DNA of 61,544 nt, taken from assembly GCA_017694255.1 (NCBI GenBank), contig JADINC010000023.1, positions 1 to 61,544 of the forward strand, read 5' to 3'. Below are positions 1 to 61,544 of the stretch, one piece after another; within the stretch, counting starts at the first letter, position 1; each line of letters starts with the position of its first letter. Both the position numbers and the translations under genes were made by a program. Under the pieces are notes generated by a model. The model had not been told where the DNA came from, made no database searches, and saw only the letters and a program-made list of their open reading frames with translations. This stretch comes from Candidatus Enterousia avistercoris (lineage in GTDB: Bacteria; Pseudomonadota; Alphaproteobacteria; Rs-D84).

Positions 1-80
1 AAAACTATCATTTTATGCAAACAGTGTCAAGGAATTATAACAAATTATAACAAACACTTGACAAACGCATATTTTTATGT

Positions 81-1079
81 TCATGACATAACGTCCGTCA
101 ACAGCGCGTTCATATTTTCACGAAACTCTTCGCGGTCCGACGCCCAAACAACCTGGCGCATTAAAAACTTATACACATCATCCATTGTCAGATTTGGAAT
201 ACCTGCTGCTGCCACCACGCGCCGCCATGCGACGCGCGGATCAGTTAAATGGCCACGTCCACGACCTGGGAAAACCCATCGTCCATCCTGGGGCAAATCT
301 TGCAGCAACACCACCGCCGCATCAGACAACGGACGCGCACCCCATGTATAGTGGTTAAAATCCAAATCCCGCCACTGCATAGAAAACACCTGGGACTTTG
401 GCGCAAAACCATAGACCAGCATTAAAAACGCCGCACGTAATATCGGGGATGGTTCGCGTTTAATCGCCCGTATTAAACGCTGGAATCCAGATTTATTCAA
501 TGGTCGCACACGACGCGATTGTTCTATTTTGGGCAAATCAATAACTGGATTTTTTTCAACATAACCCATTTCGATTGCATACTTAAAAACACTCTGTACA
601 AATTCCTGCATACGCGCGGCAATCGCCCGGCCACCAATTGCCGCAATTACCGTTTCAACATCTTTTTTGGTTATATCAGACAAATTCATATCCAGCAATT
701 CCGACAAATGGCGCTGGATTGCACGTTCCAATTTATCACGCGAATAACTGCTGCGCCGCACCCGATTCGCCATATATGAATCCAAGAATTTACGCATTGT
801 AATTTTTTTGCGACGCACACGCGGCTTTTGCATCGCGCGCACCAACAATTCTGGCACAGCCCCACGTGCGGTTTCTATATCCATTTCTGGATAGTTTCCA
901 ATAATAATTCGACGATCCCGTCCATGTACACGTTTGCGAACAAAGAATGTTTTTACACCGCGACTAGTTACATACATACGCAGACGCGGTTCTGACAAAT
1001 CTTGGACAACATCAAAGCCCGTTGCCGGCGCTGGCAAATTATCCAAAATAAATGGATTAAAAAAGAATTGATGCGCCAT
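81..1079 (-). CDS. P4-type tyrosine-integrase-like protein (catalytic signature not evident, possibly inactive)
   Basis: ORF 81..1115, with the start trimmed to the ATG at 1079, which follows AGAGGA. The N-terminus (FNPFILDNLPAP..RLRMYVTSRGVKTFFVRKRVHGRDRRIIIGNYPEMDIETAR) resembles the arm-type DNA-binding domain of P4-family integrases. Where the R, HxxR and Y residues are expected, the sequence reads YGFAPKSQVFSMQW and LTMDDVYKFLMRQ. Confidence 0.6.
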   Translation of the reverse strand: MAHQFFFNPFILDNLPAPATGFDVVQDLSEPRLRMYVTSRGVKTFFVRKRVHGRDRRIIIGNYPEMDIETARGAVPELLVRAMQKPRVRRKKITMRKFLDSYMANRVRRSSYSRDKLERAIQRHLSELLDMNLSDITKKDVETVIAAIGGRAIAARMQEFVQSVFKYAIEMGYVEKNPVIDLPKIEQSRRVRPLNKSGFQRLIRAIKREPSPILRAAFLMLVYGFAPKSQVFSMQWRDLDFNHYTWGARPLSDAAVVLLQDLPQDGRWVFPGRGRGHLTDPRVAWRRVVAAAGIPNLTMDDVYKFLMRQVVWASDREEFRENMNALLTDVMS

Positions 1080-1203
1080 TATTTCCTCTTTTTTATTTTT
1101 CGCTATTTTATTCAATACATTACAGCATCCATATATTACCCCAACTGAACAATCACGATACGAGAGTTTTAATAAAAAATCTTTAACTTATCGCCAGTTG
1201 CTA

Positions 1204-1641
1204 TTACTTTTTCAGTTCAAATAATTTTTCTTTCCAATATTTTTTTTTCTGTGCGACAAATAAATCATATTTACGGCGTTGTTCCATATACTTTTGATAT
1301 TCTGCATATTTTGGACATTTTGTATTATGGCACAGCTCTTCATCAGAAATCACCCCATTATCTTTAAAGTTTTCACAATAAAATTCCATAATAACAGGCC
1401 GCGATTCTGAAACACTATCCGCCGCAATTGGGAAATAGACCTGGCGCTTTATACACGAAGGTACAGAACGTGTTACTTCATATGTAGAAAACGGTCGTAC
1501 CAACATACGCCGCCATATTTTCATATTTTCTGCGGCATTCTTGCAATTACGTTTTATTGTTTCATATTGTTCAATATCATCACAAATTTTATTCCACGGT
1601 TTAAAAATCACATAATTAAATATTTTTTTTATCATCACCAT
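1204..1641 (-). CDS. hypothetical protein (Lys/Cys-containing, no recognisable domain)
   Basis: 145-aa ORF lying 12 nt downstream of lepA on the same strand. A GGAGAA sits just upstream, so the true start may be the third codon, ATG at 1635. No motif recognised. Confidence 0.4.
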   Translation of the reverse strand: MVMIKKIFNYVIFKPWNKICDDIEQYETIKRNCKNAAENMKIWRRMLVRPFSTYEVTRSVPSCIKRQVYFPIAADSVSESRPVIMEFYCENFKDNGVISDEELCHNTKCPKYAEYQKYMEQRRKYDLFVAQKKKYWKEKLFELKK

Positions 1642-1652
1642 TTCTCCTATTT

Positions 1653-3452
1653 TTAATCAGACACCTTTAAGGCATTTATGAACGCCGATTGTGGTATTTC
1701 AACATTACCGAACGTCCGCATTCGTTTTTTCCCTTCCTTTTGCTTTTCCAGCAACTTTCGCTTACGCGTGATATCCCCGCCATAGCACTTTGCTGTAACA
1801 TCCTTGCGATACGCGGCGATTGTTTCACGCGCGATAATTTTTCCACCAATTGCCGCCTGCAGTGGTATTTTAAATTGGTGTCGCGGGATTAAATCTTTCA
1901 GTTTTTCAACAATTTGTCGTCCGCGCTTTTCAGCCGCACTGCGATGACACATAAACGACAGCGGTTCAACATTTTCATCGTTTACCAGTATAGAAACCTT
2001 GACTAAATCGGACGGCTGATATCCCTGGACCACATAGTCAAACGACGCATATCCCGACGACAACGATTTCACCCTGTCATAAAAATCGAACACAATTTCC
2101 GCCAACGGCAACTGGTAAACCAGAACCGCACGATTACCAACATACGAAATATTTTCCTGGACACCACGCCGCGCCGAACACAGCGACATAATCCCGCCCA
2201 TATATTTATCAGGCATCATAATTGTTGCGCGCACCCATGGTTCTTCAATAGACGCAATTTTTGTAACATCTGGCATATCAGCTGGATTTTCCAAATCCAT
2301 TTCCGTTCCATCGCGCAGATAGACTTTATACAGCACACTTGGCACCGTGCTTATCAAACTCAACCCGAATTCACGACGCAGCCGCTCACTGATAATTTCC
2401 ATATGCAACAGCCCCAGAAACCCGCACCGCAACCCGAACCCCAGCGCAGATGACTTTTCTGTTGTGAACACGAACGACGCGTCATTCAACGCCAACTTTT
2501 CCGCACCATCACGCAAGGCTGGATAATCATCTGCCGCCATTGGAAAGAACGATGAAAACACCACTGGCACCGATGGCTTAAACCCAGGCAGCGGTTTGCA
2601 ACCCACCCCACTGCGCGCATCCACAATTGTATCGCCAACTTTACAGTCATGAATTGTTTTCATTCCTGTAATAATAAACCCTATTTCCCCGGTTCCCAGC
2701 GAATCGACATCAACCATCTTTGGCGTAAAATAACCAATTTTTTCAACAACATATTCTGCGCCTGTGGCCATAAAGCGTATTTTCTGACCACGTGTCAATT
2801 GACCATCCACCACCCGAACCAAAATAACCACCCCCAGATACGAATCGTACCAAGAATCGACCAACAACGCGCGCGCTGGTGCGTTTTCATTTCCATCTGG
2901 CGCGGGCAATTTATTTACAATTTCTTCCAGCAGTTCCGGCACCCCGGCCCCTGTTTTTCCCGACACACAAATTGCATTTGACGCGTCCAGTCCAATAACA
3001 TCCGCAATTTGCGCCCGCGCTGCATCCACATCACTGGATGGCAAATCAATTTTGTTCAGCACCGGCAGCATTTCCAAATCATTATCCAGCGCCAGATACG
3101 CATTTGCCAGCGTTTGCGCCTGGACGCCTTGGGTTGCATCGACCAGAATCAGCGCGCCTTCGCACGCCGCCAGTGACCGCGACACTTCGTACGAAAAATC
3201 AACATGCCCCGGCGTATCCATTAAATTAAGCTGATATATTTGCCCATCTTTGGCGGTATAGTTCAACCGCACTGTTTGTGCCTTGATCGTGATTCCGCGT
3301 TCACGTTCAATATCCATAGAATCCAGAACCTGGTCCTTCATCTCGCGCGCTTGCAGTCCACCTGTACATTCGATTAAGCGATCTGACAAAGTCGATTTTC
3401 CATGATCGATATGCGCGACAATTGCAAAGTTTCTGATATTTTTCTGATTCAT
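1653..3452 (-). CDS. lepA: Elongation factor 4 (LepA)
   Basis: [22 protein letters not shown]1 motif, DTPGHVDF and NKIDL motifs, plus the LepA-specific C-terminal region. Start placed at the internal ATG (MNQKNIRNF). Confidence 0.95.
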
Positions 3453-3512
3453 ACACGTCCCACAATTCTGCGGCAATGATACACCAGTATATTTACATTT
3501 GCAAACTGTTTT

Positions 3513-3980
3513 TTACCGCACCAGCGATTTTGTCATCAGCAAGCATTCATTCAATTCCACATACCCGTGCTTTTCATAGAAATTGCGTGCCTGCAACGTT
3601 GGCGCCCGGTACAAGAACACATCACTAACATTATTTTCCACACAGTATTGTTCATATGCGCCAATCAGCGCGCGCCCCACCCCACTGCGATGATATCGCC
3701 GGTCCACGAACAGAAAGTCAATTTTTGCCTGGCATGTTGACGGCCACCACATATTAAATTCAGGGTATTTCATAATATGTCCCTTGATAAACCCCAGTGG
3801 GAAATGCCCGCGATTATACATAAACAGTACATGCCCCCGCCGCATCACATCATCCGCCAGCACATGATTCACCAACGCGGCATCACCTGGTCTGGTTTGA
3901 TCAGCGATTAAATAGCAATATCGCACTACATCTGGGACAACATCAAAAACACGTTTTATATTATCTTTGTTATCAATCAT
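3513..3980 (-). CDS. GNAT-family N-acetyltransferase
   Basis: Acetyl-CoA-binding motif RRYHRSGVGRALI and C-terminal ARNFYEKHGY. Start taken at the ATG that overlaps the rbfA stop (ATGATTGA). Confidence 0.75.
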   Translation of the reverse strand: MIDNKDNIKRVFDVVPDVVRYCYLIADQTRPGDAALVNHVLADDVMRRGHVLFMYNRGHFPLGFIKGHIMKYPEFNMWWPSTCQAKIDFLFVDRRYHRSGVGRALIGAYEQYCVENNVSDVFLYRAPTLQARNFYEKHGYVELNECLLMTKSLVR

Positions 3981-4332
3981 CTGTATCCAGGCCTTTGAGT
4001 AAATTATCCATTCTCTCTGCCCGGTCCAGCGTGTCATCATATTCGAATCGAATATCTGGCACATACTTCTGGTTCATACGCGCCCCCAGTTCATATCGCA
4101 CAGTTTTTGTAATTTCGTCCAAACGGCGCTGAACCGCCGCGACATCCGGATTACGTGAATAATAGAACAACCGCACGAATTGCAGTCCCCCATGCGCCAC
4201 CGCCCCGACCAGCGACACCCCTGCGACGATCTGGTCATCACCATATCTGTCGCGCAGTATTTCCGCCACCAGCGTTTGAACTTTGCTGGCGATACGCGCC
4301 CCTCGATTAGAATTAAATTGTCGTTTCATCAT
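3973..4332 (-). CDS. rbfA: Ribosome-binding factor A
   Basis: RGARIASKVQTLVAEILRD..VSLVGAVAHGGLQFVRLFYY..YVPDIRFEYDDTLDRAERMDNLL is typical RbfA. The ORF was trimmed to MMKRQF. Confidence 0.85.
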   Translation of the reverse strand: MMKRQFNSNRGARIASKVQTLVAEILRDRYGDDQIVAGVSLVGAVAHGGLQFVRLFYYSRNPDVAAVQRRLDEITKTVRYELGARMNQKYVPDIRFEYDDTLDRAERMDNLLKGLDTDD

Positions 4333-4405
4333 TATATATTGTAAATTATAAGATATTAATCTAGAATCAAGTAAATTTTTTATCATAACCACATGGGGGG
4401 CATTA

Positions 4406-4981
4406 ATGAAATTCGCAGAATATATACTCAGCAAATCCGAAAGTCGCACATACGCATGGATAGTATTCATATTAACGATATGCGAATCGATATTTTTGTT
4501 TATCCCACCCGAAGTATTCATGACCCCACCAATTATCGCGAACAAGCGTCGCGCAGTTCCAATAACTATTGCGGCGTCATTGGGTTCGATTGTTGGTGGG
4601 ATATTGGCATATATGATTGGTGCATGGCTGTGGGATTCATTGGGTCAATGGATAGTAAACACATTCACCAACCCCGAATTAATTGAAACCGCCATAAAGC
4701 CGATGTTCAGCAAATATGGAATATTAATAATAGTACTGACGGCGGTAACCCCGATACCGTATAAGTTGCTGGCAATATGGTTGGGCTTTATTGGATACCC
4801 ATTGTGGATATTTGTTGGTGTATCTGCGATATTCCGCACTGGGCGCTTTGCGACGATTGCGACCTTGCTGTATTTTTTCCAAGAACGCGCGAACGCCATA
4901 GTCAAGAAATACTTTTGGCCATTAACAATCGGTGCAATTATTGCCGCCGGCCTGGGCGTTGGCTTAATATCACTATTCTAA
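4406..4981 (+). CDS. YqaA/DedA-superfamily inner-membrane protein
   Basis: Polytopic membrane ORF with a YqaA-like N-terminus (SRTYAWIVFILTICESIFLFIPPEVFM) and multiple TM segments. Confidence 0.65.
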   Translation: MKFAEYILSKSESRTYAWIVFILTICESIFLFIPPEVFMTPPIIANKRRAVPITIAASLGSIVGGILAYMIGAWLWDSLGQWIVNTFTNPELIETAIKPMFSKYGILIIVLTAVTPIPYKLLAIWLGFIGYPLWIFVGVSAIFRTGRFATIATLLYFFQERANAIVKKYFWPLTIGAIIAAGLGVGLISLF

Positions 4982-4987
4982 CATTCT

Positions 4988-5006
4988 TGTCATCCCCAGG
5001 ATGACA
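4988..5006 (+). terminator. Hairpin after the yqaA-like gene; also a degenerate copy of the repeat head
   Basis: tgtcatcc-cca-ggatgaca (8-bp stem) lies 7 nt after the stop and is followed by a T-rich tract. Confidence 0.4.
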
Positions 5007-5083
5007 GGTTCTTAATTTCTTTTATTTTGAGATTATTTTTATATTTGTAATTTGTTTAAGAAAAAAGAAAAGTAAGAAAAAAA

Positions 5084-5462
5084 CTTGTCATCCCGTGGCT
5101 TGACCACGGGACCCAGGTAATTAATGCTCTGTGCGCCAGCACAGACAACTTTCCTTGTCATCCCGTGGCCCGGGCCCCGCACTACACAGTTCTCCTTTCT
5201 TGTCATCCCGTGGCTTGACCACGGGACCCAGGTAATTTATGCTCTGTGCGCCAGCACAGACAACTTTCTTGTCATCCCGTGGCCTGACCACGGGACCCAG
5301 GTAATTAATGCTCTGTGCACCAGCACAGACAACTTTCCTTGTCATCCCGTGGCCTGGGCCCCGCGAAAACGTCAGTTTTCGTGGGTGGATGCAGACCACG
5401 GGACCCAGGTAATTTATGCTGTCGCACCGCGACACCACATTTGCACTTTGCACTTTGAAAAA
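5084..5462 (+). repeat. Palindromic repeat array 1 (5 units sharing the head cttgtcatcccgtggc)
   Basis: Heads at 5084, 5154, 5199, 5268 and 5338. The ~70-bp type-1 unit is cttgtcatcccgtggcttgaccacgggacccaggtaattaatgctctgtgcgccagcacagacaactttc. The 45-bp type-2 unit is ...gtggcccgggccccgcactacacagttctcctttc. The last unit carries a nested hairpin insert (cgaaaacgtcagttttcg) and a tail, gtcgcaccgcgacaccacatttgcactttg. Confidence 0.95.
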
Positions 5463-5475
5463 CCGCGACACAAAC

Positions 5476-5784
5476 CTACACCAACATATTCAGTTCATCA
5501 TATAAATCCCGCCAATCTGGATTATATTTTTCTATCAAATCTTTTTTCCAATTTCGTTTCCACTCTTTCAACCGCTTTTCGTGCCGAATAGCCTGCTTAA
5601 CATCTTCAAACCGTTCAAAATATACCAATTTGCAAACCCCATATCGACTGGTAAACCCCGGCGTCAAATGATTTTTATGTTCATATACACGCTGAGCTAA
5701 ATTACTGGTAAAACCTATATACAGTGTACCATTTCTATCACTGGCCAAAATATAAACATAGTAATATTTTTGAATCCCATACAT
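5476..5784 (-). CDS. GIY-YIG nuclease family protein (small stand-alone URI-domain protein)
   Basis: YYVYILASDRNGTLYIGFTSNLAQRVYEHK ... AIRHEKRLKEWKRNWK matches the GIY-YIG / COG2827-type small nuclease pattern. Confidence 0.85.
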   Translation of the reverse strand: MYGIQKYYYVYILASDRNGTLYIGFTSNLAQRVYEHKNHLTPGFTSRYGVCKLVYFERFEDVKQAIRHEKRLKEWKRNWKKDLIEKYNPDWRDLYDELNMLV

Positions 5785-5810
5785 AAAATTTGTATTTGCT
5801 GTCGCAAATA

Positions 5811-5839
5811 AGTATATAAAACCTGGGCCCCGTGGTCAA
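5811..5839 (-). promoter_or_regulatory. Sigma70-like promoter for the GIY-YIG gene, with the -35 inside a repeat unit
   Basis: The minus strand reads TTGACC-N17-TATACT. The -35 lies at 5834..5839 and the -10 at 5811..5816, about 26 nt upstream of the ATG. Confidence 0.4.
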
Positions 5840-5860
5840 GCCACGGGGTGACAAGTTCTT
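5821..5860 (-). repeat. Single inverted copy of the palindromic repeat unit
   Basis: The reverse complement reads cttgtcaccccgtggcttgaccacggggcccaggt. Its orientation is opposite to both arrays. Confidence 0.9.
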
Positions 5861-5960
5861 AAGTTTTTTATATCACAGTTTTGTTTTGTGATTATCAGTT
5901 TACTTTGTGATTGTTTTTCATTTTGTAATTGTTTTTAGAAAAAAGAAAAATAAGGAAAAA

Positions 5961-6382
5961 CTTGTCATCCCGTGGCCCAGGCCCCGCACTACACAGTTCT
6001 CATTTCTTGTCATCCCGTGGCCTGGGCCCTGCGTTCCTTTCCTTGTCATCCCGTGGCTTGACCACGGGACCCAGGTAATTAATGCTCTGTGCGCCAGCAC
6101 AGACAACTTTCCTTGTCATCCCGTGGCCTGGGCCCCGCACTACACAGTTCTCCTTTCTTGTCATCCCGTGGCTTGACCACGGGACCCAGGTAATATCAAT
6201 TACATCCTTTCTTGTCATCCCGTGGCCTGGGCCCCGCGAAAACGTCAGTTTTCGTGGGTGGATGCAGACCACGGGACCCAGGTAATATCAATTACATCCT
6301 TTTTGTCATCCCGTGGCTTGACCACGGGACCCAGGTAATAAAACTTGTCGCGCAGCGACACCACATTTGCACTTTGAAAAAA
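5961..6382 (+). repeat. Palindromic repeat array 2 (7 units of the same family)
   Basis: Heads at 5961, 6006, 6042, 6112, 6157, 6211 and ~6303. It contains the same type-1, type-2 and composite units as array 1. It ends with the same tail, gtcgcgcagcgacaccacatttgcactttgaaaaaa. Confidence 0.95.
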
Positions 6383-6401
6383 GCCCCCACGGATGTGGGG
6401 G
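6376..6401 (-). terminator. Rho-independent terminator of the fibre-gene run
   Basis: cccccac-ggat-gtggggg (7-bp GC stem) is followed on the minus strand by a T-run. It lies 7 nt after the stop of 6408..8324. Confidence 0.8.
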
Positions 6402-6407
6402 AATCAT

Positions 6408-8324
6408 TCATTCTATCCAAATATCTGCATAACCGGTTGGATCGGTCGCACTGCCCACCGAAATCTGCAAGCGTTCCCCTGGAATCTTGCCACTCGAATC
6501 CAACAATTTGTAATTTCCACTATCACCAAACCCAACACTAAGCGTACCTGGATCAAGATTAGTGCCCGTACCTATTTGTATCGCATTCTCTGTGTTTGTA
6601 CTCGCACCAAATCCTAAAGAAATCGAATTGTTACCACCTGCTCCCGCTTCATTACCAACTACAACATTATTCGTCCCCCTAGCAAAAGCTCCCTTTCCAA
6701 TTCCAATAGAGTTTTCTCCAGACACCGCAGAACCCATGCCCAATGCAACACTATTTAGCCCTTCTCCCTTTGCATTTGCGCCCAGCGCAACCGCGCTTTG
6801 AACAACCGAAGCAGAGGCACCAATCGCGGTCCCAGAACGAGTTGCCGTCGCACGTGCACCATAAACAGTTCCACCAGGACCAGTCGTCACAGCATTTGTA
6901 CCAATAATAGTTGCAGACGTATAATCTCCAGCATTACCACCGCCCGTGGCAAACCCCCCCACACCTGTTGCAGTATTCGTCAATACCGTATCCGGCATAC
7001 GTTCATCGGGAATTTTTCCATCATTATCCAACAATTGATAAATTTTATCTGTGCCGAATCCAACATTAAATGTTCCCGCGGTTGAATTTGTCCCTGTTCC
7101 CAACTGTATTGCCCCCAACGCAGTCGATTTTGCATTCTGTCCAATTGCGATCGCAGATCCAGCCCCCGTTTCAGCCCTATAGCCCACTGCCGTTCCATAC
7201 TCAACCGTCGATTTTGCATTTGCACCAATTGCAACCCCTTGACCTGCAACATTAGCATTGGAACCGATTGCCACGGCTTCTTCTTCATTCGCAGATGCAT
7301 TCATTCCAACAGCAACATTCATAAATCCCGTTTCTGATGACTTTGCGGATTGACCAACAACCACAGATGCAACCGACCCACTTGCCGCATCACCGATTAC
7401 AACAGTACTATCCGCCGTAGCAGGCGTTGCCCCACCGGTACTGAGTGAACCTGTCCCCGTTGCGGTGTTTTCTAATTTTTTATCCAATGCGGCTTTGACC
7501 ACTTTATTTTGCACGGGGTTTGTACTGTCGGCGCTTAACGTCGCATCCACGGTTATTTCATCGGGTATTTCGGCCTTGGTCGCGTAAGTATCTGCGATAA
7601 CCCGGCCACTGGCGTCCTGGGTTGCCTTGGTCGCGCTGTCTGCGGTGGTTGCGCTGTTCACGGTTACGGCGCCATCCGCCGCCACCGTAATATCACCCCC
7701 AGATTTCACACCACCCAATGCCGCGGCCGTTGCCGCCGGCAGAGTATATTCTTCTGGCAACGCCGCCGATGTGATAAATCCACTATCATTAGTTAATTCA
7801 CTGGTTTTTGTTGGAACAGTAATATTCGCTGTTGCCGCTGTTGCAGAATTGGCTGTAAAGGTTGCAACCGCCGCTCCATTTTTCTGTATTGTCAATGTTG
7901 CATTATTAACAGTTGGAATATCATCTGCATCAGCCTTGGCATTTAATTCCGTTTTTGTGGCATAAGTCGTTGTAATAACATTACCAGACGCATCCTGGGT
8001 TGCCTTGGTCGCAGATGTTGCACTGGTTGCCGTATCTGCTGTTTCAGCGGCGGCAACTTTATCTATTTTTGTTGCAACACCACTGGCATTCACATAAATC
8101 GGATGTGTCGCATCCCCAACCGCGGTCCCGGCGGTGGCAACTTCTACTGCTGTACTTGCATTTTGCTTTGCATTTAATTCAGTTTTCGTTGCATAATCAC
8201 CCGCCGGCGCACGTGTGTCAATCTGCTGATCAACATAGCCCTGGGATGCAATATTTGCATATGCGCCCCCCACCACCATCATAGCTATAAATGAAACTGC
8301 GAAAATGCCCTTTGACTTTATCAT
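6408..8324 (-). CDS. Secreted fibrous repeat protein, paralog D (tail-fibre-like motifs plus YadA-head-like repeats)
   Basis: Signal peptide MIKSKGIFAVSFIAMMVVGGAYA. Contains IASQGYVD, two copies of ATKATQDASG(N/R)VI..TYATK, LTIQKNG...VPTKTSELTNDSGFIT and NPVQNKVVKAALDKK. The C-terminal half is two tandem modules of (A/S)(V/I)A(I/L)G.NA-type repeats, each ending AIQ(L/I)GTGTN..VGFG..LLD..GKIP.ER. Confidence 0.8.
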   Translation of the reverse strand: MIKSKGIFAVSFIAMMVVGGAYANIASQGYVDQQIDTRAPAGDYATKTELNAKQNASTAVEVATAGTAVGDATHPIYVNASGVATKIDKVAAAETADTATSATSATKATQDASGNVITTTYATKTELNAKADADDIPTVNNATLTIQKNGAAVATFTANSATAATANITVPTKTSELTNDSGFITSAALPEEYTLPAATAAALGGVKSGGDITVAADGAVTVNSATTADSATKATQDASGRVIADTYATKAEIPDEITVDATLSADSTNPVQNKVVKAALDKKLENTATGTGSLSTGGATPATADSTVVIGDAASGSVASVVVGQSAKSSETGFMNVAVGMNASANEEEAVAIGSNANVAGQGVAIGANAKSTVEYGTAVGYRAETGAGSAIAIGQNAKSTALGAIQLGTGTNSTAGTFNVGFGTDKIYQLLDNDGKIPDERMPDTVLTNTATGVGGFATGGGNAGDYTSATIIGTNAVTTGPGGTVYGARATATRSGTAIGASASVVQSAVALGANAKGEGLNSVALGMGSAVSGENSIGIGKGAFARGTNNVVVGNEAGAGGNNSISLGFGASTNTENAIQIGTGTNLDPGTLSVGFGDSGNYKLLDSSGKIPGERLQISVGSATDPTGYADIWIE

Positions 8325-8439
8325 ATCCGTATTCTACCTAAAAAAACTGTTTCGTTCCACTGTTCGTTTATCGCAATCTGTTTTTTTTACCTGTGTGCGG
8401 TGCACATTTTAACACCGCACACATATTGTTACGCCGTTA

Positions 8440-9891
8440 TTATTCGGCACCACCACGTGCGATAACTTCCCAAGAATAGTTACCCGCACCGGACGATACC
8501 AATACGCATTTGTTTTCGGAATCCGCACAAGCATCTGTTGGTGCCGGAATTGCTGCATTGGCGGTTGCCTGCGCTGCATCCGCGGCTTCCTGGGCGGCAT
8601 CTGCTGCATCTTGCGCCGCACCTGCAGCAGTGTTTGCACCGTCAGCGGTTGTCTTTACTTCATTGATAGCCCCAACAACTGTCTTGTTTGTTGTTGCCAA
8701 AGAGTTATCTGTTTTATCCTGTTTCAATGCCAGGTTTGCATCAGTCGCCATACCGGCAATTTCTTCCTTGGTGGCATATGTCGTTGTGATTACATTACCA
8801 GATGCGTCCGCCGTTGCACGTGCCGCTGTGGCATCTGAATCCAACTTGCCGGCCAAACCACTTGTCAAGGCAGTCGTTGTTGCAAATTCAGACGCATTAT
8901 GTGTGACGATGTCACCATAACCACCAATTGTTGACTCTACCGCGTCAACAGCACTTTGTGCACCGGTTGCCGTGCTCTGTGCAGCGGCGGCCTCGCCCGC
9001 TACTTCCTTGATAGCGGTCACAACTGTTGTCGCTGTTGTACCCATGTTTTCTGCTGAAACAGCGCCAACCTGACCTTCCAACGTCTTTGCAGCGTATGCC
9101 GCATTGGCATCGGTCTCGGTCACATAATCGTCCAAATCAGCCTGTTGCAACGCAGTATCGGCTTTGTCCAAAGATGCATTAATTGATGCATTCAGATCAC
9201 CTTCTGCAATCGTCCCATCAGTTATATCAGCACTGGTTACTGTACTTTTGGTCGCCAAAGTACCCAAACCAGAAACCTGAGTATTCGCAATTGTCGCAGC
9301 GGATGTAATATTACCAGTGCCATCTGTTGTTACGATATGGTTTGCTGCCTCTGCCCCCATATTTTTATCTTGCTTGTCTGTTTGCAATTCGGCAATGTCG
9401 GCTTCGGCTGCGTCCAAATCACTTTGAATTTGTTCCACAGTGTCGCTTGATGCAATATTTTCCGTCGCAGCAGTAATTGCGGTATTTACCGCCGCCGCAG
9501 ATGGATATTTTGTATCGTCTGTCTTGCCGGTGGCCCAACCCGCGGTATTAACCATATTTGTCTTTACCTGCATATCGGAAATCGCAGCCGGCTGAACCGC
9601 TGTATCTGCTTTTGTCCCCTGGGCTGCGGTTGCAAATTCAGATGCATTATGCGTCACAACATCGCCATAGGTTTCCATTGTACCCTGGATAGTGTCAATT
9701 TCGCCCTCGGCCGCTTCAACACGGCCATCTAACGCAGTAACGGTTGTGGTATCTGCCTTGGCCCCAATTGCAGATGTCAATGCCTTATTAATATCATCAA
9801 CATAGCCCTTGGACGCGATTTCTGCATGTGCGGCCCCGGTTGCCACCACGGCCAGCAAAGATGCAAATATACCTGCGGTTAATTTTTTCAT
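8440..9891 (-). CDS. Secreted fibrous repeat protein, paralog C
   Basis: Signal peptide MKKLTAGIFASLLAVVATGAAHA. Contains EIASKGYVD, two copies of YGD(V/I)VTHNASEFAT, ARATADASGNVITTTYATK and VVGAINEV. The C-terminus reads C-x6-C-VLVSSGAGNYSWEVI. Confidence 0.8.
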   Translation of the reverse strand: MKKLTAGIFASLLAVVATGAAHAEIASKGYVDDINKALTSAIGAKADTTTVTALDGRVEAAEGEIDTIQGTMETYGDVVTHNASEFATAAQGTKADTAVQPAAISDMQVKTNMVNTAGWATGKTDDTKYPSAAAVNTAITAATENIASSDTVEQIQSDLDAAEADIAELQTDKQDKNMGAEAANHIVTTDGTGNITSAATIANTQVSGLGTLATKSTVTSADITDGTIAEGDLNASINASLDKADTALQQADLDDYVTETDANAAYAAKTLEGQVGAVSAENMGTTATTVVTAIKEVAGEAAAAQSTATGAQSAVDAVESTIGGYGDIVTHNASEFATTTALTSGLAGKLDSDATAARATADASGNVITTTYATKEEIAGMATDANLALKQDKTDNSLATTNKTVVGAINEVKTTADGANTAAGAAQDAADAAQEAADAAQATANAAIPAPTDACADSENKCVLVSSGAGNYSWEVIARGGAE

Positions 9892-9954
9892 TTTTCTTTC
9901 CTTTCTTTGTTTTGTTGTTTTTTTATTTTTCTATTTTCCAATCCGTTTTCGACC

Positions 9955-12207
9955 TTAATCAGCAGGCGCCGTAACATTCGTCCACGCCAACTGCCCACCT
10001 GGCGTTATGGTCAACACACACAGCCCCGATTCCGCCATACAGTCATCATCTGGCTGGGGAACGGCCAACGTAGTAATTTGGTTGTCTGTTTCCGTTTTCG
10101 TGTATGTATCTGCTTTGTCCGCCTTGTTATTAACCTGGGTTTGCATTTGCGAAACCTGGTTACTGATCGCTTGGAAATTACCCTCGGTCGCCAGACCAGA
10201 TGTTTTTTCATTAACTTCGTTAATCGCATCTACCAGGTTCTGGGCCGAAACGGTCAAACTTTCCATAGTACCAATATCTGATTCTGCCGACGACACACGC
10301 GTTTCCAACGCATTTACATCGTCTGTATCTGCCTTGGCCCCCAGTGCGTTATATACCGCCAACGCCGATGGATATTGGGTATTTTGGGCCGTGGCATTAA
10401 TTTCACTAACCCGCGCCGATACATCTTGTTTCTTGTTCAAAGCCGATTCCGCTGTTGAAACGCGTTCGGTTAAACCTGAAATGCCCGATGTATTGGTGGC
10501 GACATTGGCGCTTAAATCATTTACAGATTTCACCAATCCCGATTCCGCGTTACCAACCGTTGTTGTTAATGCGCCAATACCCGATTCATTCGTATCCACA
10601 CGTTCTGTCAATGTTGCCAGATCGTCCGTGGCGTCATTCACGGCACCAAAGACCTCGTTCACGGCACCAACCAGGTTTGTTTTCTCGCCCGTGGCCAGGT
10701 TACCAACCGTGCCAATTGCGGCCGCATTTGTATCAACACGCCCGGTTAATGTGCTTAAATCTTTTTGGATTTGTTGCACCGTGCCATCGGCCGCCATGCC
10801 GCCAATCGCCTTATCCAGTTCATTAATCGCACCAACCAAATTATCTTTATTTTCCGTGGTCAATTCAGATTTTGCGCCGATATCTGTCAGTGCCTGTTGC
10901 GCGTGTGTGGCCGCGTTATTTGCAACGGTTTCTGTTGACTTAGGTGCATATGTTTTGTCCGCCACATCCTTGGTCAACATGTCCGCAGTCGCCGTGTCAA
11001 CATACGATTCGGTTGCATAGCCGGTTAATGCATCGCTGTCCAATTTGCCCGCCAAGCCAGATTCCAAAGCCGCAGTTGTGGCATATCCAGATAAAGAATC
11101 CGTCGTCGCGTATCCCGCTAATGATTCCTTGGTCGCGTATGTTCCTGCCACTTCTGCCGTCTTGGCATAGCCCGCCAAATCCGCTGACGTTAACATCCCA
11201 GAAATATCTGCATCTGTGGCATAGCCATCCAATTCGCCCTTGGTCGCGTATGTATCCGCCGCACTTTCCGTGGTTAAATAATCACCCAACGATTCGGTTG
11301 TTGCGTATTTAGATAACTCGCTGGCGTCGGCCTTGCCCGCTAATGATTCCTTGGTCGCGTATGTATCCGCCGCACTTTCCGTGGTTAAATAACCACCCAA
11401 CGATTCGGTTGTTGCATATTTAGATAACTCGCTGGCGTCAGCCTTGTTTGCCATTTGCCCCTGCAGGGTTGTTATATTACCCGCGTTCGTATCAACACGA
11501 CCGGACAATGTTTCAACCGCACTTTGTACCTGACTAGCCGTGGTTTGCGCCGCTTCGGCTGTTTGTTTTGCGGCACTGGCATCCCCGGCTGCTGTTGTTG
11601 CTGCGGCGGCGGCACTGGCTACATCAGCAACCAATCCATCTGAGTCATCACCAACGACCGTCTCTAATGCACCAACCGCCGTTCCCAATTCTTCCACATC
11701 AGACGTCGATGCTTTACCCGCCAATTCTGTTTTCGTTGCGTATGTTGTACCTGCCTCGGTCTTGGTCAACATATCACTTGTTGCGGCTGCAATATCGCCA
11801 TCTGTGGCATAGCCGTCCAATTCGCCCTTGGTCGCGTATGTATCCGTAATAACATTACCTGCCGCGTCCGCGGTTGCACGCGCCGCCGTGTCGCCCGTTC
11901 CCAACTTGCCCGCCAAACCCATGGTCACAGATTCCTGGGTGGCATACGTTTTTTTGGCGTCATCTTTGGTTAAATAATTTTCCAAATCTGCGCCAACGCC
12001 TTCGGACACAATTTGCTCTATACGTCCATCCAGACCATCAACCTGCTCGTCAACATATGTTTTGTCCGCCTTTTGGTCCAATGCTTCTTTGGTTGCGTAT
12101 GTTCTGTTACCATAATCCGTAGTAACCAACGTCGCCGCATTGGCCGCGCCGGCACTTAACAAAATCGCCGCCATAAACCCAGAAAAACGTACATTTCTTT
12201 TTTTCAT
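9955..12207 (-). CDS. Secreted fibrous repeat protein, paralog B
   Basis: Signal peptide ...AAILLSAGAANA. Contains ARATADAAGNVITDTYATK, three copies of NLV(G/D)A(I/V)NE(L/V), an internal 37-aa tandem duplication and QYPSALAV. The C-terminus reads C-x6-C-VLTITPGGQLAWTNV. Confidence 0.8.
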   Translation of the reverse strand: MKKRNVRFSGFMAAILLSAGAANAATLVTTDYGNRTYATKEALDQKADKTYVDEQVDGLDGRIEQIVSEGVGADLENYLTKDDAKKTYATQESVTMGLAGKLGTGDTAARATADAAGNVITDTYATKGELDGYATDGDIAAATSDMLTKTEAGTTYATKTELAGKASTSDVEELGTAVGALETVVGDDSDGLVADVASAAAAATTAAGDASAAKQTAEAAQTTASQVQSAVETLSGRVDTNAGNITTLQGQMANKADASELSKYATTESLGGYLTTESAADTYATKESLAGKADASELSKYATTESLGDYLTTESAADTYATKGELDGYATDADISGMLTSADLAGYAKTAEVAGTYATKESLAGYATTDSLSGYATTAALESGLAGKLDSDALTGYATESYVDTATADMLTKDVADKTYAPKSTETVANNAATHAQQALTDIGAKSELTTENKDNLVGAINELDKAIGGMAADGTVQQIQKDLSTLTGRVDTNAAAIGTVGNLATGEKTNLVGAVNEVFGAVNDATDDLATLTERVDTNESGIGALTTTVGNAESGLVKSVNDLSANVATNTSGISGLTERVSTAESALNKKQDVSARVSEINATAQNTQYPSALAVYNALGAKADTDDVNALETRVSSAESDIGTMESLTVSAQNLVDAINEVNEKTSGLATEGNFQAISNQVSQMQTQVNNKADKADTYTKTETDNQITTLAVPQPDDDCMAESGLCVLTITPGGQLAWTNVTAPAD
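11241..11447. repeat. Near-perfect in-frame tandem duplication (period 111 bp) inside paralog B
   Basis: tggtcgcgtatgtatccgccgcactttccgtggttaaata... starts at 11241 and again at 11352. It encodes SELSKYATTESLG(G/D)YLTTESAADTYATK... twice. Confidence 0.9.
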
Positions 12208-12229
12208 GTCCTTAATCCTAAAAAATCAA

Positions 12230-13948
12230 TTACAGCGCAACATCATACCACATCGTAGCACCAGATCCATCCGTGCCCAGAACCTTGTTATTTCCTGCCC
12301 CTGTGGTCGTCACCATACCTGAAATTTCCGTCTTGGTCGCGTATGTAGTGGCAATATTATTACCCGCCGCATCCGCAGTTGCCCGTGGCGCCGTGCCGTC
12401 TGTTGTGTTAACGTACGTTGTGGACGCCTCTGTCTTGGTCAGCATATCCGCCGTCGCGGTCTGCAAGGCTGTAATATTTGTTTCGTTCGTCGCCACACGC
12501 GATGTCAAACCATCCGCCGCAGACTGCGCCGCTTCGGCTGCTTTTTGCGCTGCCTCTGCCCCGGCAACCGCCGTTGCAATTTTACCAGCCAAACTGGTCA
12601 GACCATTTTCTTCATCATTCACGACCGAATCTAACGCCGCCACATCATCAGAGACTTCCGTCAATTGTGCGGACGTTGCATAACCCGCCAATGCCGTCGT
12701 AACCGCCGACGTAGACGGATAATCCGTATCGCTGTTTGTTAACGTTGTCTTTTTATTTGCCACATCTTCCTTGCCGGTCAACGCCTCTCCCATATCGCCC
12801 GCGACAATATCTGCAACCTTTGAATCAACTTCACCCTTGGTATATGCATCAGTAATACCATATCCCGCCAGCGTTGTTGACTTGTCAGCCTTTTTCGCCA
12901 ATTCCTCATTCACATATTGCGTATTTGCTTTGGCTGCAACTTCCCGTTCTAATTCATCTACATCTGCCTTGACCGCGTATGTATCCGTAATAACATTACC
13001 CGCCGCATCAGCTGTTGCCCGTGGCGCTGTGCCATCTGTTGTGTTAACGTACGTTGTGGATGCTTCGGTCTTGGTCAAATAAGAATCCAATTCGACACCC
13101 GCCAAATCGCCGACCATACCTTCGACTTCTTCCCTTGTGGGGTAATTTGCCAAATCGCCCGATGTAACCATATCAGCGGTCGCCGTGGTTAATTCATCCT
13201 TGGTAGCATAGGTATCCGCAACATCTGCGACTGCATCCGCAATTGCAGCATTCATATCTTCCAGTGATACATATCCATCACCCACGATATCATCAACCGC
13301 GATAATTGTCGTCTTGTCGCCATTACAATCACGAACGATATTTCCACCTTCGACAATAAAATCACAGCCCGCACCCAATTCATAGCGCAATTCGTCAACA
13401 TCAACCAAAATTTCGTTATTTTCAATTGATACGAAATTATTACCAGTGGTCAAAACATCTTGCTTTGTATCAACCGCGCCCTGTAAACCTTCGACATCGC
13501 GCAGCAACACATCAATCTGTTCCCGCAAACCTTCCAGTGTACCGGTATCAATTTCGCCACCAGACGAACCGCCACCCGAAACGGACGAACCACTACCCGG
13601 GTTTTGCGGACGCAACGAACTGCCCCCACTGACAGATGTACCGCCACCCAAATAATGACCAATCGACAAACGTGGTGATGTTGCCACCCGCCCAGACGTT
13701 GTTGAACCCGCACTAATTGAAGCACTGGATCCCGACTGGTTTGATGTCGGTGTTACCCGAACCGATCCACCGCGCACAGATGTTGCTGCACGCGCCCCAG
13801 AATTCGCCGAAGACGCACTGGCAGCACTGGAATATGTACCACTGCCCCCCAAGTTGCGCACTGACGATGCCGCATGCGCGCCAGAAACCATCCCAGCGCA
13901 CAAAACACAAACAATTGTTAATGTTGATATTTTCAGTTCTTTTTTCAC
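12230..13948 (-). CDS. Secreted fibrous repeat protein, paralog A
   Basis: GTG start. Signal peptide ...VCVLCAGMVSGAHA, followed by a Ser/Gly-rich tract. Contains two copies of TKTEASTTYVNTTDGTAPRATADAAGN(V/N)I..TYA(V/T)K, TLAGYGITDAYTKGEVD and DYPSTSAV. The C-terminus reads NKVLGTDGSGATMWYDVAL. Confidence 0.8.
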   Translation of the reverse strand: MKKELKISTLTIVCVLCAGMVSGAHAASSVRNLGGSGTYSSAASASSANSGARAATSVRGGSVRVTPTSNQSGSSASISAGSTTSGRVATSPRLSIGHYLGGGTSVSGGSSLRPQNPGSGSSVSGGGSSGGEIDTGTLEGLREQIDVLLRDVEGLQGAVDTKQDVLTTGNNFVSIENNEILVDVDELRYELGAGCDFIVEGGNIVRDCNGDKTTIIAVDDIVGDGYVSLEDMNAAIADAVADVADTYATKDELTTATADMVTSGDLANYPTREEVEGMVGDLAGVELDSYLTKTEASTTYVNTTDGTAPRATADAAGNVITDTYAVKADVDELEREVAAKANTQYVNEELAKKADKSTTLAGYGITDAYTKGEVDSKVADIVAGDMGEALTGKEDVANKKTTLTNSDTDYPSTSAVTTALAGYATSAQLTEVSDDVAALDSVVNDEENGLTSLAGKIATAVAGAEAAQKAAEAAQSAADGLTSRVATNETNITALQTATADMLTKTEASTTYVNTTDGTAPRATADAAGNNIATTYATKTEISGMVTTTGAGNNKVLGTDGSGATMWYDVAL

Positions 13949-13972
13949 AGCGTACTCTCTCTACCTGAGTTA

Positions 13973-14002
13973 ATGATAACATTTTTTCGCGAATCGGGTC
14001 AA
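13973..14002 (-). promoter_or_regulatory. Candidate sigma70 promoter for the fibre-gene run
   Basis: The minus strand reads TTGACC (14002..13997), an 18-nt spacer, then TATCAT (13978..13973). It lies about 25 nt upstream of the GTG start of paralog A. Confidence 0.35.
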
Positions 14003-14014
14003 CACCATTTTGTG

Positions 14015-14737
14015 TTAAAATTCATATCTGATACCAATTGATATAGAATTATCCAAAATAAAGTCGACTTCGTTTTCAAACCAAACTAAATCATTATCTT
14101 CTGTAACCAGATCATCCACGCGATGATGATACCCGGTCATGCCCGACAAACGGTACCGCAAATCCAGCACCAGATTTTCATCCAGTTCATACGAATACCC
14201 CAGCATTATTCCAGCCATTGGTGCAAAGCCATATTCTGTACGATCGGTTCCATCGGCATATCCAATCAAATCAATTTTTTCGATTGGCATGGCGGCACCA
14301 ACACCCGCACCAACATACAACCCGTTTGTAAAGTCATAGTACAAATTAGCCATAGCATATGGAATCTGTAAACTGTATTGCGCCATTACGTCCGCATCTT
14401 CGAAATACCCCAGATACCCCAGTTCCAGTTCCGCACGCCAGAAATATGCAAAACGCGTACCGCCAAACAAACTGCCACCGAATACTGGTTCAAACGAGAA
14501 ATCATCTGTCCCATATTCTTTATCACCTTGGAAATTATCGCTGGTATCATATTTATTTTTCCAGTTCCAGAACCCCAGTTCTGCACGTCCACCGACATAC
14601 CAACCGGTTTTTGCCTTGTCCGTGTAATTATATGTAACGCGATAACCGCCATCACCCGTACGGGTTAAATAACTGGGCGCCGCAACCGCCGGTGCAGTCA
14701 ACCCAACTAAAATTGCCAAAGATACTATTTTTTTCAT
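14015..14737 (-). CDS. Small outer-membrane beta-barrel protein (OmpA-like/OmpW-like barrel family)
   Basis: Signal peptide MKKIVSLAILVGLTAPAVA, alternating aromatic/Gly beta-strand pattern and terminal IGIRYEF. Start trimmed to the ATG behind AAGGAAAGGAAA. Confidence 0.75.
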   Translation of the reverse strand: MKKIVSLAILVGLTAPAVAAPSYLTRTGDGGYRVTYNYTDKAKTGWYVGGRAELGFWNWKNKYDTSDNFQGDKEYGTDDFSFEPVFGGSLFGGTRFAYFWRAELELGYLGYFEDADVMAQYSLQIPYAMANLYYDFTNGLYVGAGVGAAMPIEKIDLIGYADGTDRTEYGFAPMAGIMLGYSYELDENLVLDLRYRLSGMTGYHHRVDDLVTEDNDLVWFENEVDFILDNSISIGIRYEF

Positions 14738-14876
14738 TTTCCTTTCCTTTTTATATAATTTAGTCATTATAATATTATCACAAAAATACCAATCAATAAA
14801 AGCATAAAAATCATAATTGACATTATTTTATAAAATTTGCTAATCTCTAAAATATAGAAAGTCAAAGGAAGTGATC

Positions 14877-15275
14877 ATGAAAAAAATTCTGTTATCTGTT
14901 GCTGCACTGGGAATGGCGGCCTGCGCGGGTCCTGACCATATTAATGATGACAAGGTTTTCTTTGCATTCGATTCGGCTGAAATATCTGATGAGGCACGCG
15001 AATCACTAGAAGATCAATCATTATATATGAAAAAGAATCCAAACATTAACGTTATTCTCGAAGGTCATTGTGACGAACGCGGTTCAACAGAATATAATTT
15101 AGCCCTGGGCGCATTACGTGCTGGTAACACCGCACACGTTATGATTGCTGATGGTATCGAACCAGAAAGAATCAAAACGATTTCTTATGGCAAAGAACGC
15201 CCACAATATCCTGGTACGGGTGAAGAAGTATGGGCTTTGAACCGTAATTCAACGACCAAGGTTGTTGACGAATAA
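14877..15275 (+). CDS. pal: Peptidoglycan-associated lipoprotein Pal (OmpA-C-like domain)
   Basis: Lipobox LGMAAC. Contains VFFAFDSAEIS...LEGHCDERGSTEYNLALGALRA...ISYGKERP. Confidence 0.9.
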   Translation: MKKILLSVAALGMAACAGPDHINDDKVFFAFDSAEISDEARESLEDQSLYMKKNPNINVILEGHCDERGSTEYNLALGALRAGNTAHVMIADGIEPERIKTISYGKERPQYPGTGEEVWALNRNSTTKVVDE

Positions 15276-15280
15276 TAAAA

Positions 15281-15308
15281 ATGCGCCAATGGCGCATTTT
15301 TATTTTTT
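15281..15308 (+). terminator. Rho-independent terminator after pal
   Basis: atgcgcc-aat-ggcgcat followed by a T-run. Confidence 0.75.
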
Positions 15309-15352
15309 ATGTATGCTTGACCACATGGTCTTTTTTTTATACTATTTTTCAT

Positions 15353-16147
15353 ATGTCTGATAATACCGCTGTTTCATTTGCAAATGTTGGCGCCCAATAT
15401 GATACGGGCCGGGAAGTTTTATCTGATGTATCATTTAACATTGGCGCGGGCGCATTTTATTTTCTGTCTGGGGCATCTGGCGCGGGGAAAACAACATTAC
15501 TGCGCCTGATTTATCAATTACACAGGCCATGTCGTGGACAAATAAAAATATTTGGTCGCATAACAAACGACATGTCGCGTGATGAAATTGCCGCAATGCG
15601 CCATAAAATGGCAATTGTATTCCAGGAATATTCCTTGTTATCGCATATGTCTGTATTTGATAATGTTGCATTGCCATTGCGTGTACGCGGTCTGTCAGAA
15701 TCAAAAATAAAAAAATTAGTTATCAAGGTTCTGGAATGGGTTGGTTTGGCAAAATATGCCGACGCAAACCCGAAAACACTGTCTGGTGGCCAGCAACAGC
15801 GTGTATCTGTGGCCCGCGCAATTATTATCCAGCCTGCAATCTTGCTGGCTGACGAACCGACCGGCAACCTGGACGATGAAAACGCGTCCAGATTAATGGA
15901 ACTGTTTATACAAATGAACAAGACATTTGGCACAACTATTATTCTGGCCACACACAGCAGTAAACTGATGGAAACATATAAATTTCCGGTTATACGTGTT
16001 GAAAATCATCATGTTAAATTTATTGGTGGCACCCCCAGTACCCCTGTGGTCACCCCAACCGATACGAAAAAAATATGGCGTGGTCCAAAACCACAAAACT
16101 ATTTTAACGAACTGTCCAAACAATTTGACGATATTGGGAATGCATAA
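15353..16147 (+). CDS. ftsE: Cell-division ABC ATPase FtsE (with a ~40-aa C-terminal extension)
   Basis: Walker A GASGAGKTT, signature LSGGQQQR and Walker B LLADEPTGNLD. Immediately followed by ftsX. Confidence 0.85.
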   Translation: MSDNTAVSFANVGAQYDTGREVLSDVSFNIGAGAFYFLSGASGAGKTTLLRLIYQLHRPCRGQIKIFGRITNDMSRDEIAAMRHKMAIVFQEYSLLSHMSVFDNVALPLRVRGLSESKIKKLVIKVLEWVGLAKYADANPKTLSGGQQQRVSVARAIIIQPAILLADEPTGNLDDENASRLMELFIQMNKTFGTTIILATHSSKLMETYKFPVIRVENHHVKFIGGTPSTPVVTPTDTKKIWRGPKPQNYFNELSKQFDDIGNA

Positions 16148-16987
16148 ATGACAAAACGACCAATTGTTTTTTCGCTGGTTCGCGAACAATCCGTATTTAT
16201 GACGGTTATAATGTCGCTGTTAACATTTTTGGCGGTATTGGCACTGGGCATTTCATTGGCAATTGGCACGGGTGTGGTACGTTGGAATTCCCAATGGGAA
16301 TTAAGTGCAACGGTCCAGATCACAGATTCTAAAAACGCCGACGCCGTAGAAAAAATCATTAATGACAATCGTGAAAAAATTTCAATTGTAAATGAAATAT
16401 CGACCGAACAAATGCGTGATTTAATGCGCCCATGGATTTCAGGCGGCAGTGCACTGGAAAACTATTTACCAAAGATGTATGAACTGGAATTCAAAACTGT
16501 AAAAGACATGGAAAACATCGCCGGCGAACTGGGCAAACACGCGCGTTTTTTAACCCACGCCCAGGCATTATCTGCATCAACATCTGCGGGATGGAAAATG
16601 ATTGCGATATCTGGATTTGTACTGATATTGGTTTTGGGCACAATTGGTGTGTGCATTTCGTACATTGCGCGAAACACGGCATTATTGCACCGTCGCGAAC
16701 TGGAAATATTGAACCAGATTGGCGCACGTGATGCATATGTTGCCCGCCAGATGCAGGTTATTATTGCGAAAATATGCACCATGGCGGGTGGCATTGGGTT
16801 TATTATTGCAGCGCCATTGTTATTACTGATATTGGCCGCGGCACACAGTGCACGTGTTGGCTTAATGGCGATGTTGGATATATCCGGGGGTGGCTGGATA
16901 ATATTAGTACTGTTGCCAATTTCAATAATCATCTTTTCAATTTGGGTAACGCGCCGTACAACGTTAAACATACTAAAAAACAGCTGA
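16148..16987 (+). CDS. ftsX: Cell-division permease-like protein FtsX
   Basis: Its ATG abuts the ftsE stop. It has an N-terminal TM segment, a periplasmic loop and three C-terminal TM segments (FtsX topology). Confidence 0.75.
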   Translation: MTKRPIVFSLVREQSVFMTVIMSLLTFLAVLALGISLAIGTGVVRWNSQWELSATVQITDSKNADAVEKIINDNREKISIVNEISTEQMRDLMRPWISGGSALENYLPKMYELEFKTVKDMENIAGELGKHARFLTHAQALSASTSAGWKMIAISGFVLILVLGTIGVCISYIARNTALLHRRELEILNQIGARDAYVARQMQVIIAKICTMAGGIGFIIAAPLLLLILAAAHSARVGLMAMLDISGGGWIILVLLPISIIIFSIWVTRRTTLNILKNS

Positions 16988-17496
16988 TGAAATTACTAAC
17001 CCCGTCTTTATTAGTAATATGCGCATTTGTTATTGGTGGTATAGTATTTAAAACATCGGCCCCATGGGAATGCGAAAACATTCGTCCCGACGACAGCGTA
17101 TTTGTATTAACTGGCGACATGCGTCGCATACCATTTGCAATGCGTAAAATGCATGAAAATCCTGATATAGATTTATACATAATTGGCGCAGGTGCCGAAA
17201 ACACATACAACGCCGCCCCCCAGGTTAATATAGAATCAGAATCTAAATCAACATATCAAAACGCGCTGGCTATCAAAGAAATTACCATGCGCGCTGGTCT
17301 GGATAGAATTGTTATAATCACAACCGAAGATCATATAAACCGCGCGAAATATTTAATATCCCACGAAATCCCCACCACAGAAATAGTTTCATGTCCGGTC
17401 CCGTTGGTTGGGATGCCACCTGGAAAAAGACTTGAAAGATGGCTGGTTGAATATATAAAATACATCGCAACAATGTTTGGAATCAAAGAAGGATAA
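16987..17496 (+). CDS. DUF218 (YdcF/ElyC/SanA-like) domain protein
   Basis: Start overlaps the ftsX stop (TGATG). Has an N-terminal TM segment. FVLTGDMRRI ... ESKSTYQNALAIKEI ... IVIITTEDHINRAKYL fits the DUF218 pattern. Confidence 0.6.
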   Translation: MKLLTPSLLVICAFVIGGIVFKTSAPWECENIRPDDSVFVLTGDMRRIPFAMRKMHENPDIDLYIIGAGAENTYNAAPQVNIESESKSTYQNALAIKEITMRAGLDRIVIITTEDHINRAKYLISHEIPTTEIVSCPVPLVGMPPGKRLERWLVEYIKYIATMFGIKEG

Positions 17497-17500
17497 AAAA

Positions 17501-18208
17501 ATGTTCAGAACAATTATATTTAAAATCTTGCTGGCTTTATATTTTGTATTATGGTCGCCAATATTACTGGTTGGCCTGGTATCTGACCGCGTAAACAGAT
17601 TTTTTGTTTTATCGTGCGCATCTGGGGTTCTGGTTTTGGTGCGTATTATTGCTGGGATTAAATACGTTATTCACTATCCCGCAACCGAAGAAAACGGTAT
17701 TCCCGCCACACCAAACGAAAACCTGCGCGTAGATGGCAAATCTATAATTGCGGCGAAACACATGTCTATCCTAGAGGTTGCAATTCTGTCCACCCATGTA
17801 AAGAATTCATTTTTTATTGTAAAGCGTGAATTATTGTGGATACCAATTTACGGCTGGGCATTTTGGCGCATGGGATTGCAGCCTGTAAATCGTGCCCGTG
17901 GCGCAACAAACATGCAAAAATTAACACACGCTGTTGAGTGCAAAATACGCGACGGCAAAACGCTGATAATTTTTCCCGAAGGAACACGTGCCAAACCCGG
18001 CACACACATTCCACTGCGTCGTGGTCTGTTGTTTTTGGCGCACCAATTAAAGTTGCCAATAACACCGGTCGGCACAGACAGTGGTCTGTATTGGCCGAAA
18101 CACGGCAAAATGCACAGTGGTACTGCAAATGTATGGTTTGAACCATTATTACCATGCAACGCATCGCTGGATGAAATCAGCGCGGCAATAAATCGACACA
18201 GCGCATAG
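17501..18208 (+). CDS. plsC: 1-acyl-sn-glycerol-3-phosphate acyltransferase (PlsC family)
   Basis: AAKHMSILE (a variant of the HX4D block) and IIFPEGTR motifs. Start taken at the ATG behind GAAGGA. Confidence 0.7.
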   Translation: MFRTIIFKILLALYFVLWSPILLVGLVSDRVNRFFVLSCASGVLVLVRIIAGIKYVIHYPATEENGIPATPNENLRVDGKSIIAAKHMSILEVAILSTHVKNSFFIVKRELLWIPIYGWAFWRMGLQPVNRARGATNMQKLTHAVECKIRDGKTLIIFPEGTRAKPGTHIPLRRGLLFLAHQLKLPITPVGTDSGLYWPKHGKMHSGTANVWFEPLLPCNASLDEISAAINRHSA

Positions 18209-18217
18209 AAAAAAATA

Positions 18218-18236
18218 AAATGGGCATATTGCCCAT
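18218..18236. terminator. Bidirectional terminator hairpin between plsC and the nuclease gene
   Basis: aatgggca-tat-tgcccatt, flanked by an A-run and a T-run. Confidence 0.7.
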
Positions 18237-18239
18237 TTT

Positions 18240-18677
18240 TTATTTACACCACGAACCACGCCGTCCGCCATCATATGGCCGCCCCAGTTTTTCATTTATT
18301 AAAATCCGGCCAATATCACGCCCATCTGGACCAAACACACGTGCATCAATACGTCCCAAATATTTATCATCACGAATTTCACCCAGTTCTATGTTTGTAC
18401 CAATTGGGATTAATTGGGCCAAACGTGCCTGGGCCAATTTTGCCATATTTATTTCATAATCACATTGTCCATGCAGTTCTGGGGTATCAACATTAGCAAT
18501 ACGTACACGCACGGTTATAAATATATCAGGTTCCAGATTAACCCGTGCTGCAAACGTATCGCCATCAATAATATAATCAACCACCGCCGGCACAGCAACC
18601 ACAGTTCCCGGCAAAGTAAAAAATAAAATTGCGGCGCAGATACGCCGCAATAAGTCTATGGCAGTTTTGGCGACCAT
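18240..18677 (-). CDS. Secreted thermonuclease (SNase-like) family protein
   Basis: N-terminal hydrophobic signal. Contains VVDYIIDGDTFAARV...VRIANVDTPEL...DKYLGRIDARV, the staphylococcal-nuclease-fold pattern. Confidence 0.75.
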   Translation of the reverse strand: MVAKTAIDLLRRICAAILFFTLPGTVVAVPAVVDYIIDGDTFAARVNLEPDIFITVRVRIANVDTPELHGQCDYEINMAKLAQARLAQLIPIGTNIELGEIRDDKYLGRIDARVFGPDGRDIGRILINEKLGRPYDGGRRGSWCK

Positions 18678-19972
18678 GTTGGTTCGACACCATTTATTTC
18701 ATCAGGCAATTCGATTTCATATATATTTTGCCCTGTGATATCAACACTGCGGATATGACTAATACGTTCCAGATCGTCAAACGCCTTTTCTGTTTCATAG
18801 TAAACAACGCGGCGCGATCCCGGTGCCCAAGACGGGGCCTCCATATACCAACCGCCCGCCAGTATTTTTTCATTTCGGCCCTGTGGTGTCATTATACCGA
18901 TATAAAACGTATCATCAGCAATCTTGGTAAACGCGATAAACTGGCCGTCTGGGGACCATGCTGGTGTTGCATAGCGCCCTGCCCCATATGTTATACGTTC
19001 AACATCGCCAGTTTCCAGGTCCAGCACATAAATCTGCTGATTACCACTGCGATCTGAATTAAACGCCATTTTTTTCCCATCTGGCGAATAAGACGGACTG
19101 GTATTCAACGAATTACCAAATGTCAATTGGCGCAATTTTTTTGTATCTATATCATATTCATATATATGCGAAATACCGCGCTTTACCATAGACAATGCAA
19201 TTTTTTTACCATCCGGCGAAAACCGTGGTGCATATGTCATACCTTCAAAGTTGCCTAATTTTCTCTGGGCCCCTGTATTTAAATCCAGCGTCCAAACCGA
19301 CGGATCATCATTATAGTACGACAAGAACACAATTGTCTGCATATTCGGCGAAAAATGTGGCGACATAACAAAATCATCTGGGGTCGACAAATACCGCATA
19401 CCATATCCATCCTGGTCCATAATTGCCATGCGTTTATTTCTGTTATCTATGGGTCCTGTTTCTGCGATAAAAACGATTTGAGTATCGAAATATCCAACCT
19501 CTCCGGTCAAGCGTTCATAAATTGCATCTGCCATATTATGTGCCAACCGTCGCGCTGATTTTTGGGATGCGACCAAATCTTGGGCCTCTATCTGTTCACG
19601 TCCCCCAACATCCCAAACATAGAATTCCAAACTATACCGATTCCCAGACATTTTGGTTAATTTAGATTGAACCAGCACCTGGGCCTTGATTGCGTCCCAT
19701 AATTTAAAGTCCGGCATTTTTCCCATTTCCACAAATTCCGGCAACGCATCACGCGAAACTATGCGAAACAATCCCGTAGACTTTAAATCTGCATCCACAA
19801 CATCGCGAACCATTTCTGCGACATCTTTTGGGATATTACCAACAACTTCTATTTTCTGTATTGCGACCGATATCGGTTCAACCGCACCCGCGATAATATC
19901 AACCTTTAACTCTGCATGTGCAGGCATAAAAAAGGCCACTGCAAACAAAAACACAATCATTTTTTTTAACAT
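18656..19972 (-). CDS. tolB: Tol-Pal system beta-propeller protein TolB
   Basis: Signal peptide, TolB N-domain and repeated P.(F/W)SPDG..(I/L)AF propeller blades. Start taken at the ATG 8 nt after AAAGGA. Confidence 0.9.
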   Translation of the reverse strand: MLKKMIVFLFAVAFFMPAHAELKVDIIAGAVEPISVAIQKIEVVGNIPKDVAEMVRDVVDADLKSTGLFRIVSRDALPEFVEMGKMPDFKLWDAIKAQVLVQSKLTKMSGNRYSLEFYVWDVGGREQIEAQDLVASQKSARRLAHNMADAIYERLTGEVGYFDTQIVFIAETGPIDNRNKRMAIMDQDGYGMRYLSTPDDFVMSPHFSPNMQTIVFLSYYNDDPSVWTLDLNTGAQRKLGNFEGMTYAPRFSPDGKKIALSMVKRGISHIYEYDIDTKKLRQLTFGNSLNTSPSYSPDGKKMAFNSDRSGNQQIYVLDLETGDVERITYGAGRYATPAWSPDGQFIAFTKIADDTFYIGIMTPQGRNEKILAGGWYMEAPSWAPGSRRVVYYETEKAFDDLERISHIRSVDITGQNIYEIELPDEINGVEPTWSPKLP

Positions 19973-20128
19973 ATTGAAAATCCTTTCCAAAACTATACCA
20001 GCAATTTTATATACATATTTTTAAAAAAGCAAGAATTCCAACGCCCCATTACACGCAACACAAACATATTTACACACGCCATCACACCAGTATTTACCGC
20101 CGTGTTTACAGTCGCAATTACATTTGTA

Positions 20129-20156
20129 TTGACAAACGTCAACACAATGATATAGT
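20129..20156 (+). promoter_or_regulatory. Sigma70-like promoter upstream of the RHH/DinD-like pair
   Basis: TTGACA-N16-TATAGT, about 45 nt upstream of the AGGAG-preceded ATG at 20202. Confidence 0.5.
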
Positions 20157-20201
20157 CTGTTGTAAAGACGGCGGTATTGCCAACGGTATAGGAGTTTGTG
20201 T

Positions 20202-20426
20202 ATGCCAAATGTGATGCAGCAATTGTTCGTAATGAACATGGAAACATTGTTAAAAGAATACGCGGCATATCGCGCGTTTAACAAATCCGACCGCGTTATA
20301 AATATGCGCATTCCACATCAAATACTGGAACGAATCAAAGAACTGGCGGACCAGCAACATGTTCCATACCAACTGCTGATATCATCAGTATTATTTTCAT
20401 TGGCAAATATCGAAGAACAGAAATAA
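20202..20426 (+). CDS. Ribbon-helix-helix (CopG/BrnA-like antitoxin-type) protein
   Basis: VINMRIPHQILERIKELADQQHVPYQLLISSVL matches the BrnA/COG5304-type pattern (..R.P...l..ik..A...g.pYQ.LI). RBS AGGAG. Confidence 0.55.
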   Translation: MPNVMQQLFVMNMETLLKEYAAYRAFNKSDRVINMRIPHQILERIKELADQQHVPYQLLISSVLFSLANIEEQK

Positions 20427-20440
20427 TAAAAGACCACACA

Positions 20441-21346
20441 ATGAACTTGTCTAATTTACAATATTCATTTGATTATCTGGAACAGCACAAACATCAAACC
20501 CCAAAATCCCCCAGAAATAATTTTTGGAATTTTTCAGATTTATACAATCTGTTGGGTGCACCCTGTATGGGGCATGCACAAAATTTACGCGCGACAATGC
20601 TGGGTGCTGTAAATTTTAAATCATTTGACATCGCATTAAAACACAGCCCATCTGCCCCCAAGGATACAAACTTTTGGAATTTTTTTGAAGACCACGTCCA
20701 GATTTCATATGCCACATATACAATATACGACAAATTTAATCACCCCACCCAGCGCATACGCCCAGACGCGAAACTCAGCCGATACGCATGCTGGTCATTA
20801 ATGAATCAATTTCCTACAATGATATTTTTCCAATTATACTTTTTAATGCCTGGATCAGATTTTTCAGAAATATATCGTCAAAAATATAAAATGTCGCGCA
20901 TATATCTGCGCAATGATTTACAGAAATACAAAAAACATGCAATAAATATCGCAATATCAAAAAACGTCGACCCATCCGAACTGGACCAGATTATAAACAA
21001 AACATTTTTTGCGGATGCCCCAAACGAAATAAATCACAACACCGCACCAGTATTATACACCCCAGATTTATTAATAAACTATATGGGGCCACGTTCACTG
21101 GCGGCATTAAAAAGCGCCCTGTGTCGTGCCACCAGCGAATATGCCAACAACCCTGAAACAGACTTTTCAAAATTTGAACAAATCTTGGAATACGAATTAA
21201 CATCGCGTCGCGAACACATGATAGCCAACCTGAACAAACCCCCTGCCCAAGACATTACCCAATTACATATAAATAAAATTTATGCAGAATTCAAAAAATT
21301 AAAAGCCGCATTTATTGAACAATACGCATTTCAAAAATTGCAATAA
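20441..21346 (+). CDS. DinD-like (DNA-damage-inducible protein D family) protein
   Basis: The blocks KLSRYACW, RIYLRNDLQKYKKH and NYMGPRSLAALKSALCRATSE align by eye with E. coli DinD (LSRYACY, RLFLRNELKEHNKQ, DHMGSTELAANLFRATQTE). Confidence 0.5.
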   Translation: MNLSNLQYSFDYLEQHKHQTPKSPRNNFWNFSDLYNLLGAPCMGHAQNLRATMLGAVNFKSFDIALKHSPSAPKDTNFWNFFEDHVQISYATYTIYDKFNHPTQRIRPDAKLSRYACWSLMNQFPTMIFFQLYFLMPGSDFSEIYRQKYKMSRIYLRNDLQKYKKHAINIAISKNVDPSELDQIINKTFFADAPNEINHNTAPVLYTPDLLINYMGPRSLAALKSALCRATSEYANNPETDFSKFEQILEYELTSRREHMIANLNKPPAQDITQLHINKIYAEFKKLKAAFIEQYAFQKLQ

Positions 21347-21351
21347 AAATC

Positions 21352-21379
21352 CCGGCGACCAATTGGTCGCCGGTTTTAT
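21352..21379 (+). terminator. Rho-independent terminator
   Basis: ccggcgacc-aatt-ggtcgccgg (9-bp stem) followed by TTTTAT. Confidence 0.8.
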
Positions 21380-21390
21380 CCGTCATCCAA

Positions 21391-21771
21391 TTACCAATTT
21401 GTAATTAAGTCTGAACACCCTATTAATGCCAATCCATTATTCGTAAACAAGAATACTTGTAACACAACACCAATTTCAAACAACAATACAAATCCAACCA
21501 GCATGCCTGTACCCTTCTTTTTCAAGTCTTCTAAATTCATATCGCCTGGTTTACTAATATATCCCCATGCCCATCCGGCAATAATAAATGCGGCACCAAC
21601 AAACGCCAATGTACGCAATATTTTAAACACATCATACATTTGACCAATCAACCCACATAGGCCTTCGGCATTAATTCCGCCCGCCGCCGCGGCCGCTGCC
21701 AATGCCGGCATTGACGCACCCGCCATAATAACCGCACCTGCAAAACCAATCTTTTTTAATAATCCCTTCAT
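21391..21771 (-). CDS. Small membrane protein with TrbC/VirB2 (T4SS pilin)-like architecture
   Basis: Long signal peptide ending PALAAAAAAGG. Two hydrophobic helices (LRTLAFVGAAFIIAGWAWGYI and GMLVGFVLLFEIGVVLQVF) are separated by a short charged loop. Confidence 0.4.
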   Translation of the reverse strand: MKGLLKKIGFAGAVIMAGASMPALAAAAAAGGINAEGLCGLIGQMYDVFKILRTLAFVGAAFIIAGWAWGYISKPGDMNLEDLKKKGTGMLVGFVLLFEIGVVLQVFLFTNNGLALIGCSDLITNW

Positions 21772-21842
21772 AGAAATCCCCTTTCATCCTTTTCCATAAT
21801 TCTATCATAAAAAAACAATCCGTTCAAGCATGAACCCCACAT

Positions 21843-21874
21843 AAAAAAACACGGCGACGCCCGTTGGCATCGCC
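21843..21874 (-). terminator. Terminator hairpin after the lipoprotein gene
   Basis: ggcgacgcc-cgtt-ggcatcgcc (one mismatch), with A- and T-runs on both sides. Confidence 0.6.
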
Positions 21875-21899
21875 ATAATTTTTTTCCATGCAAAATTAA

Positions 21900-22271
21900 T
21901 TACATGGCGGAAACGATAACATATCTGCGTTTTAATACCGGGGTATTATCACATGAATTGCATTTGTTGCATGCGCCACATGTTGATACTTCCTGGGCGG
22001 CCGGCGCCAAAACCTGGCGTTCGTTACGCATTGGTGTACCAAAAGTATCACGCGCATATAAATCTTCACAGCGTGTATTGCGATATACTATCTTCTTGCT
22101 TTCGTCCATCCCACCTACGTATTTAGAAAAATTATTTGCATATTCACCGGCATAGTAAATACAATCCTGGCCATCTTGGGTATATCTGACGCCACCCTTG
22201 TAATAATCATAGTACGCACCGCACCCCGCCAAACCGACCAAAGCAATCAAAGAAACCAAAATTTTTTTCAT
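21900..22271 (-). CDS. Hypothetical lipoprotein (Cys-rich C-terminus)
   Basis: Lipobox LVGLAGC after MKKILVSLIA. No recognised domain. Confidence 0.55.
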   Translation of the reverse strand: MKKILVSLIALVGLAGCGAYYDYYKGGVRYTQDGQDCIYYAGEYANNFSKYVGGMDESKKIVYRNTRCEDLYARDTFGTPMRNERQVLAPAAQEVSTCGACNKCNSCDNTPVLKRRYVIVSAM

Positions 22272-22445
22272 GTTATCCATCCTTTTTAAATCTCTATCCG
22301 TTCTCTGCCACGCTCCCCGATTCGTTATTCAAATTGTCGCACAAATATTTTTGTTGTCAAGTTTTAATAAAAACATTCCCACAATTAATTCCCCCCAACA
22401 AAAAATTAATATGGTATAATTTTCACTAAACCAAAGGGGAAAAAT

Positions 22446-23390
22446 ATGGACTATAAAGATTTCGGCCTGGTCAACACCAAACAAATGTTTGCCAATGCCG
22501 CTGCAGGGCATTATGCGATTCCTGCATTTAATTTCTATAACATGGAAACACTGGGGGCAATTATATCTGCGGCCCGCGACACACACAGTCCGGTAATTTT
22601 GGCGGTATCTGAATCTGCATTAAAATATATGGGACCAGAATTACTGATGGGCATGATTTGGGGATTAAATTTGCGCCCAGAACATGGTGTTGCATTGCAC
22701 TTGGATCACGGTTCTTCTTTTGATGCGTGCGTAAACGCAATAAAACTGGGCTTTTCCAGCGTTATGATTGACGGTTCAAAATTACCATTTGATGCGAACG
22801 TGGATCTGGCGCGCACTGTTGCCGAATATGCACACAAATATAATGTTTCTGTCGAAGCGGAACTGGGTACCCTGTCGGGAATCGAAGACGAAAACACACA
22901 CGGCACCGAATCCAGCTATACCAATCCAGACGATGTTGTAAATTTTGTAAATGCAACAAATATTGATTCGCTGGCAATTGCAATCGGCACCAGTCATGGC
23001 GCATACAAACGCAAATCAGACAACGAAGAATTGCGCTTCGATATTTTACAAAAAATCGCCAACCAATTGCCTGATTTTCCATTGGTATTACATGGCGCAT
23101 CCAGTATTCCTGAAAAATATGTAAAAACAATTAATGAATACGGCGGAAAAATGTCCAACGCCCGCGGAATCCCAGCACAACAATTACGTCGTGCGGTTGA
23201 AATGAATATATGTAAAATAAATGTCGACAGTGATTCACGCCTGGCATTTACCGCGGGTGTACGCAAAACACTATTTGACACGCCATCTGGATTCAACCCG
23301 CGCGATTACCTGGGCGCCGGCAAACAAAACATTTACGACAATTGCGTTGATGAAATAAAAAATATCATGGGATCAAATAATCAGATTTAA
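22446..23390 (+). CDS. fba: Class II fructose-bisphosphate aldolase
   Basis: PVILAVSE, HLDHGSSFD, VMIDGS, SVEAELG, IGTSHGAYK and LVLHGASS motifs. Confidence 0.9.
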   Translation: MDYKDFGLVNTKQMFANAAAGHYAIPAFNFYNMETLGAIISAARDTHSPVILAVSESALKYMGPELLMGMIWGLNLRPEHGVALHLDHGSSFDACVNAIKLGFSSVMIDGSKLPFDANVDLARTVAEYAHKYNVSVEAELGTLSGIEDENTHGTESSYTNPDDVVNFVNATNIDSLAIAIGTSHGAYKRKSDNEELRFDILQKIANQLPDFPLVLHGASSIPEKYVKTINEYGGKMSNARGIPAQQLRRAVEMNICKINVDSDSRLAFTAGVRKTLFDTPSGFNPRDYLGAGKQNIYDNCVDEIKNIMGSNNQI

Positions 23391-23397
23391 TATAAAA

Positions 23398-23622
23398 AAT
23401 AAAATAAATTAGAACGGTATAGATGCGAAGATTAGCGGGTGTGAAGTGTACCGCTGTACAAAAATAAATTAGAATGATATAGATGCCGGCAAAAAATTTG
23501 CGTAGTGTATAAAAAATAAATTAGAACGGTATAGATGCAAAGATTGTCGGGTGTGAAGTGTACCGCTGTACAAAAATAAATTAGAATGATATAGATGCCG
23601 GCAAAAAATTTGCGTAGTGTAT
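23398..23622. repeat. Tandem direct repeat, 2 x 112 bp, each containing two ~26-bp sub-repeats
   Basis: taaattagaacggtatagatgc... starts at 23405 and again at 23517 (3 mismatches noted). The sub-repeat aaaataaattagaaNgNtatagatgc occurs four times, with starts spaced 60, 52 and 60 bp apart. Confidence 0.9.
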
Positions 23623-23653
23623 TAAACATACATGAGCAAATTTTTTGCCGGCA
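23596..23653. terminator. Perfect 18-bp inverted repeat (large hairpin) between convergent fba and efp
   Basis: tgccggcaaaaaatttgc (23596..23613) pairs with gcaaattttttgccggca (23636..23653). The left arm belongs to repeat copy 2, and a third arm lies in copy 1. Confidence 0.55.
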
Positions 23654-23679
23654 GATATGTTATTATAATTTATTTTTAT

Positions 23680-24249
23680 TTATTTTGCGCGTTCAACGTA
23701 TTCCAAGGTCTCAGTATTTACCACTATCTTTTCACCCTGTTCAATAAATAACGGGACCTGGACACGAACGCCATTATCCAAAATTGCTGGTTTACCACCA
23801 CTGTTGGAAACAGTCTGGCCCTTTAATGCAGGTTCTGTTTCTTCAACCGTTGCAACAACAGTTTTTGGCAATGAAACAGATACAGGTTGACCTTCGACAA
23901 AATTGACTTTGACTGTCATTTCCGGGGCCAAGAATTTCATTTGTTCACCCAATGATTGGGCAGATACAGTGAATTGTTCATACGTATCCAAATTCATAAA
24001 ATACGCATCTGTGCCGTCCGAATACAGATATTGGCATTCAATATCTTCGACCATTAATTTTTCAACCTTGTCTTCGGCACGCCAACGATTATTATCTTTG
24101 TTTCCCGAATCAATATCGCGCAAGTCCGCCTGAACAAACGCACCGCCCTTGCCCGGTTTTACCTTGGTAATCGACATAACGGAATAACGTTTACCGTTAT
24201 ATGAAATCACCCAACCTACACGCATATCATTTGCAATATAAGACGCCAT
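23680..24249 (-). CDS. efp: Elongation factor P
   Basis: Typical EF-P N-terminus (ND(M/L)R.G..I...G) with KPGKGGAFV, and three-domain length (189 aa). Confidence 0.95.
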   Translation of the reverse strand: MASYIANDMRVGWVISYNGKRYSVMSITKVKPGKGGAFVQADLRDIDSGNKDNNRWRAEDKVEKLMVEDIECQYLYSDGTDAYFMNLDTYEQFTVSAQSLGEQMKFLAPEMTVKVNFVEGQPVSVSLPKTVVATVEETEPALKGQTVSNSGGKPAILDNGVRVQVPLFIEQGEKIVVNTETLEYVERAK

Positions 24250-24309
24250 ATTTAATACCCCTTTATTTTTTCACAATTATAAAAACGCCACCGCGCCCGC
24301 GCAAGTTAT

Positions 24310-24855
24310 TTATTGCGCGGCCCGCTTATGCGCCCAATATCTATCGATACTGTCCATAATTAATTTATCTGCGGTTTCACGATCAGCCCAGCCCTTGACC
24401 CGCGACCAAGAATTTGGCTGTAAATCTTTATAGTGTTGGAAAAAATATTCTATTTTTGCGCGCAATATTTCTGGCAATTGTTCAATAAATTTGGTCTTGG
24501 TATAGAACGGATCAATATTATCCAATGGCACACAAATAATTTTTTCATCACCACCGGCCTGGTCTTCCATCAGCAACGCCCCAATTGGCCGCACTTCAAT
24601 TAACACACCCGGATGCAACGGCGAATTACATACAACAACACAATCCAACGGATCGCCATCATCCCCCAGTGTTCCAGGAAAATAACCATAGTTTGCTGGA
24701 TACGCCATTGGCGTATGCAAAATTCTGTCCACCCGCAACAGCCCCGTTTCTTTATTAATTTCGTACTTTACATGTCCATTTTCTGGGACCTCTATAATTG
24801 CGTTCATTTTTTTAGGCGGCTCTTTGCCTGGCACAATTTCTTCTATTGACGTCAT
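24310..24855 (-). CDS. ppa: Inorganic pyrophosphatase (family I)
   Basis: IIEVPENGHVKYEINKETGLLRVDRIL...YPANYGYFPGTLGDDGDPLDCVV. The start is ambiguous between ATG 24861 and ATG 24855; 24855 was chosen for its spacing to AAGGGA. Confidence 0.9.
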   Translation of the reverse strand: MTSIEEIVPGKEPPKKMNAIIEVPENGHVKYEINKETGLLRVDRILHTPMAYPANYGYFPGTLGDDGDPLDCVVVCNSPLHPGVLIEVRPIGALLMEDQAGGDEKIICVPLDNIDPFYTKTKFIEQLPEILRAKIEYFFQHYKDLQPNSWSRVKGWADRETADKLIMDSIDRYWAHKRAAQ

Positions 24856-24925
24856 AATCATAATCCCTTTTTTTGCTGGCGGGAATGTTATCATAAAAAA
24901 TCAGATTTGCAATACGAATCGAACA

Positions 24926-24950
24926 TAAAAAATCCCGCACATGCGGGATT
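24926..24950 (-). terminator. Rho-independent terminator after dnaN
   Basis: aatcccgc-acat-gcgggatt with a T-run on the minus strand. Confidence 0.75.
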
Positions 24951-24983
24951 TTATTTATTTCCACACCCCACAGATAACAACAA

Positions 24984-26102
24984 CTACATACGCATCGGCA
25001 TTAAAACAAACAATGCATCAGTATTTTTATCTGTCGATTTTATAATCGTGGGCGATAATGGGTCCTGCATTTCCATCTGGAATTTTTCGCCTTCGACCTG
25101 GGATGCAACATCCATCAAGAATTTAACATTAAATACAACGGTAAATGCACTGTCGCCATTGTATTCTATGTCTAATTCCTGGGTTGCCGTCCCTGCATCT
25201 GGACTGGACGCATTCACCACCAATTTATTCATAGAAAAAGTTAACTGGACCGACTTTGTTTTATCGACACTGGCCACAGATACCAAATCCACCGCATTCA
25301 AAAATTGTTTTCTGTCCAAAACCGCGATTTTATCATTACCCTTTGGTATAACGACGCGATAATTCGGATATTGTGCATCAACCAATTTACTGGTCAACGT
25401 CGCCGCCCCCACGGTAAAGCGCGCCTTGGTATCAGACAATTCAACCGTTACATCATCAACCGTCGCATCTTCTAGCAATTTAGACAATTCACCAATCACA
25501 CGACGTGGCAAAATAACAGACGGCATTTCCACACTGCCCACTGGGGCCGGCATTGCACACAACGCCATACGCTGGGCATCTGTTGCGACCGCCGTCAGCA
25601 TTTTTTCTTTATCTTCATCAGATATATGGAAATAGATACCCCCCAAATGATATCGAACGTCATCTGTTGGAATTGCAAATTTAGTCTGGTTAATCAAATG
25701 TGCCAAATCACCAGTAGTCATCTGGAACTTAGTAGTTAAATTGCTGCCCGCCATGGCCGGGAAATTTTCTGCCGGCAACGTCGGCAACCGAAATACTGCG
25801 CGCCCACTGGATACAACCAATTGATCACCCGCCTGTTTAAAGCTGATTTCTGCATCATCAGGCAATTTACGAACAATATCATACAACATCTGGACCGGCA
25901 CAGTTGTTTTTCCGCCCAGTGTAATATCTGCCGCGACATGTTCTACTAATTCCAAATCTACATTTGTCGCAGATAATATTAAATCATCTGCCACTTCCAA
26001 TTTTACATTCATCAATATCGGCAACGTCGCGCGTTTTTCCACAATAGACTGCATATGTCCCAGCGCACGAATCAAAACCTGACGAAACACCGAAAATTCC
26101 AT
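24984..26102 (-). CDS. dnaN: DNA polymerase III beta sliding clamp
   Basis: 372 aa. N-terminus MEFSV.R..L...L...Q..VEKR.TLPIL.NV and C-terminal MPMRM are typical of DnaN. Confidence 0.95.
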   Translation of the reverse strand: MEFSVFRQVLIRALGHMQSIVEKRATLPILMNVKLEVADDLILSATNVDLELVEHVAADITLGGKTTVPVQMLYDIVRKLPDDAEISFKQAGDQLVVSSGRAVFRLPTLPAENFPAMAGSNLTTKFQMTTGDLAHLINQTKFAIPTDDVRYHLGGIYFHISDEDKEKMLTAVATDAQRMALCAMPAPVGSVEMPSVILPRRVIGELSKLLEDATVDDVTVELSDTKARFTVGAATLTSKLVDAQYPNYRVVIPKGNDKIAVLDRKQFLNAVDLVSVASVDKTKSVQLTFSMNKLVVNASSPDAGTATQELDIEYNGDSAFTVVFNVKFLMDVASQVEGEKFQMEMQDPLSPTIIKSTDKNTDALFVLMPMRM

Positions 26103-26237
26103 TATATGCTCCTGTTTATAAATACATTCAACCCTACATTCTTTTAATTCAGTTTACCAAAAAATCCCGATTCGGCGCAAGGACAAATCCCATATATTTT
26201 TCATACACTATACACAAATTTAGTACAACAAAAAAAA

Positions 26238-26256
26238 CACCGTCAAACGACGGCAT
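26238..26256 (-). terminator. Weak terminator hairpin after cdaA
   Basis: ccgtc-aaac-gacgg flanked by an A-run and a T-run. The stem is only 5 bp. Confidence 0.4.
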
Positions 26257-26271
26257 TTTTTATCATTCAAA

Positions 26272-27030
26272 TTATTTTGCCATAACTTTTTCCAATTTTG
26301 CCCGCAATTTTTTCATATCGTCATACTTGGTAAACTTTCCTTTTTCTGCAATTGATATATCACCGCTTTCTTCCGACACGACCAAAACAGTTGCCCCAGA
26401 CACCTCTGACAGCCCCAGTGCCGCGCGATGTCGCGTCCCATATTTCCAATTTAAATTATTCTGGGACAATGGTAAAATTCCGCCCGCATACGCGATACGA
26501 TTTTTTTCGATTATAACCGCCCCATCATGCAGTGGTGTTTTATTAAAAAATATAGTCAGCAATAATTCACTGGAAATAACCGCATCAATTGCGACACCTG
26601 GCTTTTCAATTGCACTTTCATCCAACGTGCTGGGGAAAACAATTAATGCGCCCGTATGTTTATTCGACATATATTCCACGGCGGACACAATTGCATCCAG
26701 TGCCCGTGTATCTTTGGTTGCGATTCCACCGCGCCGAAACAAACGCCGCCATTCATCAATATTTCCCATCAGCGCCATAAATTTTCGCAATTCAGGCTGG
26801 AATACAACAATCAAACTAATAGACAAAAACAATGCCGTCCAATGTAAAAACGCCCCCAGCAAATCCAGATGCGCCCACGTCAATATAAAACTGACCGCCC
26901 ATAACGCCCCCAGCCCCAACAGCCCACGGACCAAGCGTTCTGATGATGTATTATGTATAAAACTGCGATAAAACATCCACAACAAAACAACAATAACTAA
27001 AATCTGTACCAGTGCAATCCAATCAAACAA
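26272..27030 (-). CDS. cdaA: Membrane-bound diadenylate cyclase (CdaA/DacA type, c-di-AMP synthase)
   Basis: Three N-terminal TM helices followed by a DAC domain with GALIVF, PLHDGAVII, GTRHRAALGLSE and TVLVVSEESG. Confidence 0.8.
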   Translation of the reverse strand: MFDWIALVQILVIVVLLWMFYRSFIHNTSSERLVRGLLGLGALWAVSFILTWAHLDLLGAFLHWTALFLSISLIVVFQPELRKFMALMGNIDEWRRLFRRGGIATKDTRALDAIVSAVEYMSNKHTGALIVFPSTLDESAIEKPGVAIDAVISSELLLTIFFNKTPLHDGAVIIEKNRIAYAGGILPLSQNNLNWKYGTRHRAALGLSEVSGATVLVVSEESGDISIAEKGKFTKYDDMKKLRAKLEKVMAK

Positions 27031-27042
27031 AATTTTCTCCTT

Positions 27043-29139
27043 TTAATTACCAGCTTTATTTATAATTTCCATGGCCAGTTCTTCGACCGGGCGCATCATC
27101 CATTCTGGGTCCCCACGTTTCACGGGCGCCCCACGCGTCAATGCTGTTTCACACGGCGTATCATCAGCCAGCCAATTTTCCAACAAATCGCCCGCCAGTA
27201 ATCCAACCCCGGCCCCAGCGACCAAACCAATTCCCCCCGTAAACGGCGCCAACAACAACCCAATTCCTGTGGCCGATGCAACCTTGCCTGCGACGGCGGC
27301 CCCACTGATACGCACGGTTGGTTCTGCCAAACTGCCTGTAATTTCAATAGAATTAACGACATTCCCCGTCAACGATAACTTTAACCCGCGCACAGGCACA
27401 GTCGTTAATGACAACTGCATACTTTCACCCCCCAGATTTAAATTCCCCGCCAATCTAACATTTATCGCATTTGTTTCCGCTGCCACACCGTGCTGGGTTT
27501 CAGCGACACCTTCGCGCAATTTTGTATTCACAACCGCGCAAGAAATTTTCATCTGGTTATACTTTTTTTCTGAACTGAACAAATCTTGGATACTGTGTCG
27601 CAACGTCGTCAAGAAATCCGTCCCATACATATTTGCAACCAACGCCGAATGCGCATAGCCCGCCCCATCAGAATACACACGCACCGGCCCTGTAATCGTC
27701 TGCATCCATTCTGACATATTCGCCCCACTGGCCTCTACATACATTTCAAAATTCATGGGCAATTCAGAAATAAAATCACTGATATTAATCTGATTCAGCA
27801 ATGTACCAATAACAACTTTTCGTCCAATTCCACCCATTTTCACATACATTGTTCCATCTGGCGCGATTGAAAGATCAGCCGCCGCCTGGATCGCGCCATC
27901 CGCAAATATTGTTTTTGCGTCCACCCGCATAATTCCATCCACAGACCGCACATCCAAATTGATATCACGAATATCCATATCCCGATACACGACCAAGCTA
28001 TCAATTATCGCATGTAAATTTAAATCAAATTCACGCAACTCTTTACCAAACAATGGCATATCATGAAAGACATTCAAATCCCGTTTTGGTCGCACCCATT
28101 TTTGATCATACAATTCAGGGAACAGTTCTAACAAATTAATTTTCTTTGATTCCAGCGCGACATTTATTACCGGCCGCGCACCCGACCAATCGACCCCCCC
28201 AGAAAACGCCAACGTATTTCCACGCACTGTGATTGCAGAATTCCTGAACGTCAGTTTTTCCCAATCAAAACCACCAGTAATATTTACTTTCATTGTCGGC
28301 ATCTGGGCCAGGTTTAAATTAAATATATCCCCAACCGCTGTGATATCTGGGATATCACCTTTGACAATAAAATCAATTGGGGCCCGACTGGTACCTTCTA
28401 ATGCAACATTTGCAATCAGCGCATCCCCACCTGTTGCGAATGCGACACGCACAGGATAAACCTTGCGCTCTGCATTATATTTAGAAAAAGACACAATAAA
28501 CGGGAAAACATCATCATCTGATTTTATCCAACCACTGTATTCACGATTTTCATCATGCGGTATATAACGAATCTGGAACCCAGAAATAAAATATTCTGTC
28601 CCAAACAAATCAATATCCAGATTTTGTACCTGTATCCCCCCCAACCCCGGATCGACGAACGGATAGTCCATTGGCGCATTATTCTTTGATTGGGGATTTT
28701 TTGTATCGGTTCCAATTGCATTTTGCACCACCGACAAAATTCCATTATCATCCTGTTCCAGGCAAACCGTTGCGTCATAGATTTTTATATTTTGTATTGT
28801 GGGTCTGTCTTGGAACAAAGAAATCAAATCCAATGTAACATCAATTTTTTCCGCACTGAACGCATTTTCATGCTTTGCCCAGTTTGCATTTGGCACCCGC
28901 ACCTGGTACAACTCTATTTGCGGCCGCAGCGACAATTTCCACGAAACCGCACCATCAATTTCCACCGGCATCCCCGTTGCATCACGCAACACCGCCAGCA
29001 CATTCCCCCGCAACGTTTCCAAATTTATCTGGGACAACGCTATAACAATCGCCACCGCCAGTCCCATTACAAACAAGACCAGCACACGCATAATCGCAAA
29101 AAAAACACTTCTCTTTTTCTTCTTTGGCATTTTTCGCAT
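27043..29139 (-). CDS. AsmA-family outer-membrane biogenesis protein
   Basis: N-terminal TM anchor, then the AsmA-like start LETLRGNVLAVLRDATGMPVEIDGAVSWKLSLRPQIELYQV. Long beta-rich body, 698 aa. Confidence 0.7.
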   Translation of the reverse strand: MRKMPKKKKRSVFFAIMRVLVLFVMGLAVAIVIALSQINLETLRGNVLAVLRDATGMPVEIDGAVSWKLSLRPQIELYQVRVPNANWAKHENAFSAEKIDVTLDLISLFQDRPTIQNIKIYDATVCLEQDDNGILSVVQNAIGTDTKNPQSKNNAPMDYPFVDPGLGGIQVQNLDIDLFGTEYFISGFQIRYIPHDENREYSGWIKSDDDVFPFIVSFSKYNAERKVYPVRVAFATGGDALIANVALEGTSRAPIDFIVKGDIPDITAVGDIFNLNLAQMPTMKVNITGGFDWEKLTFRNSAITVRGNTLAFSGGVDWSGARPVINVALESKKINLLELFPELYDQKWVRPKRDLNVFHDMPLFGKELREFDLNLHAIIDSLVVYRDMDIRDINLDVRSVDGIMRVDAKTIFADGAIQAAADLSIAPDGTMYVKMGGIGRKVVIGTLLNQINISDFISELPMNFEMYVEASGANMSEWMQTITGPVRVYSDGAGYAHSALVANMYGTDFLTTLRHSIQDLFSSEKKYNQMKISCAVVNTKLREGVAETQHGVAAETNAINVRLAGNLNLGGESMQLSLTTVPVRGLKLSLTGNVVNSIEITGSLAEPTVRISGAAVAGKVASATGIGLLLAPFTGGIGLVAGAGVGLLAGDLLENWLADDTPCETALTRGAPVKRGDPEWMMRPVEELAMEIINKAGN

Positions 29140-29161
29140 GTTATTTTACGCCACTTTATAA

Positions 29162-30133
29162 TTAAGGCAACTTAAATTCCAAAAATTTTACCACCTGTTG
29201 CATAAAATCAGGCAAATCTGCACGCAGCGTCATTGTTTTTCCCGACCCTGGATGCCTGAACGTCAATTTATACGCCACCAAGAACAAATTATTCACCGCC
29301 AGCATCGCATACAACGCATCATCTAATCGCTTGTCCGCCCCGTACAGCATATCACCAACAATTGGCGCATGCAAACATAACGCACTGTGCACACGCAGCT
29401 GATGCGTGCGTCCTGTTTGGGGTGAAAACCGCACCCAAGATAAATGGCCACCTGCACGCGACAAAACATCGTATTCTGTTATTGCACGTTGCGGTCGCTG
29501 ACCCGTACCACCGTTCAGACGCGTTGGTCCGTCAAAAACCTGACCCTTTGTCATATAATTATCAATAACCCCATGTGGTGGATTTACATCGCCATTCAAT
29601 AACGCTAAATATTCTTTATGTGCTGTTTTATTTTGGAATTCATCAGCCAGCACCTGGGCGGCACGCTGGTTTTTTGCCACGACCAACACACCACTGGTTT
29701 CCCTGTCCAACCGATGGACCAACGATATCTTGTCATATGGGAACAATGCCGCCGCCATTTTATCTATGGACTTTCTGATACCCGTACCCCCCTGGACGGC
29801 CAAACCAGCCGGCTTATTAAACACGACAATATCTGCATCATCATGAATAATACAGCGGCGCAACCCTTCTAAATCTGCCAAAGAAAAACAATCCCCAGAT
29901 TCCGTCTTTTTTACAGCGGCGCGGGCATATCCTGCCACAGTTGGCGGAATCCGCACGACATCGCCTGTGCGCAAAATTTCTTGGCCACGGGCGCGCGATG
30001 AATTTACACGTATCTGTCCCCCCCGGCATAATTTATAAAATTCACGCTGGGGCATGGCTGGGAAACGGCGCAAGAACCACCGCAACAAACGGGTTCCATC
30101 GTCTACCTTTGATATTTCGACCATTTCCGCCAT
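29162..30133 (-). CDS. RluA-family 23S rRNA pseudouridine synthase (RluC/RluD type, with S4 domain)
   Basis: S4-like N-terminus (RLLRWFLRR..GQIRVN). Catalytic HRLDRETSGVLVVAKN and C-terminal THQLRVH. Confidence 0.85.
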   Translation of the reverse strand: MAEMVEISKVDDGTRLLRWFLRRFPAMPQREFYKLCRGGQIRVNSSRARGQEILRTGDVVRIPPTVAGYARAAVKKTESGDCFSLADLEGLRRCIIHDDADIVVFNKPAGLAVQGGTGIRKSIDKMAAALFPYDKISLVHRLDRETSGVLVVAKNQRAAQVLADEFQNKTAHKEYLALLNGDVNPPHGVIDNYMTKGQVFDGPTRLNGGTGQRPQRAITEYDVLSRAGGHLSWVRFSPQTGRTHQLRVHSALCLHAPIVGDMLYGADKRLDDALYAMLAVNNLFLVAYKLTFRHPGSGKTMTLRADLPDFMQQVVKFLEFKLP

Positions 30134-30148
30134 ATTTAACGGGTCCTT

Positions 30149-30613
30149 TTATTCACCATATATAATCTGCACTGTATTTTCCCCATTGGATTTATTACAA
30201 TCGCCCGACGCGCCACTTTGTGTACGATTTGACAATTCATATCCAACCGAACCGTCCCATCCCTTGGTCACAAAATATTCACAATCTGATTGCGACAACC
30301 CATTAATAGAAATTATAAATTGACGCGGATTTGCTGGATCTGCCGTTATTTCATATGTGCCGCCATATGGATTTTTATTTGACATACCAATTGCGCCGAA
30401 AATTGTTGCATTATTAATATTAGAAAAATCGTCAAATTCGCTGAACATTTGGCGTACCTGGGTCACCATTTGAACAACGCTGTCATTAACCTCGTTATGC
30501 TTTTGCATATTCATTGCGCTGGAAATTGCGGCAATCGCGCCAACAGTTATCACCCCCATAATAGCCAACACACCCATCATTTCAATCATTGAACGTCCCA
30601 GTTCTTGTTTCAT
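30149..30613 (-). CDS. Type IV pilin / pseudopilin-like protein (non-canonical prepilin motif)
   Basis: MKQELG-RSMIEMMGVLAIMGVITVGAIAAI: a short basic leader, a Gly, a Glu at +5 and a ~20-aa hydrophobic helix. Two Cys near the C-terminus. Confidence 0.55.
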   Translation of the reverse strand: MKQELGRSMIEMMGVLAIMGVITVGAIAAISSAMNMQKHNEVNDSVVQMVTQVRQMFSEFDDFSNINNATIFGAIGMSNKNPYGGTYEITADPANPRQFIISINGLSQSDCEYFVTKGWDGSVGYELSNRTQSGASGDCNKSNGENTVQIIYGE

Positions 30614-30663
30614 TTTATAACCTCTATTTGCTATTTAGTTTTTAATATTCTATCATAATTAGT

Positions 30664-32088
30664 ATGAATATTCAATTTTCTGATTTGATTGAAAATAGTC
30701 CCAACGCCCCCGGTGTATACAAGATGTACGACGCCGATGGCACACTGTTATATGTTGGCAAGGCTAAAAATTTATCCAATCGATTAAAACAATATCTGGA
30801 CATATCCAAACTGGAACCGCACAAGCAAGTAATGCGCACAATGGTTGCGCGTGTTGATTGGGAAACGACCCCAACCGAATCAGACGCATTAATTCTGGAA
30901 CAGCATTTAATCAAAACCCAAAAGCCCAGATATAATATCATGCTGACAGATGGGAAAATGTACCCAATGATTGCATTAACCCAATCAGAATACCCGCGCC
31001 TGTTAAAATTCCGGGGCAAGATAACACAACGCCGTGATGTATATGGCCCATACCCGTCGGTCGCCGCATTAAACGAAACAATAAAAACAATTCAAAAGGT
31101 ATGTCGCCTGCGCACATGCACTGATACATTTATGCGCAATCGGTCGCGTCCATGCCTGCTGTACCAAATCGGCCGGTGCAGTGCGCCGTGCACAATACCA
31201 CAAACAGACTATGGCGAAAATGTTGCATTGGCGCGTCGAATTTTAACTGGCGACAGCGAACCGATAATTGCGGACTTAACCCGGCAAATGCAAAAGTTTT
31301 CCGATGCAATGGACTATGAATCTGCCGCCACCATACGCGACAAAATCGCAGCATTAACCCAAACATCAAATCGCGGTATACGCCAGAATCGTGCACATAG
31401 CGCGAATTTTGATTGGACTGGTGCGGTTAATGATTTAGAAAATTTAACCGGCATAAAATTAAATTGTGTTGGCGTATTTGATAATTCACATCTGTTTGGC
31501 AAAAGTCCTGTTGGCGCAATGATAACATTTGGTCCAAACGGTTTTATAAAAACAGGATACAGGCATTTCAAATTACGCGATGCGGCCCGTGCCGGCAATG
31601 ATATTGCCATGATGGCAGAATTTGTCCAACGTGCAACTATGCGTGGTCCAAAGCTGGATTTAATAATTGTTGATGGGGGCCCGGCCCAATGGAACATTGC
31701 CCATAAAACCGCCCCAGACATTCCAACTTTTGGCGTAACCAAAGGCGTTGTCCGCGATGGGGATGAACACTTTATTTTACCAGACGGCACCATATGCCGT
31801 GATATACCAAAAGATTCACGCTTGTTTTTATTATTGCGCGCTGTCCGCGACGAAGCACATCGTTTTGTAATCACATTCCACCGCACTGTGCGCGCGAAAC
31901 AGATGACATCATCCGTACTGGACGAAATCGATGGCATCGGTCCAACACGCAAACGCGCATTGTTAAATCACTTTGGTTCTGTTCGCGCGATTGCGGACGC
32001 CAACCTGGACGCATTAAAACGCGTACCTGGCCTGGGCAATTCGGCCGCCGAAAAAATTTATGCCCATTTTCACACAGAAGTGATATAA
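30664..32088 (+). CDS. uvrC: Excinuclease ABC subunit C (compact, 474 aa)
   Basis: GIY-YIG N-terminus (PGVYKMYDADGTLLYVGKAKNLSNRLKQY), a UVR motif region, an RNase-H-like endonuclease domain (DEAHRF) and a C-terminal (HhH)2 (IDGIGPTRKRALL..VPGLG). Confidence 0.9.
   Translation: MNIQFSDLIENSPNAPGVYKMYDADGTLLYVGKAKNLSNRLKQYLDISKLEPHKQVMRTMVARVDWETTPTESDALILEQHLIKTQKPRYNIMLTDGKMYPMIALTQSEYPRLLKFRGKITQRRDVYGPYPSVAALNETIKTIQKVCRLRTCTDTFMRNRSRPCLLYQIGRCSAPCTIPQTDYGENVALARRILTGDSEPIIADLTRQMQKFSDAMDYESAATIRDKIAALTQTSNRGIRQNRAHSANFDWTGAVNDLENLTGIKLNCVGVFDNSHLFGKSPVGAMITFGPNGFIKTGYRHFKLRDAARAGNDIAMMAEFVQRATMRGPKLDLIIVDGGPAQWNIAHKTAPDIPTFGVTKGVVRDGDEHFILPDGTICRDIPKDSRLFLLLRAVRDEAHRFVITFHRTVRAKQMTSSVLDEIDGIGPTRKRALLNHFGSVRAIADANLDALKRVPGLGNSAAEKIYAHFHTEVI
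31392..31404 (-). repeat. Exact copy of the 13-nt motif CGCGCTATGTGCA (inside uvrC)
   Basis: The plus strand reads tgcacatagcgcg. See the finding on the over-represented motif. Confidence 0.95.
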
Positions 32089-32113
32089 TGCAAGGTATAC
32101 AAAGGAGTAAACA

Positions 32114-32716
32114 ATGAAATTTTTCGTTAACTTTTTATCTGTATTTCGCATTGCTGCGGCATTTGCGATTATACCGACATTAATGTTCGGCATGTATTGG
32201 ACAACGTTTATATTGTACATATTGGCGGCATTATCTGACTTTTTCGATGGATTTTTAGCACGCAAATACAACGTCGGCACAAAACTGGGCGGTGTAATGG
32301 ATCATATTGGCGATAAATTATTGGTTGTTAATACATTTATCATGTTGCTGGCCATGATGCCAGTCTGGTTTATTGTTGTTCCAGTTATTATAATGATTGC
32401 CCGTGAATTATACATCAGCGGTTTGCGCGAATTCCTGGGCACACAAAAGATAGAAATGCCTGTACCAAAAGCACGCTTTTCAATGGGAAAAATCAAAACA
32501 ACATTACAGATGATTACTATCGCGGCATTCTTGTTGTTGTTTGCAATTGGCGCGATGATTACCCCTGAAACAGACAGTCGCACAATTATGTGGTTAATTA
32601 ATGTATTGCCACAAATTGGCATTTGGGGTACATGGTTGTCATTACTGGCATCTGTATGGTCGGCAACCCAATATACATTTACATTTGCACAAAAATTAAA
32701 ACAGATAAAAAAGTAA
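32114..32716 (+). CDS. pgsA: CDP-diacylglycerol--glycerol-3-phosphate 3-phosphatidyltransferase
   Basis: CDP-alcohol phosphatidyltransferase motif DFFDGFLARK...G..MDHIGDKLL. Has 4-5 TM segments. Confidence 0.85.
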   Translation: MKFFVNFLSVFRIAAAFAIIPTLMFGMYWTTFILYILAALSDFFDGFLARKYNVGTKLGGVMDHIGDKLLVVNTFIMLLAMMPVWFIVVPVIIMIARELYISGLREFLGTQKIEMPVPKARFSMGKIKTTLQMITIAAFLLLFAIGAMITPETDSRTIMWLINVLPQIGIWGTWLSLLASVWSATQYTFTFAQKLKQIKK

Positions 32717-32724
32717 TAAAAAAG

Positions 32725-32750
32725 TCCCATCGAATTCGATGGGATTTTTT
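32725..32750 (+). terminator. Rho-independent terminator after pgsA
   Basis: tcccatcg-aatt-cgatggga followed by a T-run. Confidence 0.8.
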
Positions 32751-32755
32751 ATGCA

Positions 32756-32794
32756 TAAAAACGCGCTATGTGCAGTAAATCATGCACACAGCGC
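32756..32794 (-). terminator. dnaJ terminator formed by an inverted pair of the 12-nt motif
   Basis: gcgctatgtgca (32763..32774) pairs with tgcacacagcgc (32783..32794), giving a 12-bp stem with one mismatch. A T-run follows on the minus strand. cgcgctatgtgca spans 32762..32774. Confidence 0.75.
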
Positions 32795-32798
32795 ATTT

Positions 32799-33926
32799 TT
32801 AAAACCATCCTTTTTTCGCAGTTTTTGTGCCGGCAAATTCATTTAACAATTTCTTTTGTTTTTCTGTTAATTTTGTTGGCACAGGCATATTTATATCAAT
32901 ATACAAATCACCAAAACTGCCCGCCCGCCGTGTTGGCATACCATGTCCACGCACGCGCAGTTTTTCCCCTACCTGGGTCCCGGCCGGCACCTTGACCGAC
33001 AGCTTTTTATCATCGATTGTATCTACTTCAATTTCGCCCCCCAATGCCAGCGTTGTAAATGGTACATCTATTCGCGTTATCAAATCTGCACCATCACGTT
33101 CAAAACGCTTGTCCGGACGAATACGCACATCTAAATAAAAGTCCCCAGCCGGCGCGCCATTTTGTCCGGCCTCGCCCTGACCTGCCAGACGCAGCCGCGT
33201 TCCATCTTCGACCCCGGCTGGAATTTTCACATCCAGTGTTCTGGCTTTACGCATAACCCCTGCACCATCACACTGACTGCATTTTTTATCAATCTTGTGT
33301 CCTAAACCGTTGCATTCCGGACACGGTGTCTGCATTGCAAAGAACCCACGACTGGTCTGAACATATCCTGTCCCATGGCACCGTGTACACACTGGCGCTT
33401 CTTTGCCGTCCGCAGTACCAAAACCGTGGCATTTATCACACTCTACATTTGTGGTAAATTTCACCGTATGTGTTGTGCCAAAATACGCATCGCGCAGGTC
33501 AATTACCACTTCGTCCAGCAAATCCCGCCCGCTACGTTGCGATTGCGCCGTCCGGCCACCCCCCATATCAAAACCAAATCCGCGCATAGCCTCGCGCAGG
33601 ATGTCTTCCATACCACTGCCGCCACCCATATTGAAATGAAAGGCCCCATTACCAAATGGATTAGCACCGCCGCCAAACGGATTCGCCCCCGATGCATTAC
33701 CCCCGGCAAACGCAGCATCACCGAATCGGTCATATGCCGCGCGCTTTTGCGGATCTTTTAATATATCAAACGCGTTATTAACCTCTTTAAATTTTTCTTC
33801 GGCCGCCTTATCACCAGGATTTCTGTCTGGATGATATTGCATAACCAGTTTATGATACGCGCGTTTAATATCTGCATCTGACGCATCACGTGCAACACCT
33901 AAAACTTCATAAGGATTTTTATTCAT
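32799..33926 (-). CDS. dnaJ: Molecular chaperone DnaJ
   Basis: J-domain (YEVLGV..DIKRAYHKLVMQYHPDRNPGD), G/F region, four CxxCxGxG zinc-finger repeats and a C-terminal substrate-binding domain. Confidence 0.95.
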   Translation of the reverse strand: MNKNPYEVLGVARDASDADIKRAYHKLVMQYHPDRNPGDKAAEEKFKEVNNAFDILKDPQKRAAYDRFGDAAFAGGNASGANPFGGGANPFGNGAFHFNMGGGSGMEDILREAMRGFGFDMGGGRTAQSQRSGRDLLDEVVIDLRDAYFGTTHTVKFTTNVECDKCHGFGTADGKEAPVCTRCHGTGYVQTSRGFFAMQTPCPECNGLGHKIDKKCSQCDGAGVMRKARTLDVKIPAGVEDGTRLRLAGQGEAGQNGAPAGDFYLDVRIRPDKRFERDGADLITRIDVPFTTLALGGEIEVDTIDDKKLSVKVPAGTQVGEKLRVRGHGMPTRRAGSFGDLYIDINMPVPTKLTEKQKKLLNEFAGTKTAKKGWF

Positions 33927-34066
33927 AATCACATTCCGTTCTTAACTTTTCCAAGAGTATATAAGTAAACCCGAAAAAAAATCAAGCCATAGCCCACGTG
34001 AAAAAAAGATATAAAAAAATTCTTTCACTTGCAAGACCGCGGAAAATGTACTATTAATATCATGCT

Positions 34067-36046
34067 ATGGTTGAACAAAATACACATACATATGACGCAT
34101 CAGATATCCAGGTCCTAGAAGGCTTGGAACCCGTTCGTCTGCGTCCAGGGATGTATATTGGCGGCACTGATGAGAAGGCATGGCATCACCTGCCGGTGGA
34201 AATATTGGACAATTCTATTGATGAAGCGGTCGCCGGCTTTGCCAAAAAAATTATTGTAAATTTAATTGATTCAAAAACCATTGAAATAACCGATGACGGA
34301 CGCGGCATTCCAGTTGACGAACATCCAAAGTACCCCGGAAAATCGGCATTAGAGGTTATATTAACCACCCTGCATTCTGGGGGCAAATTTAATAATAATG
34401 TATATAAAACCAGTGGCGGTCTGCACGGCGTGGGCAGTTCGGTTGTAAATGCCCTGTCGTCTGAAATGATTGTTGTTATTTCGCGCGATGGTTATGAATG
34501 GCGCCAGACATTTTCCCGCGGGAAACCAACCAGTCCAATGACCCGTGGCGACGCAACAAAAAACCACGGCACAAAAATCAGATTTACAATTGATGACGAA
34601 ATATTTGGCGCAAACGCGGTATTCAAGCCGGTCAAGATTTATCGTATGGCACGCGCAAAATCATTTTTATCCCGTGGGGTGCGCGTTGAATGGATATGCA
34701 ATCCTGAATTAATTACCGAAGATATGAACATCCCGGCGCGAACCGAATTTTATTATCCAAACGGGGTGGCAGATTTTCTGGAAGAAAAGACACGCGACAA
34801 ACCACGCATTTTACCAAAAATATTCAGTGGCACGGTTGATTTTCCTGATGATTCTGGTCGCGTGGAATGGGCATTAACATTTTTAACTGATGAAAACGGT
34901 GCGGCATCTGATGACGGATTCTTTTCATCATACTGTAATACAATTGCGACAATCGATGGCGGGACACATGAAACCGGATTTAAATCTGCAATAACCCGCG
35001 GGATAAAGGCATACGGCGAAAAAGTAAACAATAAATCCGCCGCCACAATTATCAGCGATGATGTATTTGATTCCGTTGCGGCAATTGTATCGGTATTTTA
35101 TAAAACACCGCAATTTTTGGGTCAAACCAAAGAAAAACTGTCTAATCCAGAAATTGCGCGCTATACCGAAAACGCGTTGCGTGATCCATGGGAAATATTC
35201 CTGGCGTCCGATCCAAAAACTGCGAACGCCGTGCTAGATTTTGTTGCAAATTTAGCGGCGGCCCGCATCAAAACAAAGCAAGTCAAAGAAATCGCGCGTA
35301 AGACCCCAACAAAACGTGTACGCATGCCGGCAAAACTGGCGGACTGCTCTAAACACGGCATCGACGGCACAGAATTGTTTATAGTAGAGGGGGAATCCGC
35401 CGGCGGCACTGCAAAACAGGCACGCGACCGCGCGACCCAGGCAATTATGCCCCTGCGTGGCAAGGTATTAAATGTTGTATCTAATTCCGACGAACGTTTC
35501 AGTGCGAACAAAGAATTAAATGAACTAATTGATATTATTGGCGCGGGAACCGCCCGGGATTGGGATGAAAATAAATTACGCTATGAAAAAATAATTGTTA
35601 TGACCGATGCCGACGTCGACGGCAGCCACATTGCATCACTGCTGATGGCATTCTTTTACCAGGTTATGCCCCAGCTAATATACGGTGGCCATCTGTATCT
35701 GTCGTGCCCACCACTGTATAAATTAACATGCGGGACCGAATCGGTTTATGTCGACACTGATGAAGAACTAGAAGAATTAAAGAACACAAAATACAAAAAT
35801 AAAAAGCTTGAAATATCCCGGTTCAAGGGACTGGGCGAAATGATGCCGAACCAGTTAAAGGAAACAACCATGTCGCCAAAAACACGGCGATTGATACGGG
35901 TTGACCTGCCCCCACGCACGGACGAAGGGGCCGAAGACACCGAAAAAACCCGCACAATTGTATCTGAACTGATGGGTAAAAAGCCTGAATTCCGATTTAA
36001 ATTCATCACAGAACACGCCCAATTTGTCAAAGACTTGTTCGTATAA
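34067..36046 (+). CDS. parE: Type IIA topoisomerase ATPase subunit, ParE-length (topoisomerase IV subunit B)
   Basis: LEGLEPVRLRPGMYIGGTDE, GHKL ATPase motifs, EGESAGG, a Toprim domain and PLYK. It is 659 aa, without the long GyrB insertion or tail. Confidence 0.75.
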   Translation: MVEQNTHTYDASDIQVLEGLEPVRLRPGMYIGGTDEKAWHHLPVEILDNSIDEAVAGFAKKIIVNLIDSKTIEITDDGRGIPVDEHPKYPGKSALEVILTTLHSGGKFNNNVYKTSGGLHGVGSSVVNALSSEMIVVISRDGYEWRQTFSRGKPTSPMTRGDATKNHGTKIRFTIDDEIFGANAVFKPVKIYRMARAKSFLSRGVRVEWICNPELITEDMNIPARTEFYYPNGVADFLEEKTRDKPRILPKIFSGTVDFPDDSGRVEWALTFLTDENGAASDDGFFSSYCNTIATIDGGTHETGFKSAITRGIKAYGEKVNNKSAATIISDDVFDSVAAIVSVFYKTPQFLGQTKEKLSNPEIARYTENALRDPWEIFLASDPKTANAVLDFVANLAAARIKTKQVKEIARKTPTKRVRMPAKLADCSKHGIDGTELFIVEGESAGGTAKQARDRATQAIMPLRGKVLNVVSNSDERFSANKELNELIDIIGAGTARDWDENKLRYEKIIVMTDADVDGSHIASLLMAFFYQVMPQLIYGGHLYLSCPPLYKLTCGTESVYVDTDEELEELKNTKYKNKKLEISRFKGLGEMMPNQLKETTMSPKTRRLIRVDLPPRTDEGAEDTEKTRTIVSELMGKKPEFRFKFITEHAQFVKDLFV

Positions 36047-36157
36047 ATCACCCATAAACCAAAACAATAAAAATAACACAGAAAAAAAATACGCACATTT
36101 GATATTGACAATATAAAATTTTGTACTACACTAAACAAGCAATATAAAGGAAAAATT

Positions 36158-36616
36158 ATGAAAAAAACCAATAAAATTGATTTGCAACAACCTGTAAAGA
36201 AAACCAAAAAAAGAAAAAACACATATGTTGTAAAAATTAATTCAACAAATGAATTGTTTGCATTGGCATCTGAAACCCCATTGCCAATTATAACGCTGAA
36301 TGGTCAACCTGTTGCGGACAATTCTGGCTGGATAAAATGTGAATCGTTCCCGAACCCAGCGGCCCACAATATGGTTGTGTCATTTCCAAAGCTGGAACCA
36401 ATAATGGGGGAAAAACTGGCATCTACAATCATTGAATATCTGGACAAAGACAGCAATGCCCCTGTTGCAATGTTGTTCCCAACAAACGAATTAATATATC
36501 GTGCTGATTTAAAAAACTTTTTATCACGCATGAATGCAGCATCGCGCCAAGATTTAAAGCGCCAAATGCAAATTCGTGAACGGATTTTAAAACAATCAAT
36601 TGAAAAGCAAAAATAA
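36158..36616 (+). CDS. Hypothetical protein (basic N-terminus)
   Basis: 152-aa ORF with the RBS-like sequence AAGGAAAAATT ATG. No recognised motif. Confidence 0.45.
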   Translation: MKKTNKIDLQQPVKKTKKRKNTYVVKINSTNELFALASETPLPIITLNGQPVADNSGWIKCESFPNPAAHNMVVSFPKLEPIMGEKLASTIIEYLDKDSNAPVAMLFPTNELIYRADLKNFLSRMNAASRQDLKRQMQIRERILKQSIEKQK

Positions 36617-36626
36617 TCAATAAAAA

Positions 36627-36655
36627 ACGCTGGCAGTAATGCCAGCGTTTTTTAT
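36627..36655. terminator. Bidirectional terminator
   Basis: acgctggca-gtaa-tgccagcgt, flanked by an A-run and a T-run, between convergent genes. Confidence 0.8.
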
Positions 36656-36672
36656 TTTCCGCATCTTATGTA

Positions 36673-37989
36673 TTAATGGATACCGACTTGGAACTGGTCG
36701 CCCCAGCCAGCAACTACCTGGCCACCGACTGTGCATTGGATGTCTTCCAGACCATTTGACGCCTGGTTCTTTTTCATAACATTACTGGTTATCAATCCGC
36801 CCGCTGTACCCAGTACTACACCAGCAATAGAATCTGATAACAAACGTGATGTGTTAAAATTACCTTCGGCTGTGCGCCATTTGCTGACATCCAGATTATC
36901 AACAACACTTCTTATGTCTGATGCCGCATTCGCAATCCGACGACGCGATGCCGCCTGTTGTGATGATAATTGGGCTGCTGCGCTTTCTTGGTTTATTAAC
37001 GCCAATAACTGGTTATACATTGTATTAAATGTTATTTCGTTTGGGTTACCATCACAATACTGTATAATTGCCAATATCTGACCAGATATCGTTGCATTGG
37101 ATGCATATTGTACCTGCCATCCCATAATTTGCGCAATCTTTACCGGATCACATTCGTATCCTGGATCTGGCGTTACAACAACTTCTGGCACTTGTCCATG
37201 CATATAGCATTGACCACCGGTTGTTGGATCAGAATTTGGAACAAATAAATAACTTGCATTTTGTGCACATATACACGTACTGCCATTCCAGTTCGCAACA
37301 GACGATGATACATGACAACATGCAACACATTCGTTGTATTTACTGCCACTTAACCCATTACAGCGCGTCTGTTCACACTGATTTGGTCCGGCACCACCAC
37401 CGTTGTTGTTATTATCCTCTTCGTCCTCGTTATTGTCCTCTGGATCGCTTTGCGCTGTTTCTGGTACACACATATTACCATTAAGACTTTTGTATCCCTT
37501 CATACATTCCCTGTATCTACATACAGATAATTGTGGTCCTGTTTGAGAAATTACATTTGAAACACTGCCGCGATTACATTGACCGGCGCGTATTTCAGAT
37601 AACATCGCATTTTCTATATAACCATCCATTTGTGACAGTGGTGAATCCCCACATGTACATAATGCGCTTTCTGGAATTTGTTGCCAGCTATCATCCACTC
37701 CGGCATCATCCACACATTGAAACGCAGTTCCCTGACCACCAGGTCGCGCAATTACAACAGTATCGCCATAATCACATTGTGAATTTGAACCACCAGTATC
37801 ACACATATAGCACAGTTTACTGCTAAATCGGCGATCGTCGTTATTATTAGAACCACCCGTTATACCATCTTCTGTCAACATTTCTGATACATCATATGAA
37901 GTTTCGTCACATAGAATTGGTGTACACGCCCCCGCATAAGCAAACCCATTTATGCAACAAATACTAAATATCAGTAAAAGTTTTTTCAT
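36673..37989 (-). CDS. Secreted cysteine-rich protein of unknown function
   Basis: Signal peptide MKKLLLIFSICCINGFAYA. More than 20 Cys in the mature part, an acidic/Asn low-complexity tract (DPEDNNEDEEDNNNNGGG) and a Gly-rich hydrophobic segment (IAGVVLGTAGGLI) near the C-terminus. Confidence 0.6.
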   Translation of the reverse strand: MKKLLLIFSICCINGFAYAGACTPILCDETSYDVSEMLTEDGITGGSNNNDDRRFSSKLCYMCDTGGSNSQCDYGDTVVIARPGGQGTAFQCVDDAGVDDSWQQIPESALCTCGDSPLSQMDGYIENAMLSEIRAGQCNRGSVSNVISQTGPQLSVCRYRECMKGYKSLNGNMCVPETAQSDPEDNNEDEEDNNNNGGGAGPNQCEQTRCNGLSGSKYNECVACCHVSSSVANWNGSTCICAQNASYLFVPNSDPTTGGQCYMHGQVPEVVVTPDPGYECDPVKIAQIMGWQVQYASNATISGQILAIIQYCDGNPNEITFNTMYNQLLALINQESAAAQLSSQQAASRRRIANAASDIRSVVDNLDVSKWRTAEGNFNTSRLLSDSIAGVVLGTAGGLITSNVMKKNQASNGLEDIQCTVGGQVVAGWGDQFQVGIH

Positions 37990-38185
37990 TTATCTCTCCA
38001 TGCCGAAAATAAACCAAGGGTTGTTTTAGGCACCCCAATGGTACTTAATTAGTTGTATTTTATCATATTTTCCGCCACTTTCCAATAACGAATTTTGCTG
38101 AACCCAAACGGTGATTTAAATTCGGTATAAAAATTTAATAAAAAATACCAGAATTATGACGCATTGAATGAAAATAATATGCGGA

Positions 38186-38219
38186 AAATAAAAAGGGACG
38201 CGTCATTTAAACGACGCGT
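38186..38219 (-). terminator. Rho-independent terminator after dnaA
   Basis: acgcgtc-atttaaac-gacgcgt with a T-run on the minus strand. Confidence 0.7.
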
Positions 38220-38228
38220 TTCTTTTTA

Positions 38229-39515
38229 TTATTTATATTCTGCAACCAATTGATCAATTTGTGCCGATAATACTAAATCAGATTTCTTTAATTTTTCGAT
38301 TTGATTAATTGAATATAATACTGTTGCATGATCACGATCACCACATACACGGCCAATTTCTGTCAAAGACATATTTGTTGCAGTCTTTAATACCACCATC
38401 ATCATTTGACGCGCCAGAACCACCGCACGACTGCGTCCCTTGCCACATACTGCATCATATGACACCGCCAACTTTTCACACATCTGTTTTACCATCGCAA
38501 TTGGTGTTTTAACGCGCTGTAATGAATCTGCCAGCAAATGCGTTGCAACATCCATTGTAACGGTTGTCCCCATCAGTTCAGCGTATGTTTTTATTTTCAT
38601 CGCAACACCACCAACCAAGTGCCCATCCCCTGCGATACGCGATGCAATTGAATCTGCGACATCTGATGCAACACCTGCACGCATTAACATTACACGTTTT
38701 ACATTAACATTTGGCGCCGCAACATCTGCAACCAGACCAGACGCCATCAATGATTGAATCCGACGATCAAAACCCGTTAAATTATTTGGCGCCGCATTTG
38801 CCGTTAAAACAATGTTTTTACCCGCACTGCGCAAATCAACAATTAACTGGGCAAATTCTTCGCATGTTGCGCGTTTACCAACCAGCGCCGAAACATCATC
38901 CAGAATAAATGTATCACAATTGCGGCAAAAATCTTTGAATGCAAAAACCGTTCTGTCATGCAGGCTGCGCGTGAATTCAGCCACAAACTGGCCCCCAGAC
39001 ATTTTTATTGTGCGTCCCGCCGCCGCGCTTTCAATGCAATCTGCCAACAGTGTTTTTCCACACCCCGCCGGTCCATAAATAAACAGCGGGGAAAAAGGAA
39101 CCGCCCCCGCCGCCAATTTTTTGCATGCCGACAACACGAACGCATTTTCATCACAGCATACAAACGCATCAAACGCATTTGCCACACATTCGTGCACCGT
39201 GGCAACATCTGCGGCTGGTGCATAAGATTGAACATTGTTATCATTTGCAACCGGCGCCGCAACAACTGCACCACGTACTGTAATTTTAACCCCCAGTCCG
39301 AATTCACGCGCCACCGTTGTCAACACATTTGAATAAACCGCACCAATATAATCAGCAGAAAATTGATTTTGCGCACCCAACACCAAAACATCATCACAAA
39401 CATCAAACTGTAATGGCGCAATCCAAGAAGTATAAGATGCAGAATCTATTTTTGCGGCGATGGCCCCCTTGATTTGTTCCAAGTTTGTCATTGTTTGTTT
39501 TGCCGCTACCTGCAT
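38229..39515 (-). CDS. dnaA: Chromosomal replication initiator DnaA
   Basis: AAA+ Walker A YGPAGCGKT, box VII/sensor regions and a domain IV HTH (..LTEIGRVCGDRDHATVLYSINQIE). Start trimmed to the ATG behind AAAGGAGAAACAAT. Confidence 0.9.
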   Translation of the reverse strand: MQVAAKQTMTNLEQIKGAIAAKIDSASYTSWIAPLQFDVCDDVLVLGAQNQFSADYIGAVYSNVLTTVAREFGLGVKITVRGAVVAAPVANDNNVQSYAPAADVATVHECVANAFDAFVCCDENAFVLSACKKLAAGAVPFSPLFIYGPAGCGKTLLADCIESAAAGRTIKMSGGQFVAEFTRSLHDRTVFAFKDFCRNCDTFILDDVSALVGKRATCEEFAQLIVDLRSAGKNIVLTANAAPNNLTGFDRRIQSLMASGLVADVAAPNVNVKRVMLMRAGVASDVADSIASRIAGDGHLVGGVAMKIKTYAELMGTTVTMDVATHLLADSLQRVKTPIAMVKQMCEKLAVSYDAVCGKGRSRAVVLARQMMMVVLKTATNMSLTEIGRVCGDRDHATVLYSINQIEKLKKSDLVLSAQIDQLVAEYK

Positions 39516-39844
39516 ATTGTTTCTCCTTTCCTTCCCTTTGGTCATCCGCACAACAGAGTATAAAAACCACCCGCCCATAAACGCCAAATTTTTCTGATTT
39601 CGTAATTTATCTTTACGCATCATAAAAATTTATTGTTTATGTTTTGCTGTTATTTTTTTTACCTCTCTTGCATTTGATGATTGATGTTTCATCAATCGTT
39701 TTGGATACGTCAATTAAGTTAAAATATAAATCCCAGTTTGCAACCAATTGTTAAACAATTTTTGAACATTTACTTTTTGACAACGATTCGTTTTTTTGCC
39801 AGTTTTCTGCGTGTTGTATATACACTGTATAGACACAAAAACTT

Positions 39845-40861
39845 TTATGCCCGAACATAGCCACCATCAACTTTTCGCACTAAACCCTGCAATTCCATAA
39901 CAACCAAATCACGTTTTATTTCCGAAACAGATTTTTTGACAATATCTGCCAATACAGATTCAGACACAGGAATTGTTCCCAATGCGTCCAACAATGGATT
40001 TTCCGAATCATTATTTTTTTCATTTTGTGCATTATTTTTTTCAGGTTTGAAAAAATCAGATACCCCATTACACAGTTTTGCCGCCCCTGTTTGAATCAAA
40101 GAATTCGGTCCTGTTGCGCGCGCATCCGACGGATGCGACGGGATTGCCCAAATTTCCCGATTCGCATCAATTGCGAATCGGGCGGTTTTCATACTGCCAG
40201 ACTTCATATCAGCCTCGCTAATAATCAATTTTTCTGCGATCCCAGCAATTAATCTGTTGCGTTGAACAAAATTTGTTGCAATTGGTGTAAACCCCACGGG
40301 CATTTCACTGATTACCACGCCACGCGCCACAATTTCCCAATACAGCGATTCGTTTTCCAGTGGCCAAATATAATCCACGCCCCCCGCCAGCACAGCAATT
40401 GTTTGTGCCGCCCCAGGTGCACGCAATGCCCCACGATGTGCGGCCGCATCTGTTCCCATGGCCATCCCCGACACCACCGTCACACCATGGGCTGCGAATG
40501 CATCTGCGATATCGGCCACCAAATTCATTCCCGCCAATGTTGCGTGCCGTGTTCCCACAATTCCAACCGCCTGCCGCGCCAGCGTTTCAATATTTCCGCG
40601 CGCACTTAATACTGGCGGGTGATTTTTCATTTTTCGCAACCCAGACGGATATTCCGCCATATCATCAGATATATAATATATGTTCTGTTTTTGTGCGCGC
40701 CCAATTTCATCCAGCACCATATCGCGCATAACATCATAATTTTCCAGCGCCGCCGCCGCAGCGGCCACACCACCAAATTGCGCAATCAATTTATTATACC
40801 CCACGGGCCCAATTCCCGGGGTACGCAAAATCATCAATTTATACACCAGATCGTCATTCAT
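39845..40861 (-). CDS. dprA: DNA-processing protein DprA (Smf)
   Basis: GIVGTRHAT..G...A...A...A..G.TVVSGMA.G.DAAAH.GAL...TIAVLAGG.D..P.EN and FVQRNRLIAG motifs. Confidence 0.9.
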   Translation of the reverse strand: MNDDLVYKLMILRTPGIGPVGYNKLIAQFGGVAAAAAALENYDVMRDMVLDEIGRAQKQNIYYISDDMAEYPSGLRKMKNHPPVLSARGNIETLARQAVGIVGTRHATLAGMNLVADIADAFAAHGVTVVSGMAMGTDAAAHRGALRAPGAAQTIAVLAGGVDYIWPLENESLYWEIVARGVVISEMPVGFTPIATNFVQRNRLIAGIAEKLIISEADMKSGSMKTARFAIDANREIWAIPSHPSDARATGPNSLIQTGAAKLCNGVSDFFKPEKNNAQNEKNNDSENPLLDALGTIPVSESVLADIVKKSVSEIKRDLVVMELQGLVRKVDGGYVRA

Positions 40862-40897
40862 ACGAACACTATAAGAAAAAACACATATATATTAAAA

Positions 40898-40923
40898 GCA
40901 TTTTATTAAACAAAGGGCGTCCA
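40898..40923 (-). terminator. Terminator-like hairpin
   Basis: ggcgtcc-atct-ggacgcc with T-rich flanks, downstream of 40943..41848. Confidence 0.5.
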
Positions 40924-40942
40924 TCTGGACGCCTTTGTTTAA

Positions 40943-41848
40943 TTAACCATTACGCGCATTTAGCAGATATTTGTAATTTATCTCATCACACTCTGATGGT
41001 TTTTCTGCACCATCCCATACAGAACTGTTGCATTCTTTTTCTATCAATTCCAGCGCATCCATAATATCCCTAAACGCACTGGGACTTTCGTTTTTCAAAA
41101 CACGCAACTGGCTCAGTATTAACTCATCTCCTTTTAACGCATGCTGACCTTCAACATTGCCACCAATCCATTGATTACCGAACAGTTCCATCATACCAAC
41201 ACCCAACCCGGCACCACCAACTGTGGCCCCAACAGATGCCCAAACACGTTTTTTCTTGGTTGCATCCAGAATTCTATCACGCAACACGCCTTCGTCCGCC
41301 CACGAACCGCATGTTATATTCGTACCCATCGCGAAATATTTACTGGGGACGTCCGACACACTAACATCTGGATTAGATGATTTAACATCAACCTTGACAA
41401 AGCATATATTATTATCAGGTTCTTCGATATCTTCGATCATTGTCGCATAGTTATCCGCATTACTATACCGCGACGCCCAAACGAACGTATTACCAACACC
41501 AATATTATTATTAATGCATGCCGCGCGCTCTTTTTCACGATTATCCTGGGGTTCTTCTGGGACCGGGACCGGATCATCTGGTTCCACACGCACACTGGAC
41601 TTATTTGTTGTTCCCGAAACAGACACACCTGTATTATAGGCCCCCATTGCGTTAATCTGGTTCACAGATGCGGTTGCACGTGCTTCTTGTTCATTCGCAT
41701 CCCCAGCATTTACATCAGCCGCATCAGCACGTGGCGCGGCCATAATCATCTGGCTGGACATAGAACGTCGCGACTGGCCCGCAGGCGTCAACGCGAATGC
41801 CGGCATACAAACCATACAAACAACAAACAAAGATACAATCTTTTTCAT
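40943..41848 (-). CDS. Secreted protein of unknown function
   Basis: Signal peptide MKKIVSLFVVCMVCMPAFA (start behind GGGGGAAATA). Contains a Gly-rich hydrophobic segment VGATVGGAGLGVGMM. No recognised domain. Confidence 0.55.
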   Translation of the reverse strand: MKKIVSLFVVCMVCMPAFALTPAGQSRRSMSSQMIMAAPRADAADVNAGDANEQEARATASVNQINAMGAYNTGVSVSGTTNKSSVRVEPDDPVPVPEEPQDNREKERAACINNNIGVGNTFVWASRYSNADNYATMIEDIEEPDNNICFVKVDVKSSNPDVSVSDVPSKYFAMGTNITCGSWADEGVLRDRILDATKKKRVWASVGATVGGAGLGVGMMELFGNQWIGGNVEGQHALKGDELILSQLRVLKNESPSAFRDIMDALELIEKECNSSVWDGAEKPSECDEINYKYLLNARNG

Positions 41849-41940
41849 TATTTCCCCCATCCCCACTATTTTAGGGTTATTATACCACAAAACACACAAA
41901 AAATAAAGAATAAAAGCGCCGTAAGAACGACGCTATACAC

Positions 41941-42549
41941 TTATTTTTTCCACTTCCATTCTACTTTAGATTCTGTACCTGTTATCAATCGGCGAATATT
42001 TTCACGATGCCGCCACAGCGCCACCAGCGCAATTGCCAAAAATGGCCACCCCATCTGGGTTGAAATTGCAAACCCCAGCACAGGCATAACACAAAACGCA
42101 ACAACCGCCCCCAGCGACGAATACCCAGACGTCAATGCAACAACCAACCATTCAATCCCACATATAACAAAAGATAGCGGACTGGTCGCCAACATCACAC
42201 CAAACATAGACGAAATACCCTTGCCCCCGCGAAAGCGCAACCATATCGGATAACAGTGTCCAATAACGGCGGCAAAACCACACCATGCACCGAATACATC
42301 CCCACCAATCGCACAGCCAATTAACACTGCACAGATTGCCTTGGCCATATCCAGCAACCACACCGCCCCAGCCATACGCAATCCGCCAACACGCATAACA
42401 TTTGTTGCGCCAATATTGCCACTGCCGACCTTGCGCAAATCACCCTTGCCCATAATCCGTGTCAATATTAACCCCATTGGTATTGATCCCAACAGATATG
42501 AAATAATAATCCCAATCACCGCAATTATGCCAAAAGATACAGATATCAT
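41941..42549 (-). CDS. plsY: Glycerol-3-phosphate acyltransferase PlsY
   Basis: GSGNIGATNVMR motif. Five to six TM segments, 202 aa. Confidence 0.9.
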   Translation of the reverse strand: MISVSFGIIAVIGIIISYLLGSIPMGLILTRIMGKGDLRKVGSGNIGATNVMRVGGLRMAGAVWLLDMAKAICAVLIGCAIGGDVFGAWCGFAAVIGHCYPIWLRFRGGKGISSMFGVMLATSPLSFVICGIEWLVVALTSGYSSLGAVVAFCVMPVLGFAISTQMGWPFLAIALVALWRHRENIRRLITGTESKVEWKWKK

Positions 42550-42622
42550 TTTATTTTTCCTTGATTTTATGTTTGTTTTCTATAAAATAGCAGAAAACAT
42601 TGCTAAATAAAAGGAAAATAAA

Positions 42623-42883
42623 GTGGCAAATCATAAGTCATCTAAAAAAAGAATTGTTGTGACGGAAAAGAAAAACGCCGTCAATAATGCACGTCGCAGC
42701 GTGGTAAAGACCGCCGCGAAAAAGGTTTTAATCGCAACAGAATCTGGCGATAAAGCGTCCGCAACAACCGCCCTGCGCAACGCGGAAAGCAAAATTATGA
42801 AATCCGTTGGCAAAGTTATGCCAAAGAAACGCGCCGCACGCAAGGTTTCGCGCCTGGCAAAGCGTGTTGCAAAAATGGCGTAA
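42623..42883 (+). CDS. rpsT: 30S ribosomal protein S20
   Basis: GTG start behind AAGGAAAA. MANHKSSKKRI....K....N....S..KT..KK pattern, 86 aa, highly basic. Confidence 0.9.
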   Translation: MANHKSSKKRIVVTEKKNAVNNARRSVVKTAAKKVLIATESGDKASATTALRNAESKIMKSVGKVMPKKRAARKVSRLAKRVAKMA

Positions 42884-42912
42884 TTAAGTCATTTAAAAAA
42901 TTTATAATAAAA

Positions 42913-42940
42913 ATCCCCAAAATATGGGGATGTTTTTTGT
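42913..42940 (+). terminator. Rho-independent terminator after rpsT
   Basis: atcccca-aaata-tggggat followed by GTTTTTTGTTTT. Confidence 0.8.
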
Positions 42941-42941
42941 T

Positions 42942-43148
42942 TTATCCAAATTTATAAATTCTGACATAGCTGGTATCGCTGGTCCCGGTTGTACCACTGC
43001 CGCCGGCCCCACCATATCCACCAGACAACGCCGACGCTTCGCCGCCACCCGCGCCATCTGGTGCGCCACGGCACCCCAGCCCCAGCAACACAAAAAAGCC
43101 ATCAAAAACGCTGCATCGCCCAGATTTCTGCGTAAAAGCCCCATCCAT
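42942..43148 (-). CDS. Possible small Gly-rich (lipo)protein; the coding frame in this GC-rich patch is unresolved
   Basis: 68-aa ORF: ..FFVLLGLGCRGAPDGAGGGEASALSGGYGGAGGSGTTGTSDTSYVRIYKFG. It ends just before the rpsT terminator hairpin. Two other ORFs overlap it in other frames. Confidence 0.25.
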   Translation of the reverse strand: MDGAFTQKSGRCSVFDGFFVLLGLGCRGAPDGAGGGEASALSGGYGGAGGSGTTGTSDTSYVRIYKFG

Positions 43149-43260
43149 TTCATGCCAAATCTAAACCACCGTTTGGATTCAGCATAATAACAATTATTTA
43201 CGTGGCGCATTATATCAAAAAAACGAAAATCACTCACCCCAATTTGAACTGGCGCCATAT

Positions 43261-43285
43261 AAAAAATCCCGCCATGCGGCGGGAT
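43261..43285 (-). terminator. Rho-independent terminator after the secretin gene
   Basis: atcccgcc-atgc-ggcgggat with a T-run on the minus strand, 7 nt after the stop. Confidence 0.85.
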
Positions 43286-43291
43286 TTTTTA

Positions 43292-44917
43292 TCAGTTCAA
43301 TGGTGCCCCCCAATGCTGTTGGATTGTACGTTCCGTATCCATTGGGCTAATTAACACCTGGGGCGTTAATATAACCACCAAAACATCACGCGTGGCCGAT
43401 GTTTCACGCGACCCCGACAGCGCCATAAAGTCAGGATCACCCAAACCATAACGCGTATCATTATTTTCTTGTTTTTCAAACCCAGACACCACCAGCATTT
43501 GTCCAGATTCCATAATCACCTCTTGCATAAAGCTGCGTTCTTCAACCTCTGGCAATTGCAGTGTTACTTCGCCGATTGTCTGTTGTTGCATACGCAACAG
43601 TTCACGCACCGACATTCTGAACAGCAACAAAATCTTGCCATTTTCCAAAACATTCGGCAACAATTGCATTGAAAAACCTGTTTCCAAATCGTCCTGGTCC
43701 ACGGTACTTGATTCCACAGTTGTAAAGTTCCGCGATTCAAACCGCTTGATATAGCCTGTTGTACGCGTATTATTCACCGGCGCGACCCGATTATTACGCG
43801 TTGTAACACCCACGTTTGTAACCAGCGATACCTTACCCTGCTTTGCCAATGCCTGGATTAACGCATCGGTTCCCGCCAAACCTGACAAAGATCCATTTTT
43901 AATCTGATCCTGGGTATAGGCCCCAGAAACCTCTGTATTTCCTTCCATATGTGTGGCCCCGGTTATTGCCGATACCGAATTAGACAACACCGCGATATTC
44001 ATGGAATTAGCCTCTGTATTGGTCAAATTATTCTTTGGATTTGCAACAATATTTAATCCAGATGCAGAATTAATTGCCGCTGCCAAATTCAACCCAAACG
44101 CCGAATCATTTGATATAGAAACTTGTAAAACTTTTACATCAATCGTCACCAATTGCGACAATCGCTTGTTCTGGCGTTCAATATAATCGCCAACACGTGC
44201 CAATATAGATGGCGGCGCCGTCACTGTTATTGTTCCCAAACTGCGCGATACAGTAAATGATGCATTATCACCATCCCCGATAATGGTTTCCAATGCACTT
44301 TCAATTTCATCCCATTCTTTTAATGTTGATTCCAACGATACCGTATTCCCATCGTCTGTTTCCACCGCCGTCTGGTACGACACATCCGTCCCCAGCGCAT
44401 ACAGCGTAAACGTCCGTGTTTCCGTTTCATAAAACACAATCGCGGACTTATCATAATACCACAACAAATCTAAATCTGTTGCCACCTGGGACAGCAATCC
44501 CGACAATTTTCCGGTATATGCAATATTTATTGTTTTTTTCAATTTTTCTGTGTCAATTTGACTGTCTATCTTCACAGGTATCCCAGTAATTGCCGTAACA
44601 TTATTTGCCAATTGCTGCAAACTAACAGGCTCGTTCAGCAAAATCGTAATCCCAGTATCTGTTTCGAATTGCGACGGCAAATTATTACGATGTTCCAACA
44701 GCGTCGACGACGCCCCCAGCCACACCCCTTCGGACATAGAAACCGTATCACCACTGGCAACCTTGGCCCGTGGGTTCTTAGACATTTCGAACGCATCATA
44801 TGCATTGATAAAATCCTGGTCCACAGAAGACGCAACCTTGGCGGACTCTTTGGTGGCGCATGCTGTCATCACCGCGCACAGGCCGCACATTATGAAAAAT
44901 TTTATTGGTTTGCTCAT
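43292..44917 (-). CDS. Lipoprotein secretin (type IVb-pilus PilN/BfpB/TcpC-like)
   Basis: Lipobox AVMTAC. C-terminal secretin domain (VSLVTNVGVTTRNNRVAPVN...GFSMQLLPNVLENGKILL...MLVVSGFEKQ...RDVLVVILTPQVL). Confidence 0.7.
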   Translation of the reverse strand: MSKPIKFFIMCGLCAVMTACATKESAKVASSVDQDFINAYDAFEMSKNPRAKVASGDTVSMSEGVWLGASSTLLEHRNNLPSQFETDTGITILLNEPVSLQQLANNVTAITGIPVKIDSQIDTEKLKKTINIAYTGKLSGLLSQVATDLDLLWYYDKSAIVFYETETRTFTLYALGTDVSYQTAVETDDGNTVSLESTLKEWDEIESALETIIGDGDNASFTVSRSLGTITVTAPPSILARVGDYIERQNKRLSQLVTIDVKVLQVSISNDSAFGLNLAAAINSASGLNIVANPKNNLTNTEANSMNIAVLSNSVSAITGATHMEGNTEVSGAYTQDQIKNGSLSGLAGTDALIQALAKQGKVSLVTNVGVTTRNNRVAPVNNTRTTGYIKRFESRNFTTVESSTVDQDDLETGFSMQLLPNVLENGKILLLFRMSVRELLRMQQQTIGEVTLQLPEVEERSFMQEVIMESGQMLVVSGFEKQENNDTRYGLGDPDFMALSGSRETSATRDVLVVILTPQVLISPMDTERTIQQHWGAPLN

Positions 44918-44953
44918 CTCTGCTTCTCCTACGGCAAAATCAAATCGTTAAAA

Positions 44954-45898
44954 TTATTCTTCGGTTGTAGATATCACCAACACACGATTACCCTTGTAAA
45001 ACTTTGCATACGGTATCGGGGTTGCGCGCGCAAAATTACGCACCAATGCCGACGCCACATCGACAAAGCGTCCTTTGAACACGGCGCTGGCCTCTATCGG
45101 GTATTCACGCGACGTTGCCCAAATCAAATCCCATCCCTCTTTATTGCACCAATCCTGCAAGACTTCGCGCAATGTCTGGCCACTGGCAACAACCCATGAA
45201 CGCACCTGGTCGGTTAGCACCGGCGCCGGTTCTGCATCCGCAGAAATATCAACCGCGATTTCTGCATCCAGACTAACATCTGTGGCACCACTTGCCGTAT
45301 CTGTTTCTATATCTGCATTAACCGCGGCAATTTCTTCATCTGTTGCGCCCATTTTCGCCATAAACGCGGTATACCCATCACGATATTGCGTACAATCATT
45401 TCGCCCACTGCGCGCAACCGTCAGAACAGTACCCCCATCATCTTCTAACATTTCACGCCCCAGCAGTGGCATTTCTGCCCCACTGTTGCACGCATCATCA
45501 AATCCCGCCGGCACCTGGGCACCATGCAACATATTTGCACCACCCGACCAACCACCATAACCCGTACTATCCGTCCCCAGGTTGAAATTATTTTCCACAA
45601 CCAAATCAGAACCAATTTTCGAAACAATTCTGATATTATCTTGCTGTTTTTTACCACTGCATGCACCATCATCACATGCAATTTCCACGTCCGCATCCGA
45701 CCCCGCAATTGGCCACACCGGCACTTCTTGGACCACGGGTTGTGGTTCAGAATATTCGACATACTGTGTTTCAACTGGCACGACTTCTTGGGTATAAAAA
45801 ACCTCTGACGTGACGACCTGGGGCAAAGCATTTTCCGCAGCAAAGCAATACCCTGCCGCGGTTGCGAACATTGCGACAATTAAAATTTTACGGAACAT
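44954..45898 (-). CDS. TcpQ-domain protein (PilL/TcpQ-like secretin partner)
   Basis: Signal peptide MFRKILIVAMFATAAGYCFA. C-terminus WVVASGQTLREVLQDWCNKEGWDLIWATSREYPIEASAVFKGRFVDVASALV...YKGNRVLVI fits the TcpQ C-terminal domain pattern. Confidence 0.6.
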   Translation of the reverse strand: MFRKILIVAMFATAAGYCFAAENALPQVVTSEVFYTQEVVPVETQYVEYSEPQPVVQEVPVWPIAGSDADVEIACDDGACSGKKQQDNIRIVSKIGSDLVVENNFNLGTDSTGYGGWSGGANMLHGAQVPAGFDDACNSGAEMPLLGREMLEDDGGTVLTVARSGRNDCTQYRDGYTAFMAKMGATDEEIAAVNADIETDTASGATDVSLDAEIAVDISADAEPAPVLTDQVRSWVVASGQTLREVLQDWCNKEGWDLIWATSREYPIEASAVFKGRFVDVASALVRNFARATPIPYAKFYKGNRVLVISTTEE

Positions 45899-46078
45899 AA
45901 ACGTGTCCTTTCCTGTAATTTTTACCATTATTATTATAATTATTATAGCAACTTGACCGAATCTGTGCAAGATTAAAACGCACCTGGTGCATCTATTAAC
46001 TTAAAATCGCACGAATCGGTAAAAGATGTTATACTGGTCCCGAAAACAACAAACAATTATCCCAAGGATATAAATAAA

Positions 46079-46624
46079 ATGCAAGAAATCTTAATACTAT
46101 CTGGACTGGGCGTTATTTTGGCACTGTGCATATGCACAACAGTATTTGTATACGGCATAAATTCACGCCTGCGTGATATAACCCGAACATTAACCCATCA
46201 ATATAACCTGATTGTTAAAATACAATCTGTGCTAAAAAACAAATCTGCAACGAATACGGTTGCCGAAAACGCAGAAATGATATACCAAGATTTATTACAA
46301 AACCTGATACCAATTATGGCAGCAATTGATGTTATGCCCCGCAACACAAACGAACACCCACTATGGCGCGCATTGGGTGGAATAATGGACGAATATGCAA
46401 AAAATCCATTTGCACTGGAAAAATTGCGTCGCTGTATTAAACTGGACGCCGAAGTCGCCCGCAGTGTTGATAACTATATGAATCGTGCCGACGGATTTTT
46501 ACATCACATAACAACAAATGATTCTGATGGAATTCTGGCATCAACATTCACAGATGGCCTGTTGGGTCAATCATTAACATTTTTCACCCAGGCAAAGCAA
46601 CTGGCATCACAAACAAACGATTAA
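46079..46624 (+). CDS. Hypothetical membrane-anchored protein
   Basis: One N-terminal TM segment (ILILSGLGVILALCICTTVFVYGI). No recognised motif. Confidence 0.5.
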   Translation: MQEILILSGLGVILALCICTTVFVYGINSRLRDITRTLTHQYNLIVKIQSVLKNKSATNTVAENAEMIYQDLLQNLIPIMAAIDVMPRNTNEHPLWRALGGIMDEYAKNPFALEKLRRCIKLDAEVARSVDNYMNRADGFLHHITTNDSDGILASTFTDGLLGQSLTFFTQAKQLASQTND

Positions 46625-46632
46625 ACAACTAA

Positions 46633-47958
46633 ATGACACAGTTAACAGAAAATGTTATTCGCGAAATATCCGTGCGCCGTTCTGAACCTGAATGGTTATT
46701 GGAATGGCGTTTGATGGCATTTGCAGCATGGAAAAAAATGCATGAACCACATTGGGGCGAAATCGACTATGCACCAATTGATTATGATGCATTAAATTAT
46801 TATAACGAACGCGCCCCCATTGATAATTCTGATTTAAAATCAACATACGAACGAATGGGATTGCCTGAAAACGAACAACGGGCCTTGTTAGGCATGGCAA
46901 CCGATACGGTTATAGACAGTCGTTCCGTACACACATCATACACAGACGAATTAAACAGACTGGGCATAATATTTTTGCCATTTTCTGACGCCGTGAACCA
47001 GTACCCTGATTTAGTAAAAAAATATTTGGGCACCGTCGTACCGGCAACAGACAACTTTTTCGCGGCCCTGAACGCGGCTGTATTTTCAGACGGTACATTT
47101 GTATACATTCCGCCCCAAACAAAATGCCCTATTGATCTGGCCAGTTATTTCAGAATCGAAACCGCAAAGATCGGCCAATTTGAACGCACATTAATAATTG
47201 CCGACACTGGCGCCGAACTTAGTTATATGGAAGGTTGCTCTGCCCCGCGCCGTCCAAACCATCAATTGCACAGTGGGGTTGTTGAAATAATTGTGCACGA
47301 AAATGCAACGGTAAAATATGCAACGGTCCAGAACTGGTATGCGGGCGATTTTTCGAAAAAATCTGGTGGCGGTATATTAAATTTTGTAACCAAACGTGGT
47401 CGCTGTGATAAAAATGCGCGCCTGGACTGGACCCAGGTTGAAATTGGTTCTGCCATGACATGGAAATATCCATCAACAATATTGGCGGGCGACGGCGCAA
47501 AATCTGATTTTTATTCACTGTCCATAACGCGCGGCACGCAACAGGCCGACACCGGTACAAAAATGATTCACATTGGCAACAATACCATATCAAACATTGT
47601 ATCATATGGTGTTGCCCTGGATACATCGCGCCAAACATTCCGCAGTTTGGTCAGTTTTAGTGCCACGGGCGGAAAAAATGCATCTAAATGCGACACCCGT
47701 TTAATTGGCGATCGTGCAATTGCAAACACATTGCCAACAATTATTCACGGCAATGGCGAAAACACACAAAGCCACGAAGCCACCACCGGCACAATTGATG
47801 CCGCCCAATTACAATTCTTGATGCAATCTGGAATCAGTGCTGATGAATCAATCGCTTTGATTATTGGCGCCAGTGCCGCCCCAATTATATCACGTCTGCC
47901 TATGGAATTTTTGGTTGAATCAAAGCAATTAATACAAATGGCATTGGAACACAATTAA
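46633..47958 (+). CDS. sufB: Fe-S cluster assembly scaffold SufB
   Basis: FERTLIIAD.GAELSYMEGCSAP, VEIIVHENA.VKY.TVQNW and HEATTG.ID..QLQFLMQSGIS..E motifs. Confidence 0.9.
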   Translation: MTQLTENVIREISVRRSEPEWLLEWRLMAFAAWKKMHEPHWGEIDYAPIDYDALNYYNERAPIDNSDLKSTYERMGLPENEQRALLGMATDTVIDSRSVHTSYTDELNRLGIIFLPFSDAVNQYPDLVKKYLGTVVPATDNFFAALNAAVFSDGTFVYIPPQTKCPIDLASYFRIETAKIGQFERTLIIADTGAELSYMEGCSAPRRPNHQLHSGVVEIIVHENATVKYATVQNWYAGDFSKKSGGGILNFVTKRGRCDKNARLDWTQVEIGSAMTWKYPSTILAGDGAKSDFYSLSITRGTQQADTGTKMIHIGNNTISNIVSYGVALDTSRQTFRSLVSFSATGGKNASKCDTRLIGDRAIANTLPTIIHGNGENTQSHEATTGTIDAAQLQFLMQSGISADESIALIIGASAAPIISRLPMEFLVESKQLIQMALEHN

Positions 47959-47974
47959 TAAATGGATACAAAAT

Positions 47975-48655
47975 ATGTTGCTGGAAATAAAAAATTTATC
48001 TGTTTCACTGGACACCAAGGCATTGTTATCAGACATAAACATGTCAATTTCCCATGGCGCCCGTCATTTACTGGCCGGACATAATGGTTCTGGTAAATCT
48101 ACATTGGCGGCAACCATCGCCGGCAACCCAGAATACACAATTAACAGTGGCCAGATTATTTTTGATGGTCGCGATATAACAACAGAAAACACAACCACAC
48201 GCGCATTATTGGGGATATTTCTGGGGGCCCAAAATGTACCAGAAATACCCGGCTTAACCATGCTTAGCTTTCTTAAACATTCTATTGCGGCACACAAACA
48301 TTTCGAAACTGGGCAGGATTTATCCATGGGCGAATTTTTAACAGAACTGGAAACAGCCCGCACAAAACTGGATATACCCAAAGAATGGCTAAACCGCAGT
48401 GTTAATGTCGGCTTTTCTGGTGGCGAACGAAAACGCCTGATGTTATTACAATTAATCATGACAAAACCCAAACTGGCCATATTGGACGAGCCTGACTCTG
48501 GCGCAGACGCCACCACGCAACAGCAAATTGCCGATACGATACACGAAATGTCCGATACGACGTTTTTGTTCATCAGCCATCAAAAGAACTTTACAGATAT
48601 GGTTCACCCGACCGACACAACTATTTTGTCCAATGGGAAAAATGTGATAGAATAA
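47975..48655 (+). CDS. sufC: Fe-S cluster assembly ATPase SufC
   Basis: LEIKNLSVS, Walker A GHNGSGKSTL, NPEY.I.SG.I.FDG.DI, the GFSGGERKR signature and ILDEPDSG. Confidence 0.9.
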   Translation: MLLEIKNLSVSLDTKALLSDINMSISHGARHLLAGHNGSGKSTLAATIAGNPEYTINSGQIIFDGRDITTENTTTRALLGIFLGAQNVPEIPGLTMLSFLKHSIAAHKHFETGQDLSMGEFLTELETARTKLDIPKEWLNRSVNVGFSGGERKRLMLLQLIMTKPKLAILDEPDSGADATTQQQIADTIHEMSDTTFLFISHQKNFTDMVHPTDTTILSNGKNVIE

Positions 48656-48695
48656 TCATGAATTTTTAATTCAAATTTTAAAAGGAAAGCCAAAC

Positions 48696-49562
48696 ATGAA
48701 AAAACAAAATCCAAAAACAATGAAAACATGGTTATTATGGAACCCGCTGAAATTTGTACTGTATTCGTGCCTAATCAGTCTGATTATAATGGCAATATTT
48801 TCACTGGCATTTCCAGAATCTGGCCCTGTGCTGTCTATGTTAATAATGCTGGGGTTTATGATTGCAATGGGTATAACATTCTGGCAAATACCGCGCGACA
48901 ACCTGGACCAGCGCAGTTTTGTTGCACTAACAAACGCCCAAATAGTAATCGGCGCACTTTTACTGGCGGCATTTGCGGCATTTATAACATTCCATTATGA
49001 TTGGATATTGTTAAAGATAATGTGGCTGGACACACATTCAAAATCATCCATGGCGTTGGTATTGATAATATCGTTTATATTGTTATTGTATATAATTGGT
49101 CTGTACGGCACCAGCATATATTTAAAATACCGTCGTTGTCGCACCATGGGCATCCGACCATGGAAAATCATATGTTCTATGCCACTGGGGTTTGCGCTGT
49201 TATGGGCCCCAGGATATATATTGTCCGACTTGCATAACCCAACCCCACTGGTCCAAATACGGCCAAAATGGTATTCAAAATTCACAAATTGGTTAATCAT
49301 GCGCCCATTAAGCATATGTATATCATTCATAGTTATTATTTCATGTTCGCGCATGTTTGTTGGTCCTGATTTAACAATTACCACCATTGCCCTAACAACA
49401 TTATTTGCAATATGGCTGGCGGTTGTTGGTGAAAAAAAGTTTCGTGCAAACATTGGCGACAAATACGCCACATTTGCCGTGATTGTAAACATCATTTTAC
49501 TGATAACATTTGCGATAGTAATTTCGCAATCACCACAACCAATACCAATGATTACACAGTAA
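48696..49562 (+). CDS. Hypothetical polytopic membrane protein
   Basis: 288 aa with at least 6 predicted TM segments. No recognised motif. Confidence 0.5.
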   Translation: MKKQNPKTMKTWLLWNPLKFVLYSCLISLIIMAIFSLAFPESGPVLSMLIMLGFMIAMGITFWQIPRDNLDQRSFVALTNAQIVIGALLLAAFAAFITFHYDWILLKIMWLDTHSKSSMALVLIISFILLLYIIGLYGTSIYLKYRRCRTMGIRPWKIICSMPLGFALLWAPGYILSDLHNPTPLVQIRPKWYSKFTNWLIMRPLSICISFIVIISCSRMFVGPDLTITTIALTTLFAIWLAVVGEKKFRANIGDKYATFAVIVNIILLITFAIVISQSPQPIPMITQ

Positions 49563-49607
49563 TAAAAAACGCGCTATGTACACGAAATCAACGTACAGGG
49601 GGAATTT

Positions 49608-50657
49608 ATGAACGGAATAATTTTATTTGCAGGCCTGATTTTATTTCTCTGGCTGGGGCGGTCAATTTTAATACCGTTATTGGTGGCAACATTTTTTTGG
49701 TATCTGATAAACGCGACCGCAACATACGTTCGAAAGCTATTTCCTTTTAATTCGGTCGCCGATCGCACATCACGACCAATTACTGCAAAAACGTTTGATT
49801 GGACGTCAAACATATTGGCCGTACTGGCAATGTGCGGACTGATATACTTCTTTGCCACACAAATCCAGCCGATGTTCCGCGAATTGGCCTTGGTGTTGCC
49901 AAACATTCAACATAAACTGGTAATATTTGGTAATTATTTATCCGAATCTATGGGCATTCATTTTGACGCCAGCATGATACCAAACGTCGCAAACATTGCG
50001 GCAAATATTGGTTCATCTGTTGCGGGCATCCTGACATCAACCGGCATGATATTAATATACATGATATTTATGTTCATAGAACAAAGCACATTCAACAAGA
50101 AATTTTCTGCACTGATTCCGAACAAACGTGAATATAAAAAGGCTCGCTTTATCATCGACAGCATTGACGATAATATGAAAAAATATTTATTTATGAAAAC
50201 ATTATTATCTGGCATCACGGGCATATTGTCGTATTTCTGGTTGCAAATGATAGGTGTTGAATTTGCCGGCATTTGGGCATTTATCGTATTTATCACCAGT
50301 TATATTCCAACAATTGGCGCAATTGTCGCATGTACATTACCGATACTGTATTCATTAATCACCGCCCCATCATTACAGCAACCATTGCTAACAGGTTTTG
50401 GGCTGATTGCATTACAAATCATATTCGGCAATATTCTGGAACCAAAATTCACAGGCAAGACATTAAATCTGTCAACATTAGCAATATTAATAAATCTGGT
50501 ATTTTGGGGAATGATTTGGGGTATTGCCGGCATGTTTTTCAGTGTGCCATTACTGGTGGCGATATTTATCACCACGGCCCAGTTCGATTCCACACGCTGG
50601 ATTGCCATATTATTATCTGCGGATGGCAAAATCCCAGACAAACGCGACGAAGAATAA
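49608..50657 (+). CDS. AI-2E family transporter (PerM/YhhT-like, UPF0118)
   Basis: Eight-TM layout with the family-typical C-terminal block NILEPKFTGKTLNLSTLAILINLVFWGMIWGIAGMFFSVPL. Confidence 0.75.
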   Translation: MNGIILFAGLILFLWLGRSILIPLLVATFFWYLINATATYVRKLFPFNSVADRTSRPITAKTFDWTSNILAVLAMCGLIYFFATQIQPMFRELALVLPNIQHKLVIFGNYLSESMGIHFDASMIPNVANIAANIGSSVAGILTSTGMILIYMIFMFIEQSTFNKKFSALIPNKREYKKARFIIDSIDDNMKKYLFMKTLLSGITGILSYFWLQMIGVEFAGIWAFIVFITSYIPTIGAIVACTLPILYSLITAPSLQQPLLTGFGLIALQIIFGNILEPKFTGKTLNLSTLAILINLVFWGMIWGIAGMFFSVPLLVAIFITTAQFDSTRWIAILLSADGKIPDKRDEE

Positions 50658-50690
50658 TCGCGCTGGATACATGAAATCTGGGATTTTTTA
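50656..50690 (+). repeat. Degenerate copy of the motif element (aatCGCGCTggaTaCATGAAATCtgggatttttt)
   Basis: Shares the A/T-rich flank, CGCGCT, CATGAAATC and a T-run with the elements at 58213..58249 and 59946..59983 (read as reverse complements). Confidence 0.6.
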
Positions 50691-51143
50691 ATTATGCAAT
50701 CGCCCCATAACGGCGATTGCGTTTTCTAAAATAACACGCGCAGATTCAGAATCTAATCCGCGTTTTATGTCAGAAATACGCACCCGACCCATATTTTCCT
50801 GGGCCGCCGCACTGGTCAATGTTTCATCTATAAAAACAATTGGCAAATCGACGTATGTGCACAATTCCGTGCCCCAGCGCCGAACCGCATCTGTTGTTTC
50901 AGACGCCGTTCCATCCATTCGCAGCGGCAACCCAATAACAATTCCAACCACATTTTCCGCCCGTGCCAAATCTGCAATTTGTTGCGCAACAGACGCCCCG
51001 GCTTGCCTGGTGATAATTGGTGGCCGCACAAAAACAAATTCACGCGATGCGTCCGACACCGCCACCCCCGTGCGACGGGCACCCCAATCAACCCCCATGA
51101 TACGCCCTGTGCGTGGAAAATCGTTGAAATTCGGCAAAATCAT
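50688..51143 (-). CDS. ruvX: Putative pre-16S rRNA nuclease / Holliday-junction-resolvase-like RuvX (YqgF)
   Basis: RIMGVDWGARRTGVAVSD...VGIVIGLPLRMDG..S......V..W...L......PIVFIDE.LTS. The ORF was trimmed from 51392 to the ATG at 51143. Confidence 0.85.
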   Translation of the reverse strand: MILPNFNDFPRTGRIMGVDWGARRTGVAVSDASREFVFVRPPIITRQAGASVAQQIADLARAENVVGIVIGLPLRMDGTASETTDAVRRWGTELCTYVDLPIVFIDETLTSAAAQENMGRVRISDIKRGLDSESARVILENAIAVMGRLHN

Positions 51144-51183
51144 TGTATAATTTCCCTTGATATTTTCAAGAATAGGACACGAC

Positions 51184-51477
51184 ATGGCATTTAGCAAGCA
51201 ACAATTACAAAAATTCGCTGATTTAATCAGAATTGATATCTCTGACGAAAAACTGGAACAAATGAATATCGATTCTGTTATTGAATGGTTGGACAAATTG
51301 CAAAAAATCGATACATCTGGCATTGAACCAATGTTAAACCCGGCGGAACATAAACTGCCCCGCCGTGCGGATGTGGTGACCGACGGCAACATTCGTGATG
51401 CCGTTTTGGCAAATGCCCCAGACCCCGCCGGTGTATCGCGCGGATACTTTGCTGTACCAAAAGTAATGGATGAATAA
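51184..51477 (+). CDS. gatC: Glu/Asp-tRNA amidotransferase subunit C
   Basis: LA.L.RI..S.EE......L..I..W...L...DT.G.EPM pattern, directly upstream of gatA. Confidence 0.85.
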   Translation: MAFSKQQLQKFADLIRIDISDEKLEQMNIDSVIEWLDKLQKIDTSGIEPMLNPAEHKLPRRADVVTDGNIRDAVLANAPDPAGVSRGYFAVPKVMDE

Positions 51478-51479
51478 CG

Positions 51480-52946
51480 ATGATAGATTTAACAATTACA
51501 GACGCACTGGAAAAATTAAAATCGCGTAAAATCAGCGCAACTGAACTAACACGCGCGCATTTGGAACGTATTGAAAAATACGGCGCGGATTTAAATTGCT
51601 ATATAACAACGACGCCTGAACGTGCCCTATCAGACGCGGCGGCGGCGGACGCACGCTATGCGGCGGGCAATCCCCTGCCGCTGGACGGCATCCCCATCGC
51701 GATGAAGGATTTATTTGCAACCCGCAACATTCGCACAACTGCGGCATCACACATGCTGGAAAATTTTGTTCCGCAATACGAATCGACTGTTTCGCAAAAA
51801 TTTATCGACGCGGGCACTGTATTGCTGGGCAAGACCAATCTGGACGAATTCGCCATGGGCACATTCAGCAAAACCAGTTATTTTGGCGCGCCCATCAATC
51901 CATGGCAAATGGAACGCAAATTAACCGCGGGCGGTTCATCCGGTGGCACGACCAGTGCGGTTGCATCTGGCCTGGCCATGGGTGGCACTGGCACTGACAC
52001 GGGCGGTTCGATTCGTTTCCCGGCGTCCATCACCGGCCTGGTCGGGATGAAGCCTACATACGGCCTGTGCAGTCGTTGGGGATGTGTTGCATTTGCATCC
52101 AGTCTGGATACACCGGGCCCAATTGCCCGCACAGTTGATGATGCCGCGTTATTATTAAGTGCCATGGCCGGCCATGATGACAAGGATTCAACCAGCGCGG
52201 ATGCCGAATTTCATGCACATACACCACTTTCACCAATTTTGGGTGATGGCAAAAAATTACGCATTGGTATAATCAAAGAATTTGCCGATGTCGAAATTTC
52301 ACCAGACATGAAGCGTATATTTGACGCACGTATTGCTGATTTAAAATCATTGGGTGCCGATGTAGTCGAAGTGTCAATTCCAAACGTTCTGGATGCATTG
52401 GCGGCATATTACATCATCGCCCCGGCCGAGGCATCGTCAAACCTGGCGCGCTATGACGGCATGCGTTATGGCCTGCGTGTGGATGGCGCTGATTTAATCG
52501 ACACGTATAAAAAGACACGTGCCGCCGGTTTCGGGACCGAAGTTCAACGCCGTATGATTATTGGCACAGCGGTTCTATCCAGCGAATCGTACGAGGTTTA
52601 TTTTATGCAGGCCGCACGCGTCCGTAGATTAATTGCCGATGCGTTTGACCGCGCATTCGCGCGGTGCGATTTAATCGTATGTCCGGCGGGCGCGGGTACG
52701 GCGCTACCGCTGAATTCTGATTTATCACCATTGGAATATTATGCGTTGGATTTATTCACGGTTGCGATGAACCTGGCCGGTATCCCGGCATGCAGTGTAC
52801 CGGCCGGTTTGGCCGAAAACGGATTACCACTGGGGGTCCAGGTTGTTGGTCGCCGCTTTGACGACATGCATGTAATGCAATTGGCCAAGCATATTGAGCA
52901 ATTCGCCGCCGTTGACAACCGTCCAACAAAAATAATGGGGAAATAA
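51480..52946 (+). CDS. gatA: Glu/Asp-tRNA amidotransferase subunit A
   Basis: Amidase signature GGSSGGTTSAVASGL..GGTGTDTGGSIR.PA. 488 aa. Confidence 0.95.
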   Translation: MIDLTITDALEKLKSRKISATELTRAHLERIEKYGADLNCYITTTPERALSDAAAADARYAAGNPLPLDGIPIAMKDLFATRNIRTTAASHMLENFVPQYESTVSQKFIDAGTVLLGKTNLDEFAMGTFSKTSYFGAPINPWQMERKLTAGGSSGGTTSAVASGLAMGGTGTDTGGSIRFPASITGLVGMKPTYGLCSRWGCVAFASSLDTPGPIARTVDDAALLLSAMAGHDDKDSTSADAEFHAHTPLSPILGDGKKLRIGIIKEFADVEISPDMKRIFDARIADLKSLGADVVEVSIPNVLDALAAYYIIAPAEASSNLARYDGMRYGLRVDGADLIDTYKKTRAAGFGTEVQRRMIIGTAVLSSESYEVYFMQAARVRRLIADAFDRAFARCDLIVCPAGAGTALPLNSDLSPLEYYALDLFTVAMNLAGIPACSVPAGLAENGLPLGVQVVGRRFDDMHVMQLAKHIEQFAAVDNRPTKIMGK

Positions 52947-52950
52947 AAAA

Positions 52951-53026
52951 TGGTGGCCAGAAGTGGAATCGAACCACTGACACAGGGATTTTCAGTCCCT
53001 TGCTCTACCAACTGAGCTATCTGGCC
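52951..53026 (-). tRNA. tRNA-Phe (anticodon GAA), CCA encoded
   Basis: The reverse complement GGCCAGATAGCTCAGTTGGTAGAGCAAGGGACTGAAAATCCCTGTGTCAGTGGTTCGATTCCACTTCTGGCCACCA folds by hand into a full cloverleaf (7/4/5/5-bp stems). Confidence 0.95.
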
Positions 53027-53079
53027 AACGTGAAACGAATAATAAAGTATCAAATGATAAAAAGCAAGGAAAAATAAAA

Positions 53080-54603
53080 ATGTTTACGATAAAGGGCAAA
53101 ACAACAGATTGGGAACTGGTTATCGGACTGGAAACGCATATAGAGGTTCTGTCCAACAGCAAACTGTTCAGTGGCGCGTCTGCGGACTATAACCCGACCA
53201 TATTCCCCAATACCCAGGTATCAATGGTTGACGTCGCCATGCCGGGTATGTTGCCGGTATTAAATGAATATTGTGTTGAACAGGCAATAAAAATGGGATT
53301 GGGACTGAACGCGGAAATATCCCGTCGCAGTAAATTTGCCCGTAAACAATATTTTTACCCCGACCTGCCCCAGGGATATCAAATTTCCCAACCAGCCGAA
53401 GAACCACCAATCGTTGGACGTGGCTGGGTTGAAATTATGGGTGATGATGGCAATCCAAAAAAGATTTTAATTGAACGCGCACATTTGGAACAAGACGCAG
53501 GAAAACTAAAACACGATGTGCACCCAACGAAATCATTTGCAGACTATAACAGAACTGGGGTCGCGTTGCTGGAAATCGTAACGTTTCTGGATACAAAAAA
53601 TCCAGAAAACAATTCATATATATCGTCCCCGGACGAAGCCGAACGCTATCTGCGCGAAATTCGTGAAATTGCGCGTGCCCTGGGCGTGTCCAAGGCAAAT
53701 ATGGAAGAAGGATCCATGCGTGCCGACGTTAATGTATCTGTGCGTCCCGTTGGCAGCAAAGAATTCCGCACTCGTACTGAAACAAAAAACATGGTGTCAT
53801 TTAAATTTATTAAATCCGCCATTGAATACGAGGCCCGCCGTCAAATCGAAATATACGAAAACGGTGGCACCGTGTCCCAGGACACAATGCGTTATTCCCA
53901 GGCTGATGGCACAACATCCGTCATGCGCAGCAAAGAAGACGCACTGGATTACCGTTATTTCCCGGACCCAGACCTGCTGCCACTGGAAATCAGCGCTGAA
54001 ACAATTGAACGAATTCGTGCCACCATGCCGGAACTGCCGGCGGCGACACGCGCGCGCTATGTGCATGATTTCGGGCTGTCTGAATATGATGCCGCGCGTT
54101 TAACTGAAACAACGGACATATCAAAATGGTTTGATGCTGCGGTTGGTAACAACCCAAAACGCGCGAAATCCATCGCGAATTGGATGATTTCTGAATTATT
54201 TGCGCACCCAGAAAATTGGGATACAAAAAACGCGCTGGATACATCTGAGCGCGGCACAGCGCGGATTATCACCCCATCTGATTTAGCTGAATTGGTCGAT
54301 ATGATTGCCGAAAACGCAATCAATGGAAAACAGGCCAAGGAAATATTTATCAAAATGCTGGACGGTGAAACTGGAACCCCACGCGAAATTGCCGAAAAAT
54401 TCGGTATGCAGCAAATTACGGATACCGCCGCAATCGAATCGGTTGTGGACGATATAATCGCCAAAAATGCGCCCCAGGTTGAACAATATAAATCTGGAAA
54501 AACAGGATTGCTCGGATTCTTTGTTGGTGCGGTTATGAAATCAACCGGTGGCCAGGCAAATCCAGCCGTGGTAAATGAAATCCTGCGTAAAAAATTAGGT
54601 TAA
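53080..54603 (+). CDS. gatB: Glu/Asp-tRNA amidotransferase subunit B
   Basis: W..VIGLE.H..L...SKLFSG, RKQYFYPDLPQGYQISQ and NRTG..LLEIV motifs with a C-terminal YqeY-like tail. Confidence 0.95.
   Translation: MFTIKGKTTDWELVIGLETHIEVLSNSKLFSGASADYNPTIFPNTQVSMVDVAMPGMLPVLNEYCVEQAIKMGLGLNAEISRRSKFARKQYFYPDLPQGYQISQPAEEPPIVGRGWVEIMGDDGNPKKILIERAHLEQDAGKLKHDVHPTKSFADYNRTGVALLEIVTFLDTKNPENNSYISSPDEAERYLREIREIARALGVSKANMEEGSMRADVNVSVRPVGSKEFRTRTETKNMVSFKFIKSAIEYEARRQIEIYENGGTVSQDTMRYSQADGTTSVMRSKEDALDYRYFPDPDLLPLEISAETIERIRATMPELPAATRARYVHDFGLSEYDAARLTETTDISKWFDAAVGNNPKRAKSIANWMISELFAHPENWDTKNALDTSERGTARIITPSDLAELVDMIAENAINGKQAKEIFIKMLDGETGTPREIAEKFGMQQITDTAAIESVVDDIIAKNAPQVEQYKSGKTGLLGFFVGAVMKSTGGQANPAVVNEILRKKLG
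54053..54065 (+). repeat. Exact copy of the 13-nt motif CGCGCTATGTGCA (inside gatB)
   Basis: cgcgctatgtgcatgatttc, coding for ARYVHDF. Confidence 0.95.
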
Positions 54604-54611
54604 ATCAAAAA

Positions 54612-55913
54612 ATGAAAAAATTTTTCATTCATACATTTGGCTGTCAAATGAATGTCTATGACGGGCAACGTATTGCGTCCATGCTGCGTGGCCGTGGATA
54701 CACCCAAACAGACAATTACACCGATGCAGATATCATTATATTAAACACATGCGCTGTCCGTGCCAAGGCAACAGATAAAGTATTCAGCGCACTGGGGCGC
54801 ATTCGCACAGAAAAAAAACCAGATGCACTGATGGGCATTGTCGGATGCGTGGCACGCGAATCGGGCGCAGATGCATTTCGCCGCGTACCAGAATTAAATT
54901 TCGTGCTGGGGCCACAAAGTTATCATAAATTACCGGAAATTTTGGAAAATCCAGATTCACGTCTGTTTAACATCGACCTGGGCGGATTGGAAAAATTCGA
55001 TGAAATGCCACAAATGGATGCATCCCCCGCGGTTGCATATATCCCAATCCAAGAAGGTTGCAATCATTGCTGTACATACTGTATTGTGCCGTACACACGC
55101 GGTCGCGAAATATCGCGCCCATTTGACGATGTCATGCGCGATACCATCCACGCCGCCAACACTGGGGCAATTGAAATATGCTTCTTGGGTCAAAATGTAA
55201 ATGGATATAAATACACGGACGAAAACGGCAAAATATACCGCTTGTCGGACTTAATTCGTGCCACCGCCAAACTGGACGCTATCAAAAGAATCCGTTTCAC
55301 ATCCAGCTATCCAACTGAAATGACAGATGACCTGATTGACATGTTCCGAACCGAAGCAAAATTGCTGCCTTTTTTAAACATGCCTATACAAAGCGGGTCG
55401 CCCAATGTATTGACAAAGATGAACCGTCCATACACACTGGATCTATATATAGATATAGTTGACAAATTAAAGTCTGCCCGAGACGATGTTCAGATATCCA
55501 GTGATTTTATTGTTGGGTTCCCTGGCGAAACCGATTCGGATTTTGAACAAACATTGGAAATCGCACGGCGCATAAAATATATCAATTCGTTTTCATTTAA
55601 ATATTCGCCCCGCCCGCACACGGCAGCGGCACTGATGCCGAACCAGATTCCTGAAAAAATCAAATCGGCGCGTCTGTACGAACTGGACGCATTGTTAAAT
55701 GAAATACAACGCGAATTTAATGAATCATGCATTGGACGTGAACTGGAATGCCTGTGCGATGGTACCGACAAAACGGGCAAATACACAATTTATCGCACAC
55801 CATATATGCAAACCTGCATTGTGCATATTCCCACAGATACCGCACCACAAATCGCAAAAATAAAAATCACTGCCGCGAACAAGGCGTCATTACGTGGCAC
55901 AGTGGTCAAATAA
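54612..55913 (+). CDS. miaB: tRNA-i6A37 methylthiotransferase MiaB (radical SAM MTTase)
   Basis: FIHTFGCQMNVYDGQRI (UPF0004 Cys triad), radical-SAM CNHCCTYCIVPYTRG and a C-terminal TRAM-like region. Confidence 0.85.
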   Translation: MKKFFIHTFGCQMNVYDGQRIASMLRGRGYTQTDNYTDADIIILNTCAVRAKATDKVFSALGRIRTEKKPDALMGIVGCVARESGADAFRRVPELNFVLGPQSYHKLPEILENPDSRLFNIDLGGLEKFDEMPQMDASPAVAYIPIQEGCNHCCTYCIVPYTRGREISRPFDDVMRDTIHAANTGAIEICFLGQNVNGYKYTDENGKIYRLSDLIRATAKLDAIKRIRFTSSYPTEMTDDLIDMFRTEAKLLPFLNMPIQSGSPNVLTKMNRPYTLDLYIDIVDKLKSARDDVQISSDFIVGFPGETDSDFEQTLEIARRIKYINSFSFKYSPRPHTAAALMPNQIPEKIKSARLYELDALLNEIQREFNESCIGRELECLCDGTDKTGKYTIYRTPYMQTCIVHIPTDTAPQIAKIKITAANKASLRGTVVK

Positions 55914-55914
55914 A

Positions 55915-61544: not shown

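What the first reader, a model, noticed from the sequence alone, without database searches (positions are those of the whole stretch)
5476..5860. GIY-YIG nuclease gene bracketed by oppositely oriented repeat units: a possible REPtron-like partnership with a non-RAYT enzyme
The only gene inside the repeat hotspot is a 102-aa stand-alone GIY-YIG nuclease. Its 3' side is met by the last unit of array 1 in plus orientation. Its 5' side has a single unit in the opposite orientation (5821..5860), so the gene is flanked by inverted copies. That is the arrangement described for REP sequences around their RAYT (IS200/IS605-type) transposases. No RAYT or other transposase lies nearby. My hypothesis is that this GIY-YIG protein recognises or cleaves the hairpin units and disseminates or maintains them. 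As far as I know, that enzyme/repeat pairing has not been described.
Basis: inference. Interest (0 to 1): 0.7.

Follow-up and report, generated by a model that had tools for sequence, protein, structure and literature searches.

The report
Ssn nuclease gene with hairpin repeats
This small nuclease gene, bracketed by inverted hairpin repeats, is a new example from an uncultured gut bacterium of the Ssn system published in 2025, so the pairing is real but not new.

Summary
Window 5476-5784(-) encodes a 102-aa single-domain GIY-YIG protein. It sits in the only repeat hotspot of the 61-kb window. One hairpin unit lies in gene orientation 37 nt upstream (5821-5855). All other units lie in the opposite orientation.

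The bracket is not chance. In 29 of 35 closely related loci the gene has the same layout: one unit upstream in gene orientation and one unit downstream inverted. In 29 of 44 distant homologues from many phyla the gene has its own inverted GTCA-stem-loop-stem-CCAG hairpins.

The claim that the pairing is undescribed is wrong. Chenal et al. 2025 (Nat Commun 16:2388, PMC11893778) described the Ssn family: roughly 94-aa GIY-YIG enzymes that bind such hairpins (NTS/SRM) as single-stranded DNA and cut just upstream. Those authors already drew the comparison with REP/RAYT and insertion sequences.

The window protein is 58% identical to the gonococcal SsnA orthologue, and the catalytic residues align. 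No RAYT is present.

New details here:
- The repeat variant is missed by the published search pattern.
- The hairpin loop supplies the promoter -35.
- The cassette copies have sharp borders.
- The cassette is inverted between species.
- The repeat arrays vary greatly between strains, next to a length-variable surface-protein gene.

Whether the nuclease spreads the repeats is still unproven.

The parts
5476..5784 (-). ssn gene: 102-aa single-domain GIY-YIG nuclease of the Ssn family
   Evidence: ORF. Pfam PF01541 at E 7.8e-16. 58% identical, ungapped over 86 aa, to the N. gonorrhoeae SsnA orthologue. Y11, Y22 and E69 align with the published catalytic residues Y6, Y17 and E64.
5821..5855 (-). 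Upstream hairpin unit (SRM) in gene orientation. It carries a compensatory T:A to C:G change at the base of the stem.
   Evidence: (I2-I6). As ssDNA it folds with an 8-bp stem and a 5-nt loop, -11.2 kcal/mol, z -3.15.
5811..5839 (-). Predicted sigma-70 promoter of ssn: -35 TTGACC (the hairpin loop), 17-nt spacer, -10 TATACT
   Evidence: Best promoter-like site in 4900-6500, 10 of 12 matches. The same loop-TTGACC / 16-18 nt (17 nt in 25 of 27) / TAnnnT layout occurs in 27 of 35 related loci. Prediction only.
5338..5413 (+). Downstream proximal unit, inverted relative to the gene. Composite: a 42-nt nested hairpin sits in its loop.
   Evidence: (D6). Folds at -21 kcal/mol, z -4.26. In other strains a simple unit occupies this position.
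5084..5337 (+). Array 1: three complete units (5086-5116, 5201-5231, 5270-5300), one truncated head (5156) and interspersed small hairpin modules (CTGTGC-GCCA-GCACAG)
5961..6336 (+). Array 2: three complete units (6044-6074, 6159-6189, 6304-6334), one composite unit (6213-6283) and three truncated heads (5963, 6008, 6114)
4986..5008 (.). Palindrome made of two unit heads fused (CTTGTCATCC-CC-AGGATGACAGG), directly after the stop of the VTT-domain gene
   Evidence: The AT-rich stretch after it (5021-5082) is 82% identical to 5899-5960 (D10).

Best explanation
This is an Ssn/SRM locus of the kind described by Chenal et al. 2025.

**The enzyme and its expression.** The 102-aa protein is a single-domain GIY-YIG endonuclease of the Ssn family. 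It is probably transcribed from a promoter whose -35 hexamer is the loop of the upstream hairpin unit (prediction).

**Mechanism, inferred from four assayed homologues.**
- The enzyme recognises the unit only as single-stranded DNA and only on the strand that reads GTCA-stem-loop-stem-CCCAGG.
- Here the hairpin has an 8-bp stem TCCCGTGG/CCACGGGA and a loop CTTGA.
- The enzyme nicks a few nucleotides 5' of the motif.

**Likely consequences in the cell (inference).**
- Single-stranded DNA carrying these arrays would be cut. Such DNA arises from incoming transforming or conjugative DNA, or from replication and repair intermediates.
- Cutting would alter recombination across this region, which lies next to a length-variable surface-protein gene.

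**Behaviour of the cassette.** The unit-ssn-unit cassette acts as a discrete module that has been duplicated, inverted and relocated during evolution. Within each of the two species examined it sits at one fixed site.

**Shown here:** family membership, the flanking architecture and its conservation, hairpin potential, array variability, and the cassette borders.

**Inferred:** the nuclease activity and specificity of this particular protein, promoter use, and the cellular role.
For: **Family membership.**
- PF01541 is the only domain.
- tblastn finds the N. gonorrhoeae chromosome at E 1e-25.
- BLASTP gives 58% identity, ungapped, with Y11/Y22/E69 aligned to Y6/Y17/E64 of a 94-aa ORF that matches the paper's numbering.

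**Architecture.**
- 29 of 35 close loci have a gene-oriented unit upstream and an inverted unit downstream.
- 29 of 44 distant homologues score at least 16 for flanking inverted repeats, against shuffle maxima of 9-12. Several of these repeats match the Neisseria NTS consensus closely; L062 matches it at every position but the last.
- 100 flanking hairpins with 27 different perfect stems share a GTCA 5' flank (87 of 100) and a yCCAG 3' flank (69 of 100).

**Hairpin potential.** ssDNA folds have z-scores of -3.1 to -4.3.

**Published biochemistry and genetics for homologues.** PMC11893778.

**Dynamics.**
- The repeat-filled intergenic regions measure 300-878 nt downstream and 364-854 nt upstream in 13 contigs of the same species, while the gene and its two proximal units stay fixed.
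- The neighbouring YadA-like protein ranges from 518 to 691 aa.
Against: - The published degenerate SRM search pattern gives 0 hits in the window. The unit matches only after three relaxations.
- CDD cd10448 membership could not be tested.
- No activity data exist for this protein.
- Within the 61-kb window the units occur only at this one hotspot. The hundreds of genome-wide copies typical of Neisseria are therefore not demonstrated for this organism.
- The cellular role shown in Neisseria (modulating transformation) need not apply here.
Confidence: 0.85

Rival explanations
1. The unit-ssn-unit cassette is an active, selfish, insertion-sequence-like element. The GIY-YIG nuclease cuts just outside both terminal hairpins. 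The freed cassette, or single units, are then copied elsewhere, which generates the arrays and the dispersed copies. It is not exclusive of the best explanation.
For: - Two pairs of paralogous copies, each pair from contigs binned in one MAG, share homology that starts and stops within a few nt of the outer GTCA heads: about 95% identity over about 444 bp for L012/L015, lower for L008/L010.
- An identical 107-aa protein, with about 99% identical DNA, lies in two unrelated gene contexts. The homology ends at unit heads.
- Different species carry the cassette at different loci, VTT/YadA versus downstream of rplI.
- The cassette is inverted at one orthologous site.
- The same unit is dispersed without a nearby ssn, often as inverted doublets, in 24 of 26 metagenome loci.
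- The published cut site, a few nt 5' of the motif, falls just outside each cassette end on opposite strands (inference).
Against: - The position is fixed in all strain contigs of two species.
- There is one copy in 61 kb.
- No target-site duplication is seen.
- A GIY-YIG nuclease cuts but is not known to perform strand transfer, so host functions would be required.
- The borders could also arise from recombination at the repeats.
- Two contigs of one MAG may come from different strains.
Confidence: 0.3
2. The units are ordinary REP elements served by a RAYT (Y1 transposase) encoded elsewhere in the genome. The GIY-YIG gene is a bystander that happens to lie in a REP cluster.
For: - The arrays look like BIMEs.
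- The whole genome was not available, so a distant RAYT cannot be excluded.
Against: - No Y1_Tnp domain was found in 55 window ORFs.
- E. coli RayT gives no credible tblastn or phmmer hit in 774 kb of window plus loci. The only hit is a weak one in a distant Flavobacteriales locus.
- The bracket travels with the GIY-YIG gene across phyla, and the stems differ from lineage to lineage.
- Homologues bind and cut these hairpins directly (PMC11893778).
Confidence: 0.04
3. The protein is a housekeeping repair nuclease of the UPF0213/YhbQ or Cho-like kind. The flanking hairpins are only its promoter and terminator.
For: - Weak similarity to UPF0213 structures 1zg2 and 1ywl (E 1e-5 and 1e-3).
- The upstream unit does contain a promoter-like site.
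- The small COG2827 nuclease genes of Caulobacter crescentus (three copies, one behind an SOS box) were once proposed as repair genes (PMC1839093).
Against: - The same hairpin occurs in arrays and dispersed copies far from any ssn gene.
- The downstream unit has no T-run.
- Similarity to SsnA (58%, E 2e-36) far exceeds that to UPF0213.
Confidence: 0.05

Closest known systems
Ssn nucleases with NTS/SRM hairpin repeats (SsnA of Neisseria meningitidis, NMB0047; Chenal et al. 2025, PMC11893778)
   Same: - Single-domain GIY-YIG protein of about 100 aa, 58% identical to the gonococcal orthologue, with the catalytic residues aligned.
- The gene is bracketed by inverted hairpin repeats with a GTCA 5' flank and a CCAG 3' flank.
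- Repeats cluster next to a surface-protein gene.
   Different: - The host is an uncultured gut alphaproteobacterium near Candidatus Enterousia.
- The unit has an 8-bp stem and a CTTGA loop and is missed by the published SRM search pattern.
- The loop doubles as the -35 of the ssn promoter.
- Units in the window are confined to one hotspot.
- No biochemical data exist for this protein.
REPtron: REP/BIME sequences with their RAYT (IS200/IS605-type Y1 transposase)
   Same: - A small gene is bracketed by inverted copies of a hairpin repeat.
- The repeat also forms mosaic arrays and dispersed doublets.
- The enzyme recognises the hairpin on single-stranded DNA.
   Different: - The enzyme is a GIY-YIG nuclease, not an HUH/Y1 transposase.
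- No covalent strand-transfer chemistry is known for this fold.
Neisseria dRS3 repeats and intergenic mosaic elements (NIMEs)
   Same: Arrays of short hairpin repeats interleaved with other small modules in intergenic regions near variable surface-protein genes. The NTS contains dRS3.
   Different: Different stem and loop sequence. No evidence here for use as a phage integration site.
GIY-YIG homing endonucleases (I-TevI, phage Seg proteins)
   Same: GIY-YIG catalytic fold and a link to mobility of their own gene.
   Different: Homing enzymes carry a separate DNA-binding domain, cut double-stranded DNA, and reside in introns or phage genomes. This protein consists of the catalytic domain only. 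No phage record matched it.
UPF0213 / YhbQ-type small GIY-YIG proteins (PDB 1zg2, 1ywl)
   Same: Similar size, single GIY-YIG domain.
   Different: Only weak similarity (E 1e-5). Not known to be repeat-associated.

Membership tests
Ssn nuclease family (Chenal et al. 2025) | Single-domain GIY-YIG protein of about 94-100 aa | tested here: met
   102 aa. PF01541 over residues 7-81; the only other hit is the related T5orf172 model over the same stretch, so there is no second domain.
Ssn nuclease family (Chenal et al. 2025) | Homology to Neisseria SsnA (the paper's criterion is E < 1e-10) | tested here: met
   The N. gonorrhoeae orthologue served as proxy for Nm SsnA. It is a 94-aa ORF at L127:1489-1773 whose Y6/Y17/E64 match the paper's numbering. 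tblastn E 1e-25. BLASTP 58% identity, E 2e-36. In this strain the ORF starts with ATT.
Ssn nuclease family (Chenal et al. 2025) | Catalytic tyrosines and the metal-binding glutamate (Y6, Y17, E64 in Nm SsnA) | tested here: met
   Y11, Y22 and E69 align without gaps. The residues mutated in the paper are listed.
Ssn nuclease family (Chenal et al. 2025) | [quoted passage not shown] | not testable with these tools
   No CDD library is available. NCBIfam has no specific model; the only hit is a weak one to TIGR01453.
Ssn nuclease family (Chenal et al. 2025) | Gene flanked on both sides by its hairpin repeat in inverted orientation | tested here: met
   Window. 29 of 35 related loci. Distant homologues.
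Ssn nuclease family (Chenal et al. 2025) | Repeat matches the published SRM search sequence HGTCWYN(0-2)YYVSBRHN(0-5)WNVSBRGN(0-2)RNCYNB | tested here: not met
   0 strict hits in the window. After three relaxations (two positions set to N, loop allowed up to 7 nt) there are 7 hits against 0.24 in shuffles. Sister loci with CCGGGG or CCTGGGG stems do pass the strict pattern. The pattern is a search heuristic, not a definition.
Ssn nuclease family (Chenal et al. 2025) | Repeat forms a hairpin as single-stranded DNA, with conserved non-palindromic flanks that give it an orientation | tested here: met
   folds; GTCA and CCAG flanks; 27 distinct stems.
Ssn nuclease family (Chenal et al. 2025) | Site-specific cleavage of ssDNA only, on one strand of the repeat | not testable with these tools
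   Needs purified protein. Shown for four homologues in PMC11893778.
Ssn nuclease family (Chenal et al. 2025) | Many repeat copies across the genome | tested here: inconclusive
   The window holds 9 complete units (two of them composite) and 4 truncated heads, all at one hotspot in 61 kb. The same unit is dispersed on other metagenome contigs. The full genome was not available.
REPtron (REP + RAYT) | Enzyme is an HUH/Y1 tyrosine transposase of the IS200/IS605 type | tested here: not met
   The bracketed gene is GIY-YIG. No Y1_Tnp in 55 window ORFs. No credible RayT homologue in 774 kb.
REPtron (REP + RAYT) | Gene bracketed by inverted hairpin repeats that also occur in arrays | tested here: met
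   This is a resemblance in layout only.
Insertion sequence | Terminal inverted repeats, a recognised transposase, target-site duplication, and several near-identical copies | tested here: inconclusive
   Inverted ends and sharply bounded copies are present. No known transposase fold, no target-site duplication seen, and at most two copies per MAG.
GIY-YIG homing endonuclease | Extra DNA-binding domain; location in an intron or phage | tested here: not met
   Catalytic domain only. No phage match.

The most novel reading that the evidence does not exclude
The unit-ssn-unit cassette may be a working mobile element of a new mechanistic type. In this reading a GIY-YIG single-strand nuclease cuts just outside each terminal hairpin on opposite strands. 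The released cassette, or gene-less hairpin pairs, are then re-inserted or copied by host functions. This seeds the arrays and the dispersed doublets. It would be a GIY-YIG counterpart of the REP/RAYT system. The hairpin loop would also serve as the element's own promoter.
Probability: 0.3. Interest if true: 0.65.

Novelty: new member of a known kind. Interest (0 to 1): 0.3.

Why it matters
- **Reach of the family.** The locus extends the recently discovered Ssn/hairpin-repeat system to uncultured gut Alphaproteobacteria.
- **Undercounting.** The published repeat search pattern misses this variant, so surveys based on it undercount the system.
- **Material for the open question.** The 2025 paper left open whether these cassettes are domesticated or still mobile, and whether they drive variation of neighbouring surface-protein genes. 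The strain and species comparisons here bear on that: a fixed gene, hypervariable arrays, an inverted cassette and sharply bounded copies.
- **A candidate tool.** Each new enzyme/repeat pair is a possible site-specific ssDNA-cutting reagent with its own specificity.

Tried and rejected
- **Literature searches with no relevant result:** 'GIY-YIG' with 'repetitive extragenic palindromic' (0 papers), with 'RAYT', and with 'miniature inverted-repeat'.
- **COG2827** led only to a 2007 Caulobacter repair survey.
- **What found the key paper:** searching the literature for the repeat sequence itself.
- **Supplements:** none of that paper's supplementary files are held, so the Nm SsnA sequence could not be read directly. 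The gonococcal orthologue was recovered instead from a chromosome filed among plasmids.
- **Rfam:** no family at gathering score. Below it there were only chance plant-miRNA and sRNA matches to the hairpins.
- **PDB:** no Ssn structure, only weak UPF0213 and SLX1 matches.
- **NCBIfam:** no specific model.
- **Phage collection:** no match.
- **Published SRM pattern:** 0 hits in the window.
- **RAYT search with E. coli RayT:** nothing credible.
- **GC skew:** negative across the whole window with no switch. The replication-strand argument therefore rests on one locus, and I did not pursue it.
- **Empty-site comparisons** could not be made, because only GIY-YIG proteins could be used for context look-ups.

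Full report
**What is in the window**

The ORF at 5476-5784 on the minus strand encodes 102 aa. Its only domain is GIY-YIG (PF01541, E 7.8e-16).

It lies between two blocks of short repeats. The repeat unit is CTTGTCATCCCGTGGCTTGACCACGGGACCCAGGT.
- The head motif occurs 16 times at up to 2 mismatches, against 1.35 expected.
- The tail motif occurs 9 times, against 0.06 expected.
- All but one doubtful head match lie between 4985 and 6340.
- Every unit reads on the + strand except the one at 5821-5855. That unit sits 37 nt upstream of the start codon and is 91-94% complementary to the array units.

As single-stranded DNA the unit folds into an 8-bp stem with a 5-nt loop (z about -3.1 to -3.3).

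The unit nearest the 3' end of the gene (5338-5413) is composite, with a 42-nt nested hairpin in its loop. Four other 'units' are truncated heads.

The neighbouring genes are lepA, a GNAT acetyltransferase, rbfA and a VTT/DedA-type membrane protein on one side. On the other side is a YadA-like surface protein, followed by three more large ORFs that have no Pfam match.

Pfam scans of 55 window ORFs found no RAYT and no transposase.

**Is the bracket more than chance?**

A scan of one genome per species returned 80 loci encoding relatives. The closest are MAGs of Candidatus Enterousia and other gut Alphaproteobacteria.
- In 29 of 35 close loci there is a unit in gene orientation within 120 nt upstream and an inverted unit within 130 nt downstream. 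Two of the six exceptions are cut off by contig ends. The opposite orientations occur only three times on each side.
- Among 44 more distant homologues with usable flanks, 29 carry a flanking inverted repeat scoring at least 16, against shuffle maxima of 9-12. These come from Firmicutes, Saccharibacteria and other Patescibacteria, Bacteroidota, Spirochaetes, Chloroflexi, Gamma- and Betaproteobacteria, and many Alphaproteobacteria. The repeat is always of the form GTCAyyCC-stem-loop-stem-GGrAyCCAG.
- Across 100 such flanking hairpins there are 27 different perfect stems. The 5' GTCA flank is kept in 87 of them and the 3' yCCAG flank in 69.

**It is already described**

Searching the literature for the repeat sequence itself found Chenal et al., Nat Commun 2025 (PMC11893778). 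That paper makes the following points.
- It defines the Ssn family: single-domain GIY-YIG proteins of about 94 aa (CDD cd10448).
- The genes are flanked by hairpin repeats, called NTS in Neisseria and SRM in general.
- SsnA from N. meningitidis and three homologues bind the repeat only as single-stranded DNA and only on one strand. They cut a few nucleotides upstream.
- In N. meningitidis this lowers the integration of transforming DNA that carries the repeats.
- 42% of homologues are flanked on both sides.
- The Discussion compares NTS-ssnA-NTS with insertion sequences and with REP/RAYT/BIME.

**Membership tests**

- A N. gonorrhoeae chromosome filed among plasmids gave the SsnA orthologue. 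It is a 94-aa ORF in which Y6, Y17 and E64 fall exactly where the paper places the residues it mutated.
- The window protein is 58% identical to it, without gaps, over 86 residues (E 2e-36). Y11, Y22 and E69 align to those residues.
- The literal published SRM search pattern finds nothing in the window. With those three relaxations it finds 7 units, against 0.24 in shuffles.
- Sister loci with other stems do pass the strict pattern.
- I therefore file this as a member of the family with a repeat variant outside the published search heuristic.
- CDD assignment and enzymatic activity could not be tested.

**Details that add to the published picture**

1. **Promoter in the hairpin.** The best promoter-like site in 4900-6500 uses the hairpin loop TTGACC as -35 and TATACT, 17 nt on, as -10. 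The same layout recurs in 27 of 35 clade loci. The paper does not mention this.
2. **Fixed gene, variable arrays.** In 13 contigs of the same species, where the protein is 99-100% identical, the gene and its two proximal units are fixed between the VTT gene and the YadA-like gene.
   - The repeat-filled intergenic regions vary from 300 to 878 nt downstream of ssn and from 364 to 854 nt upstream.
   - The unit orders differ between contigs.
   - The YadA-like protein varies from 518 to 691 aa.
   - A second species keeps ssn fixed downstream of rpsF-rpsR-rplI, again beside length-variable genes.
3. **Inversion.** At the orthologous VTT site the cassette has one orientation in the window, L008 and L017. 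It has the opposite orientation in L003, L009, L019 and L024. Inversion between its inverted ends would produce this.
4. **Sharp borders.**
   - Two pairs of copies, each pair from one MAG, share homology that begins and ends within a few nt of the outer GTCA heads.
   - An identical protein lies in two unrelated contexts, with about 99% DNA identity that ends at unit heads.
   - No target-site duplication is visible.
5. **Dispersed units.** The same unit occurs on other metagenome contigs, mostly as inverted doublets, with no ssn in 24 of 26 loci.

**How it most likely works**

The best-supported reading (confidence 0.85 for family and mechanism class) is an Ssn nuclease with its cognate hairpin.
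- The enzyme binds the GTCA-strand hairpin on single-stranded DNA and nicks just 5' of it.
- Its targets in the cell would be any single-stranded form of these arrays.
- The likely outcome is altered recombination around the adjacent surface-protein gene, as proposed for Neisseria.
- The window also encodes DprA and a secretin/TcpQ pair. This is compatible with DNA uptake but does not show it.

The dissemination idea remains a live but unproven addition (about 0.3). The published cut position would fall just outside each cassette end on opposite strands, which fits the sharp borders. However, the gene does not move among strains, and recombination at the repeats could give the same borders.

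A hidden RAYT (0.04) and a plain repair nuclease (0.05) are poorly supported.

**Verdict**

The finding is a new member of a known kind and of modest interest.

Noticed in passing
window 5338-5413 and 6211-6286; also L002, L013, L032 flanks: Some hairpin units carry a second, nested hairpin inserted in their loop. In the window it is the 42-nt CCTGGGCCCCGCGAAAACGTCAGTTTTCGTGGGTGGATGCAG. Related nested hairpins (CCCGCAAAAA...TTTTTGTGGG) sit in unit loops of other species, so the loop may be a recurrent insertion point for another small element.
   Followed up: partly
window 4986-5008 and 5021-5082 versus 5899-5960: Directly after the VTT gene stop, two unit heads are fused into a 10-bp-stem palindrome, like a cassette with its interior removed. 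The AT-rich stretch that follows is 82% identical to the one beyond the upstream unit of ssn. This suggests an old segmental duplication of about 875 nt (D6 and D10).
   Followed up: no
L101-L126 (JGI metagenome contigs): The identical unit is dispersed along large contigs of other organisms. It occurs mostly as inverted doublets 39-105 nt apart, 13 in (-,+) order and 5 in (+,-) order. 24 of the 26 loci contain no ssn homologue. The doublets resemble REPINs or MITEs.
   Followed up: partly
window 6408-13948 (-): Four consecutive large ORFs (638, 483, 750 and 572 aa) have almost no Pfam signal. The first has a weak YadA-head repeat, shares internal repeats with the second (D7), and ranges from 518 to 691 aa among strains of the same species. 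This looks like a variable surface-protein cluster next to the repeat arrays.
   Followed up: partly
window 81-1115 (-): This ORF has a phage-integrase central domain and an Arm DNA-binding domain but no catalytic-domain hit. It lies about 4.4 kb from the ssn gene and may be a remnant of an integrated element.
   Followed up: no
window 39845-40861 (-) and 43292-45970 (-): DprA (DNA processing protein A) and a secretin plus TcpQ-like pair are encoded in the window. dnaA (38229-39623), dnaN (24984-26102) and gyrB (34067-36046) are also present. This is relevant because Ssn acts on transforming ssDNA in Neisseria.
   Followed up: no
window, whole length: GC skew is negative throughout, so the + strand has lagging-strand composition. 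All array units read GTCA on the + strand. On that reading the strand exposed as lagging-strand template would carry only the non-cleavable complement, except at the single unit upstream of ssn. This rests on one locus only.
   Followed up: no
L127:1489-1773 (N. gonorrhoeae NZ_CP119142.1): The gonococcal ssnA reading frame that matches the published 94-aa numbering begins with ATT, not a standard start codon. The nearby ATG is out of frame. The record is a 2.17-Mb chromosome labelled as a plasmid in PLSDB.
   Followed up: no
window 30664-32088 (+): A full-length UvrC, the other GIY-YIG protein of the window, lies 25 kb away with no hairpin units around it. The repeat association is therefore specific to the small Ssn-type paralogue.
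   Followed up: yes

What the first reader, a model, noticed from the sequence alone, without database searches (positions are those of the whole stretch)
6408..14737. Operon-like run of four Sec-signal-bearing proteins built from phage-tail-fibre-type modules, with no phage and no known anchor or secretion domain
Four consecutive minus-strand genes (13948 down to 6408, with gaps of 22, 63 and 115 nt) encode proteins of 572, 750, 483 and 638 aa. A candidate promoter lies before the first and a strong terminator after the last. All four proteins are rich in Ala, Thr, Gly and Asp.

Each starts with a classical signal peptide (..GAHA, ..AANA, ..AAHA, ..GAYA). All four share the module A.(A/Q)DA(A/S)G(N/R)(V/N)I..TYA(T/V)K, six copies in total.

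Individual members carry strings I associate with phage tail-fibre and receptor-binding proteins:
- TLAGYGITDAYTKGEVD
- NLVGAINE(L/V)
- (K/Q/D)YPS..AV
- LTIQKNG..VPTKTSELTNDSGFIT
- NPVQNKVVKAALDKK
- LLD..GKIP.ER(L/M)
- a terminal VL.....G...W, preceded by C-x6-C in two of them

There are no capsid, terminase, tail-tube or baseplate genes nearby. None of the four has a YadA anchor, an autotransporter barrel, an RTX/T1SS signal or a sortase-like or lipobox signal. A small OMP-barrel gene lies immediately upstream on the same strand.

This looks like a family of domesticated tail-fibre-like surface fibres whose export across, and attachment to, the outer membrane is unexplained.
Basis: partly seen in the sequence, partly recalled or inferred. 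Interest (0 to 1): 0.85.

Follow-up and report, generated by a model that had tools for sequence, protein, structure and literature searches.

The report
Variable phage-like surface fibre operon
A tiny-genome gut bacterium (Candidatus Enterousia) keeps, at one fixed chromosomal site, a rapidly varying operon of exported fibre proteins built from phage tail-fibre and adhesin-head pieces; they are probably its attachment fibres, but how they cross and hold on to the outer membrane is unknown.

Summary
Four minus-strand genes encode proteins of 572, 750, 483 and 638 aa with Sec-type signal peptides. They share a 17-aa module (six copies) and are bracketed by a promoter-like site and a terminator.

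The window is a chromosomal contig of the chicken-gut MAG Candidatus Enterousia avistercoris (Alphaproteobacteria, order Rs-D84, genomes around or below 1 Mb). There is no prophage.

The layout [quoted passage not shown] sits between pal-ftsEX-tolB and rbfA-lepA in every related locus examined.

The phage link is real but modular:
- A 55-aa module of P4 is about 78% identical to repeats in phage-contig fibre proteins.
- The GYGITDAYTK segment matches crAss-like phages.

No trimeric-autotransporter anchor, S74 domain or lipobox is present. Conspecific strains are 97% identical in the flanks and P1, but only 58-70% identical in P3 and P4.

My reading is hypervariable, mosaic, probably trimeric surface adhesins. 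The closest analogue is the Bdellovibrio MAT fibres, whose anchoring is also unsolved. I rate it a new variant of a known kind. Export and anchoring remain inferred.

The parts
14015..14737 (-). Small OmpA/Opa-like outer-membrane beta-barrel (240 aa from M11). It lies directly upstream of the P1-type gene in all 11 genome-collection loci (L003-L012, L017) and in the three conspecific loci.
   Evidence: PF13505 in 9 of 12 orthologues; C-terminal ...RYEF; signal peptide
13973..14002 (-). Sigma-70-like promoter candidate with an extended -10, in the OMP-P1 spacer.
   Evidence: 10 of 12 matches, TG before the -10. Consensus match only.
12230..13948 (-). P1 (572 aa), always the first fibre gene. 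Order of parts: signal peptide, basic Ser/Gly/Arg-rich conserved region, coiled coil, small beta domain with C195/C208, mosaic shaft, C-terminal hairpin cap.
13604..13870 (-). P1 residues 27-115: a lineage-wide conserved N-terminal region (SVRxLGGxGTY ... RxATxPRLSIGxYLGG). Net charge +7, pI 12, on an otherwise acidic protein. AF2 pLDDT is below 35. Candidate cell-proximal anchor.
   Evidence: (171 cluster representatives at E<=1e-10, always at the N-terminus)
12701..12829 (-). P1 residues 374-416: the 'TLAGYGITDAYTKGEVD' module, shared with crAss-like phage proteins and weakly with annotated tail fibres. It is also the only part matched in Clostridia and Termititenax genomes.
9955..12207 (-). 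P2 (750 aa): coiled-coil/repeat fibre with a length-polymorphic repeat core and a C-x6-C hairpin cap.
   Evidence: (phrog_2589 tail protein, 8e-13)
11238..11446 (-). 111-bp (37-aa) tandem repeat inside P2. This is the site of the 750 / 1106 / roughly 1500 aa length difference between near-identical strains.
8440..9891 (-). P3 (483 aa): Ala-rich fibre with 'EIASKGYVD' directly after the predicted cleavage site and a C-x6-C hairpin cap (residues 448-483, window 8443-8550).
6408..8324 (-). P4 (638 aa), the last gene: phage-type repeat modules in the N-terminal half, two YadA-like heads, and the conserved terminal tag ...SVGSATxPTGYADIWIE.
7755..7919 (-). P4 residues 136-190: the module 'IPTVNNATLTIQKNG..ANITVPTKTSELTNDSGFIT', 75-82% identical to repeats in phage-like fibre proteins.
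6501..7472 (-). P4 residues about 285-432 and 455-608: two left-handed beta-roll YadA-like head domains. Each is followed by '..SVGxxxxxNYxLLDxxGKIPxER'.
   Evidence: BpaC 7o23, 3.8e-11; YadA 1p9h, 2.6e-8; block-mean pLDDT 73-97 over this range apart from a dip to about 59 at the inter-head linker, residues 441-450; Foldseek 7o23, 2.4e-10; 3s6l; 1p9h; EibD; AtaA
6384..6401 (-). Intrinsic-terminator-like hairpin (7 bp, 6 GC) plus a T-run, directly after the P4 stop codon.

Best explanation
This is a lineage-specific chromosomal operon of the Rs-D84/Enterousia alphaproteobacteria. It encodes a set of Sec-exported, elongated, probably trimeric mosaic fibres that act as variable surface adhesins.

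**Build of each protein (shown)**
- A paralogue-specific conserved signal peptide and N-terminal motif.
- A shaft assembled from interchangeable modules: coiled coil, short phage-fibre repeats and YadA-like beta-roll heads.
- A conserved short C-terminal beta-hairpin cap, which in P2 and P3 is closed by a C-x6-C pair.

**Proposed pathway (inferred)**
1. The chains cross the inner membrane by the Sec system.
2. They fold and trimerise from the C-terminal cap in the oxidising periplasm.
3. They reach the surface by an unidentified route.
4. They are retained through the basic, conserved N-terminal region of the first protein, P1. This may involve the acidic OmpA/Opa-like barrel always encoded next to it, or LPS.

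The distal heads and phage-type modules would bind surfaces of a partner cell or the host gut. Recombination between repeated modules and between strains keeps P2-P4 hypervariable.
For: **Gene structure and export**
- Genes, signal peptides and shared modules.
- The proteins are absent from curated families.
- They are strongly acidic and rich in Ala, Thr and Gly, and AF2 predicts long helices and beta-rolls.

**Adhesin and phage modules**
- YadA-like heads in P4.
- Phage-shared modules with high identity.
- YadA-like heads also occur in phage fibres.

**Genomic setting**
- Fixed chromosomal position and conserved gene order, with the barrel directly upstream of P1, in all 11 genome-collection loci and the three conspecific loci.

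**Variability**
- Termini are conserved and middles are mosaic with variable length.
- Between conspecific strains the flanks and P1 are 97% identical, P3 about 70%, P4 58-68%, and P2 varies in length.
- DNA-level repeats are shared between paralogues.

**P1 N-terminal region**
- It defines at least 171 cluster representatives and is always N-terminal, on proteins of 119-1095 aa.
- It is the only basic segment.

**Context**
- Enterousia genomes are reduced, lack standard sugar, amino-acid and peptide transporters, and are proposed to depend on a partner (PMC12306168).
- Functional precedent: Bdellovibrio MAT fibres (PMC10769870).
Against: - No experiment or expression data exist; the organism is uncultured.
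- Trimerisation was not modelled, because only monomer AF2 was available. The P1 model is poor (mean pLDDT 41).
- No outer-membrane translocator or anchor is recognisable. The adjacent barrel is too small to be a pore, and its adjacency could be mere synteny within the tol-pal neighbourhood.
- The foldon-like reading of the C-terminal cap found no statistical support.
- Signal peptides were judged by heuristics only.
- Some length variation, and the split P2 in L022 and L023, could be assembly or sequencing artefacts in repeats.
Confidence: 0.55

Rival explanations
1. The four (or 1-7) gene products are not independent fibres. They join end to end into one long segmented fibre, as T4 gp34-gp37 do. 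P1's N-terminus would be the cell-proximal end, the P4-type C-terminus the distal end, and the number of genes would set the fibre length.
For: Positional grammar across the loci:
- The first gene always has the unique P1-type N-terminus.
- The middle genes have 'IASxxYVD' directly after the cleavage site and a hairpin cap at the C-terminus.
- In 9 of the 10 loci where the last gene is on the contig, the last gene ends ...IPVGS....IW[VI][EQ].
- The one-gene locus L017 (941-2386) fuses a P1-type N-terminus to a P4-type C-terminus.
- Both termini of each paralogue are conserved while the shafts are shuffled.
- Only P1 has an anchor-like N-terminal region.
Against: - The covariation test on 13 contig-matched P3/P4 pairs was uninformative: cap loops vary while the P4 N-terminus is invariant.
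- Locus L006 ends with a cap-type gene.
- Conserved termini are equally well explained by export and folding requirements.
- No structural model of a joint exists.
Confidence: 0.2
2. They are periplasmic or envelope-structural coiled-coil proteins, such as Lpp-like spacers or a division/envelope scaffold. On this view they never cross the outer membrane, and their position next to pal-tolB-ftsEX reflects function.
For: - Sub-threshold alanine-zipper / Lpp-OprI hits.
- No outer-membrane export device found.
- Conserved neighbourhood with tol-pal and ftsEX.
Against: - Hypervariability between conspecific strains is typical of exposed proteins, not envelope scaffolds.
- YadA-like adhesin heads and phage receptor-binding-type modules are present.
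- The proteins have no lipobox (sequence).
- Fibres of 480-1500 aa far exceed the width of the periplasm.
Confidence: 0.1
3. The fibres are released or displayed through the PilN-type type IVb secretin encoded 29 kb away, or through a T2SS elsewhere in the genome. They would then be soluble or loosely bound adhesins or colonisation factors rather than anchored fibres.
For: - A secretin (TIGR02520, 2e-72) with a TcpQ-like partner lies in the same window.
- Slender folded fibres could pass through a secretin channel.
Against: - There is no genetic linkage between the secretin and the operon.
- No pilus ATPase or pilin genes are seen in the window.
- The conserved P1 N-terminal region suggests retention on the cell.
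Confidence: 0.1
4. The operon is a remnant or accessory locus of a prophage, gene transfer agent or tailocin, and the fibres assemble on particles in the cytoplasm.
For: - Phage-type modules.
- PHROG tail hits for P2.
- An integrase-like ORF at 81-1115.
- Alphaproteobacterial GTAs do keep fibre genes at separate loci (my own knowledge).
Against: - All members in all loci carry conserved Sec signal peptides.
- The operon sits between housekeeping genes at the same site across genera.
- No capsid, portal, terminase or tail genes occur in 61.5 kb.
- Full-length proteins do not match any of 50,697 phage genomes.
Confidence: 0.03

Closest known systems
Bdellovibrio bacteriovorus MAT (mosaic adhesive trimer) fibres (Caulton et al. 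2024, PMC10769870)
   Same: - A multi-gene family in a diderm bacterium.
- Sec signal peptide.
- Long chimeric fibres combining phage tail-fibre/tailspike-like and adhesin-like modules.
- One conserved end and diversified remainder.
- The anchoring partner and the outer-membrane route are unknown in both.
- Both organisms live in contact with other cells (proposed, not shown, for Enterousia).
   Different: [quoted passage not shown] Here only P1 has a conserved N-terminal region, and it is Ser/Gly/Arg-rich and predicted disordered. P2-P4 have only 'IASxxYVD'.
- No S74 chaperone-protease domain is present.
- Here the genes form one syntenic operon with a fixed order next to a small OMP, and the C-terminal caps are conserved rather than diversified.
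- Sequence homology to the MATs could not be tested.
Trimeric autotransporter adhesins (type Vc; YadA, BpaC, BoaA, EibD, AtaA)
   Same: - Signal peptide.
- Ala-rich coiled-coil stalks.
- P4 has two YadA-like left-handed beta-roll heads (sequence E=4e-11 to BpaC; Foldseek E=2e-10).
   Different: - The defining C-terminal 4-strand anchor that forms a 12-strand barrel (PF03895) is absent from all four proteins and from the 120 listed P4 homologues.
- The C-termini are 20-35-aa soluble hairpin caps.
- The export mechanism therefore cannot be type Vc.
Phage tail fibres / fibritin-like fibres (crAss-like and other gut phage fibre proteins; T4 gp34-37 as a multi-gene fibre)
   Same: - Shared short modules: GYGITDAYTK, TLTIQKNG...SELTNDSGFIT, NPVQNKV, LLDxxGKIP.
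- YadA-like heads also occur in phage fibres.
- Several consecutive fibre genes.
- A small C-terminal hairpin cap.
   Different: - Every protein here has a Sec signal peptide.
- The operon is a fixed, conserved chromosomal locus without any virion genes.
- Full-length proteins find no match in phage genomes.
- Foldon homology is not supported.

Membership tests
Trimeric autotransporter adhesin (type Vc) | C-terminal YadA-type membrane anchor (PF03895; four beta-strands per chain) | tested here: not met
   No hit in Pfam or NCBIfam for any of the four proteins. None of the 120 listed P4 homologues carries it, though many carry PF05658. The C-termini are short soluble caps.
Trimeric autotransporter adhesin (type Vc) | YadA-like head (left-handed beta-roll) and coiled-coil stalk passenger | tested here: met
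   P4 only. PF05658 scores 23.4 bits, just below the cut-off of 25. PDB sequence hits: BpaC 3.8e-11, YadA 2.6e-8. AF2 block-mean pLDDT is 73-97 over residues 285-610 apart from the inter-head linker, with Foldseek hits to 7o23, 3s6l, 1p9h, 2xqh and 3wp8.
Bdellovibrio MAT superfamily | [quoted passage not shown] | tested here: inconclusive
   Signal peptides are present. No N-terminal domain is shared by the four proteins. P1 has a conserved 90-aa Ser/Gly/Arg-rich region with pLDDT below 35. P2-P4 pass straight into the shaft. No MAT sequence was available for a direct comparison.
Bdellovibrio MAT superfamily | S74 chaperone-protease or diversified globular tip at the C-terminus | tested here: not met
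   No Peptidase_S74 hit. The C-termini are conserved 20-35-aa caps.
Bdellovibrio MAT superfamily | Trimeric fibre displayed on the cell surface | not testable with these tools
   Only monomer structure prediction was available. The organism is uncultured.
Phage tail fibre (virion component) | Encoded within a phage or prophage structural module; assembled in the cytoplasm, with no signal peptide | tested here: not met
   Housekeeping neighbours at the same site across genera. Conserved signal peptides. No full-length match in 50,697 phage genomes.
Phage tail fibre (virion component) | Sequence modules shared with bona fide phage fibre proteins | tested here: met
   P4 136-190 is 75-82% identical to repeats in P0182, P0189, P0238, P0244, P0255 and others. 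Of the proteins sharing P4 modules, P0264 hits PHROG tail families. P0188 lies on a 59.9-kb contig with an endolysin. The P1 374-416 region matches crAss-like phages at 7e-8.
T4 fibritin foldon | C-terminal ~27-aa beta-hairpin trimerisation unit homologous to [23 protein letters not shown] | tested here: inconclusive
   The motif resemblance is from memory. AF2 predicts a terminal hairpin in P1 and P4 at low confidence. However, a profile of 25 caps finds no foldon chain in the PDB, and hhalign against the fibritin C-terminus gives probability 0.2%.
Lpp/OprI alanine-zipper lipoproteins | Lipobox plus family-level profile match | tested here: not met
   Hits are far below the cut-offs: 16-17 bits against 23-43. 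There is no [LVI][ASTVI][GAS]C lipobox.
OmpA/Opa-like small beta-barrel (upstream gene only) | PF13505/PF01389-type 8-stranded barrel, signal peptide, C-terminal aromatic residue | tested here: met
   9 of 12 orthologues hit PF13505 (best 5.4e-11), 5 hit Opacity and 3 hit OmpA_membrane. All end ...RYEF...RYIF or ...NYMF. The window copy itself is below threshold.

The most novel reading that the evidence does not exclude
The operon may encode a cellular counterpart of a multi-gene phage long tail fibre. On this reading the products join end to end: the cap of protein n binds the 'IASxxYVD' N-terminus of protein n+1. The result is one segmented surface fibre. It would be rooted by the basic N-terminal region of P1, possibly on the co-encoded OmpA-like barrel or on LPS, and tipped by the P4 heads. 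Its length and specificity would be tuned by gene number and module shuffling. It would serve as the attachment organelle of a partner-dependent bacterium with a genome of about 1 Mb or less, and it would cross the outer membrane by a route that belongs to no described secretion type.
Probability: 0.15. Interest if true: 0.85.

Novelty: new variant of a known kind. Interest (0 to 1): 0.62.

Why it matters
Rs-D84/Enterousia bacteria are widespread in animal guts. Their genomes are around or below 1 Mb, they lack respiration and standard nutrient transporters, and they are suspected to live attached to a partner, but nothing is known about how.

A conserved yet hypervariable fibre operon takes up close to 1% of such a genome. 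That makes it the obvious candidate for the attachment device, and it gives concrete targets for antibodies, FISH-linked imaging and partner identification.

More generally, together with the Bdellovibrio MAT family it suggests that bacteria repeatedly recruit phage-fibre and TAA-head modules into Sec-exported surface fibres. The outer-membrane passage and anchoring of such fibres fit none of the numbered secretion systems. The positional grammar of this operon (unique first N-terminus, unique last C-terminus, adjacent small barrel) offers a tractable way into that open question.

Tried and rejected
**Curated families.** Pfam, NCBIfam and PHROG scans of the four proteins found no family above cut-off.

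**Whole-protein phage matches.** tblastn of full-length P1 and P4 against INPHARED phages found nothing at 1e-5. Only short segments matched.

**Foldon hypothesis for the C-terminal cap.** A profile against PDB returned only noise (thermitase, lectins, hirudin). hhalign against the fibritin C-terminus gave probability 0.2%. I dropped it as a homology claim.

**P1 structure prediction.** Mean pLDDT was 41, so I did not use the model for fold searches.

**PDB sequence searches.** Searches with P1, P2, P3 and the barrel gave nothing significant.

**Covariation of the P3 cap with the P4 N-terminus.** The test on 13 contig-matched pairs was uninformative.

**Other candidate parts in the window.**
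- No further fibre paralogues.
- No translocator-like family among the unannotated envelope proteins.

**Confirming that contig L021 is a phage.** megablast against phages found no match. An endolysin PHROG hit supports a phage origin only indirectly.

**Literature.** A search for an existing description of such fibres in Rs-D84/Enterousia found none.

**Considered and rejected.**
- Prophage, GTA or tailocin remnant: rejected because of the signal peptides and the fixed housekeeping context.
- Canonical TAA: rejected because there is no anchor.
- Lipoprotein: rejected because there is no lipobox.

Full report
**1. What is in the sequence**

The four ORFs exist exactly as described:
- P1, 12230-13948, 572 aa, GTG start
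- P2, 9955-12207, 750 aa
- P3, 8440-9891, 483 aa
- P4, 6408-8324, 638 aa

All are on the minus strand, with spacers of 22, 63 and 115 nt. Each start codon has a purine-rich ribosome-binding-like stretch upstream.

A promoter-like site with an extended -10 lies in the 66-nt spacer upstream of P1 (14002..13973). A GC-rich hairpin followed by a T-run lies at 6401..6384, directly after the P4 stop. Promoter-like matches over the whole region are no more frequent than in shuffled sequence, so the promoter is a candidate only.

The proteins are rich in Ala, Thr, Gly, Asp and Ser and strongly acidic, with pI 4.0-4.4.

All four N-termini have the charge, hydrophobic core and AxA features of Sec/SPI signal peptides. 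This is a heuristic check, because SignalP was not available.

The module A.[AQ]DA[AS]G[NR][VN]I..TYA[TV]K occurs six times. The paralogues also share 56-74-nt DNA repeats at 61-95% identity.

**2. Source and context**

P1 is identical to MBO8425096.1 of the chicken-faeces MAG Candidatus Enterousia avistercoris, and the window is that 61,544-bp contig. Enterousia belongs to the alphaproteobacterial order Rs-D84. Its members have genomes mostly below 1 Mb, no TCA cycle or respiratory chain and no standard sugar, amino-acid or peptide transporters, and they are proposed to depend on a partner organism (PMC12306168).

The window is ordinary chromosome. It carries lepA, rbfA, pal, ftsEX, plsC, tolB, EF-P, dnaN, uvrC, dnaJ, gyrB, dnaA, dprA, sufBD, gatCAB and other housekeeping genes. 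There are no capsid, portal, terminase or tail genes.

The only phage-type gene is an integrase-like ORF at 81-1115, which lies beyond lepA and rbfA. A PilN-type type IVb pilus secretin with a TcpQ-like partner lies at 43292-45970.

**3. Conservation of the locus**

The 11 loci fetched from other Rs-D84/Enterousia MAGs come from chicken, yak, roe deer, buffalo and other sources. Wherever the contig extends far enough, the arrangement is the same: tolB - plsC - DUF218 - ftsX - ftsE - pal | small barrel -> P1-type gene -> 0 to 6 further fibre genes | (GIY-YIG) - rbfA - lepA.

The housekeeping neighbours are 53-92% identical to the window. The barrel is 34-70% identical. The fibres are only 27-59% identical, and only in parts.

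The barrel is an OmpA/Opa-type 8-stranded protein. PF13505 hits 9 of 12 orthologues, and all end in an aromatic residue.

**4. Architecture of the fibres**

Within each paralogue class the signal peptide, the first few mature residues and the last 20-35 residues are conserved. The middle differs in length and content.

*P1.* After its signal peptide P1 has a region conserved across the lineage: SVRxLGGxGTY ... RxATxPRLSIGxYLGG (residues 27-115).
- It is Ser/Gly-rich and contains seven Arg and no acidic residue, giving pI 12.
- AF2 predicts it without structure, with pLDDT below 35.
- In a library of 1.84 billion proteins it retrieves 171 cluster representatives at E<=1e-10. It is always at the N-terminus, on proteins of 119-1095 aa.

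*P2-P4.* These start with 'IASxxYVD' directly after the predicted cleavage site. The window's own P2 deviates from this.

*C-terminal caps.* P1-P3 end in a short [C-x6-C]VL.....G...W..[VI] motif. AF2 draws this as a beta-hairpin at low confidence. I suspected a fibritin-foldon relationship, but profile and hhalign tests gave no support.

*P4.* It ends in a different conserved tag, ...[SP]VGS....Y..IW[VI][EQ]. Residues about 285-610 are two YadA-like left-handed beta-roll heads:
- Sequence hits to BpaC (3.8e-11) and YadA (2.6e-8).
- Block-mean pLDDT 73-97 across the heads, apart from a dip to about 59 at the inter-head linker.
- Foldseek hits to BpaC, BoaA, YadA, EibD and AtaA.

None of the four proteins, and none of the 120 listed P4 homologues, has a YadA anchor. 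Similar anchorless YadA-like heads are common in phage and giant-virus fibre proteins.

**5. The phage connection**

Full-length P1 and P4 have no tblastn match in 50,697 phage genomes at E<=1e-5. Individual modules do match.
- The P1 'TLAGYGITDAYTKGEVD' segment matches crAss-like phages at 67% over 36 aa, E=7e-8, and matches annotated tail fibres more weakly.
- The P4 module 'IPTVNNATLTIQKNG...ANITVPTKTSELTNDSGFIT' is 75-82% identical to repeats in 800-1070-aa proteins that lack signal peptides. Some of these hit PHROG tail families. One is encoded on a 59.9-kb contig that has almost no Pfam hits and carries an endolysin two genes away.
- The NPVQNKVV segment matches Bacteroides phages only weakly, E 0.04-0.4.
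- P2 hits PHROG tail families, best 8e-13.

The fibres are therefore mosaics that exchange modules with phage fibres. They are not captured phage genes.

**6. Variability**

L001 is a near-identical strain (99.8-100% identity elsewhere). It differs only in P2, which is 1106 aa there against 750 aa here. The difference sits at a 111-bp tandem repeat.

Two other conspecific strains, L022 and L023, are 97.2% identical over the 12.6 kb that includes the flanks, the barrel, P1 and the first 300 aa of P2. Downstream of that point they break into segments of 76-94% identity and unalignable stretches. P3 is about 70% identical and P4 58-68%. Identity returns to 99.4% after the operon.

In those two strains P2 is about 1500 aa but split by a frameshift in the repeat region. 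That could be an error, a pseudogene or phase variation. Assembly collapse in the window's P2 cannot be excluded.

This pattern of conserved flanks and termini with shuffled interiors is what is expected of an exposed, recombining adhesin or antigen locus.

**7. Positional grammar**

Across 13 loci:
- The first gene always has the P1-type N-terminus.
- The middle genes have 'IASxxYVD' N-termini and hairpin caps.
- In 9 of the 10 loci where the last gene is on the contig, the last gene ends with the IW[VI][EQ] tag.
- The one-gene locus L017 fuses a P1-type N-terminus to a P4-type C-terminus.

This is compatible with two readings. In one, the fibres are independent and their termini are conserved because export and folding require it. 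In the other, they assemble end to end like T4 gp34-37.

A small covariation test on 13 contig-matched P3/P4 pairs was uninformative.

**8. Best explanation and limits**

I read the operon as encoding Sec-exported, probably trimeric, mosaic surface adhesins of a partner- or host-associated bacterium with a reduced genome.

What is shown:
- the gene structure;
- the conserved signal-peptide-like N-termini;
- the module sharing with phage fibres and TAA heads;
- the absence of known anchors;
- the fixed chromosomal locus;
- the strain-level hypervariability.

What is inferred:
- trimerisation;
- folding nucleated at the C-terminal cap, with a disulfide formed in the periplasm;
- surface display;
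- retention through P1's basic N-terminal region, possibly on the acidic barrel or on LPS;
- the adhesive function.

The route across the outer membrane is unknown. The 8-stranded barrel cannot be a pore, and the secretin in the window is unlinked.

**9. Comparison with known systems**

The closest functional analogue is the Bdellovibrio MAT family (PMC10769870). These are signal-peptide-bearing chimeric trimeric fibres with phage-like parts. They are displayed on the surface, and their anchor is unidentified.

Membership is not established. The conserved ~130-aa beta-rich N-terminal domain of the MATs and their S74 or globular tips are not seen here, and no MAT sequence was available for a direct comparison.

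The proteins are not TAAs, because the anchor is absent. They are not virion fibres, because they carry signal peptides and sit in a housekeeping context.

**10. Verdict**

I rate it a new variant of a known kind, of clear interest for the biology of Rs-D84 bacteria and for the unsolved question of how such fibres are exported. Interest: 0.62.

Noticed in passing
window 5084-5364 and 6035-6380: Arrays of 69-92-nt palindromic REP/MITE-like units (CTTTCTTGTCATCCCGTGGCC...GACCACGGGACCCAGGTAAT) flank a small GIY-YIG gene (5476-5784) just downstream of the operon. The copy arrangement differs in the near-identical strain L001.
   Followed up: partly
window 81-1115 (-): Tyrosine-recombinase / phage-integrase-like ORF (Phage_int_M 8e-8, Arm-DNA-bind_3 3.5e-6) at the left edge of the contig, beyond lepA. 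Whether an integrated element lies off the contig end is unknown.
   Followed up: partly
window 43292-45970 (-): PilN-family type IVb pilus secretin (TIGR02520, 2e-72, below the curated cut-off) with a TcpQ-like gene upstream. No pilin or ATPase genes are nearby. This is notable in a genome of about 1 Mb or less.
   Followed up: partly
window 55915-57507 (-): A 530-aa protein with a signal-peptide-like N-terminus and an OMP-like C-terminus (...ISIGANFVF). It has no Pfam or NCBIfam hit and could be an uncharacterised large outer-membrane protein.
   Followed up: partly
window 11238-11446; L001 11742-15062; L022 11742-16255; L023 11742-15969: P2 is 750 aa here and 1106 aa in a near-identical strain. 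In two other conspecific strains it is about 1500 aa but split by a frameshift. All the differences sit around a 111-bp tandem repeat. The cause could be real length or phase variation, or assembly collapse.
   Followed up: partly
window ~8392-8423 (P3-P4 spacer): A perfect 10-bp hairpin (GTGTGCGGTG-N10-CACCGCACAC) with no following U-tract lies between P3 and P4. It may be an RNA processing or stability element, or an attenuator.
   Followed up: no
L017 941-2386: In a buffalo-rumen MAG the whole operon is reduced to a single 481-aa gene. It combines a P1-type N-terminus, 'EEKATWNAKQ...GITISNG' phage-like repeats and a P4-type C-terminal tag.
   Followed up: partly
window 60029-60640 (-): A second small OMP_b-brl/Opacity-type barrel (PF13505, 5.6e-7; weak Rickettsia Adr-like hit). 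It is unrelated in sequence to the barrel next to the operon (BLASTP E=0.05).
   Followed up: yes
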